A DNA stretch of 64,000 bases from Paragordius varius (lineage: Eukaryota; Animalia; Nematomorpha), in NCBI GenBank assembly GCA_964247055.1, contig OZ176050.1, forward strand, positions 12,710,001 through 12,774,000. The letters are read 5' to 3'. The first letter of the stretch is position 1, and the number at the start of each line of letters is the position of its first letter. A program made the translations under genes and the position numbers. Below, piece after piece: positions 1 to 64,000 of the stretch. The notes beneath the pieces were generated by a model, which saw nothing but the letters and a program-made list of their open reading frames with translations, searched no databases and had not been told where the DNA came from.

Positions 1-171
1 ATTATTGTCAGACCATCGGTTACATTCACCAACTAATCCTTCAGGACTTGATTCTGGTGATGGAATTGATTTATGATATTTTCCAGCTAAACAAATATTT
101 GTTGAATGTGTTGTATAAGCAATATTTAGCAACGATACGAACAAGATTAAAAAGATAGTAAAATTATACAT
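1..171 (-). CDS. Folate receptor / riboflavin-binding protein family member, 5' part (runs off the window start)
   Basis: Reverse complement from ATG at 171 gives MYNFTIFLILFVSLLNIAYT-THSTNICLAGKYHKSIPSPESSPEGLVGECNRWSDNN. This is a signal peptide followed by the C-x-x-GK-x-HK-x-x-P-x-PE...C-x-x-W N-terminal motif of the Folate_rec family. Absent from the ORF track. Confidence 0.75.
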   Translation of the reverse strand, partial: MYNFTIFLILFVSLLNIAYTTHSTNICLAGKYHKSIPSPESSPEGLVGECNRWSDNN

Positions 172-1687
172 GCTTGATAAATGATCTAACGAATGAATGA
201 TGCGTATATAGATTACGCTATCTTTGAGTAAATATAAAAATTTGATCCATTATTTAAATTTAAAAAATGGGTCTTGAAAAATAATCATAGAGGTTTTTAG
301 TTTGAAAATATGTCTATAATATGATTGCAATTATTGTCAATTCCTGATATCATAATACAGTGTGAGTAAATATACATTGCTTACGCCAAATATTGCCATA
401 TAGCATATGCAGGGATAAGCATTTATTTAATATGAGTAAAAAGATAACTCCAATAATACATCCATGTATATGCTATCTGGTAATAGAAACTGAAAACTAA
501 CGATTCTTGTTTATTCACTGTTATGCGATATTTCATTAGCACATTTTCTCTAAATCATGTAGCCCAAAATACACATAACCCTTACTTCTAACACTGAACG
601 GAGGGTATAATGGGGTTTAATATACATCACACATTTATATTGGCATAAGGTGCGGCCGGCAGGATCTAGTACCATGTAATTCTCCGGCAAAAATATTTTC
701 TTGAATACCTGCGCTGCGCTCTAAATAAATAATATTAACATTAAAAGATATTGATTAATTAGAGTATAAAACAATGCATACATAATATATATAAATATAT
801 TTATTAGCATAAAATATATAAGTCGCATCGATGGATCGGCGCGGAGTTAGCAACAGAATGTAGTTAAGGCGTTGGAAAATAGACTATGCATAAAAGTATG
901 GAGTGCGATACGGGAAACTGCATATTTTTTTAATTACTACTGATCTGAAAGGCAAAATTTTATTATCGATTGCCTATTATTCAAAAGTGAAAAGGCTCTA
1001 AAAAACAGCTTTTCCATTTTCGATGCCGTTTAAAAAAAATCACCCCAAAATTTCGATATAATTAATTTAAAATACGTTATTGTTTCTCCTGAATTATTTT
1101 TGCAGTAATTTGGAATTATTTGAATTTAGCAATAATTAAATATGTAACATTAATCTTTGATTACTGTTAATAATATTTGTCGAATGTAAAAATAAAAAAT
1201 TCCTAAATAATAAATAAATTCAATTCTAAGTAAGTAATTATATTATTAATCAATATATTCTAAATTTATCAGTATATTTTTTGTGCAAAAGGTGTATTTT
1301 GAGACAACATTACTTATATCTACATTATTAATTTAATTTTTAAATCCTCAATCACTGTTTACATTAGCCATTTTATTTTCCTTCTAACATAGCGTTACAG
1401 TCTCCAAAGATATATAACATGGCATTTCGAAAATTCAGGCTATTATTACAATTACGACACTCAAGACTGGATCATTCATTGATTTAACAGAATATGCAAT
1501 TAATTGGAAAGTAGAGGTACCTCACAGATTTGGCCATAACATTAAAAGCACAGAGGAGTTTTCGAATAAATTTTTTTATTATGTTTTATTGATATTTACT
1601 CGTAAATTAGAGTTTGGCTATGTCACATATTAGGACATACAATAAATACGTTTTTTATTAAGTTTTTAGTTTCTAGAAACATAAAAC

Positions 1688-4600
1688 ATGCTGTTTGTTT
1701 TATTATTATCATCGCATATTCTGGTAATAGGATCAACTACAAAAAGTATATATATAAATTATTTATTGATTAATATAATATAATAATTTTGCATATGTGA
1801 TCAGTAAATCGGGTCAAATTACTATTTTAAGATTTTTTTGAATATTTAACAATGATTATGTCAAATTTCATTTTTATCCAGCTCATGATTATAAATTTAA
1901 CAAAATTTGTTGTAACCAAAGACATATAAAATAATAATTTGATTTTTTGGTTTATCATCACACGGGCTTTATAAGAACTATTTAAATATTTCTATTCATC
2001 ATTTTTTAAAAACGATTTTGACTTTTTGGCATATCTGGTATGTTATGTCATTCCACATATTGTTGGACTTCTAATGTCGAAATTTTAGATGTTTAGCTGA
2101 TCAGTTAAACTTTTATCCAATGACTGTGATTCCTTTCAAAAATAAATTAACATATGTTTAATACGTGTAATATAAAATAAATTAGATACCGTTTAATGTA
2201 AAAAATAATTTTTTTAAAACATCATTTATTAAATTATTTTGATTAAATGTATTAAAATCAATTGATTTATTTCGTTTTGGTTAAATGACATTAATTTGTA
2301 ACAAATTGATTTTTTTAAAATATTTTTTTAAATTATTTTCATCAAATATTGTTAATTTTATTTAAATCAATTGATAAATTTCGTTTTGTTTAAATAAGAC
2401 ATAAATTTTTATTAATTCCATAGTCTTAGGAAGAATTGAATTCATAAACTGTGAGCCTTACTTCTTATTTGTTAAACAGTAAAAACTCAATAAAAAATAT
2501 TTTTTACCTCCTTTAATAAAACGGAATTTTAAATATATATATTTTTTCTGCCTAGCATGTACGGACGTTTGCCCAACCGACTTTAATTTAATCCCATTTA
2601 GCGGAAAATGTTTGTCCACAACTAAATCAGTGAAAATGGATTTCAATAGCACTCATAGATCATGTCAAAAGTTAAATAAAGACAGTTACTTGGCAACTCC
2701 TCAATCATTTCAAGATATAGTATAGAATTTTTTTATCAATTATTTTTAACAAATTAAGTAATGTAATGTATGATATGGAAAATGCGTTCAAACCAGTTCA
2801 TATTATTGGATTTTTTAAAATTTCTATATTTACAGTCATGTATCCTTTGTTTTATCAAAAAATTTTCGTTAAATGGATAAAAATATTTGGTAAAGAATGG
2901 AAAAAACAAGAGCTTTCTGGTATTAACAATATCATATTCATCAAAAAAAGTATAAGAATTACCATAGAGTTATTTATTCTTTACCAAATTATACCCATTT
3001 AACGGAAAAAAAACGTATAACTTTTTTACTCCTTGATCAATTTAAACATCATGTAACGTATATGATTAATTTTTTTATGTGTCAAGGATTCCATGCGCCA
3101 ATTATTGTTGGTCAACAATGAACGTATTTGGATAGGTATAACAGATTCAGATGAATTGGGAACTTTTAAAACTTTATCCGGTGATAAAATATTTGCCTCT
3201 TGTCAAGCCCAATGTAATACACCCTCTGATATGCCCCAACTGGCCGATTACTTGTATGAAAATAGAGTAGTAAAAAGGATGAAAAATTATATAGATAAAG
3301 ACAGATTTTTTTACCAAAAATAATTAACTATATTTAACTCATTATTTTAATGTTGCGAAAAAAAGTAAAGATGATAATTGTTTAAAACAGTCAATTATGT
3401 AATAATATTTGGGATTACCATATCAAGGGAAAAAGTATGGTTGTCTTATTTTAAATATTTGTCTATTAGTTTTTTTATTATCTGTATAATTTCGATTATT
3501 ACTGTAAATATTTTTATTAAGTAATAGTCAAAATTTAATTAATCGAAAAATGTTATTAACTTAGAAAATGGGAATTAGAAGAACCCAAAAATCTAAAAAA
3601 GCACCCAAACTGCTTACTTCTCAATAAAGAGGGACACTTGGCTACGAATGAATGTACAAAAGATAATTTTGGTTTATGTATGATGCATTCCTTCGATGAT
3701 TGTGGTATATCTTTGATATTTGAAATCCAAAATCAATTTTTTTACCGAATAATGCAAAACCGCATCAAAAGAAATTGTAATAAAAATAATATTTGCCCCA
3801 GTTGAAAAATCAAAATGTTGTTATATGAAGACAAATAAATTTTTAAAAAGACAACCATACCTTTTAAACCTTAATTTTTCCTATAAAACTCACTTAAAAT
3901 TGTAAATTACAATTCATTGTTTTACCAATATACAGCTTTATTTTTTACTTTGCTATATAAAACAATGAGTTATATTTATAACACAAAATTTGGTTTCTTA
4001 TAGTCTCGGTTGCTAATTAGGATATACTAATATATCCATCCTGCAACTGTGTAGACTAACTATGCATACTCCTTCCTGATTTATAATCACGTAAAAAGTC
4101 CAGCAATCTTTAAAAAATATATGTCCTTATGTTTTTGCATTTTAATTACATAATTTCATTTTAACTGTAAATCGGAAACATGTAATTTATTTAACCTTTA
4201 AAAAAACATAATTTTTATATTTTGTCATTCAAAATGTTTTTCGAAAAATAGATTATTGCTCCATTACTTGTCCATTCGAGGGTAGGCGTTTTCGACACAA
4301 TCGACAAATTTGTCTCATGTCAGAAATGAGTTGGATCGAAAAGGGTGGACACGCTGCCAAAATCTGCAAACAAAATAAATTAACCCTGTGGGCCCCATCC
4401 AACAATCAAGAAGTGGTAATATTCCATTTACAAATCAAATCACCCTTGAACAATTCAAATTCACCCTCAAATAATTTATATGATTTATAAAATTAAAAAT
4501 TACCTATATTTTTATATATTTTTAAAAAATAAAATATTATTTTATATTAGTAATGAGTTATATTAGTTTAAAAACACATAATTTATTATTAGGGTGATTT

Positions 4601-7600
4601 GAATTGTTGGAGGGTGAATTTGAATTGTTCAAGGGTGAATTTGAACTGTAAATGATATATATCCATGGCCATAATATTTTAATATAATTAAAACCTTTAT
4701 TGTCAAGGTCACAAAAAATGACCTAATTATACGGTTTATCATGCTTCGATGATTAATCTTTATTAGTCCACAGTAGTCCCAACCGACGCTTGATAATAAT
4801 AGCTTTTAGTAAGGAGTTTGCTATGGTTTTAAAATTAAATAATACCTATTCTATGTCTGTAAATTACCTATAAAATAGATATTATTTATTTGAAAACAGT
4901 TTTAGAGGAGATACCATCACCCGTAAGCGTGCTTAATTTGCAATGCTTTTTGGCAGATAAATCTAATACGCAGTCCATATGCTGTAATCGAAACTCTAAT
5001 TTTAAAAACTAGATTTCTTGATTATTTTCAATAGACAATAAAAAAAAGATTAGCCTATTTAGTCAATACCCGTTTTTGGTTTTATTAACTGTGTTACAAT
5101 TATATGAAACAGCATATATATTAAGTATAAATAAAGTTGTGAATGAATTTAAGCCATAAAACTTTAATTTAGTCCATAAATAATATTTTCCATTTTTACA
5201 TTTTGAAGCTGGATTGGGGAAATAGCATAGCTTATACAGCAAAAACCGAAAAATATTGGAGGATTGGTATATATCGGCGCAAAAATAAATATCTCCTTGA
5301 AAATGGTCTAGAAGCTACCTTGGATTACAGGTTTTTAGTAATTTTAAAATTATAATTTAATCTTAATAATAGTCATTTTTAAATAGTCGGTTAAATTGAT
5401 TAATTGAATAACATATGCATTTATTATTACATTGAGACACTTATTTATTTGGAATTAAGATACTAATTTATAAAATTGTATGATTTTCCCGTGAAACTTA
5501 ACAAATTTTTTGCAAAAGTTTATAGCTATAGATAAATATGTTTTTTGAATTCTATATAAATTAAAAAAATCCCAATGATATATGACAATTAAATTTAATC
5601 AATCAATTTTTATGGATATTCATATATAGTCATACATATTTAGAGATCGAAAGGTAGAATATGTTGGAGATGGTGAATGCTTGTACATTTATGTAAGTGG
5701 CAAAAAAACTTATGTCATGCAACAATCCTGTTCAGAAAAGCATCAACTTATTTGTGCCAAATACTGTAATCTCTTTTAAAATATTATCATTTCAAATATT
5801 TTGTTTTGATAAGAGCAATATTTTTTTATCTTAAAATAACTACAGTTAAAATTTAAATTATATAGACAAAAGCTAAAAGACAAATTCTTTAAACGACAAC
5901 CCACCATACTTTGTTATACAACCTTGATATTTGCTCTATAAACTATTTAATTATAATTTTAAATTTTATAATTTTGAATTTTGAGTTTCACAATTTACAT
6001 CGCTATTCCATATTTCGCAATCCTAATGATGAGTTATATTTAAAAAATTTAGGCATTTGTAAAAATGATTTGTCTTTTTTACGTTGGGTCTGTATAATCT
6101 TGTTAATTTTTACAGTGTAATGCATAATTAACAAATTAGCTTAAAAAACTCACATATAGCTTATGTTAAATAGATCAATTTTATGGAGAACCGTGTACAA
6201 GTAGTGATTGTTGGGCTGAAGGAAATCTAACATGCTCAAACTATGTGTGTCGTTGTCTCCCAGGCTACACTTTGGGTGCTAATATTTGTCGCCATAAGAA
6301 ACAACGTTCCTGCACTAAAAGTTTAAATCAAATGTTTGCTATTATAATGTTTTCCGGCTAAACATTTTTTGTATAAATTATATATTGGTGAAAAAACTTT
6401 ATGAGACACAGTTTGATCTTGCAAATTTGATTTTGATAGCTTTGCATAATATTACATATAACGATATAATGATTATTTTAATCGTATTGCCAATTGTTAT
6501 ATACAATCTCAATAAACATAATTTGAAACAGTAGTCATAACCGATTCAAGTGGAGTTATATTAAGTGCTAAGGTTAAAATTTTACACTATCTGCTGATTT
6601 AAAAAGAATTATAACAAAATATTAATCGAATTGGAAATACCTTTGTTATACATAAATATTTGGAACTTCATATCTGATGCATGTCTTTTTTCTTTAATAT
6701 TTTAAAATTTCGGCCTAACTTTTTTAAATACCCATTTTGTTTATCTGGACAGAGGTAAGGGCAGAGTTGTTAGGATCATCGATTTTTTCTTGTGTATAAG
6801 AAAATTTGAAACCCTTAACTGCCCAATATATATATATATCATCACTCTCAGTGCCGGGCTAACAAGTTTTTAGCCTTCATGGCCCTTAATATAATTAAGC
6901 CCTTGATTTCTAGAATGAAAATAAAAAGAACCATAAAATTTAAATTTTTTCAATAGTCAAATATGGGAACCAAACATGCCAATACAATGAATGTGACGAT
7001 GGTATGATTTGTAACAAAACGCTACATAATCAATTTGGTGTTTGTGAATGTTTACCAGATTACTTTAGATCTGAGACAACCATTACACAAGGATATTTGT
7101 GCCTTGCAGGTATAATGTATTGTTAAATACAGTATTTGCTATTAACAGGGAATATTTATTAAGATTATCGAACTGCTTTGAATTAGGAAAAGTTAATTTG
7201 TGAAATTTTAACAACTGTGAAAACGATTTCAGTTTTTGGAGATAAAAGAATATAAGATTTATACAGACGCTAAATCGACGTAAATACATGGTTAAACTTG
7301 AATGCTTGCATTAGAAAAACGGCTTTTTAAAGAATTTAATTAGGCGAAACAGAAAAGATTGACACAGCGATATTTAACTATTGACATATTTTTAAAGAGA
7401 GCGTATATTTTCGATTTCTCATTTATTTAATTCAGTGATATACGGTAAAAGTTTAGATTATAGGGACTAAACGTTAAGATGTATAAAAAATATATCTAAA
7501 AAACAACCATTTAAATCTTGCATTGTTTTAAACTGTAAAGTATAACATAGACATGTAAATTGGTAACACAGTGAATCTTTGATTTTGCATTTTGTAATTG

Positions 7601-10600
7601 AATGTTTTTCATAGCATAAATCAAGGGTTAAAAAAGTATGGTTGTCTTTTTAAATAAATTGTCTCGTATAATTTTAATTTTTACTATATTTATTATTATA
7701 TTGAAGGCGTAAGGATTGGAAATAAATGTAAATTGGATAAGCAGTGTATGATATACGATCCAAATACGTATTGTACGGAAATCGGTTTGATCAAAACTTG
7801 CAAATGTCGCCCAAACACTTTTTATACCGGGACAGTATGTTTACAAAGTATTTGCTATACAAAATACAATAAAGAGAGCTATATATTATCTATAGGTCAT
7901 TTCAGCATTTTATATGACTATACATCTCTGTTATCATGCCGTTGTATTACAGTGGATTAAATAAAAGAATATTGTAATAAAGAAATTAATATTAGGAGTA
8001 AAAAATGAATATTAGTGAAAATAAAGAAGAAACAAAGGGCCATGGTGCACGAGTAAGCATTACCATGCCCATTAAATAATTATTTTTTATTATGTACTAA
8101 TGAAGGGAAATAATATTACGTAGTAGTATGGTATTACATACTCAATGAATGCCCTTCCTTTTCTTTTTTAATTTCACTAATTTTCATTTTTTTACTTCTA
8201 ATATTAATTTCATTATTACAAATATTCTTTTAATTAATCCACTGTAATTAAATTTTTAAAATTATATGGAGAAGAAATACACATTGTTAAATTAAATGTG
8301 TAGTTAAAAATCTCATACATACCAGCAGACATGTGAAATAAAACTTCTCTAGCCATTTAAAATACTGAAATAGCCTATAATAGCCCTCGTTCCTGTATTT
8401 TAATTATTTCTTAGAAATTATTTTTTCTCGATTATTTGTCGAATGAGTGTTCCATAGGTGTTATATACAATATTTATGGGAAATTATATTTTTTTTTATA
8501 AAAATTGAATTTGTAACCTTATACCATCGGGTTTAAAATTAATTAAAACGACATAAATTGTAATCGACAACGGCAATGGGAATCTATTTGATATATTTTA
8601 TCCTAGTTAGATAAATTAACCGACCCTCCTTTCCCTATTAGTATTTTTATTTATCTAATAAGCACACGAGTAATCATTTATATAAATTCAATTTATTATA
8701 TCTCCGTATAAACACTTAAAATTTAAACATATAATTCCGATAAATTTTATGCTAGATTTGGTGTAACACCAATTTTAAAATTTGGACTTTAAATTATTTT
8801 TTAATATTAATCAGAAAAAGTTTATAGTGAACAATGTGAAACAACAGACCAATGCTCTGGAATTAATATGGTTTGCGATTCAATATGCAAGTGTGCCCAA
8901 GCCGCTTTTTACAATGGCAGAGAATGCATAAAATGTAGTTTAAAATTATATAAATTATTAGAGATCAAAAATGATCATTTATTTAAATTTTACGGACAAT
9001 CTTTATTTAAGATTAGTGTAAACTTATTAATTTTGTTCATAAACACTTTGATGATGTTAGATTAGCTATGAAAACCTGTAAAAATAAACTATTTTTTATA
9101 TAGATTAACCATTTCTTCCAATTATTAAAATGGTCATTTTTTACAGGCACATTTTTTCATACAAAATCATAAAAAACTTACAAAAAAATTGGAATTATAC
9201 GGACAAAACGTAAAAATGTAAATACAAATATTTTTTTCAAAAAGACAACTATACTTTTTCAAATTGTGATTTTTTTAATTTACATCATCGTTTATATTTG
9301 CAAATCAATTATATATTTTACAGTGGTAATTTTATATTTTCTTATAAGAATAATTTAGGTTTAAAAAGTATGTTTTGTCTTTTAGAAAAAAATATTTGTC
9401 TACATTTTATATCCGTATAATTTCTTCAATTTTTACTGTATATTTATTGCTTTGTTGCATTAGTTAAAATGTATGGCGAGTCATGTGTTTCGGATTCAGA
9501 ATGCCATAACATATCTAATTTGAGGTGTGTTACCAAGGTGGCATTTTCTAGCAGCTCATATGTCTTGTCACGTCCATACTTTTCCTCTTTATTTAATCAT
9601 AATCATCACATGCAAAATAAATTGATTTTTGTCACCTCTTACCTAAGGGGTAATCCTGTCCAATTATATCCCCCGATAAATCCACCCCAAAAACTAGATG
9701 TTTATGAAATAAGGAGACTTGACGAAAAAACCGCAAATTACAAAAGACTTAATCAATCACGCCATAGCAATACATTTTTTCAACAATTAGATCCGGACGA
9801 GGATCTAGGGAAAGTGTGTGGTTGTCAATTGCCTATGATAATAAGAAAGGGTTCATGCGTTTACGGTAATAATTTATATTTATTTATATGATGTGAGTTT
9901 TAAAGGAAATTTTGGTTAGATGAATTTGTGTTAAAGTCTAAAATTTTGACTATATGGGCCATCCATTTATAATAGGGGCAAAATATGTGTTAATTAGGAT
10001 GAGAGGATACCACTGAACATTTTAAATGCACTTATAAACACTCACATTCACCCTAAAAATAAAATGTGTGATTTGGGGCTAATCTAACTCATTATTAATA
10101 TGAAATATTTCTTTCTGGCCTAGTTTTTTATTTTTTTAACCAAGTTTTTTTAAAAATATCAAAAAATATAGGTAACTTTAGTCCAAAAACACAATTTATT
10201 TTAGGGTAAATTTGAAATGTTTAAGGGTGAATTTGAGATGTTCAAGAGTGATTTTAAAATGTTTAAGGGTATTGAGGTGAAATCGGTGTATTAATTGATA
10301 ATTTTGTGCAAACATATATATAACAGATGTGAAAACAGCAATTATTGTTAGTTTTTATTGTTTTCTCATGAAATGTAAACAATTATGACATAGGAAGTAG
10401 GACCCTATTTTAAATAAAGTGCTTTAAATTAAAAAAACCTAATTACAGAAGAGTCTTCTATATCTCAATTCATTCGTTATAATTTATTAGCATCTCTTGG
10501 AAAAAGATGTGAAACAAATAGTGAATGCACAGTCCTGAGCCCACATGCGGAATGCCATAGTATTAGCAAAATGTGTGCTTGCCTGGAAGGTTACATTCTA

Positions 10601-13600
10601 ATTACTGAGCCGAATGTAGGATGCACAAAGGGTATATAAATTGTTAATCGATTTTTAATGTGTTGAGTGATTTCAAATGTCATTTAATATTTAATAATAT
10701 TAATTTAAAAACCAATCCAAATTGAATTCCAAAGTTTGTGGTTTTACAAAAATAATTATTGCTTGAATAGGTTCTTTACATGCCTCCAAATGCGAGGCCC
10801 ATGAAGATTGCAATTTTTCGAATTCGCAATGTCTAAACAATACGTGCCACTGTCACCCCGCCTACAATTATATCAATCAAAGTTGTACATTAAGTTAGTA
10901 AATTTTTCTATTTTGATTTTTAATTTTAAGGATTATAATGTGTGTAGTATGATGAAGGTAGATGTAAATTATTTTGAATAAATGATTTTATTTACACTTT
11001 GCTGTTTAAAAAATTTATCTTTACGGAATGAAATACGGTGTATTCCCTGTCGTCCGCTCACATGGTCATCTTTAATCCTTATGAAATATATTGTATAATT
11101 CCCTTAAACATTACCATTGTGTTCGTTTTTTATAAATACATGGTGTAATTGAAATTCACCCTTCAACAATTCAAATTTACCCTAAAAATAAATTATGTGT
11201 CGGGCTAATATCATTATAAAATATATTTACGAATATTTTATTATTTTTTCAGCATTATATTAATTTTAAACAAAATTTTCATATTATAAAAATATTAAAA
11301 AATAAAGATATTTTTTAATATAAAAAAAACGGGTGAATTAGAATTGTTTAAGGGTGAATTTAAACTGTAATTGGTATAGAAGATTGAATGCAATAATAGT
11401 TGAAGTTAATGTAAATCAAGAGTCTCTTTTTCCTTTTTTTCGTAAAGGGTGAGGATTTAAATTATTGTATCAGGACTAGTGAGCACTTACTGCCTGCCTA
11501 GAGCTGACATAAACGATGTAAAAACTCGGTATTTTTGGAATTCTAACTCTAATAAAACGTACACACACACTCAATGTTAGACCCCGGTCACAACCTATTA
11601 ATTTTATAATTATTAATAAATTTTAATCAAGATAATATTCTCTCATTTATTTCAGGGATGTCAAACACCCTTTTTCGGTACGCTGCTCTAAAAAATGCAA
11701 AATAATAAAATTCAATCAAAAATTTACCATTATTTAAAACAGGGGTGTTCAAAACAAATGGCTTCGAGGCCCGCATTCGCAAAATATATCGGAATTTGCA
11801 AATTTTGTATTCGATTTTAAACATAAGACTCTAATAAAAACTATATTTATTTTAACAATTTTCGCTATTTCAATGCCAAAATTTGGAGAGTCTTATTCAG
11901 AAAATTTATTTAAGCAAAACATTTTTACCAAGATATTGTAAAATTTTGCATATGAAATTTCTCTCGGGGGCTGCAAAAATATTTTGAGGAGCCGGTGGGC
12001 CGCGTGTTAGCATGTCATCTGAAATTGGCCTTAAATAAATAAATGAAAAAAAAACAAAGATTATTATCACAACAGCCGCGAAGATATTTGTGTTGGACAT
12101 CCCTGGTTTATATCAAACTCTTTTAGTTTTAGCTCTTTGTTAGATAAATTGTCGTTTTATTACAAAGTTAGCTATTTATTTTTGTAATTTACATTTGAAT
12201 CTAAAGGAACATCCTTTGATGAACCCTGCGAACATGATTGGCAATGCCAATTTATGTCAAAGGAAACAACATGCTTCCGGAATCGTTGTCAATGTCGGCC
12301 TGGATATCATTATGATAATAGATATAAAGATTGCCTTAAGGGTTAAAATATTGATACCTATGTATATATAATACCTAATACGAATTAAATTGTATGAAAA
12401 TGCACCAGATGAATTGATATATATAAAGATAATTTGATAAAACGTAAAAATATAAAGACAACTTTTTTTTCAAAAGACTGCTGTACTGTATTAACTTGTT
12501 TTTTTTTATAAATAACTCATTGTTTTTACTTGCCATATATGAAATAGACATGTGTATTGGTAACACAATCAATTTTATATTTTACAGTAGTGAGTAAATA
12601 ATTAAGAAAAAAAGTTTATAAATAGGGTTGTCTTTTTAAAAAAATATATCTTTATTTTACGTTTTGTCCCTATAATTTCATTTTAGTGTAGCAGTAACAA
12701 TTGAAATTGTACGGACAGAAGGTAAAAATAATACTTTTTTAAACCTTAATTTTCCTATATAAAATGTTTAATCCCAATTTGAAATACATAATTGATTATT
12801 GTTTTACCATTTTACGTGTTTATTCCATACTTTGCAATTTAAAACATTAAGTTATAAAAATTTAAAAAGTACAGCCCCGTCTTTTAAAAAAATAATTTTC
12901 TTTATATTTTAGTATTTTGTCCGTACAATATAAATTTTTACTGTATTTGAATAAAATATTCGTATATTAAATAGGGCCTCTCATTTTTTTCTTTTGCAAG
13001 ATATGGACTGATATAATTTATAGATCGTACATTTGGTCATTACTGTGATAATAAAAAGCAATGCGAAGGCGAGAATATGACTTGTTTATACGCACTCTGC
13101 AATTGTACGCTTGGGACGTTTGTTCAAGACACAAAATGTGTGCCAGGTATGTTTTAGCAGACATTGTTGCCAGCTTTATTTGAAAAAATAATCAAACTGG
13201 AACTGCTTTTGTGTTTTTAACTTAAAAAACGGATTTTCCATAGAACCGGGAATTCATATGGCTTAAGAAAAATATGAATTTTATAAGAAGAAAATATTTT
13301 TAAATAAAATGTTGAATATTATATTTTAATAGATTATTATTCTTAGGGTAACGTAATAAGGCCCATGACATTTTTCTTCTCTATTTATATTTTATTGGTT
13401 ATTCAGAATGTATAAAGCTATTTATTAACTAAATTAACCTGAAATTTAAGCTATAAAAAAATAATTGGCCTGGAAACGAAATAAAGCAAAAAATGACTTG
13501 AAAACATGAAAAACGGATGTTCCGCTATTGAAGACCAAAGGGTTCATTTTAAATTGCAAATTTAATTACAAATCCTTTCTTAGCTTTATAAGACTAATTT

Positions 13601-15121
13601 AGAGTGTGCATTTTAATGGTTGGTTATTACACACCATTATAGTTGGTCAATTTGCAATACACTAGTGTATGAGTAAAATAAAAAATACTTTTCTTACATT
13701 TTGTTTTTATTCATTATTTTGTTGTTTTTTTCATACATGTTGCAAATTGACAACTTTAGTGGAAATAGGCATATTTGCATCTATTTCAGATACATTAAAG
13801 ATAGGATTTAATATATATTTAATCGCGCAAATTTTAATGGATAATTGTGTGCTAAATTGAATCTATATATCTTAAGATAAAGACATATGGATGCAATTTT
13901 ATTAATATTAAGCGGTGAAACATAAATATCTTTTTTGATTCTTTCTGTTATAGGGAGCAATGGTATTAATTGCATTGTCTTAATTAAAAAAACAAGAGCT
14001 CTATGGTAATTCTTATACTTTTTTGATGAATATGATATTGTTAATACCATAGAGCTTTTGTTTTTTTCCATTCTTTACCAATTATTTATACCCATTTAAC
14101 GAAAAAAAAAATTTTGATAAAAAAGGATACATGACTGTAAGAGGTGTGATGGTATAGTAGGTAGAGCGCCGGACTCTTACACAGCCAGTGTTCGAACCCC
14201 GAAACTACGCAATTTTCATCCGGTCATCCCGGGGCAGGCGAGTGTTAAAAGCTTTCACATGCCCAGATACAATTTAAGTCCTTACCCTTTAAATAAAAAA
14301 GAAAACTTTAAATAGTTAACAGGCCAATTTATAAAATGAAATTTTCTAAATTTTTGTCAAAAGACATAAGAACATAATATTTCTAAAAAGGTTTAAGTTT
14401 GGGCCAATCTTGTACAAACGATTATGAATGCAGTACCCTGATTGTTAATAGCATTTGTCTGCCTAATCATACTTGTGGATGTAAACAGGAGTTTCATCCT
14501 GTATCGAATTCCACCTATTGTATCCCAAGTAAATACAGTTTAAGGGAAATAATTTTAATATTTCGTTATTATACCGAATATATAATAGATGAAGAAAATT
14601 TTCAATGCAAAATTCAAATGAATTTTTTATTAAACCCCCAATACTCAGACGAAATCAATCCAGCAGATGTCAAGGATCTTAAATATTTTGAGACATACGT
14701 ATTTAAAATTTATAAAATAGTTTAACAAAAAATATTTAAATGCCCTGAAAGATAATATAGTTTCTTTAAATGCGAATTTTTCGGATAAAACAGTGGATAA
14801 AATTATGATTGATTTTTATTTGAAAAATATGACACCGTCTGTAACAGCGTTGCTCCAAAGCAAAATTTTGGGAAAACGTATGAAATTGTCAAATGGGGAT
14901 GAATTTGCCGTATTAAACGAAACTTTTCAAATCACACCCCTATCTGGTAAAAATTATTAATGTATTTAGGTAATTGTGGAGACGACAACCAAACAAAGGA
15001 AAATCATTTTGTGGGAATACTATTGTGCCTTTTACTATTATTTGCCATAATAATAATCTCAGTTTTGCTACTTATATATAAAAATTATTGGAAAAATAAT
15101 GTTAATTTGATTGAGGAATAA
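1688..15121 (+). CDS. Type I membrane protein: signal peptide, 2 C-type lectin-like domains, 10 EB-like six-cysteine modules, TM, short cytoplasmic tail (~903 aa, 18 exons)
   Basis: Phase-consistent GT-AG exons: 1688-1745, 2556-2719, 3087-3253, 3565-3704, 4252-4415, 5209-5330, 5644-5765, 6174-6320, 6957-7109, 7707-7847, 8815-8934, 9464-9865, 10491-10631, 10771-10893, 12207-12341, 13024-13146, 14391-14528, 14970-15121 (sum 2712 nt). CTLD1 contains CPTDF..GKCL..SCQ..LATP, ERIWIGITDSDELGTF and WELEEPKN..NCLLL..EC..GLC. CTLD2 contains CPFE..SW..AAKIC, YWRIGI and GECLYI..QSCSEKHQLICAK. Modules follow G-x-x-C-x(4-5)-C...C...CxC...C. The last exon encodes VGILLCLLLLFAIIIISVLLLIY then KNYWKNNVNLIEE*. 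Exon 1 is the least certain. Confidence 0.85.
2205..2410. repeat. Imperfect ~110-bp tandem duplication
   Basis: AAATCAATTGAT(TTA/AAA)TTTCGTTTTG(G/T)TTAAAT occurs at ~2255 and ~2364. Confidence 0.5.
4420..4658. mobile_element. MITE family A copy; further degenerate copies at ~10008-10271, ~11147-11378, ~29888-30181, ~37311-37568, ~46391-46646
   Basis: AAATTCACCC / GGGTGAATTT unit arrays in inverted orientation around a shared core. Confidence 0.75.
7950..8244. mobile_element. TA-flanked MITE with ~90-bp TIR
   Basis: TA|CAGTGGATTAAATAAAAGAATATTGTAATAA ... TTATTACAAATATTCTTTTAATTAATCCACTG|TA. Confidence 0.7.
11740..12105. mobile_element. hAT-like MITE; relatives at ~36377-36656, ~41840-42768, and a remnant at ~16560-16592
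   Basis: ~31-bp imperfect TIR CAGGG(G/A)TGT(T/C)CAA(A/C)ACAAAT..CTTCG.GGC with GCGGCCCGC-type subterminal motifs, typical of hAT ends. The 8-bp flanks are not identical. Confidence 0.6.
14143..14290 (+). mobile_element. tRNA-derived SINE-like sequence in intron 16 of the lectin-EB gene
   Basis: Pol III box A (TGGTATAGTAGG, 14150-14161) and box B (GTTCGAACC, 14190-14198). The anticodon and acceptor stems do not pair, and an unrelated GC-richer tail follows. Confidence 0.55.
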
Positions 15122-15166
15122 CTTTTTTCGCGTGTCAAAAAATGTGCTATTAAACATGCGTAAATA

Positions 15167-16303
15167 ATGACTTTCATTAAATCATGTGTATCATGCCTCT
15201 TATCGCAACAAAGATCAAAATCGTATCTCTCGAAAGTTTTATTATACAAGAAAAATGGAAATCCTGTTGATGTGTGCCAATTAGATTCGATTCCTGTCAA
15301 TTACAATGGGGAAGCTAACAAAGTTCTTGTTTCAATTTTAGCATCGCCCATTCACCCAGCCGATATAAATAAACTCGAAGGACAGTATCCAAATATTGAA
15401 AAAACACCATTTCCAATAATTGGCGGTACTGAAGGATATGGTCAAGTTATTGCATCCTATGAATCTTGTCCGTTAAAACAAGGGGATAATGTTGTATTTG
15501 TTGGTGGCCATCGATTGGGAACTTGGCGTGATGTTGGTGTATTTGATATCCAAAATCTACATAAAATCCCGTCTCAATACAACCTTTCACCTATTATGGC
15601 GTCGCAACTCATTGTGAATCCACTCACGGCATATTTATTAATCCGCAATTTTGTAGATTTAAAACCAGGATCTAGCCTAATCCAAAATGGGGCAAACAGT
15701 GCTGTAGGTCAATTGGTAATACAATTAGCTCATACATGGAATATTAACACGATTAATATTATACGAGATCGTGAAAGTCCCGAGAAAACGGAACAACTCA
15801 TCGGATTCCTACAGGCTGTTGGAGCCAATTGCGTTTTAACTGAAAGTCAGTTACGATCCAAACTATCGGAGGTTAAAGCCAAATACGGTCCAATAAATTT
15901 GGGGCTTAATTGCGTAGGAGGACAAAATTGTACTGATATGTTGGCTTACCTTATCAATGACTCACCACCTGATTTATCATTATTGGGTTCAACAGTTCAA
16001 TCTCCTACCCTAGTAACATATGGTGGCATGTCCCGTAAACCTGTCATAATTCCAACTAAACAATTTATTTTCTCGAGACTTTGTGCAGTTGGTTTTATTT
16101 TAGATACCACGATAAAGAGTGCCGGGCATAACGCGACACCCTTGCTCTCTGCCATGATTGATGAAATTTGTCGTATGATATCACACGGACACTTATTAAT
16201 GCCAAAATGTAAAACTTTCAAATTGGAAGATTATAAGGATGCTATCAAACATGCCCAAACACCGGCAACGCAAGAGAAAACTATATTTGTAAATGTGCAA
16301 TAA
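15167..16303 (+). CDS. MECR: Mitochondrial enoyl-[ACP] reductase (trans-2-enoyl-CoA reductase, MDR superfamily), intronless
   Basis: 378-aa ORF with MECR/Etr1 motifs: ASPIHPADINKLEGQYP, GGTEGYGQV, GTWR, VNPLTAY, IQNGANSAVGQLVIQLA, LNCVGG, LVTYGGMSRKPV. The N-terminus is basic and Ser/Cys-rich, like a mitochondrial presequence. Confidence 0.93.
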   Translation: MTFIKSCVSCLLSQQRSKSYLSKVLLYKKNGNPVDVCQLDSIPVNYNGEANKVLVSILASPIHPADINKLEGQYPNIEKTPFPIIGGTEGYGQVIASYESCPLKQGDNVVFVGGHRLGTWRDVGVFDIQNLHKIPSQYNLSPIMASQLIVNPLTAYLLIRNFVDLKPGSSLIQNGANSAVGQLVIQLAHTWNINTINIIRDRESPEKTEQLIGFLQAVGANCVLTESQLRSKLSEVKAKYGPINLGLNCVGGQNCTDMLAYLINDSPPDLSLLGSTVQSPTLVTYGGMSRKPVIIPTKQFIFSRLCAVGFILDTTIKSAGHNATPLLSAMIDEICRMISHGHLLMPKCKTFKLEDYKDAIKHAQTPATQEKTIFVNVQ

Positions 16304-17558
16304 ATAAATTTATCCAATTTTTTATTGTATCTACATAATATATTGTTTTTATATTTTTGAAGGTATACTTTATATTAGAAGTGTCAAACACGCTTCCACG
16401 AATTTTGCAAACACATGTTCACTAAATCTTAGTGATATTGATATTTTTTAGATAATTTTTCGTAATAAGTTTATCCAATTGGTAAGAGTGCATTTGCTTT
16501 TTGCAGTCCTATGTTTGAAATCTAATAAAATATTTATAAATGCCTTATATCCTTCAAATGCGGCTCGCGAAGCTATTTGTGTTGGACTCCTGCATTAAAC
16601 CCTGGTAATTTTTTCATCGATTCATTCAATTTTGTAGGATTTACAAAAGATTGTAAAGAAATGTTTTGATAGTATCCCTGTCCAAATAGAATTAATTATA
16701 ATTTTGCATGAAGCCAGCTTTATATGTAATAATTCATTATCAATAATTTAGGCGCTTCTTACAAAATATTTTATTCTTTGTTTTTATCATATGCGCTATG
16801 ACGTTGTTTCTAGCAAAGTTCAATAATTTGCTTTCCCAATATATTCTATCATAGCATTCGTTTAGTCATTTGAGGCGTGGTTGTCAAAAATTAATTTATG
16901 TTAACTTACATCCAAAATTCTTGTTAATATACATGGAGTATACACGATATAATAGGAGAATTTTTAATTGTCTGTCAGATAAAGTTAAAATTTAATAAAT
17001 GTCATTTTATAAACTGTGATTTCATAACAGAAAATATCCCAAAGCCAAAATATATTAATATACTTGTCGCTGATGATTTAACAATAAAGTATTAGTATAA
17101 AATTGTCTGATATGGATATAACCTTATTTTAATTTATTAAAAAGTTAAGATTTAAGTAAAAAATTTTTTTTGAATGATTGATTGTTGCTAAAATGTGTTC
17201 TTTTAAACCTGCTTACCTGCATTTCTTTGTCAAATCAATCAAATTTATTCAATCGCCGTCTTTATCACTCATGCCCATATCTATTGTTAATGCAATATTG
17301 GAAAAGAAAAATGAGACTCTGTCAAACGAAAATTGGGATTCGGCGGAAATTAAGGATTGTAAAACTGATTTAAGACACGAAGTTTTTTCTGTTTGGCTAG
17401 AAATTAGGGTTGAACAAATTATACCCAATAATTTTATGCACTTTCAAAGCAATTTTATACCGTTTTCTGAAATAATACCCAAGGATGACAAAATAAAACT
17501 CGTAGAATTGGGGGAAAATTTAGATATTCCGACTTCTATATGCCCAATAAATTAAAAC

Positions 17559-20500
17559 ATGATTCTACCAATTACTATATGCGAAAATTTTTGTGAAAAT
17601 GGTGAGTCACGAGAAAAAGAATTGGCTAATTCGACGAATAAAGATTGCAAAACGGCTTTCGATGAGAATTGCTTAGAAAAAATCACAATGAGCTTGGTTG
17701 GTAGACCACAAGTTAGGAATATTTGTTATAATTTAAAATTTGATAATTTTAGATGCCCATTTGTTATTATTTATATACCATTTACAGTTTAAATTCACCC
17801 TTGAACAATTTAAATTCACCCTTGAACAATTTAAATTCACCCTTGAATAATTCAAATTTACCCTAAACATAAATTATGTGTTTTCGACTTAATATAATTC
17901 ATTATTAAAATAAAATATTTCTTTATGGCATACTTTATTATTTTTTCGGTATTTTTTTTTAATTTAAAACAAAATTTTATTTTTAAAAATATATATAAAA
18001 TATAGGTAATTTTTAATCTTAAAAAACACATATTTTATTTTAGGGTGAATTTGAATTGTTCGAGGGTTTAGAATTGTTTAAGGGTGAATTTGAATTGTAA
18101 ATGGCATATAACAGTATTGAATTTTCAAAATGCTATTCATATTTTGGACATTGACGAGACAAAATTTGTCAACATTCCTTAAACTTATTTTTAATAATAA
18201 AGCTCTAAAATTATGTACAGAGAAATAATCGAATTATTTAGAACATATATTTTTAGAATACTAATAGTATTTTTTATCACACGTTAAAAATTAAATAAAA
18301 TAAAGAATTCACCAAAATAGTTAAAAAATGGCACGCTTTATTGGGATTTATTCGGTTATTTGATTTAAACGATGTTACGTTTCCGTGGTAAGGAATGAAG
18401 GAAGTGATTTGAAAACCTAGTTGAAAGTGCATTCCTAAAGAACATGTTTTCAAGAAAACTGCTAAATATGTTGGAAGTATTATTTTTAGACAAAAGGAAT
18501 TGAGAATTGTTTGTTTATAATATATATACCCATAAATATATTTGACGCTATAGTTATTGCCTGATTTCTGCCAGCCTCTTAACTGATTCAGGCACCAATA
18601 TGATGAAAAATAATTATTATTCAAGAGTATTTTAAACGTTTCATGATTTTTTTTATTATGTATGATAGAAGAAATGTAACAGTTTTAATGCATATAACCC
18701 CTAACGTTTGGGGGATGTAATTTTTATTTAGGAAAATATGTACAATATTAAAAGTTATACGTTACAGGTCGGCATGAATTAGGGCTACATAAGAGAAATG
18801 GTTAGGCTTCCAAATCCTATGAATCCTTTTTTACTGCAGAGAGTATACAGGCTATTGAGCGAATATAATATACCAGCGATTAAAACCGAGACCGTTATTT
18901 GTCACACGGAAGTACAACTTTTTTTTGAAACGGTTGAAAAACTACGGTTTTCTCACTTTGTACAACGGGATTAATTTGTTTTATTTTTTAATGCTATAAT
19001 GACCTTTTATTATTATTTAAATTTATTACAAGTGTAAAATTTCCATAAGGCCTATGTGATTATACCAAAATCAAAATTATTTAACACCAGAAGCTCCAGA
19101 CATTTTTGTCAAAAATTCTATGGGGCCGGATCTGGAGCTATTTTATTTTGAAAAAATGTAGAGCCGAAACCAGATATGCAATGTTGATAATAATTTTAAA
19201 CCATATTAGATTGTGGCCTATGAATAGGGTTTTCACAGACGGCAAAATTTTATATATCATCATACGAACTAGTTTCTTAAGTAAGGAGTCGGATTATAAA
19301 GATAAAATTAACGTAATTTTAAAAATTATGCCGAAATTTGATGGTTTAAATTTATAATATATTTTTTATGGTATTTATATTGATGAATGACTGAAATTGT
19401 ATATGAAAATTATAAAAAATGTTTTGGAGCTAATTTTTAAAAGTGGTTATTAAATTTAATTATGTTTTGATGTTCAAATCTGATCTAAGCGTTTCTCCTG
19501 TAATTAAATGCGTTCATAAACCATATATTACATTATAAATTTATATGGTTGCTCATTTCACATTATTGTAGAGCAATTTGCAAACAGAAGTGTATGAAAA
19601 AGAGAAAGAAAAAAATTATTTATTCATTTTGTTGTTTTTTCCATACACTACTGTTTTGCAAATTGCTCTACAATAATGTGATATAAGCAACCGTTAATAT
19701 GCATACTATAAATTCATGATTTTTATATCTCGAAATTCTTAAAACCTTGCCGTAAATAGAAATATATCGCTTATAAAGACTAAGTTCAGCCGATCATTTT
19801 AGAGTTAGCAAAGGGTATTAGAAATGTGAACGTTGGTTTATCGTAATTGAGAGCATTTAGTTTTATTTATATTTAGGATAAACAGTTAAAAACAATTCCT
19901 GAAATCAATTTAAAGGAAGTCACTCTAGCAGAATGCGTAATGGGCAAAACCGAGGCCTACAATGTATTTATTTTATCTGAAATATTTCATACAATACCTC
20001 TCGTATGCCCACAAAAGGACGATGTAGTGTGTAATATGGAAATTTCTTGCCACCTTATGCATGGATACTTTGGGGATAACATTCATTTGGAGTTTTTAGA
20101 ACCTCAACTTAATATCAAACCATGCCGGCTATTATCGAAATGTAAAGATTTGGACATAAAACATAAAGTCATCCCAAAGGAACGCATTAAAATAGCAGAT
20201 AAAAGTTAGAAATGTTTTAATCTATTATATTTTAAGGATATTTTGACCAGTAAAAATCATATTTTATCCAGTTTTATACACCTAAACACCTAATATCATA
20301 TATTATAGGCATAACACACTTACTCATAAAAACACTTAGTCACACCTGTTTTCGAGTTTAACATATTTTGTGACCAATCTTGCTTTTATTGGGTTTAATA
20401 TTATAATTAATATTGACGTTATAATTATATTTGTAAACCACATTTCGCCTAAGGACTTACGTTTAAGAGACATTTAGCCAAGGGCTCTATATCAAAAAAT

Positions 20501-23500
20501 AGCTAAATTTATTCACACTTTATTATAAATTTTTTTAAGGTATAAGCAGACTTTATTCCAAAAAATATTACTAAAATTTACGTATAAAACTAAACAATAT
20601 TTTTTAAAAAAAATTATTTGTAGATGTAGGCTCCAAAAGTCCGAAATTTTTTCGCTCTTCTTTAATTAGCTACTTCTCTTAAAACAACCCAAAAATGCCG
20701 AAATTGTGAATATAGGCAAAATTTTGACATCAACTAAAATATCTTTTAATAAACGCACAATTTTAAACAAAATTAAGTTAAAGCCTTCTTGATAGTAGTT
20801 TGAGGCCTGATGGAAACGGTATAAAAATGATTTAAGATATTTTTAAACACTGCTCTATATGATTCAAGGATCTGAACATTTTAATTACCTCAGAATTTTG
20901 ATCAAAATATTCGTTCCCTTTCTAAAAACTTTTTTATTGTAATCTTAAACTAAATTTTGCTAAAAACAAGGTTTTTGTAAAAAGTATGCATTTTGTAAAA
21001 TATATTTTTTTGTCAAAATTTAGCATATATTTTTATCGCGCAATCCCAGCATTTTTGCGTTTATTTTAAGAGACACCCATTTTAGATGAGTGAAAAAATT
21101 TGGGACTTTTGGAGCCAACATCATAAAATTAAATTTAGAATATTGTTTCGTCTTTTATTTAAAGTTTATGATATTTTTAATAATATTTTTTGGAATGAAT
21201 TCTCTAGTACCGAAAAAATTGCAATTAACAAAATGTGCCTTTGTGCTATTTTCTGATATGGGATCTTACCACAAAAGTGTGAATATTTCTTATGTCACTC
21301 TTAAGGGCCAAAATACAAGGTACCATGATAATTTGATGCATTTTCCCATCAAAATATATATATTTCAACAGGTTATATTTTTTATTCCCTTTGTAAATTA
21401 TATAGCCCATTCTAGGCTCCAAAAATATAAAATTATCGAAACCCACTTCATTAAAATTTGAAATGGATATAGTTGTGCTTTTTATATGGAGTTATTTTTT
21501 TGGACAGCTTCTAACTGTGATTTGATATCCAAAAATCATCACAAAAGTGCTAATAATTCTTTTATCACGCGAAGGCGCAAAATTAAAAGTACTATGAAAG
21601 ACTTGATTCAATTTCTATCAGAATATTAAACTTTAGGATATGTTGTGTAGCGCTGTGAATATCTCGAAGAGTTTTACACCGTGTGCTTTAAAATATACCA
21701 AATATGTTTCAACAAAATTTTGGCAAAACTTGATTTTTTTTAGCAAATTATGTAAATAGTCTTCTTTTTTGATGTCATATTCCAGCTTATATTAAAAGTA
21801 CCGCTACATCTCTGCATTTTTGAGCTTATGCTTAAAATTTTATAGTGTTGCGACTTTCGAGCCTGCGTTTGATATACATTTTGATTTTTTTGTATTTGAT
21901 GACATTCAGGTATATACCCCAAAGCTTAAAGTAGAAAACGAGAACTGTTTTAAAAGTTGTGTTGGTTTAAATTTTATTCCACACTTTCCACAAAAAAATA
22001 AGTTGATGAGATATTTATATTCTGAAAAGAAAATGTAGCTGAATTATCATGGTGCTTTTACTTTTTCCATTGGTTTAAAAAAATATTAACACTTTTGTGG
22101 CAAGTGCCCCATATCAACAAATGGCAAATTTTGCGCACAATAAAATTAAATTTTTTGGTGTAGGCAACGAAAGTCACATCTTTTTTCTAAAATGAGCTAT
22201 TTAGCGCTTCGATACAACACATTCATTTTAGTTTTTCGAGTCAAATTGGGGTAATTAAATACCCTAGGCCTGTTTAAAACATATGGAAGGAATAAAAACC
22301 ATGACAAAATTTTGCACTTAATATAACATTAATAAACCGAAATATATAAAAAGTTTTATTCAAAAATACTTGATATTACTTATTTTAAGCTAAAACCGAA
22401 TGGTAAAAATTTAGTCAACGTGACATGTGTGCAATGTTAAAATTAAAAAGTAATACAAAATAAATCACTTTTTCTATTTATCAATGTTGATGTCATTTAA
22501 ATAAAAAATTAATTTAATTTTACTCTTAAAATTAAATGGAGACGATATTTTGCAAAAATTTTGTAAAATAAAAATGGCGTCGAAGTAGTTTGACATGAAA
22601 CTTTTTTTTCAAAATAAAATTTTATAAAGATATTTTGGAATATTAATATAATTTTTGTTAGGATAGAAGCATAAATTTAAATTAGGACCGTTTCCTTCAG
22701 TAGTTTTTTTAAAAATCATAACATAAAGTTAGTTTAGGGTATTTAGATGCCCCAAATTGAACCGAAGTGTTAAAAGAAAGGTAAAAATGCTTGCGCGTAA
22801 ATTTTTGAATATATGCTAATTGTTAGAAACTAAAAATATTTATTAAAATGCATTTTTTTAATTTAATTTTGTAAATTTTTTGAAGCGTACTTTATTATTT
22901 TAATTATGGTAATGTTGTAAAAACGCTTTATGATATTTGTATATAATTCAATGATGATAAACAGTTCTATTACAGAGAAATTTGTTTAAACTATTCGCTC
23001 CTCTTAAAATTTATGTTAAATGAATAAAGAAAATGAATCTTTAAAATGAAAATTAACACTTCGATTCAAATTGGGGTATCTAAATACCCCAGACTAAATT
23101 AAAAAAAAACTAATGAAGGAAACAGTCCCAATTTAAATTTATGCTTCTATCTTAATAAAAATTATATAAATATGCCAAAATATTTTAATAATTTGATTTG
23201 AAAAAAAAGTTCCATGTCAAACCACTTCGACGCCGTTTTATTTTGCAGAATTTTTGCAAAATATCGCCTTCATTTTAATTTTAAGGGTAAAAAAGCTAAT
23301 TTTTAATTTAAATTACATCTAACATTGATAGAAATAGAAAAAGCGATTTATTTTGCAGTATTTTATAAATTTACCATTTCACACATGTCACGTTGACGAA
23401 ATTTTTACCTCTCGGTTTCTTAAAATAAGTAATATGAACTATTTTTAATTAAAATTTCTTATATATTTCGGTTTATTAATGATATATTAGTACAAAATTT

Positions 23501-25294
23501 TGCCATGGTTTCTAATTCCATACTTTTTAAAGTTTGTGATTTTAAACTGGCATGGGGTATCCAACAACCCCAATTTGAATCGAAGGACTAAAATGAGTGT
23601 GTTGTATCCAAGTGTTAAAAGCCATAGAATGGTATGCATTATCGAACTATATAAAAATGTGATTCTATAATGTTTTAACGTTTTTACACCGTTACCATAG
23701 TGCCTCAAAAAGAAGTATGCTTCAACAAAATTTTGCAAAAACTAAATTTTATATATTCTTAAAAAATATTTTTAGCTGATATTAAATTTTAGCATATATT
23801 TAAATATTTTATGCAATCGGCATTTTTGCGTGTTATTAAAGAGTCCATTGAAGAGCAAAAAAATTGGGATCAGAGTCGACATCAATAAAATTTATTTTTA
23901 TAAAAATATTGTTTGACTTATAGATAGTTTATGAGAAATTTTAGTGATATTTTTTGGAATGAAGCATTTAGCTTTCACCAAAAAAAACTCAATTCAAGAA
24001 AAGGTGCGTGAATTTTACCATTATCTGATCTTAAGAACTTGCCACAAAAGTGCAAATAACTTTCTTGAATCACTTCTATGTGCCAAAACCAAAAGCATCA
24101 TGATAATCCTGATACATTTTTCTATCAGAATATATATTTCCTCAGCTTAATTTTTATCCCCCCGATTTTGGACGCAGTGTGAAACCCTCTTTTACCTTAG
24201 ATAAACAACTTGTTTTACAGTTTAACTATGGTATAAATTCTGATAGCTCAAAAACATTATGGAAAGCTGATAATAACATCAATTTTTATCAAATATATGC
24301 CAGTAAATTGTATCTACAAAGGATCCCAAAGTTTAAATATTTTTCACATTATAGGATTTTTGCGTGTTGTTTAAACGATTTATAAAAATAAGAAAATAAC
24401 GGCGAAAATTTTAGTATAAATATTTTTCCGTTTTCCATTTTTAAAAAATTTTTTTTTATGCGCCTAAAAGGCTAAAGAAAGCATCTTTTTAATTTAGCCT
24501 AATATTAAAATTTGCTAGCTATTTTATCCGTATAGTTTGCCTGATATTTAACATTTTCTCATACATTAACATTAATGATTGCATCAATTAAGTCATTTTA
24601 TTATTTTCCCATCTAAAAGTGGTCTGTTAATACAGTTGATGCCTGGAGGTTGAAAATTTTATTTTTCGATTGTAATGGATCACGTTTGATGTGTTACATC
24701 TGCGTCTGTTTTGATCATTATATTTAAAGATTCAATTTGATAGAGCTGCAAGTTTGAATTTAAGCTATTGGAGTCAAATAAGACAAAATGGCGGCGAAAA
24801 CTTAGATGATAAATTATTTTACAGCTTAATATTTTTTAATTTTTTTTATACATCTTACACCTAAAATGCCAAAGGAAGCATACCTTTATGGCCCAATGCT
24901 AATATTTGAGATATATAATTTTAAATGGGCCTTGGCTATAAAACTACCCTAAAAGTTCATAAAAGGTTTAAGTCGAATATTTATTCAATAATGTAGAATT
25001 ATCCCATTAGCTGTAGATCGTTCGATAAATTATAAGGGTATTTGGATTATAAATTCTATTAAATTAACTCTTAATTATATCTTTTATTAATCCTTTTTAT
25101 ATCCCATTTATACTGTATAAATTACAATTTTTTACGATTAATGTATATTTTTAATAGGTATAAAGAAAATCCAAGATCATCCTTATCCAAATTTATACGC
25201 TTTATTGGATCAATGGATTAAAAAGCAATGGAATAATTACAAAAAGCTAAATAACAGAAATGAGAGAATCAATTATTTACATAAAATGATATAA
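17559..25294 (+). CDS. Candidate spliced gene of unknown product (partial model)
   Basis: Phase-compatible chain 17559-17700, ~18333-18387 (donor GTAAGG), ~18554-18627, ~18785-18842, ~19878-20204 (a 109-codon open exon). Further candidate exons at ~21846-21910 and ~24146-24230, and a terminal-looking exon ~25157-25294 (GIKKIQDHPYPNLYALLDQWIKKQW...*). The middle of the chain could not be closed unambiguously. Confidence 0.35.
17778..18104. mobile_element. MITE family A copy
   Basis: Same TIR; 4 units on the left and 3 on the right. Confidence 0.8.
22205..22769 (-). mobile_element. piggyBac-like non-autonomous element (family D), inverted copy
   Basis: Reverse-complement homolog of 23057-23614; ends CGAAGTG|TTAA at 22769. 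Confidence 0.75.
23057..23614 (+). mobile_element. piggyBac-like non-autonomous element (family D)
   Basis: TTAA on both sides. Ends are CACTTCGATTC and GTATCCAAGTG. An 18-bp internal inverted repeat (CTTCGATTCAAATTGGGG / CCCCAATTTGAATCGAAG) is placed asymmetrically. Confidence 0.85.
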
Positions 25295-25347
25295 AATTTA
25301 TTTTTCATAAAATTGATAAATATTTTTAACGAATTAATATATTTTAA

Positions 25348-25928
25348 CACTTCGATTCAAATTGGGGTATCTAAATACCCCAGACTAAATTTAAATTAAA
25401 ATTTTTAAAAAACTACTGATGGAAACGGTCCCAATTTAAATTTATGCTTCTATCCTAATAAAAATTATATAAATATGCCAAAATATCTTAATATAATTTT
25501 GTTTTGCAAAAAAAGTTCCATGTCAAACTACTTCGACGCCATTTTTATTTTATAAAATTTTTGCAAAATATCGTCTTCGTTTAATTTTAAGGGTAAAATT
25601 AAAGCTATTTTTTTATTTAAATTACATCTAACATTGATAGAAATAGAAAATGCTGTTTATTTTGTATTATTTTTTAATTTTACCATTTCATACATGTCAC
25701 GTTAACGAAATTTTTACCTTCAGGTTTTAGCTTAAAATAAGTAATATCAAGTTTTTTTGAATAAAATTTTTTAAATAATTCGTTTATTAATGTTATATAA
25801 GTGCAAAATTTCGCCATGGTTTTGATTCCTTCCATACTTTCTAAAGAATTTGATTTTAAACAGACCTGGGGTATCCAACTACCCCAATTTGAATCGAAGG
25901 AGTAAAATGAGTGTATTGTATCCAAGTG
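25348..25928 (+). mobile_element. piggyBac-like non-autonomous element (family D)
   Basis: TTAA|CACTTCGATTC ... GTATCCAAGTG|TTAA, colinear with 23057-23614. Confidence 0.85.
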
Positions 25929-28900
25929 TTAAAACATTCATAAAAACATTTTTTACCTTTATTCAAACCACATGGAGTTGTCAAGCTTAAAGGTTAGTAT
26001 TGATTTTGTCGTAAATTTTTTTATTTAATAATATCACACAGATCAATTTTTTTTAATTTATATATAAATAATTTACTTAATCATAAATTGTTGATATTTT
26101 GTTATCTATTAGACATTGATTACATTTGTCGCCTTTGATATTTAAGTCTGTACAAGTTATAGATAATTTTCATTCTTGCATAAAAAAAATATTGATATAA
26201 TTTTTACCAAATATTGTTATCAACTTTATTTAAAATTTTTAATTAAAATATAATTGGTGATCAAAAATTTTACTTTTACAAATAAACCGGTACTTTGCCA
26301 AAAATTTTTTCCTCGAAGGACTCATAAATTATTTCATTGTTTGTTTCCGTCTTTCACATGGTATATATTTTATAATATTTTTAAGATTTTAAACTTGCAT
26401 TCATGGAATTTTCGTGATGAAAATTCTATATAAAATTAAATTTGTAAATACTATTTTATCATATTCTGTCCATTTTATGGTACAAAAGGTAAGTTTTTAT
26501 ATATTTTATCCAAAGATACAAACAAACTTTTTAAGATTTTACAGATAAGTAAATCAGGTAAGTATATATTTGAAATATCAAAATTTTGATATTGATATTT
26601 ATATTTTTATATTTTAAGAATGATATATTCATTTTCTATTACATTTTCCCAACGCTTTTAAAAATTTGGCTTCATTATCATTATTCGAATTTTCTTTGTT
26701 ATATGTAAAAACTTTTATATATTTGTGTGCATGTGTGTGCTGATAAATTTTCAGGTATATACATAGAATTTTTTGAAAGGGATTTTTTTCGTAAATATTT
26801 TTATTTTGAATCAATTGATTTTATTTTGATTTTTTATTTTCAATGGTACATTGTTGTATAATTTACAACATACATAAAAATCCATATACTGTGAAAAGGC
26901 TTGCATTAAAATTTCCGTTTACAATTCTAAAACAATATGAAGCAGGAAACGCGCCATTATATTTATAAAATGTATGCATAGTTTTAGATATTCAGGAATT
27001 TTTTCCTCTGTATACATAGAGTCTACTACCAATCAAAAATTATGACTTTTTTTGCTCTCAAACTAAATCAATACTACTTGTTTTTTTTGACATACAATAA
27101 TTGTACAGTGCGTATGGCATAAAATATCATTAGGCCATAAAAGAATAAAGTTTTTAGATATTATGGATATGTGTATATAATACAAGGCTTGTTTTTTTTA
27201 AACTTTTTTATTTATTCTTTTATGGACTAATATTGTTTTATGCCATACATTACTGTATACTTAATTTTCACATTTGGCTGTTAGACACAGAGGAGAGGAA
27301 AGAATGCAGCGCATTGCCTAAGATTTTTTTTTACAAAGATTTTCAACACGGATGTGTTAGCTCTATTTTATGAACTACACAGTAGTGTATGGCATAAAAC
27401 AATATTAGTGTTCAAAAAAAATTGAAAAAACAAGGCGATAGATATTATGGATATGTGTATATATATACAACTAGGTTTGTTTTTTACAAAAACCATTTTT
27501 TATTCTTTTATAGACTAATATTGTTTTATGCCATACGCTACTGTAATGCACATATAACGAGTTATGTCAAAGTTGAGATGTTTCGGAATCTGTATATATA
27601 TAGAGAGAGATGATTAATTTTTTTGAAATTTATAAGAAAATATACATTTTTCAAAGTATGTTAAAAACTATTTTCCTTCAAAGCTTTTTTAGAATTATTA
27701 ACTAAGAATTAATATTGTTGCAACAATTTTAAATTGATATTGAGAAAATTAGTAAGGTTAAAAAATAGTTAATATATGTTCTCTTTGAAAAAATTATTTT
27801 TTCCATCAAAATAAAAATTGCATAACTAGTTTTTGCCATAGAGCGCTTTGATATGTTATCTTTCTGAGTTTATTTTAGTTATAGAATAACATCTTGTGAT
27901 TTTTCAAGCGGATTAATTACCGCAATTTATTTCTATCTTAATGATATCCTAATATATTTATATTTTGACTTGATTTCAGACCTGTCATGTAAAAGCCAGC
28001 TATTCATTTACAGTAGCGTATGACATAAAACAATGTTAGTCCATAAAAGAATAATGTTAGTCCATAAAAGAATAAAAAAATGTTTGTTTTAATAAAACTA
28101 TGACATACGCTACCGTATTAATTTTTTACTCTTATTTTACCGGAAATTTAATGGTTAAAATTTAAATTTTATTACCTTGAACGCTTGTTAATATCTTAAG
28201 TACAAAATACTTTTCATGATTGTTGTTTCTTTTGTAAAAATTTTAGTTGACATTTGTCAAAACACCTGCTTTAAGAAAGAGAGAGCCTTGGGTGAATTTT
28301 TATTTTTTTATACAAAATTTCAAGCCATATTGAATGTTTTGTAATACCTTTCTATAAAATGACAACAGTTTTTTTATATACATTATACAGAAAACAGTAA
28401 TTTTATCGGTTATATGGGTAGGTGAGGGCTTTAGAATGGTTATAATAGATAAAATTAATAAAAATAACTTCCTTAAATATATTTACATTTTTTCTTCTCA
28501 AACCATTATATAGGGTTAATCACAAACAACGGGAAAGCTAATTTTTATGTAAATTTATTATTATATTTGTCATTTTGGAATAGTTAAAACAATTTGATTA
28601 TTATGCAGTAGCGTATGGCATAAATCAATATTAGTCCACAAAAGAATTGACAAATTTTTTTCAAACAAGGGATGGTACATGGATATATATACATATATAA
28701 AAAAATATTCTTTTATGGCCTATCATTATTTTATGCCATACGCTATTGTATATGGGAATCTATCCATATTCCATAAATTTTATGATATATTTTTAACTTT
28801 CATCAAATGTAAATATCAGAATATTGTTTCATATGTGTAGTATGTTAGTGTGCTCTTAGCCTTATGTCGGCTTGTATTATTTATCGTAAGGGGCACTTTT

Positions 28901-31158
28901 AACAGAAAATCAATATGCATATAGGATTAATTATATGACGTAAATACTCAATTCTAAATGTAAATTTTTAAAATCAATAGTATATATATTTATTTATATT
29001 ATGATAATTTCTTTCCGTTATAATAAGCCTATATCAAATCTGTTTTACACGTATAAGTTAACCTGTTGAAAACAATTTTTCTGAGCAAATCAATTTCAAA
29101 ATTATTTTGGTTTTGCGCCTATTAAATTTTATCTCCATAAGTTATAATCATGACAATAATATTTATTTTTGCCTTTTTAGATATTTTTTTTGCATTTTGA
29201 AATCTGCGGTCACTCTGTATATGACAAAATTGATGTTTAACTTCCACATATATATATTATCACCTCTTTTCTTTTTTTTATTTTATAAAGAATTGTGTGC
29301 AAATATGTATAATTTTTATTTGCATGTATTATCTTATCATCAATACAATTATAATATTTATTTTATATTTTATCAATTGTGAATTATGGTGTGATGGCCG
29401 TATACAGTAGTGTATGGTATAAAATAACTTGGTCCAAAATTATGTTAACAGAATTGGTGTTAAAGTATAATAAAAGTTTTTTTTTCAAAATCAACCACTT
29501 TTTGTTTTTTACCATACACTACTGTATTTTCTCGTTAAACAATTGATAAAGTTTGCTTATTTATCATATTATTTATTGCGTGAGCAAAAAGACAAACTTT
29601 TACATTTAAGAATTCTTTTTTTCCAGTCAATTTGACACTGTGTTGTGTCTTGATTCAGGCACCAGATAAAATATGTATATAATTTGACACAAATTATAAA
29701 TGTTCTTTATCAAAACTAAGATAATTATTATGAATAAAAATTGATAAGAATGCAAAATTCTATAATTTTTTTGTCTATATATGCCAATGCTATCAATCAC
29801 GATTTTTAAGGTTTTTGAGAAATGTGATAGAAATCAAAAGTATTAACACATGGCTTCATAACTTTTAAAGATGTTTCCATCTTAATATATACCCTTGAAC
29901 GATTCAAATTTACCCTCGAACAATTTAATTCCTCTAAAAAAATTCTGTTTTTTGATATTAAAAAAGACCTATAATTTTTAATATTTCCAAAAATGAAATT
30001 TCGTTTAAGATTACCATATAACTGAAAAAATAATGGACTATGCCATAAAGAAATATTTTATATCAATGATTAGTATTGTTAGCCCGAAAACACTTATTTA
30101 GTTTTTAGGGTGATTTACAATTATTCAAGCGAGAATTGGAATTATTTAAGGGGGTGAACTCGAAGTGTAAATTGTATGGTATCTTAAATAATTTTGATAT
30201 AAGCATGCGTTAAAATATACCCGGTCTATGGCGGCTCTATAATATTCCAGTAAATGGCTATTTAATGGTTAGGCGAGACAAAACTATGCTAAAAACCAAC
30301 CTATATAAGAACTTGGTAAATGAAATTATATAACGGATTTTTTTACCAATCACTATTATAGAAACAGATATGATTGTTGTAAGGTATTAATTTATTGAAA
30401 AGTTAAACGATATAAATAATTTTTAATCTTTGACCCATGTTCGGGTAAGTTTTACTTACGTCCTTATGCTTAAATCCTTATGCTTACATATTTGAATATA
30501 ATATATTCATCATAAATCTGCTCCTAGTAGACTTATTAAAATTTCAAATTGGCATAACTTTAATAATATTGCGAATTTTTGAATTCTGTAAATTGGAGGA
30601 TATAAACCAGAGTATATTTAACAAATAATATATAGGTTTTAGTAATGTTGCTTCAATCTTACCACACTAAAAGGGGTTTACATAGCCCCTGTTAAAAATG
30701 GATAAATCTTAAAATATGCATGCAAAATCCAAAGTTTTCTAGAAGAAATATGTACACTTTTTTGGAATTATATTTTTTAGATTATTCTAGTCATGGAAAT
30801 CGTAATATTTGTATACTTTGTGAAATAAAATCTACCCAGTTTTTCAGAAAATGATATATATATAACAAATTATTTATAGGTTTTATAAATTGTAATAATT
30901 GCATACACACCTTAGTGAAATAAGCTTCTTTAAAAAATATATTTGGAACATACATTTAATAAAATCCAAAATTTTTTAGAAGGTATGCAATTGATTTAAT
31001 TAATATTTTAGATTTATTTGCTGTCAGGGCAATGCGATGGTCTGTATAATATTTTGATTAAACGTAATATTTATGGTTCATTCCTTAAATGTCCGATAAT
31101 TTTCACCCTTCATTTTAAAAACGCCATTTTTTTATTACATCCTGATTTACATCCAAAC

Positions 31159-31477
31159 ATGCAAAACGAGAGAGCCAGAAATTTGTTAATAAACGTTTTA
31201 TCAAAGTTTGAAGAATTTATATTTCATAGATTCCCTCCCTATATTGTATTCCAAAAAAACAAACCCAATCCGAGTTAAAGAAAATTTGGATAAGCTTTAT
31301 TTAGAAGTGAAAAAAGAATTGGATTATGACATATCACTAAACCAAATTATTAAAATGTATAATAATATCAAGTACACTTTAAAGAAGAAAAACCAAAACT
31401 CTCATAAAACAGGAAATCTTAATAGTCCGAAGCTCTTAGTTTATGAAAAAAATTATGCTACTAGAATACTCTTGTAG
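31159..31477 (+). pseudogene. Harbinger Myb/SANT-like DNA-binding protein remnant, left arm (inverted copy at ~33304-33624, - strand)
   Basis: MQNERARNLLINVL... is frameshifted into ...LDKLYLEVKKELDYDISLNQIIKMYNNIKYTLKKKNQNSHKTGN. This resembles the QI-x-K-x-x-NN-x-K...KKK...KTGN end of Harbinger-associated Myb-like proteins and is convergent with the transposase, as expected for this superfamily. Confidence 0.7.
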
Positions 31478-31599
31478 CGAAATAAAATGGAGTACCGAAA
31501 CAATGTAACAATTTCGATATAATTGGTATTTTTAATGAATAATGTATAGATTTAAGTGAAACAATACTAAGTTTGGATGAGCATTAAAAAATAAGCAAT

Positions 31600-32190
31600 A
31601 AAACATCCGATAAGGATGTTGTTAAAATTTATCTCCCTAAGATTGGTAGGATTACGAAATGGTCGGATTATAGATATCGACAAACCATAACCACTATCAT
31701 CTAAAAGAGAACTATATTCATTTAACATCAACATATTTCTATAAAGGGCACTATTTTCAAATATTCTGGCATCGTGTACCCGTCCCGAATATTATAACTC
31801 TAAAAAGAGGTAAAATATTCATTACTATCCACAGTTGCTTGAATGTTATAACTAAAATAATTTTTTCGATTTAAAAAATTTCACGGGTCCTTTGTATTTT
31901 TCTGCCCATAAATTTACAGCTGAAACCATTTCCAACTGATTCATCCGAAATCCGATCCATTATTGGCCAAGTCTGCTACAATAGTGGCTTACATAGGATA
32001 TTATTCGTGTCGCATAGCTTCGGGATATTCCAAAATCATTGCTGACTCCATGTTAAAATTCCGGATCTGCCAAATATCTTAAAAATATTTCAACATACCG
32101 TTTGTACGTCAAAAAACCTTACTTATCGTTGTGTGGGTCTAAGATGTAGTGGAAATATCTCGTTTGCTATAAAATCACTGATTTCAGGAG
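31600..32190 (-). pseudogene. PIF/Harbinger transposase remnant, left arm
   Basis: Inverted copy of 32590-33200, with an additional deletion near the first catalytic motif. Confidence 0.8.
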
Positions 32191-32589
32191 TGAACCTTAA
32201 TAAAGATTTATAATCATTCGGGCTTATTGAGTATCAAGTACACTTTAAAGAAGAAATTAAGAAAATTCAATGAAACACATACAAATTCACCTAAGTTTTT
32301 TGCATATGAAAATAAATTAATCTCGCTGCTAAGAATTCCAAGAACCAAAGAAGCTGTTAATAATTCCCTCTAATTTTGTAACAATCAGGTCTCCTACAAA
32401 TAATGAGCATATTTACTTTTAATTTTAAGTGATACCACAATTAATCTCATAATCGAATCAATCGCTCGCAATTCTACAAATAATTTTCAGTAATCTTTAT
32501 TTCATTAATGCGTAGACTATTAACAAAAAGGATAATAGCCAGGCGCTCAATAAGCTCGAATGTTTATAAATCTTTATTAAGGTTTACTC

Positions 32590-33200
32590 CTGAAACCGTT
32601 GAATAACAAACGAGATATTTCCACTACATCTTAGACCCACACAACGATAAGTAAGGTTTTTTGACGTACAAACGGTATGTTGAAATATTTTTAAGATATT
32701 TGGCAGATTCGGGATTACAACATGGAGTCAGCCATGATTTTGGGATATCCCGAAGCTATGCTACACGAATAATATCCTATGTAAGCCACTATTGTAGCAG
32801 ACTTCGCCAAAAATGGATCAAATTTCCGATGAATCAGTTGGAAATGGTTTCAGCTGTAAATATATGGGTAGAAAAATACAAAATGCCTTGTGTAGGAATA
32901 AATAACCCAACGAAGGACTTGTGAAATTTTTTAAATCGAAAAAATTATTTTAGTTATAACATTCAAGCTACTGTCGATAGTAATGAATATTTTACTCCTT
33001 TGTAGGTATAATATTGGGGACGGGTACACGATGCCAGAATATTTGAAAATAGTGCCCTTTATAGAAATATGTTGATGTTAAATGGATATGGTTCTCTTTT
33101 AGGTCATAGTAATTATGGTTTGTCGCTAACTATAATCCGACCATTTCGTAATCCTACGAATCTTAGGGAGAAAAATTTTAACAACATCCTTATCGGATGT
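32590..33200 (+). pseudogene. PIF/Harbinger (HARBI1-like, DDE_Tnp_4) transposase remnant, right arm
   Basis: Fragments EIFLRYLADSGLQHGVSHDFGISRS, WIKFP, FLNRKNYFSYNIQATVD, WGRVHDARIF, LLGHSNY and PFRNPTNLREKNFN match the Harbinger transposase motif order. There are stops and frameshifts, and the IDCTH segment with the first catalytic Asp is absent. Confidence 0.85.
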
Positions 33201-34521
33201 TTTATTCTTATTGTTTTATGCACATCCAAACTTAGTATTTTTTCACTTGAATCTATACATTATTTAATAAAAAATACCAATTATATTGAAATTGTTACAT
33301 TCTACTAGAAGAGTATTCTAGTTATAATATTTTTCATAAACTAAGAGCTTCGGACTATTAAGATTTCCTGTTTTATGAGAGTTTTGAATTTTCTTCTTTA
33401 AAGTGTACCTGATATTAGTATACATTTTGATAATTTGGTTTAGTGATATATCATAATCCAATTCTTTTTTCACTTCTAACTAAAGCTTATCCCAATTTTC
33501 TTTAACTCGGATTGGATTTGTTTTCTTTTTGGAATACAATATAGGGAGGGTATCTATGAAATATAAATTCTTTAAGCTTTTCTAAAACGTTTATTAACAA
33601 ATTTCTGGCTCTCTCGTTTTGCATGTTTAGATGTAAATCAGGATGTAATAAAAAATGGCGTTTTCAAAATGAAGGGTGAAAATTGGCGGACAATTAAGGA
33701 ATGAACCATAAATATTACGCTTAATCAAAATATTATACAGACCATCGCATTGCCCTGACAGCAAATAAATTTAAAATATTAGTTAAATCAATTGCATACC
33801 TTCTAAAAAATTTTGGATTTTATTACATGTGTTTTCCAAATATATTTTTTAAATAGGCTTAGTTCACTAAGATGTGTATGAGATTATTCCAATTTCTAAA
33901 ACCTATAAATAATTTGTTATATAAACATCATTTTCTATCCTCCAATTTAAGGAATGCAAAAAGTGGGTATTTTTTATTTCACAAAGTATGCAAATATTAC
34001 GATTTCCATGACTCAAATAAATCTAAAAAATATAATTCCAAAAGAGTGTTCATATTTCTTCTAGAAAACTTTGGATCATGCATATTTTAAGATTTATTTA
34101 TTTTTAACAAGGGCTATGTAAACCCCTTTAGTGTCGTAAGATTGAAGCAACATTACTCAAACCTATTTATTATTTGTTAAATATACTTTCGTTTATATCC
34201 TCCAATTTACAGAATTCAAAAATTCGCAATATTTTTAAAGTTATGCCACTTTGAAATTTTGATAAGTCTACAGGGGCAGACTTATGATGAATATGTGATA
34301 TTTATTTAAAAATGTAAGCATAAGGATTTAAGCATAAGGAAGTAATACTTACCCGAACGTGGGTCGTTAAATTTTAGCTAAGAACTCCAATCATATGTTA
34401 TTTAAAAGTTAATATTCTCCTGGAGAAATACGCAATTGTACATATAACATTAAAATTTGATATCTAATGATGGAAAAAATCTTGTGTTCCCTTCATTTAG
34501 TTTCAATTAAGGTTTTTTTAA

Positions 34522-35083
34522 CACTTCGATTCAAAATGGGGTATCTAAATGCCCCAGACTAACTTTGAGTGAGGATTTTTAAAAACTACTGAATACGGTT
34601 TCAATTTAAATTTATGGTACTATCCTAATACAAATTATACAAATATGCCAAAATATCTAAATAAAATTTTGTTTTGAAAAGAAAGTCAAACTATTTCGAC
34701 GCCATTTTTATTTTACAAAATTTTTGCAAATATCGTCATTTAATTTTAAGGGTTAAATAAAAGCTAATTTTTTATTTAAATTACATCTAACATTGATTGA
34801 AATAGAAAAAGCGGTTTATTTTGCATAATTTTTCAATTTTACCATTGCACACATATCACGTTGACTAAATTTTTACCTTTCGGTTTTAGCTTAAAATAAG
34901 TAATATCAAGTATTTTTGAATAAATTTTTTTATATATTTCGGTTTATTAATGTTATATTAGTGCCAAAATTTTCCATGGTTTTGATTCCTTCCATATTTT
35001 TTAGAGAATTTAATTTTAAACAGGCCAGGGGTATATAACTACCCCAATTTGAATCGAATGACTAAAATGAATGTAATCAAATG
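34522..35083 (+). mobile_element. piggyBac-like non-autonomous element (family D), 3' end degraded
   Basis: TTAA|CACTTCGATTCAAAATGGGG start and a colinear body; the right terminus is eroded. Confidence 0.75.
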
Positions 35084-35534
35084 TTAATAAAAGTAAAGCT
35101 ATAATACTATTTGTTAACCTTAATAATGTATTAATTTAATTTAGCAATAAAATTAGTATTTGAACTGAAACCGTTTTAGAAAATATGAATATATAAAAAA
35201 AACTCATGTAATAAAATATTTAAATCAGGTATATCCTTTACGGTATCAAATTTTATTAGCAATATTAAATAAAAAATTTTTGGTATATAGGTAAAAAAAT
35301 GTTTGATTACCACAATATTTAATATAAAAATATTAAAGGGGAAGGGGGGACTTTATGAAAGTCTATGTACAATGTAGATTTTTTTTCACATGCTAAAATT
35401 AAGTTTATAAATGGATTGATTATACTAATGTAAAAATCTGATATGATAACATCTCTCTTTCTGTTTCTCTATGATGTCCCTTACAAAAAATAAAAGATTT
35501 TATCTTTTGGAAAATTTTACCAACTTTCTTTTTA

Positions 35535-35702
35535 CAGTGGCGTATGGCATAAAACAATATTAGTCCATAAAAGAATAAAAAAATGTTCATTTTAAAAAAA
35601 CAAACCTAGTTGTACATATATCCATAATGTCCCCTTGTTAATTTTTAAAAATACATTTTTTTTATTCTTTTATGGACTAATATTGTATGCCATACGCTAC
35701 TG
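35535..35702. mobile_element. Tc1/mariner-like MITE family B; other copies at 27106-27255, 27380-27543, 28011-28115, 28606-28748, 29405-29524, 49283-49435
   Basis: TA|CAGT(A/G)GCGTATGGCATAAAACAATATTAGTCCATAAAAGAATAAAA ... reverse complement ...CCATACGCTACTG|TA. Confidence 0.8.
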
Positions 35703-36780
35703 TATACATAATCAAAAACTACTTGTGATTTTCGTAAATTGTTTTTTGTTTAAATTTGCTGTCCTTGGACAATATAAGATAAAAATAAATTAATTTTAAC
35801 CCCTAAATATTACACCGTGCATATGTTTTGATTGCAAAAATGTTCTAAATATATATATTTAAAATTGGTTTAATGTTTTCAAAAATTACCCCAATCAAAT
35901 TAAGCTTTTACATATTGATATTATTGACCCCATGATTGATTGCCATTTGCAGATTAAGCAAGATTTTATAATATATTACCAATATTTTGTATTTTTGCAT
36001 TAAAAAATAATTTTCCAAAAAAACTTTATCGATCGTTTTTTAGTTTTGTGTTCAACACAGGCGCTTAAAAAGTAATGTTGAATTTTTCTTATCATTATTA
36101 TGTCCATTCTATTTGTGCATTACAGCCTTTTTAAGGTTAATGGGAAGTAAGTAATTAGAGACAAAATTTTGCAAGTTAATGGCTAACCAAAGGCGATAAT
36201 TAAAAATTATTAATCTACTCTGGTATATAAATTAAATTAATCAACCTTTTATTTGCTTTGAGTTTGTTATAGGATATTATGCACAAACTTAATTAATCAC
36301 AGTTTTAACACCACCGTTAATTCTGGCAATAAGCAATAATTGTTGAAAGCATTTTATCGCACAAATATTTACACATCAGTGGTGTCTCCAACATAAATGG
36401 CTTCGCGGGCCGCATTCGGAAAATATATGTGTGCATTAAGAAATATTTTATTAGATTTTAGACATAAGACTATCAAAAAAACTACTTATTTCAACATTTT
36501 CTTGGTAGTTCATTGCTGCCGAAATTTGGAAAAGTTAATTTATAAAGTATGTTTAAGAAAATATTTTTTTGTCTTGGAATTCAAAAAATTTTGCATATGA
36601 AATATTTCGCGGGTCCCAGAAATATTTTGGAGGGCCCCACATGTTGAAAACTCCTGATCTAAACTTACTACAACAATTTTTAAAAAAATGGATTACCACC
36701 AAAACTTTTACCATATACACGTTTTTTTCAGACAAAATTTAGGCTTTATCTTTTTTAATTGCTTTATTTCTGGATATCTA

Positions 36781-36970
36781 AAGTATGAGTAAGTATATAT
36801 TGCTAGAAAGTTATTAATTATTGCCAAATAGCATATGCATCAAAGAGGATTATTATTGGCTAATAATAGTAAACAGTGAAAAAATAACTATAAGCCAATA
36901 ATACTTCCCTTTGTTGCATATGCTATTTGGCAAAGATTAACTTTCTAGCAATGTTTACTTACTCATACTG
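36781..36970. mobile_element. Palindromic MITE; degenerate relative at ~358-520
   Basis: GTATGAGTAAGTATATATTGCTAGAAAGTT..TTGCCAAATAGCATATGCA pairs with TGCATATGCTATTTGGCAA..AACTTTCTAGCAATGTTTACTTACTCATACTG. Confidence 0.65.
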
Positions 36971-37724
36971 TATTTCTTTCCAAATCTCGTTTTAAAATGA
37001 TGGTAGTTAATATAAGTGTTTGCGCTGTAAGTCTTTTACGATCAGGGTTGGTTAGGTTTGACTGGTCCTGAATGCATTTATGACAGTGACTCTGACCATA
37101 TAATAATCAGATATGGTAATATTTAGATTAAACAATTAATACTGATGTAAAAAGAAAGTTTGTTGCAGATGTTTTAACAAGAAAAAGTTTCTTTAGTATA
37201 TTTATTAATGTTACTTTCACTTTAAATTCAGTCCTTAAATGTTTAAATGTGCCCTTGAACCCTTTATATTAATCTTGTGCTTCGCAGTAAGCCTATAGCA
37301 TTTAAATATCTTTACAATTCAAATTTACCCTCGAACAATTCAAAACCCTAAATATAAATTATGTGAATTTGGGCTAATATAACTCATCATTCATATATAA
37401 TATATCTATGACATAGTTTAATATTTTTTCAGTATTATATTAATTTTAAACGAAATTTTATTGTTTTAAAATTTAAAAAATTTAGGTAATATGTTTTTGA
37501 TTTATTTTAGGGTGATTATGTTTGAGTTTTATTTTGAATTGTCCAAGTACTCGAACTGTAAATGGTATAGTTGATTTTTCTTTTTTACATAACAAAGAAC
37601 TATTGGATTGGTTATATGAATCGTTTAAATTGCTTATGCACCTTTTATAGTGATGGTAAACAAATTCTTTTTCCTAGTAACAATTTAAACCCAATAATAT
37701 GGTCTACAATATTCTCTTCGTTAA

Positions 37725-38264
37725 CACTTCGATTCAAATTGAGGTATCTAAATACCCCTGACTAAATTTTAACTAAGTACTGAAAGAAACGGTTTTAATT
37801 TAAATTTATGCTTCTATCCTAATAAAGTATATAAGTTAGCTAAAATATGTTAAAATTTCGTATCAAAAAAAGTTCCATGTCAAACTACTTCGACGCCATT
37901 TTTATTTTGCAAATTTTTTGCCAAATATCGTGTTCATTTATTTTTTGGTAAAATTAAGGCTAATTTTTATTAAATCAATATTTAACATTGATATAAATAG
38001 AAAAAGTGGTTGATTTTGTATTTTTCAATTTAGCCAATGCACACATGTTACGTTGACTAAATTTTTATCTTTGGGATTCATCTTAAAAAAAGTAATATCA
38101 AGTATTTTTAAAAAAAGTTTTTTATATATTCCGGTTTATTAATGTTATTAAGTGCAAACTTTGCCATGGTTAATTTTTAAATTATATGATTTTAAACAGG
38201 CCTGTGGTATTTAATTACCCCAATTTTAATCGAAGGACTCAAATGAATGTGTTGTATCCAAGTA
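37725..38264 (+). mobile_element. piggyBac-like non-autonomous element (family D)
   Basis: TTAA|CACTTCGATTC ... GTATCCAAGTA|TTAA. Confidence 0.8.
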
Positions 38265-39152
38265 TTAATTCAAATAATTAAATATATTTTTTATCAATTA
38301 AAATTTATATTGCAAAAATATTAGAAGGACACACACGCACATATGAAATATAAATTTTTTTTTGATTTTATAGCTAACACATGTTATACGAAAAATATAA
38401 AATATGATATATTTTTTAAATTTAGATACGAATTAAAAAACGACAAACTACTTAATCGAAAAAGCAGCCACATTATTTTAAACCTATCCACTACAATACA
38501 GTTATTCTAAGTCAATTGAATTCTCCGAAGGATCTCAATTAAAACATTATTCCCCCCTAAATATCCAAATACTAAACAAACATGACTCATCAATACAAAC
38601 TCGTGTATATATATATCCATAAATATTTTTAATCTGACGCGAGATTAAAGGAAAAAACTTTTGAAAAAATCATCAAAAGGGTCAATAATTTATTCATCTC
38701 TTGTTTTTTAGTTTTTGTGTTTTGGGACAAAGGAAATACACAAAACAACAATAAGATAATAACATTTTTTACCATTACACATTTATATAATCTTTGTCAC
38801 CAAAAACGCCACCACGGATATACATTAGCCCTATTCTTTTATTTTACAACCATTATTTTTCCCTAGTTTGAAAAAAAAACTTTCAAAAGAGTTAATTATG
38901 TCAAAATCTTTAATATCTGTTAGTACACTTAAAATGACAACCTATTCATCATTTTGGTTTTTAGAAAACACCATATTTTGCTAAAATAAGTATAGTTAAT
39001 AATTTTGCTGAGATTTGATAAAATGGAAATTTTACCCCATATATCCGTATTATGTTATTCTCATTTATTCCGCTTATTATTGCCATATTTGACGCCACCA
39101 GCCTTATTATACTAATTGTTAAAAATTGGTGAAACAATCACTTGCGAAAACA

Positions 39153-42100
39153 ATGTTGTATCAGACAATAAAAACGGCAAACCTATCACAAAAATATTTC
39201 CTTCTCACATTCATAGCTCTATGCTTTATTCAAATACCATGGACATATTCAAGTAAGATTTTAAAATTATAATATAAAAATGACTCTTAAGCGACTTTAG
39301 GGTTTAGATAGACATTTTTACCATTATATATATATATATATATATTATATATATGAAATGGTTAATAAAGGATGTAATGAGTGGGTCTTTTTTAAATTTA
39401 AACACTTTCAAAAAGTGTGCATGTTATCTAAAAATAGCGCATACATTTTTGCATATGTTTTTTTAAACTTATCCTTTTTTTAAAGCTTGTTTGTATGCAT
39501 ATAGTAAACAAAGCAGTACCAATTTGTTTATTATCATTTAACTTATGTAATGTGCTAATTCACGCTTATTTATTCCACCAATAATAATCATTATTCATTT
39601 TTGACGGCATTCCGCGTTAAAAACAACATTTATATTTATGCCAATATAAAAACTTAAACTTTTTAACAGAGGAAGGGTAAAATCATTGGTTAGCATTATC
39701 AGTATTTTACCTCGCCAATTTTTTATATTCTTCACAATATCCATTTATCTACCTAACTATTCATATTTTTACTACATGCTTTATGTACAACATAAATGTT
39801 AAAATATCATTCATTACAATCCCTCGAGCATTATTTTGCATTCATTTTTTTTTGTTTTTATACTTACAAAAATGCTGCTTGCTAGGCTAATATACATTAT
39901 TTTTATTTACATTGTCTGTTTGTTGTGTTAGGCAGCATATATGAAATGATATACGATATTTACGGTTTTTTATAAATATAAATTCTATTATATGCTCTTA
40001 AACTCATTGTATCATCACCCTTAGTTCGCCTCTCGTATGATTTTCATAAAAAATTCACTGTACATGCATTTTTCAAAATTGTTAACTAATTACTGATTTG
40101 TTTGGCGAAAAAACTTGCCTTCAAAAATGCATAAATTTTGAACTTAGCCAATCAATATATACAGTGTGGTCTGAGCAGATCATATCTGCATGGATCCCCA
40201 TTTAAACCATTCAAATTTGGCTGATGAGAGCCATGGATTAATTGAAAATCTCCAAAACGACGATAAGAATCAAAGTATTGCTGGAAATCATAGCCATATT
40301 CTATACAAATCTGATTCATACACACAACAAAATAATGGTATCAAAGTTAATTTTACTGCTAAAGATAAAAAATCCAATAATTATTCACCCAATAATGGGC
40401 ATCGTTTTCACTTTCGGAACCCCTTTAAAAAGCGTATATTACGACGCCCAACAACACAACTGAAGAAAACTCTTCAACACAATGCCAAATATCAACCCGT
40501 TCAAAACTCAAAGGTTATCATCCATCATAAAACGACATTGCCAACTATTGAACGTAAAAAGCTACCACATAAGTATTGTTACTCCTTGCCTTCGCTTCAT
40601 TCCTCCTACTTTGTCAATAATACCCACATCCCGAGTTTCGATAATTTTGGAGGTTCATTTTATTTACCCATAAGGGAGGAAAAAACACGTAACTTTGCTG
40701 CCAGTCTTGATTTCTTGAGGTTAGCTTTGCTTAAAATTCTCGGTTTTTGTATTCCATACTGCCAAAACTTGTATGAAGAAAAACTTGAATCTGTCTCAAG
40801 TAGCAGTTCGGAAGAATCTTTTATCCAAACAAAACCGGAAAAAGGAAAAACAGGTGATCAGCAGGTTGAGGCAGACGATGATGAATCCTCGATTGATATA
40901 ACTAAACCACCCAAGGATACATGTTTTGATGTACGCGATAAAGCCTTGTGTCTTTCCATATTTGCCATAGTTTGCATTTTACTCCAGCTCCCCATTTTCG
41001 TCTACAAAGTGGGTATTCATAATGCCAACACCGTCAACTCGTCTTTAAACCTATCGACAACAAATAATATTTCTTTTCCTTATAAAAATTATTCGATACT
41101 ACCCATTTGGGCATTTCAAAATCAAACCAAAAATTTTCTGCCACATAACAATAATGTATCATTTAGTTCGGCTTTTAACCCAACCAAATTCCTTAATGCG
41201 AAATCCACGTGAATAAAGCTATTGTGTAGGGGATGATGTTTTCTTTCATGGATTCATTTTTTTGTCAAAACTGTGATAAAGTTTTCGAAAACAAAATATC
41301 GTTTTTTGAAACAAAGTTTCATGTCTCTTCATTCACGAATATTAAAGTGTGGACGACATGGACACCTGCTGTGAAGAATCAATGGCCCCTAAGCCTATTT
41401 TAGCATTTTGACTTTTAAAATTGATTATCTTTACTTAATTATTATGCAAAAAAGATTGTAAAAACCATATATTAACAATTTGAAAACGCACAAAAATATC
41501 GCCACCCTATTTAAAAATCTCATCACCTCTTATTTTTTTGTTCTATCTTTCACTTATTAGTAATTTTATATTTTAATCATTCATAACTTAAGCACACACA
41601 CACCTAAATATTTGCTCACAATCTTCAAAGTCATGCCTTTTTTTATTATTCACATTATATTTACGTTATTACATTTTCTTGTCATATTACTATTAGTCAA
41701 AAACGAAATGCTGCATTCTCCTATTATTATTATTAGAATAGTTTTTAGACAATAAATGTACAGGTATTAAACATAATTACCCTTACGGGTCTTTTTATTA
41801 ATGAATAGAGAAGTTCTGAATTTATAAGGGCTCCAAATCATTAGTGGTTAACATAAATGGCTTCGTGGATTACATTTTCAGCTCAAAAAATGGCGGGCCG
41901 CATAAAAGATAACCAATGGACATTAATAGATATTTTAGTATATCTACAACATGGGACTTTAAAAAATTACGAAAACCTATATGTCTTCTAATTATTTAAT
42001 TTCATTGATTCGGTTTGAAAAAATAGACAAGATTTGCCTACATTTTTAAACATCAATAAGTTTAATTATTTGTTACAAAAAATGAGAATCTAATTATTTT

Positions 42101-45100
42101 TACTAATTTCGTCTATAAATTTGAATGATTATTTTGACCTTAAAAAACTCTTATTTTAAATAATGATATATATTTTTATTTTACTTGATTTTAAATTATT
42201 AACTGATATATTTGTTTTTTTTTTTCAAGTTTTTTCGCGGGTCATAATAATGTTACTCGGAACCTCTGCTTTGAATTTTTTGTCCGCCAATTATACAAGG
42301 CTATAAAATTGAATGTTGTTTTTTTAATTAAAGATAAAACAAAATGCGCTTAGGTATTTAAACTTTAAATTCTCTCAGAAATGAATTATATTCGATTCAA
42401 TTTTACCTTTTCTTCTTTTTATACGCTTTACAATTAATTTTTATATTAATAATGTTTTTACTTTTGATTTTTACTGCATTTGGCCAAGACATGTTCTTTT
42501 ATATCAGGGGCCAAAAACCTACGAAACTTTATGTGCGGCCCTCGAAAAATTTAGAAATTTAAAATTTACAGATATCACAAAATCTAAGGTTGTATTGTTT
42601 CTCAAACACAATTTTTTTGAATAAGTTTTTCCGATATGCAAAATTTATTATAAAAATTTGTTATATCGTGTTTGCATTTTACATTATATTTTACATTAAA
42701 TTATTTATGAAAGCCCTTATATATTATAATGCGGCCCGCGGCGAAGCCATTTGTGTCGGACATCCCAGCTATAAACACTCATTAATTAATTATTTATAAA
42801 ATGGATTTCAAATCTGTTTTCAAGTCTAAAAGATAGATTTTTAATTAATATGTTTGAAAAACTGCGCTTTGTAAAATTATAAGGCTCGTTATTAGTAAAT
42901 AGAGTGTAGGTAAATATACATAAAATTTTCATTAAATATTGCCAGGATAGCATCATATACAAGATCATTATCTTTGATTAAGAGCAGTAAAAATTAAAAA
43001 ATAAATTTTAAGCCAATACTGTTTCTATTTGTTCTATATGCTATTTAGCAATAATTAATGAAAGACTGACAATATATATATATATACTTAGCCAAATTCA
43101 AATTATAAATAATAAAACTGACATCTGCAATCACGCGATGAAACAATATTCTGCAAACATATTCATAAGAGGCGAGCACCTATTTTTATATGCATTAACA
43201 AAAAATCAGACTTTAGAGTTCTAATATTTTCAATAAATATTTTAAAACTGTTAAATAGTGATAATGTCACCCAAAAAATTTAACTATACTAAATTGTATT
43301 TATCTAAGGATATACAGTCAAAAATCACGTTTTAAAACATAGGACATTAATTTTTCAAAATGAAATATATTTAAAAAGACAAAGGTCCTGCCCAGTTATA
43401 GTAATATTCTAATGTTAAACAATGCTTTAGTATTTTTATCAATTATTTTGGTAGTTCGTTTAAGGTATTGCTAAATTATTATAAAAAACTCCAGCATTTG
43501 TTGTTAAAAAATCCATTTTAGAGGTTCTGTGAGTATAATGTTTGAATCGCTCAATATTTATAAATTATATAGAGTATCGATAATTAGATTTTAGTTTAAA
43601 AATTAATACTACCATTCAATTTATATCTAAACTTTAATATATGTAGTTGCCTATAACACTAGACAACAAATTTTAACTTTTTTAACTGCCATTCTTGTGA
43701 ATTTAAAATTTATTTCATTAAAGTACATAATTAGTATATCTGCAACGAAATTTGGTCCTACATGAAAGAATTTTTTTATATTAGAGTTTATCGATAATTT
43801 TTGGCCCCGATTTAACGTTAAACTCGAAATTTCATAAATTTAAAGTTTTAGATATGAAGCCATGTATTTTATATCATTCGAAAGAGCGCAAAAAACTGTT
43901 TTAAATGGTAGTAAGACATTTAAATCAATCGGATGTAAAAGTTATTAGGATTTAAATGGTCGAAATTTTTAATCCTTAAATAAGTCAAGAATTTTCACAG
44001 ACAAATTAATTTGAAAATCATTTAAATTATATTAATATTAATATTAGGGTTATATTAGTATTTAATTTAAAAAAAATGTTTGGAAAAGCTTTTGGTTTGC
44101 TTTTTTAATAAAAATTATTATTATCATAAATAGTTTACCTAGTGGATACTAAAATGCATAGTTGTAACTGTAAATTTATTACATAATGGCAATAAAAGAT
44201 CAAAAATACCTTAAACTTTGTTTTTACCTTTAAATTTTCGAAATTATCAGCCTTGTAAAGAAAATATATTAATATTGATGAGATGGTAATTTTTAAAAAA
44301 CAAAAAACTTAAAAATGGCTGTTTTGAGTGACATAAAAGCAATAAAAAATGTTTTAATAAAAAAAAACTTTCTTGTGTTATCTTTTTTGGACATTCTTCA
44401 CCATCTAAACAAAGTTTGAGCTATTTTCATCCATTAGTTTTAAAAATATAACAATTAAAAAAATGCTCTCGCTTCGCGTGTTTGTCGCTCTTTGTGTCCA
44501 ATATTAACTGTCGATGTAATACATATTAGTATACATTTAATAGAGTTTTTAATACTCTTTCGAATGATATATTACAAATGGGCATTACTTGTATATTTTC
44601 AAAGAAAAACATTTTTTAGTAAAATTTTGATAAAGAGGGCGCATAATCTAAAAAATCAAATTATACAAAATTCTTCCAACGAGTTATAATTTTATTTCAG
44701 ATTTACTGTTAAAATGATATTAAATATCAAAAAATGCAAAAAACTCGAGTGGCAGAAAAATTTGTTGTCTAGTGTAATACAATATGCATTTTAATCGTTC
44801 CTTATTACACACTATAGTAGGGCAATTTGCAACACAGTAGTGTATGGAAAAAACTACAAAATGTTTTTTTCCATACACTACTGTGTTGCAAACCATTAAA
44901 ATGCATACTGTATTTTATATAACGATTTAATTCATTACAATGATATCTAATATGTGGTTACCAATATTAAACAAATATAGACATATCAAAATTTATTTCT
45001 ATTGCATATTTATATTTGATTATTTCTCTTTTAATATACTTTATATTTTAGTTACATCACCACCGAGTTTTATCAAAGAGCCACCCCATGAATTAATATA

Positions 45101-48100
45101 CGATAGCCGAATCCTGGTAACGTTAGAGTGTGTTGCTGAAGGCGAACCGGAACCCAAGTATACTACTATTTCATATTCAAATCTCCCCTTTTCCGCAATT
45201 TACAGTAAAAACTGAAATTATACAGACAACGTAAAAATATAAAGACAAATATTTTTTTCTAAAATACAACCATACTTTTTACATCTATTTCAATATTACT
45301 AACTCATTGTTTTAAATGGCAAAGTGTGAAATAGAGATATAAATTACTAAAACAATCAATTCTATATATTACAATTGTAAATAAATAGCTTATATAGGAA
45401 AAAGTAAGGTATATTAAAAGTTTGGTTGTTTTTTAGATAAAAATATTAGTCTTTACATTTTTACGTTTTGTTCTTATAATTTTAGTTGTTTCTGTATTAT
45501 TTTACAGTTTAATTCAAATTAGTTAGAACTTTAAACTATATGTAACCTAGCAACACGGGCAGTTTTCTTAATCTAAATTCATGCCTTTCCATAATAATAA
45601 AATTAAATTTAAGCCACAGTTTTAGTTTGTAGAAAAAATAAAAATATCCTGTTTTTTTAGTTTACTACGGCTAAAATATAAATTAATCTTTTTATTAAAT
45701 ATAATCAGTAATAGGAAAGAAAGAAAATATAGAACATTTAATGTTACATTATAGAATAAAAAATATTAAGTCAACGATTTGGTCGAATTTTTTTTCTGCC
45801 TGAAAATGTTATATATGGAATCTTTACACTCCATACTTTAATGTATATATTGGATGATTACGTTTGCATCGAAAATTGATACGTTACAAAATATTATAAT
45901 TTAGTAACACATATTATGTTTCTAAATTACAAAATACAACAGCATTATTTTGATTTGCAGATATTATTGGACAAAAAATACGTTAAAATATGATCCCTCA
46001 GCCAATGAAGGCCGTGTCATTATGGTTTCATCGAAAGGAACTTTAACCATCACACGCCCCGTGTATGATGATGAAGGCATATACCAATGTTTTGCAACTA
46101 ATCAATATGGCACGGCGGTTAGTAATGCAGTACGACTCTTGTATGCACGTAAGTGGTTTTTTTAAACTTTAGATTTGGTCTTTTTTATGTATTTGCTATT
46201 AAAGAGATGATGGGTTTTGTCTAAATAATAAAGAGTTATAGTGGTATGATTATAACCAGTGATTTACTAATAAGTTATTACTAAAACATCAACTAATTAA
46301 TCACATAGTGTTTATAATGTATTTATGACAATCCATAAAAAAGTATGAATTTTTAGTTTTGTACCAATATGATATACTACGTAATATACCTACCATTTGC
46401 ACATCACCCTTGAACAATTTAAATCCACTCTAAATTAAATTATGTGTTTTTTGAGATTAAAAATTACCCTAATTTTATAATATTTTTAAAACATAAAATT
46501 CTGTTTAAAATTAATATAATGCTGAAAAATTAATAAACTATGTCGTAAAAATATATTTTATATTAATGATGAGTTATATTATCCCGAACACAATTTATTT
46601 TTAGGGAGAAGAATTTTTTAAGGATGAATTTGAATTATATATGGTATCATTTGCTTATGGTTAATAACGTTTCAAATAATGATCCCTATTCCTTCCATAA
46701 TTGCAATTCAACCAAACTTTAATTTGGAGATTTATAGTTTTATATTTAGACGATTGTAATATATGATTATTAGCTTATGGTGTAATCTGCTTATAATAAA
46801 AAGAAAATAAGGTGTTGTACGTGTAAACAATGTTAGTACTGTAAATTGTTAAAGTGTATATTTTGAATATGATAACCTAATAAACTTGATTGTTCAAGCT
46901 TAACTTTTTAATAAATAAAGGTTTCATTTTAAAAAAATACCCTATCTCAATGTATACACTTGATTGTTGACTCAAAGTATTATTTAAGTTTAGAAAAAAG
47001 TTATGATTAATATAAGGGGGTTTGGAAATGCTTGTATATGCAGTAATCCATGGTCAAACCCAGTCAATTAATTCCTTAAAGGAATTATATGTTATAACCA
47101 AATAAAATCAAAACGAATTTCTCATAATGCCATTGATAGTGTTGATACAACCATATTAAAAATTGACGAAAATACTAAAATAGTTATTAGTTTATTGTTT
47201 CTTATCACCTGGAGAACATATCTAAGACGGTGTAAAATAAAAAAACTCTAAGTATAAACTTATATTTTTAAAATGCTTAATTAATTGGTCTTGGCACATC
47301 GATAAAAATTATTCATACACTTAATTATAAAAGATATAAAGTTTGTTTACTAAGTTAAATATTTTCGCTTTATTTTTTATGTCAAAAATTTTGTGATATG
47401 TAAATATATAACCCTTAATGGTATACTTTTGAGCGTTATTATAGTGTTCTCTATTAAATATATATAAATTTAAATATACCTAATTATTATCAAAATATTT
47501 AGCTTTTTGTTAAAATATTATTTTATTTTTCAAGAATCACGAAATTGCCAAAATATGTGAAAATATCGATTTTATGTCATGTTTAAACAGAATATATAAT
47601 ATACATGCAATATTATCCTATAGTACTCACGCTATTTTTATTATATATGGACCTAAAAAATTATTTTTTAAAGAGGAAAAGGATATATCATACCATTAAT
47701 ATTTTTAAAAGATTCTCCATTCTGTCGTCCTAGTATTATCTAGTCTAATACCTGAAATTTTCATGAAAACAACTACATAATAAACTATATTAGTAATATT
47801 TTAACTTCTATAAAATGATAAACAAAATTTTAACATTACAAACTAATGTGGTATGAAATTTAAAATCAACAACATATAAGTTAATTTTACAGCAAAATAC
47901 GTACTTTTGAAATTTAGTAGTCTAATAACATAGTTGATCATTAATACTGAATTTTTATAAATTAATCATGAATTTTACTCTATACCTAAGGCTGAATAGG
48001 AAATAACATGTTAAAACGGAAAAGGCATATGTGAAACCAATCTTATTGTATATATAACATAAGTTTGTGGTATAGTATTAATTAACAAAGGTAAAAGACC

Positions 48101-51100
48101 CCACATACCATTAGTGCTGCAATATAATTCTCTACAATTATTTATTTTTCTGACGTTTTAAGTGGTGTTGTTAGGAACCAAAATAAATTTGGTTGTACCT
48201 TTTTCTACTAACGTATTTAATGGTCTAATTATATATAGCTTAAATGCATAGAAGTTTATCGATTAATCAATTTTTGGGAAGGTTGTAAAGGCCATTGGTT
48301 AGTGAAATAACATTAAATGTGTCTAAAAATATATCTTGCAATTAAAATTATCGTATTAAACCTGAAAATTTAGGATACGAAATAGGGTCACAAGATCTAA
48401 ATATGGATATAACAGTTAAGATGTTATAACACAGAAGTTTGATTTTTTCCTCAATCAACCATTTAAATGACCAACTTATAACGAAATTGCTCTTTACGGT
48501 AGACCAGATTCGTGAAATAACGCATTTTATGTGTCTAAAATATATCAAGTGTTTTACTTAGTTATAAAAAATTGAAATTTAAAAGTTATCAAAAGATATA
48601 ATTTTAATTTAGTTTAATTCTCTAAATTAGTTTTAGGACTATATTGTTAAATATAATTTTTTATATGGAAATTTAGGTCTTGAACTGTTCCCGAGTACTG
48701 AACCGGTTAAGGTTGAAGTCAAGAATGGAGATCCATTAACGCTTATGTGTATGCCACCTACTGGAATCCCTACACCACAAGTCTTTTGGTTAAAAGCGGT
48801 AAGCCATTCTCAATTAGTGTGTTCTTTTTGTACTCTCTTATATACAATATAAAAAATTTTTATATTGAAATAAATGTTAATGTTGTGATAATTTTTTACC
48901 CTGGTATAAGTATTTTTGTTTTGCTACTCAGTAATTATCAAGGCATACAATGATAAAAGCACGTGAATCATTTTTATTCACATAAACTTTGTAATTTAAG
49001 CAACTTTATAGAGAACGTATTAATTTTATTCCAAATATTATTAAACGCTCGTTTATTTTTATTAATCCATTTAACATTAATTAACAGTCTTTTTTGTACA
49101 AACGGGGGGACCGCATACTTTTTTTACTAATATACTATTTTTTATTAAACAGTAAAAATGACTAAATTTATGCGTTTTTACTTAATTGATTTGTTCACAA
49201 TAACTAAAAAACACTGTTATCCCATTTATACGCATAAACATGCACAAAATATATCAAAAATGTCATTTTTTTAGTAATAATACAGTAGCGTATGGAGTAA
49301 AACAATATTGGTCTATAATAGAATTAAAAATTGTTTTTTTTTAATAAAACAAGGGGATATTGTAGGATTGTTTTTTTGTGAAAAACATTTTTTTATTCTT
49401 TTATGGACTAATATTGTTCTACTCCATACGTACTGTAATACAACAAAAGAGATATGGTAACAAAATTTTGGCTTTAAACCAATTGAAATACCGCCCTTAC
49501 TATTTTTATCTTGTTAAACCATTCAAATCATCCTTTTACCTTTAAAATTAAGAATTTCCAATTTTTTTTTATTTTAATTTAACTATTTATTCATCGATTC
49601 ATATTCCCTGTAGAATGATTTCAAATGGATCACTTGTTCGAAACGCATTATGCCAGATGATGATGGAAATTTACATTTCGCCTATGTTAATAGTACGGAG
49701 GATGTCCAATTGTTGGGTAATGCCGGCAGTTATGATAGCTCAAACAATAACAGTTATACTTGTATGGCTAATAATCCTACACTCAACACACTCAATCAGG
49801 ATAAATATAACAATCTCATTGTCAAACAACCAAGTACTTTAATCATAGTTTTAGTTTTGTAAAGCTATTTTCTTGTACAAATAAGAAGGAAGGTATTCAA
49901 ATTACTAAAAGATTAAGGCCCCAACGGAAATTTGATGTTTTTTAATTGTGTTTTTAATGGTTACGCCCGAAAGATTAGTAAAATATGCATTAAAGATATT
50001 GGCTATATAGATCTTTTGAGTGGTGATTACATGATTTATTGTCAGGCAAATTTAATTTCTTGTCTTGGATTTATAAATATCAATTTACAATTTAAGTAGT
50101 AAAAAACGAAATATATACTTACTGATGCACTTTATTCAATAATGGCCATGCAACACATTTCGCAAACAGTATTGTAAAGTTAGTTAATAATACGATATAT
50201 TTTATATATATATTGTCACTAATTATCTTATACGCATTTTCTAAAAAACATATTAATCGCTTTCAAAATATTTTTAATTCTTATGTTTTCCTTAGATGAT
50301 CCGATTCCAAACAGACCTCCACAACTTATGTGGACCACATCGGTCAATACTTTAATACTAGAAGGACAAAGGCTAAAGCTTAGATGCATATATAGCGGAT
50401 TGTAAGTTATTTTTTAATTGCTTTTTGAATATTTAAAAGGCCAATGATTATTTTTTTATATTAGCCCCTTTTTACCATTAAAAATGGGAAAATTAATATA
50501 ATACTTTTGATAAAACTATGAAAATATAAAATTATCGGAGGTAGAATATTTAAACTTTTCAAAAACCCCAACCAATTAAATTACACAAACACAAACCAAA
50601 ATAATTTGTGTTTTTGTCCATTTTTCTCCCTTTTTGAAGCGGTTTGTTCACGATTAAAAAATTACCTTCAAAAGATGTATGTATACATTGTCCCAAAAAA
50701 ATGATTAAATTTTTATTAAGTTAAAAAGTATTATAATTTCGTGCAAATAAATTATATAGCCCAGCGCCCGAAATAAGTTGGCGCCGTATTGATGGTTCCG
50801 ATTTCCCTGTCGGTCGTCATTCGTTTGATTGTTTTAATCACGATCTTATCATATATCCCGTGAGGGCCGAAGACCAAGGCCAATATGAGTGTCGCGCTGC
50901 CAATGGGATTGCCCCTGATCAAAAACGTGTTATTCGTGTTAGTGTTGAAGGTTTTATCATTTTGATTTTGATTTTTGAAATGTGCATTTTTGGAAAATCT
51001 TTAATAATTTCCTTTAAGTTATTTTTGTTTGATTGAGCATAGATACCTATTTGACAAATAAATTCCAAAATTAACTTGTATGATTAATTTTTTTCTATTT

Positions 51101-54100
51101 TAAACAAAATATAAATATTATTTAAGCAATATATCCTTTGTGCTAAATAATGTAAGTATGTCAGTTTGATATATGAATAATAATTTTTAAAACAAATATA
51201 CATGTAAAATATATATGGAAATGGTTATAATGACTCTTGATAAATCAATGTTTGCCAAAATACTTTTTTTTAACATTTATGTTTTAAATGATTCAAAATT
51301 TTATTCACTTAAATACTATATATAGGTTATAGCAGTCATGTATGTTTAAAATTGTAAAACATACGTTTATAATTGATTTTACTTTGTTTTTAATTGTTTA
51401 CAATAAATAGGCTATTATTATTTTAAGGCTTAAAAATGCGCATGTTGAAAATTGACATATCAAACATCATAACAATTAAAAAGAAAAGTAAAATCAAGTA
51501 AAAACGTATGTTTGACAATTCTAAACATACATGACTGTATTTATTTTTATTCACTAAAGTACTGATAATTTGCTTTCCAAATATATTTACAATACCTATT
51601 ATTTTATTTTAGCCGCCCCAAAATGGGAAATTAAACCTGAGAACATAAACGCTGCTGAAGATGAAAATGTCAGTTTTGAGTGTCGAGCCCGTGGAAAACC
51701 CAAACCCCTTATCCAATGGTTTTTTAATGGCGTTCCCATTGCAAGTACAATCATTAAAAAACTTTTTATGGCCAAAATTTATTGACTATTTACGCATTTT
51801 ACAATATGCGTTTGATGGCTATGAAAATTACGTATTAATAATGGCTTAATTTGCTAAAAAGAATATTTTTAACTTTTAGAACTTTTATTAGTACTTATGG
51901 GTTGGTTAATTGACGGTGGATATTGCCATATTGGATATTTTACCTAATATTTTTAGCAACATAAGAAAAAATTACTAGAAGTTATAAATGGTTTTAATGG
52001 ATGTCTAAAAAACCCTTTTTTTTAATTTTGTTTTCTTTATTGCAAAATAATAAGGTTTTTTGAAACATATTTATAAATTTTCAAAATATATTTATATTTT
52101 TGCATCCAAAAAATATTGAAATAGATTTACCCTACAATGAACGGAGAAAGGTGTCAGGTAATGTTATAACCATATCAGCTTTAAAGAAGGATTCAGACAT
52201 TGGTGTTTACCAGTGTAATGCCAGTAATACCCATGGATATATTTATGCTAACGCATATCTTAACATTTTGGGTAGTTTATTACAATTTCATACTTTTTAT
52301 TTAATGAATGATGAAAAATGTTTTTTTTTGCATTTTTGGAAATTTTACCCAATTAATAGGACAACAATAGCGATAAACTACTCTACTAAATTTTGATAAA
52401 GTTTTTACTACATTATTTTTATAACGAATTATACACTGTATTCAATCTTACTAAAATTAATCATATAATAGATATTCATTTCAATTCTAAACGTTTTCTA
52501 TAAAATAGCTTATATCATCATCAGTAAGGCGCCTTAATTATAGAACTTATCGATTGATTTTACTTATAATGTATGTTAGACCATTATTTTTCTTTAATAT
52601 AAATATTTATAGACTGTCACAGAAATGTACTTAAATCAATTAATTAATTAAGAAATTATCAAAATCTTTTTACATATTATTTTATCAATAGTTGTTTATA
52701 TTTAACTACAAATTTAACAGCTGAACCTCCCGTGTTTAAAATGGCCCCTCGAAAGCTCTTAGAGGTGGTAGACTCTGGCCCGGCTAATATAAGTTGTGTC
52801 ACGTTTGGAGCTCCACAACCTCGGGTGACTTGGTTTAAGGATGGCGTCGAAGTTACAGGAGGTCGTTATCAATACTCCGATAAGGGAGTTCCACCCAAAC
52901 AAGCTCAGAATAGACAAGGAATTAACCATGCAGATCAATCAAGTTTGAAGAGATTTTTTGCGTTTTTTTATGTGTTTGAATTTACACATTTAGAAATTGA
53001 AACTATAAAGACTTAGGGCGTAAACAATCAGAAAATAGTATATAAAATTAATCAATCAAAGACTGCTATATTTTTTGAATTATAATTATTTAAATCTTTT
53101 TAGAACATATTTGTAATTTTAGTTTTTATTGCGTTTTTAATAATTTTAATTTTTTTATATATTTATGTATCTGGATTGGATCGACATTGGAAATAAAAAA
53201 TGGAAAATAATTATATGTTTGAAAAAATATTATAATTTTTCATAAAAATGATAATGAGTTTGGTTGTTAAAAATTTGAAAGGACTGTATTAATAAGCGGT
53301 CAAACTGGTTATTGTTTTATTACTAGATAAAAACGCACCAACTATGTACAAATTTTCCTCTCCCATATATTAAATATAAAAACTATATTAACAAATTTTT
53401 ATATACAATCTTAATTTATTTTTTTATCGATATATATATTCAAGATGAGAATTCAAATTCCATAACATCAACCACGCAACGTAGTACGACAGGAAAATTT
53501 TTAATCATTCAAAACGTAGTCCATAGCGATGCAGGGAATTACACGTGTGAAGCGGTAAATAAGTTTGGAAGTGTAAAAGCTAGTGGAATGTTAATTGTAA
53601 AGGGTATAATTTTGAGTTAATAAATAAATCTTTTTTATATTGGTTTAATTTTATTTAAACTTGCATAAATATGCATGTTATAGCTACAGTCTTGAAGCTT
53701 TTATCAACTTAGCATATTATACCCTTTGAAAAAGGTGTACTTATAGATTTTTTTTAAAATCAGTTTGCTTATATTGAAACTCTTATTGAAATTTAAACTA
53801 AATAAAATTTTTTGATTCGACAAATCGAATACCACAAAGTAAAATATTGATAATTCGATATAAAACATAATTATATAATTGTAATTACATATTTTAATAT
53901 ATACGATAGCTCATACCGTTATACAAACTCGTCCACAGAATGGCGAAGTTAGGATCGGGGAACCAGTTGTTTTCCGATGTTCAGCTGTTAGTGATTCCTC
54001 CCTGCCTCTTGAGATTGACTGGGAAAAGAATGGAGAATCCATTTTTTCTACTACAAGTTAGTTTCTACAATTTTTTGTTTTGAAATCTGTGCCGAAAGTT

Positions 54101-57100
54101 AGATAATTTTTTAATTTTAGTTGAAACTGTATATATTTTTGATCTTTTGAAACGTTATATTATTAGTGTTCATTTCGGTATATCCAAAAATTAAATTTAG
54201 CTATTTAGATTATATCGCAAAGTGATACTTTATGAGAATAATTAATTTTTTTATAACTATAAGGGAATATGAATTGTTTTTTCTGGTGTAAGTACTTTTT
54301 TAAATAAAATCAACCCCCTTCTCATCACGACCCAAAATAACTATTATTCATTTTATAATATCATTCTGAAGATATTTAGAATAATTTTTTTTTGTTTTTC
54401 CCTCATTGTATGGTTTTTTGAACCACAAACAGTTTATGTTAAAGTTTAACTTTATCCGATAATACGATCTTTTAGAACGGATCAGTGATATGTTTATATA
54501 AAAATGCTCATATTCTTAAGCCAATTAGCTATCTAAAGGGATTATTTCAATATAAAATGAATAATCTTTAAACCATAGTTGTTATAAATATTATTATATA
54601 TTATTTTATTTGCCACACTAAGGGAGAAAATTTGTAGATTACGATAATTCGGACGGGAGTATGTTAATAGATGATATAACGGATAAACCTGAATATGAAG
54701 ATACCACATCAGATTTAGTTCTCGTGAATGATATTGAATCATCGCTGCATCATTCAAGCAACTCAAACAATAAAAATAATGTGGTGACCAGTACGCATGT
54801 TGATAATCAAAGGTAATTTAATTATTTGTTAAGTTAAAAATTTTAGTTTAATAATGTTTAGAGTGTAATATAGAGTTTGTTCTTTAAATATTATGATAAG
54901 TTTGGTTTAAAAATTTTAATTCTTATACTACGAGCAATTTTAGTTATCAGATAATGAATAATGGCAAAATACAAAATAAAAACCTTATTAATGTTTTCGA
55001 CCCACTTAGTGCACAATTTATATAACAATGTTTTTTTAATGCTGTCCATTTTCAAATATCTTCTAAATAAGCACCCCTTTTACAATTAAAATTCCTACCC
55101 TTAACTTAACAAAACAAATTATTGTAATTATTATAATTGTATATTTTCCCCTTTTAGAGTTTTCAAAAATCCCATTGATAATTCGTTGACAATAACCAAC
55201 ACGCAACAAAGTGACACAGCCTCATATACTTGTGTTGCTCGAACTAGGCTTGATGAAGCCCGAGCCACGGCTAATCTTACTGTTCAAGGTTTTTTATAGA
55301 TTTACTTAATTTATTTTAGCAAATTTTTTGATAGATATTATAGGATTTGTGGCTTTCAAAAGTGATATTATTCATATTACAAATATTTTTTGTCTTATAT
55401 GATCTTGCTTTTCAATGAGTTTATGTAATAAGCCGACTTAATTTCTAAGCAATCAATTGTTGGCTAATATATTTATTGACTTTGTTTTCGTAAGGCTTAA
55501 TTCAATATTAAAGACATATTTATGTTTTTTAAGGCTTTAATAGTTTTAGATAAAACTGTAAACTAATTAATTTAACCTAAATTTTAAGTGGTAATTAAAC
55601 ACAAATTTTACACGATATAAAACCCTTTCAAAGTAATATATTATTATTGTAAATTATATGTGTTTGGTTCACTGGTTAAATTTTTATGGTTAATTTTTTT
55701 TCATAATTTTCAATACATCTTTTAAAAAAATATTTTAACATTGCAAATTATGCATTTTCCAAATATTTTTTTTATAAATTTTTTTCAGGTAAAATATTAT
55801 AAATTTTTGCTTATAGATGTTCCCAATCCACCGACTGATATAACTTTGGTAAGTTGTATGAGTCGATCTGCTACCATAAGTTGGAAACCTAATGGGGATA
55901 ATAGTGCCCCTATACTTCGTTTTTTGGTTCAATACAATGTTTCAAGTCCGTATGTTAGACAACAGATGAATTCAGATACTATGAATCAACAAAATATAAA
56001 CACTAATCGAAATGGTAATGGACGAAGTGGTATAATTATTTAGTATTTTGTTAAAAAATGAAAATCTAAATAAATGTATTTATTATTATTAACAAAATTT
56101 TATTATTGATAATATACAGTAAACATTAGTAAAATAAGGCAAAAAAACCAATGCTTGTAAATTTGGATAGAAAATAAATTTATTAGCAAATTAAGGAGAA
56201 TTTTATAAACAGTTTATTTGAATAGAAAAAATATTATGTATAAATGGGTATTTTTGACATAAGATAAACTCTATATCGATTTCCTGCAATAGATTTATGT
56301 TTATACAGTATAATTAATAGTAACAAAACGATATAAACAATTGAAATTTATAAAACCTAATATAAATTTTTTTCATTTCGATATATTTTAGATATGGCCG
56401 CCTCAGATTTAGATGGTGGTTGGGTGACATATACTAAACCCATCCCTCCGGGCGAAAGACAAACCGTTATACCTCTCAAAGCTAATGCTAATTATACGTT
56501 TCGCGTTCGTGCCGAAAATAAAATAGGTTTGCTATATATATATAAGTAATTCTTGATTTTAAGCGCTTTTTTGGGGCATTTGAATCATTGTTAAAATTAA
56601 GATTACAAATTTAGGAATTAAAACTACATTAAAAGTTTTGGGCAGAGGGCTATAAATACAAGCATTTTTTACAATTACAATTTTATAAATGTACTGCTAA
56701 AACTAAAATTGAGCTTTAAAATTAATTTGAAACATGATGGTATTTAGCGTTAAACAGGGGCAAAACAAATAAATAATTTTTTAAAACTATTCGACATTTT
56801 AATTCTCTTTTAATGGTTATACAGATATAATTGTAATATAATGTGTCATGTCATATAAAAACTTTATTCGCATTGATAAGCTCAAAACTTACTATGAATT
56901 ATTAACTTTAAACCAATTTTTTCGAAAAAAAACTTAACTTTCTATTATTTGAAAAGCAAAAAACTAAAAACATTTCACAAAACAAGTAAAATACCTTATG
57001 ACTTGGTCCATCTTGCACTTTTTTGCATTGATATATATCTTCAACTTATTATGAATTATTAACTTGAAACCATTTTTTTTTTCAACGTAGTAATTTTCAT

Positions 57101-60100
57101 TTACCCATTATGATTCATAACATTTTACTCAAGTATTAATTAATTCCCAACTTGAAATTATCTTTTCTTCCCTTTTTACCAGGTTTATCACCCATACCTG
57201 AAAGCATTTCAGGTATTGATTCAACCCAAATTCAATCATCCCCTGCCCTTAGGATGTTAGCTGCCTCTAAAGGAAACATAAACAGTAAAGAATCAAATTT
57301 CGTAACACAAGTTTGTTCAACTCCACCCGATTTACCTGAATCAAATCCGACGGATGTGCGAGCTGGCGGCCCTAACCCCAATAAGCTTGAAATCTTTTTT
57401 ACGGTAAAAATTTATTGATTGATTTTATTTTTGGGTTTGTCTAATCGCATTTATGATCGATATTTGATTGGAAGTTTTAGTTAGAAGATTTTATTGGTAT
57501 AAGTATTGACTGTCCATATTTTTGGCCCACTATTTTGTTGAAATGGAAATTAGAGTGAACCGATCTATTGGTTAATAAATTAAATGTATTGATAGATTTT
57601 TACTGATATTTTCTATTATCATATTTTATATTCGCAAATTCTATCTCATATAAATGTTATAATCCATTTCAAACTTAACCATCATCCATTTGATTTAATT
57701 TATGATTATATATAACATAGTTAATTGAAATTGAAAAAATGGTATTTTTAACATACTAATTAAATGTATAGCCATAATAATAAACGACGGATTAATAATG
57801 TTTTGTATTAACAATTGTTAAAACCACGAAATAATGATATAAAAAACAAACCGAAAATGATATAAAAATTATATTCTGAAAATAATATATATGTGAAACC
57901 CGTTGTCAATAGTAATCGCAGGCTAGTTTCGTGTTTGTTAGCCTTCATTACTACGACACAACTATTTGACTTGGGGTTTTTACGTACCAATTTGGTTTCA
58001 GTTTAAATTTTGTTTTTATCATTATTTCACGGGACTTAACAATTGTTAAATGTTTATTATATACCATTTACAGTTCAAATTCATCCTTGAACAATTCAAA
58101 TTCACCCTCGAACAATTCAAATTCACCCTAAAATAAATTATGTATTTTCGAACTAATATAACTCATTATTAATATGAAATATATGTTTATGTTATAGTTA
58201 ATTATTTTTCAGTATTATTTTTTTTTAATACAAAATTTTTATTTTTTAAAAATATATAAAAATATTGGTAGTTTTTAATATTAAAAAACATATATTTTAT
58301 TTGCGGGTGAATTTGAATTGTTCGAGGGTCAATTTGAATTGTTTAAGGGTGAAATTGAATTGTAAATGGTATATTATATTACATATATATAGCCGCCACC
58401 CAAGCTAGATTGGGCCGGTCCAGGTTTTCATTACATGCTAAAGTATCGTAAAGCCATTAATGACCCGACCATGGCAGCCTCCTCAAAAAACACTGTTCCC
58501 TTCACCACATTCCCTATTCGGGATCCTTTTACCAGTTCTGTTGTTCTGACAGAAAACATCCCAAGATATACGCCTTACGAAATTAGCCTAACCTCTGTCA
58601 ATGATTTAGGCCAATGTCGAATCCCGGCCATACCTATCATTGGTTACAGTGGGGAGGATGGTAAACTTTACTTTTACTATTAGTTTTAAGTTTTTGTAGC
58701 ATAAATTGAATTATTACCGAAAAAAATAAAAATGAAAATTAATGTCCACAATTTAAGCAAAAAAAGATTAGTTTCAGCCATTATTATTAACTACTATCTC
58801 TACTGTATGTTGGATTATATATAAAAAATTGTTATAATTGATTATGGACGCGTGTGATTGGTATTTAAATTTATTTACCACTATTTGGATAATATTTTTA
58901 TCGATATGTCTCCAGTAGGAATAAATAATAACAATGTTAAAGTCTATTAATTATAATGCCTGGATAATTTAAGTATAAGCTATTTAAATGTATCAATAAG
59001 CCAAGAATTCGGATAATAAAATTGTTTTATACACGTCTTCAGTAGGATGAAATATTGAGAAATATTTTTTTGTTACAAATATATGGTTTAAGAAGTGTTT
59101 AATTTTCACTAATTACAAGTTAAAGTATATCCTAAAATAAAATTATAGTTGTGTATTCAAATTAACCATTAACAGACTATGTGATAATTTTTTTTCTGAT
59201 ACAATGTAGATGTTTTATCAGTGATATTCGTATTTCTAATGGTCGATATATATTGGACTCTTTTTTCACACCTTAACTATGTTTCTAATTTAATATTTAA
59301 TTATTTGTAAAAGAAGAATTTTTTATTTGACTTTAATTCATTCAAACAAAATTTAGTGCCCACCACCATAATTCAAGATTTTAAACTTGTGGATATTAAC
59401 GGTCCTACATCGGCTCGTGTTTCATGGGCTTCCGTTGACCCCAAAACTCTAAATGGAGAATTTAAAGGATTTAAAGTATAATGTTAATTAATTTTTATTG
59501 CAGCATTCTTAGTTTTTATATAAAGAGGTGCATTTTAAACTAAAAGTTTAACACTTTTTTAGATCCCTTTTTTTCGTTGTAGTGAATACACGAAAGATAA
59601 ATATGGGGTTTAAAAACCTTTAATTTGATATTTTTTACTTAAAGTTGTACTTATAAACCTACTCATTTTGACAACATACAAAATAATTAAATATTGTATT
59701 GTCTGTTCAAGATTAATTTCCTAATTTGTTTTACAATTTAAACGCCTTATCTTGTTTAATTTTACTCTAATAAATTATTTTACAACGAAAAAAAAAACGG
59801 AATGCCTAAAATCTTTTTATCCGTTTTTTTCTCTCTCTAGATTTTAAGTTGGACACCTCAACAAGAGGGTGGGTCTGAAAATGCCCGTGAAACCGTTATA
59901 AATGATCCTAATCAACGCACTGCACTTATTAGAACGCTAAAACCTTTTAGTCAAAATATCATAGCTATGCGTGTTTACAATAATTACTATGATGGCCCTC
60001 TTTCGACTGAAATTCAAGTCCAAACACCTGAAGGAAGTAAATTAATCTTTTTTCTCTAGCAAATAAACTATTTTTTTATAAAATAAATTTTTATTGGAAA

Positions 60101-63100
60101 AGGACAAAGAACTTAAATTTTAATGTTTTATAGAGGACGTACGAATATAAATTATAAAAACAGGACTTCAAAAGTTAAAGATAATTATTAAGGAAAACCA
60201 TATCTTTCAAACCTTGATTTTTTTAAGAATATATGCGCTGCAAAATAAGGATGAATGATGGAAACTGGAAACTCACTCAATTTAAAATTATATTTTATTG
60301 TTGGAGTCTAACATATTATATATTTGTTAATCATTCTTGCATTTCTATATTACATTCCCAAAAAATTTAATTAAAATACAAAAAGCATGTTATTCTGTCA
60401 TAAAATTCTATAAGGCATATGTTTATAATATATTATATTTACTCAAATGTTATTTCGCTCTTTTTAGCGCCAGAAATGGTGGAAGACTTTAAGGTTTATG
60501 CTTTGGGTTCCAATGCTTTACAATTGAGATGGAAACCTCCGATTGAACCCAATGGTCAATTAACTGGTTACCGAATTTTTTACTCTAAAGGTTTTTTATG
60601 CTTCTTGAATTTTTAAAAGTCAAAATTTTTTATCCTATTAATGTGATTAAATATCATTTTTTTGTTATATATCTATTTATATGTTTTAATATCATTATTA
60701 TAACTTTTATTTTAATATTCTTTTCCACAAAACTTATTTGATATCCATTATACAAATTAACTTTATATGTTTCGTTTAAAAATAGTTTGAGGTTTTAAAA
60801 AGGATAAAAATAAAATATTATAATACTTTAAAATATAATTAGTTGTTGGGACGGACATATTTCCCGAGCAAGAATTAACACCAGTTATAACGGATGCTGG
60901 AAAAATCGAAGCCCGAATCCCGGGACTTCAGGCAGAATCCAAATATCGCGTAACTATTGCGGCCACCACTTCAGCTGGCCTGGGCCAATATGATTGGCGA
61001 GAGGTATAGATTTTAGTTAGTAAATTTATGCAAATTGCTTTCTATTTAAGATTTGGTTAAATTTGAAAATAGGTGAGGGTTTTACGTATGAAAAACTCCA
61101 AAATTATGTATACACATACCATTTACAATTTAATTTCACCCTCAAACAATTCACCCTTGAACAATTCAAATTCACCCTCGAACAATTCAAATTCACTTTC
61201 AAATAAAATATATGTTTTTTGAGATTAAAAATTACCTATATTTTATATATTTTTCAAAAATAAAAATTTTCTTTTAAATAATACTGAAAAAATAATAAAC
61301 TATACCATTAACATATATTTCATATTAATAATAAGTTATATTGGTTCGAAAACACATAATTTATTTTTAGGGTGAATATGAATTGTTTAGAGGTGAATTT
61401 GAATTGTTCGAGGGTAAATTTGAATTGTTCAAGGGTGAATATGAACTGTAATTGGTATACTAAATTTTTAATTAGCTTTAAAGTTCCATAAAATACGCCT
61501 AAAATAATTGATGATATTTATTTTATATAAGTTTTTAATCTTTTAACCATAAGCGATCTTGATAAGTTTAAACTTGGATAAAAAACGTTTAAATTAAGAT
61601 GGCAAACTCTAAAAATGGCATTATATAAAAAAAATATTGTAAATCTTTATAAAACTTTTATTTCTAATTATGTCATACATAAATCTTATTGGTTAATAGA
61701 CATGCTATGTATAGATGCCGTTTAACCAAGTTAATTTTTATTATTATTTCTCAAATATATAGTACATAAGTTTATAAAATAAGGAAAAAATCTCTACAGG
61801 CATTTGTATTTAATTTCTCTTAATTAACTAATATTTTCATATCATAACCAATAATACTTTATTAACCAATTTTTTTTATTCTTATAACTATATGATGTAA
61901 CTATAAACTACTATGTAGGTTAAAACAACCCGAGCTGGACCACCCATGCCCTTTGAATTCACGATAAGCCGGGTCGAAGGTCGACGGGCTAACGTTACTT
62001 GGATGACGAGGGCAGAAAAACTGAGCAAAGCACCATCTTTGCCTCCATTCCATTATCAAAGTGTGGCGGCCGGAGATGGCCAAACTTTATCATCCCCCCA
62101 AGATGGTAATCACTTTTATTCAAGAGTTGAAATGTTTTTCAATACATTTCGTTTTACTTTTTTAACTTTTATTTAGGTTTTTCTTTATAATAAATATGAA
62201 AAATATAACGACAATTAAAGAATAATATTTTTACATTTAAGAATATTATTAAGTTATTTATAAATTATTAGATTTATTGAATATTTCGTCTTACTTTACA
62301 GTTTAATTGAAAGTGTAACTATAAAACTTAAAAATTAATAAGACTAATATTTTTTAGACAGCCATACGTCTTAAATCCTTAATACCTTTAAATATAACCT
62401 ACATCTCTAATTTTTGTCTTGCAACCCAAAACAATGAGTTATATTACAAAAAAATCAAGATCCAAAAATATGCTTGTATTTTACTATAAATGTCTTTTAA
62501 GCTTTACGTAATGTCTGCATAATTTTAATTTTTCTTGCTGCTTTGCTTTTTACTTTACTTTATCTAAACTTATTTGAGTGTTTACAGTATGCATTATAAT
62601 TATTGCTTATTTCACACTATAGTATTGGATAATTTGCAACACAGTAGTGTATGGAAAAAAAGAAAGGAAATCATTGTTTATTCAACACTTTGTTGTTTTT
62701 TTCCATACACTACTGTGAAGCAACCATTAAAATGCATATTGTATGATTTTTAAAAAAAATTTATCTACTAGATTCATTAACCTCAACTTTAACTAATATG
62801 GATGATGTATTATCCAGTAAATCAATGAATGATTCTGTTTATGGGGGTCTGGAAGGACCAGTGGCTTATGTTCAATACCGGGAAAAAGGTATATTAAAAA
62901 ATTAATTTATGCTTTTTTTTCAAAATATTAAATAAATATTATTTAAATTTTAATTCTTTTCGATGTAGGTAAAAAAGAGTATTTTAAGAGTATCCTAATT
63001 ATAAAGCGAAAAAGTTAAAGATAAATGATTGTTATTTTTTAATATAAAGACAATTACAATTTTTGAACCATAGCTTTTAGTAGATAATCTACATAATTAT

Positions 63101-63867
63101 AAATATACTTTTTTCATAATCATAAATAATTATATGTCAAAAAATCCAAGTTAAAAGTATGATTGCCTTATATAAGAAACATATTGTTGTAAATTTTTAG
63201 GGTTTTTTATCATTTTAATTTTCACTGTGTCTATCTATCTATTAAATAACTTTTATTTTAAAATTTATAATTTTTTTAAAGTGTTTCTGCAACATAATTA
63301 GATAAGATGGCAACTTTTTATTTAATTTAATTTTGCTTGTATTTAATCAAAGCTATGTATTTAAACGTTAATTTTATGTATCAGGTCTATTTAATTCGAG
63401 AGTTAAAAAATCTTACCCATATATTTATACATATATATGCATTTTAATGGTTCACACTATAGTAGGGCGGCAATTTGCAACACAGCAGTTGTGTATGGAA
63501 AAAACAACAAAAAATTGAATGAACAATTATTTCCTTTCTTTTTTTCCATACACTCCTCTGTTGCAATTGCCCTACTATAATCTAAAATAAGCTACCATTA
63601 AAATTTATACGATTACAAATGCACGTAAATATTGCTCTTTGATAATAATTTCAATCTTTTTTTGAAAAAAAATAATTTTTTGAACTTATATTTTTATTTG
63701 CCATAAAGGTGATGATTTTTGGCTCCGCTCTGATGATCAATACATGGATAATTTTGAAGTGATAGAAAATCTCAAACCCGGTACCGTTTATGAGTTTAGA
63801 GTTGTCGCTCAAAATGATAAATATATCACACCGAGTTTGGTTCAAGAAATACGCACAAAAACCACAA
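39153..63867 (+). CDS. Nrg: L1-family cell adhesion molecule (neuroglian/NrCAM/L1CAM-like): signal peptide, 6 Ig, 5 FN3; TM and cytoplasmic exons lie beyond the window
   Basis: Exons 39153-39252 (signal peptide), 45052-45157, 45961-46148, 48677-48798, 49614-49833, 50296-50401, 50760-50950, 51613-51744, 52125-52271, 52721-52942, 53445-53603, 53910-54056, 54623-54812, 55158-55288, 55817-56029, 56392-56526, 57183-57403, 58393-58660, 59357-59475, 59841-60036, 60468-60590, 60843-61003, 61919-62105, 62772-62888, 63709-63867. All are GT-AG and phase-consistent. L1-family hallmarks: DEGIYQCFATNQYGTAVS (Ig1), DDDGNLHFAYV (Ig2), VYQCNASNTHGYIYANAYLNI (Ig4), DVPNPP and NGDNSAPI (FN1), GPGFHY and GYSGED (FN2), QTPEG (FN3), PIEPNGQLTGY (FN4). 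Confidence 0.92.
40190..41212 (+). CDS. 340-codon ORF in neuroglian intron 1: putative alternative first exon (long N-terminal domain plus signal-anchor) or nested single-TM gene
   Basis: A 1-kb uninterrupted ORF in very AT-rich DNA. It has one strong hydrophobic segment, ALCLSIFAIVCILLQLPIFVY, followed by a phase-1 GT at 41013 compatible with the phase-1 acceptor at 45052. No family recognised. Confidence 0.65.
   Translation: MDPHLNHSNLADESHGLIENLQNDDKNQSIAGNHSHILYKSDSYTQQNNGIKVNFTAKDKKSNNYSPNNGHRFHFRNPFKKRILRRPTTQLKKTLQHNAKYQPVQNSKVIIHHKTTLPTIERKKLPHKYCYSLPSLHSSYFVNNTHIPSFDNFGGSFYLPIREEKTRNFAASLDFLRLALLKILGFCIPYCQNLYEEKLESVSSSSSEESFIQTKPEKGKTGDQQVEADDDESSIDITKPPKDTCFDVRDKALCLSIFAIVCILLQLPIFVYKVGIHNANTVNSSLNLSTTNNISFPYKNYSILPIWAFQNQTKNFLPHNNNVSFSSAFNPTKFLNAKST
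43657..44774. mobile_element. CACTA/CMC-like non-autonomous element (~1.1 kb)
   Basis: TAA|CACTAGACAACAAATTTT ... AAAATTTGTTGTCTAGTG|TAA: an 18-bp TIR starting CACTA with a 3-bp TSD. No coding capacity seen. Confidence 0.7.
45203..45494. mobile_element. Tc1/mariner-like MITE family F; related copies near 3395-3505, 3830-3960, 7490-7690, 9170-9438, 12420-12944
   Basis: TA|CAGTAAAAA...GACAA(A)CGTAAAAATATAAAGACAAATATTTTTTTCTAAAA-ACAACCATACTTTT and its inverted counterpart. Confidence 0.65.
58064..58369. mobile_element. MITE family A with modular TIRs of 21-bp units (best-preserved copy)
   Basis: TATA|CCATTTACAGTTCAAATTCA... and ...TGAATTGTAAATGG|TATA. Arms are built of tandem GAACAATTCAAATTCACCCT(T/C) units around an AT-rich core. 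Confidence 0.85.
61119..61455. mobile_element. MITE family A copy
   Basis: Same TIR; about 4 units per arm. Confidence 0.8.
62585..62741. mobile_element. Tc1/mariner-like MITE family C; other copies at 44780-44910, ~63436-63608, ~19541-19705, ~13605-13770
   Basis: TA|CAGTATGCATT...CACACTATAGTA(G)GGCAATTTGCAACACAGTAGTGTATGG ... CCATACACTACTGTG...AACCATTAAAATGCATA(C/T)TG|TA. Confidence 0.75.
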
Positions 63868-64000
63868 GTATAAATATTTATAAGTGTTACATTTGAAAAA
63901 ATTTGTATAATATTAACTTTTTTAGTAAGATCTTAAAGATTAATTTAAATAAGTTCAAATTGAAAAGTTAATGACATACGCAATAATTAATAGACAAATA

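Follow-up and report, generated by a model that had tools for sequence, protein, structure and literature searches.

A probable lineage-restricted membrane-protein gene nested in the first coding intron of an L1-family gene in horsehair worms

In the genome of the nematomorph Paragordius varius a long open reading frame (ORF) lies within the first coding intron of an L1-family gene, and this raises the question of whether it supplies the host protein with a second N-terminus, as the original prediction proposed, or is a gene in its own right. The window analyzed here is a stretch of 64,000 nucleotides (positions 12,710,001 to 12,774,000 of contig OZ176050.1, forward strand), in which the 5' coding exons of the host gene are as follows:

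39153-39252, + strand: leader exon of the L1-family host, coding for the predicted signal peptide, with 33 codons, one further nt and the phase-1 donor CAA/GTAAGA
45052-45157, + strand: exon for the first half of Ig1, with the phase-1 acceptor ttttag/TTACATCA, followed by GTATAC
45961-46148, + strand: exon for the second half of Ig1, 80% identical in amino acids to its counterpart in Gordionus and with an I-set/Ig_3 match

The leader exon (MLYQTIKTANLSQKYFLLTFIALCFIQIPWTYS) with its phase-1 GTAAGA and the first exon of Ig1 were both recovered where the original prediction had placed them. The leader encodes a predicted signal peptide, with a basic n-region, a hydrophobic core of 15 aa and small residues at its end, and a scan of 38000-45051 returned it as the sole candidate combining an ATG, a hydrophobic core and a phase-1 GT[AG]. 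When the host-gene exons were searched individually, one exon per query, Ig1 aligned by position to the Ig1 of neurofascin (residues 45-110; E = 1.4e-17). Pfam I-set/Ig_3 domains match at 45950-46162 and 52732-53013, and fn3 domains are found above cut-off at 55741-56040 and 60419-60613, 3' of the Ig exons. An exon matching Bravo_FIGEY (PF13882; 31.7 bits, cut-off 23.8) is located on the + strand at contig position 12775421-12775612, 1.4 kb beyond the end of the window; this is the single such match genome-wide, and we infer that the exon belongs to the same transcript as the L1 exons of the window. With its Ig and FN3 exons the host gene belongs to the L1-family CAMs, and the label 'neuroglian' given to it earlier is correct as a family assignment, in keeping with the Bravo_FIGEY exon.

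The ORF in the intron between the leader and Ig1 has these parts:

40190-41212, + strand: nested ORF, a single exon of 340 aa plus TGA, inside the first coding intron of the L1-family gene
40934-41008, + strand: TM block (aa 249-273), the most conserved part of the ORF, in which RDK precedes a TM helix with LQLPIFVYK at its end
41009-41209, + strand: post-TM tail (aa 274-340), an open frame whose sequence is not conserved
41212-41217, + strand: AATAAA, a candidate poly(A) signal overlapping the TGA of the nested ORF

An in-frame TGA is found 18 nt upstream of the ATG and the stop codon lies at 41210-41212; the ORF is present in a single copy in the genome, and every peptide quoted from it in the original prediction was confirmed, as were its length, its single strong TM helix and its six tail sequons. 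Its open frame of 345 codons is far beyond chance when set against the maximum of 123 codons in the non-coding DNA of the window (21,200 start positions), and GC content is 32.5% at the ORF versus ~25% in its surroundings. Only one hydropathy peak is seen, at aa ~251-273 (Kyte-Doolittle 2.7 over 19 residues), and the protein is predicted to possess a single TM helix near its C-terminus and no N-terminal signal peptide. The N-x-S/T sequons of the tail, which is about 66 aa long, are at aa 283, 287, 293, 300, 311 and 322; six more are dispersed over the N-terminal 250 aa, making their density in the tail about four times higher. The AATAAA is weak evidence for termination here, because the hexamer is common in DNA of 26% GC and the first AATAAA in Gordionus is 318 nt beyond the stop codon.

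HMMER searches against all libraries, covering 1.84 billion representatives, yielded a sole homolog of the ORF, the 'unnamed protein product' CAK9297499.1 (220 aa) of Gordionus montsenyensis, the nearest sequenced relative and the nematomorph whose genome (GCA_954871325.2, OX940784.2) was used for comparison. The two proteins match at 1e-13 in pairwise BLASTP with an overall identity of ~33%, and word-index protein searches, whether with the ORF alone or with a two-sequence profile, returned only the Gordionus protein. The Gordionus annotation gives this protein a gene distinct from its host, a single exon running from an ATG to a stop codon of its own, on the same strand as, and inside, a gene for a 1441-aa Ig-domain protein. 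The Gordionus gene models derive from automatic BRAKER/TSEBRA annotation (10.1101/2023.06.26.546503), and that of CAK9297499.1 may be an ab initio one. The synteny in intron 1 of Nrg in relatives, for which the original prediction had suggested a check, is found in Gordionus: the ORF occupies the matching intronic position, and the order leader, ORF, first half of Ig1, second half of Ig1 is identical in the two species. The Gordionus leader exon (L002:1451/1481-1643) likewise ends in phase 1, with CCA/GTAAAT, the first-half exon of Ig1 (L002 ~12825-12935) has the same phases as that of the window, and the leader-Ig1 junction codes for Ile in both.

The two ORF products have in common a disordered N-terminal region whose basic cluster reads RN..F.K.I.LR, a helix with the motif LKI..C..C.N.Y, a TM helix that is preceded by RDK and terminates in LQLPIF.YK, and a short tail rich in N, in addition to their strand, their single exon and their place between the L1 leader and Ig1 exons. 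CAK9297499.1 differs in being 120 aa shorter, lacking the first ~50-70 residues and the acidic Ser-rich linker of the window protein. Conservation is focused on the TM block, in which 18 of 25 residues are identical (alignment z = 21.8 versus shuffles), and homology extends to the N-terminal region as well (z = 5.1, with none of 1000 shuffles scoring as high). The post-TM tails, in contrast, are unalignable (z = -0.8) and differ in length, with 66-67 aa in the window ORF versus 24 aa in CAK9297499.1; translation of the tail is only weakly supported, because the tails are dissimilar and one of 24 codons has a chance of 0.19.

A frame with just one known homolog might be a relic that is conserved without being expressed, or that is decaying; or else its conservation might stem from regulatory DNA of the L1 gene lying in the intron, and not from a protein. 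However, the frames of 340 and 220 codons are both intact, each to its own stop codon, in AT-rich DNA and across a divergence at which MECR is 46% identical between the two species, and the similarity between the ORFs is confined to the coding frame. Amino acids are conserved (pN 0.47, falling to 0.34 in the TM block) though synonymous sites are saturated (pS 0.88), which implies that the constraint acts on the protein and not on the DNA, and we regard a relic or regulatory element as unlikely. Origin from a transposon or virus, through domestication or recent insertion, might be suggested by a small palindromic element at 44776-44914, yet the ORF is single-copy, a repeat search detected no terminal repeats around it, and Pfam recovered nothing above noise with it or its Gordionus homolog; a recent insertion is incompatible with the matching site of the Gordionus ORF, and such an origin is most unlikely.

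The second N-terminus of the original prediction requires that the ORF be joined to the host gene, for which this site was proposed:

41013-41018, + strand: candidate phase-1 donor TGG/GTATTC for the join between ORF and Ig1, not conserved

The ORF would then be an alternative first coding exon, spliced to Ig1 at 45052 either from 41013 or from 41209 via a 23-nt mini-exon, and would add to the L1 protein a signal-anchor preceded by a cytoplasmic domain at the N-terminus. The frames are correct for both paths: the phase-1 GT at 41013 is present and in frame with the Ig1 acceptor, the sequence at 41209 does read GTGAAT, and 41348-41370 does form a 23-nt segment between AG and GT. GTATTC is also similar to genuine weak donors of the host gene, such as GTATAC at 45158, and a post-TM tail that is unconserved between species is what one would expect of an intron. 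Arithmetically possible as it is in the window, this isoform is nevertheless unsupported by the Gordionus comparison, in which the stretch between the TM helix and the stop codon contains phase-2 GTs only and no phase-1 GT, the Ig1 acceptor being in phase 1; a phase-2 GT would lead into a stop within Ig1, and there is no GT at the Gordionus stop codon. Furthermore, the window ORF has about one phase-1 GT per 50 nt (21 listed), so that chance can be expected to place one close to the TM helix, while 66 codons remain open beyond the proposed donor (the empirical chance of at least 66 open codons after the TM helix is 0.012) and the TM helix is conserved far more than a signal sequence requires. 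Donor strength was dropped as a discriminator, since the real donors of the host gene are themselves heterogeneous (GTAAGT, GTATAC, GTATAA, GTAGTT). Taken on this evidence, use of the ORF as an alternative first exon is distinctly unlikely. It appears very unlikely, too, that the ORF does double duty, giving rise both to its own product and, through a minor 41013-45052 transcript, to a two-pass L1 with a cytoplasmic N-terminal domain and signal-anchor. More modestly, the nested TM protein may be linked in function to its host L1, and such a link would account for the preservation of the nesting across nematomorphs.

The original prediction had also pointed to a resemblance between the leader and the hydrophobic segment of the ORF, but this did not prove significant in local alignment (z = 0.9, with 21% of composition-preserving shuffles scoring as high), and a leader/TM duplication was rejected on this basis. 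The window leader compared with the Gordionus TM helix gave z = 3.2, taken as chance after four comparisons, and the canonical leaders of the two species are themselves dissimilar (z = -0.6). Sensitive tblastn and blastn searches of the intron recovered no second conserved exon of the nested gene, and tblastn, blastn and the leader-exon scan recovered no alternative L1 leader in it.

A further possibility is that the ORF shares only the signal peptide with L1, as an alternative terminal exon reached from the leader through a cag/ acceptor at 40178/40179, in which case the product would be a type I protein with 250 extracellular aa. A phase-1-compatible AG does lie in open frame just 5' of the ATG in both species (window 40177-40178, L002 9934-9935), and the additional sequons of the N-terminal 250 aa would fit an extracellular location. 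Neither acceptor, however, has a polypyrimidine tract, unlike real acceptors; the chance of such an AG, estimated from base composition, is ~0.25 in the window and ~0.75 in Gordionus; and the peptides that separate acceptor from ATG bear no relation to each other in the two species. The charges flanking the TM helix (~+1/+1 in the window, +1/-2 in Gordionus) lean slightly to N-in, at least in Gordionus. Sharing of the leader is highly improbable, and an N-in/C-out topology is proposed for the nested protein.

Sequence and structure searches placed the nested protein in no described group. A PDB sequence search with the ORF gave no match at E <= 1, no exact matches to it are on record in the assembly collection, and Rfam over 38000-46500 had no match. 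The best ESM Atlas scores, 0.81 for an unnamed cluster and 0.76 for the SLC3A2 N-terminal domain, are both below the meaningful level, and a relationship to the latter was dropped because its score is below the usable one. AlphaFold2 on the two-sequence alignment produced a model with a mean pLDDT of 43 and two helices only, one of which spans Gordionus residues 168-217, homologous to the TM block, with a pLDDT of ~70-78.

Based on these observations we favor, as clearly the most probable reading, that ORF 40190-41212 is a separate, lineage-restricted, single-exon gene for a membrane protein nested in the L1 intron, and not a second N-terminus; this corresponds to the fallback of the original prediction, a nested type II membrane gene, which is favored by the syntenic single-exon Gordionus homolog and by selection at the protein level. 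Under this proposal the locus would encode two proteins. One would be the L1-family protein, made by splicing the leader (39153-39252) in phase 1 to Ig1 at 45052. The second, of ~38 kDa and restricted to the horsehair-worm lineage, would come from the intronless gene at 40190-41212 on the + strand, probably with its own promoter within the intron and with termination shortly after the stop codon. Its N-terminal ~250 aa would be cytoplasmic and mostly disordered, with the basic cluster, a short amphipathic helix containing Cys and the acidic linker rich in Ser. After them would come the TM helix, which is under strong conservation, and a short tail that evolves fast and is probably lumenal or extracellular and glycosylated. 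Rather than adopting an enzymatic fold, it may act through contacts of its TM helix in the membrane, serving a membrane complex as a small subunit with a regulatory or adaptor role.

The attractive idea of a two-pass L1/neuroglian isoform is corrected here as unsupported. What takes its place is a protein family known so far only from the horsehair-worm lineage and with no detectable relatives elsewhere, whose strongest constraint is in the TM helix and whose place in the first coding intron of L1 survived deep divergence. For nematomorph annotation it represents a probable gene that ab initio pipelines could drop or fuse with L1, and the conserved pair of host and nested gene offers a modest lead in a phylum for which functional data are very scarce.

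With the L1 family (L1CAM, neurofascin, Drosophila neuroglian and C. elegans SAX-7) the host shares Ig and FN3 exons, the Bravo_FIGEY cytoplasmic exon and an ordinary leader exon joined in phase 1 to Ig1; we know of no L1-family member with an N-terminal cytoplasmic extension. The nested protein, as predicted, resembles tail-anchored and type II single-pass proteins in lacking a signal peptide, in the length of its cytosolic N-terminal part and in having its only TM helix close to the C-terminus, although it has no sequence relationship to any named family of these and classical tails of tail-anchored proteins are shorter than the 66 aa of the window, Gordionus having 24 aa after the TM helix. 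A literature search on genes nested in neuroglian found nothing relevant. Same-strand nested (intronic) genes are known in Drosophila and mammals, where, as here, a complete small gene resides within an intron of a large host, and where the host transcribes through the nested gene and splices it out, as would be expected here too. The present case differs from them in that the gene inside the intron is an orphan limited to one lineage, and that its nesting has been kept across deep divergence in one little-studied phylum.

The open reading frame at 40190-41212 lies within a gene whose downstream exons match the I-set/Ig_3 and fn3 profiles, and whose second-half Ig1 exon (Ig1b) aligns positionally with neurofascin Ig1 and also with contactins. 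The single match to the Bravo_FIGEY profile (PF13882) in the 110.5-Mb genome is on the same strand, 1.4 kb past the end of the window, and together with the Ig and fn3 exons this identifies the host as an L1-family CAM. A scan upstream of Ig1 for an ATG, a hydrophobic core and a phase-1 donor recovered the 39153 exon as the sole leader candidate. The equivalent scan in the horsehair worm Gordionus montsenyensis (GCA_954871325, 26.9% GC), the one species from which our comparative evidence is drawn, left the annotated leader as the one candidate whose donor is a canonical GTAA. With the start annotated for this Gordionus exon (L002 1451-1643), the basic region ahead of the hydrophobic core of the signal peptide is 30-43 aa, which is unusually long; either the leader is an atypical one or the start codon may be wrongly placed.

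Features of the host gene and the intronic reading frame (window coordinates, followed by those of the Gordionus locus, L002, in its own numbering)
39153-39252, + strand: leader exon encoding M-LYQTIKTANLSQKYFLLTFIALCFIQIPWTYS, with phase-1 end CAA/GTAAGA; L002 1451/1481-1643
40190-41212, + strand: reading frame of 340 codons; L002 10001-10663
45052-45157, + strand: first-half Ig1 exon (Ig1a) with a good acceptor, phase 1; L002 about 12825-12935
45961-46148: Ig1b exon; L002 about 15843-16030

A small palindromic MITE-like element (44776-44914), with a perfect 28-nt inverted repeat (44826-44853/44865-44892) within a longer 24-nt pair, precedes the Ig1 acceptor by ~140 nt.

The window is very AT-rich (~26% GC). 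The frame cannot be attributed to chance: it is open for 345 codons in total, with a TGA in frame 18 nt before the ATG, as against a maximum open run of 123 codons across 21,200 start positions in non-coding window DNA. All the peptides quoted in the original prediction are present, as are the six N-x-S/T sequons in the 66 residues C-terminal to its only hydrophobic peak, LCLSIFAIVCILLQLPIFV (aa 253-271, Kyte-Doolittle 2.73). Searches against Pfam and PDB sequences and a word-index protein search returned no match. A HMMER search of 1.84 billion representatives recovered a single match, a 220-aa Gordionus protein labelled 'unnamed protein product' (P0001, NCBI CAK9297499.1; E = 1.2e-4), which pairwise BLASTP aligned across the TM region with E = 1e-13. 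The MAFFT alignment of the two proteins is collinear, with a shared basic RN..F.K.I.LR cluster, the motifs SLP...SY and Y.P., an LKI..C..C.N.Y helix and the signature RDK..CL.IFAI.C..LQLPIF.YK. In shuffle tests the N-terminal regions proved homologous (z = 5.1, 0/1000 shuffles) and the TM block (aa 249-273) strongly so (z = 21.8, 18/25 residues identical), whereas the tails past the TM helix lack similarity (z = -0.8). The window protein differs in having an N-terminal extension that the alignment puts at ~50-70 aa, a longer tail, and an insert rich in acidic residues and Ser. Codon counts gave a saturated pS of 0.88 with a lower pN (0.47 overall, 0.34 in the TM block), so it is the protein rather than the DNA that is conserved.

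In Gordionus the homolog is a one-exon gene on the same strand as, and inside, a 1441-aa Ig-rich gene; its model stems from automatic BRAKER1/2 + TSEBRA annotation with RNA-seq hints and does not by itself prove a transcript of its own. Exon-by-exon tblastn gave an identical order of elements in the two species, placing the homolog between the L1 leader and Ig1, as the original prediction had proposed to check. In both species the leader ends in phase 1 with a final A, Ig1a begins in phase 1 and the junction codon is Ile. With these leaders, the frame in both genomes is nested within the first coding intron, where sensitive tblastn and blastn between window and Gordionus found no other conserved element. 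The window comes not from an insect but from a rather distant relative of Gordionus, presumably a nematomorph as well, given L1 exon identities of 51-80% and 46% identity (E = 6e-90; next match 38%) between an intronless MECR-like enoyl reductase gene (15167-16303, + strand, 378 aa, ADH_N and ADH_zinc_N) and its top match, from Gordionus sp. m RMFG-2023, whose assembly is the GCA_954871325 of G. montsenyensis. The Gordionus MECR-like ortholog is likewise intronless, and shares chromosome and strand with the L1 gene, ~290 kb upstream of it as against ~24 kb in the window; the two genes thus keep their order and orientation although the genomes differ 2.6-fold in size. Cys-rich frames upstream of the MECR-like gene (14399-14725 and 9469-9891, both + strand, 108 and 140 aa) may belong, as exons, to a gene for a secreted Cys-rich protein; the former matches the EB module at 18.3 bits, below the cut-off of 24.3.

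These observations bear on the proposal that the frame supplies L1 with a second N-terminus, spliced to Ig1 at 45052 either from a GT at 41013 or through a 23-nt mini-exon. Its components exist: the leader exon with its phase-1 GTAAGA, the GT in phase 1, and the mini-exon (41348-41370) as an AG...GT segment with correct frame arithmetic. Nor can the GTATTC at 41013 be dismissed on strength, because host donors are heterogeneous (GTAAGT, GTATAC, GTATAA, GTAGTT), and the unconserved tail has the appearance expected of intron sequence. However, an alternative first exon should conserve its donor and leave the sequence beyond free to decay, and Gordionus has no phase-1 GT from the TM helix to the stop codon; its GTs after the helix (TACAA/GTTATG, GAGCT/GTATAA) are in phase 2 and, joined to the phase-1 Ig1 acceptor, would lead to a stop. 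The Gordionus stop codon also lacks a GT, which leaves the mini-exon route without conservation. Phase-1 GTs occur about once per 50 nt in the window frame (21 listed), so that chance alone would be expected to place one close to the TM helix. Furthermore, the window frame stays open for 66 codons past 41013 (empirical p = 0.012; the 24 open codons of the Gordionus tail, p = 0.19, are uninformative), and the TM helix is conserved far beyond the needs of a signal or anchor sequence; the canonical leaders of the two species are mutually dissimilar. We thus find the two-N-termini reading unsupported, and regard even a species-specific minor isoform using the frame as alternative first exon as very unlikely. 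The window leader resembles the Gordionus TM helix (L002 10511-10585; z = 3.2, p ~0.007 against shuffles; common Q-[IL]-P), a likeness that we provisionally treat as chance after multiple comparisons.

Splicing of the leader to the frame itself, giving a type I protein with only the L1 signal peptide in common with L1, might be suggested by a phase-1 AG acceptor just 5' of the ATG in both species (40177-40178; L002 9934-9935), but neither site has a polypyrimidine tract, both are expected by chance and the acceptor-to-ATG peptides are unrelated, making this very unlikely. The pN/pS pattern and the survival of intact frames over a deep divergence speak against a relic or regulatory DNA, and a transposon origin conflicts with the single copy in its own genome and the synteny with Gordionus; a repeat search found no terminal repeats flanking the frame.

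The fallback of the original prediction, a nested gene for a membrane protein, is favored by synteny, an independent frame and pN/pS. AlphaFold2, run on the two-sequence alignment, gave a low-confidence model (mean pLDDT 43) with only two helices: one is amphipathic and Cys-containing and spans Gordionus residues 125-148, the other is the long TM helix at 168-217 (pLDDT about 70-78). The remainder is disordered. For a protein that lacks a signal peptide and has its one TM helix close to the C-terminus, the default predicted topology is N-in/C-out, which the sequon-rich tail fits. From the constraint pattern only, we infer that the protein may serve a membrane complex as a small regulatory or adaptor subunit that acts inside it; its functional core would be the TM helix, in which Cys, Gln and Pro are invariant, together with the RDK directly before it. 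Based on these comparisons we propose that the frame is a real, conserved, single-exon gene that sits nested inside an L1-family gene, in its first coding intron, with an orphan single-pass membrane protein as its predicted product. This protein represents an uncharacterised, lineage-restricted family, in an arrangement of a known kind.
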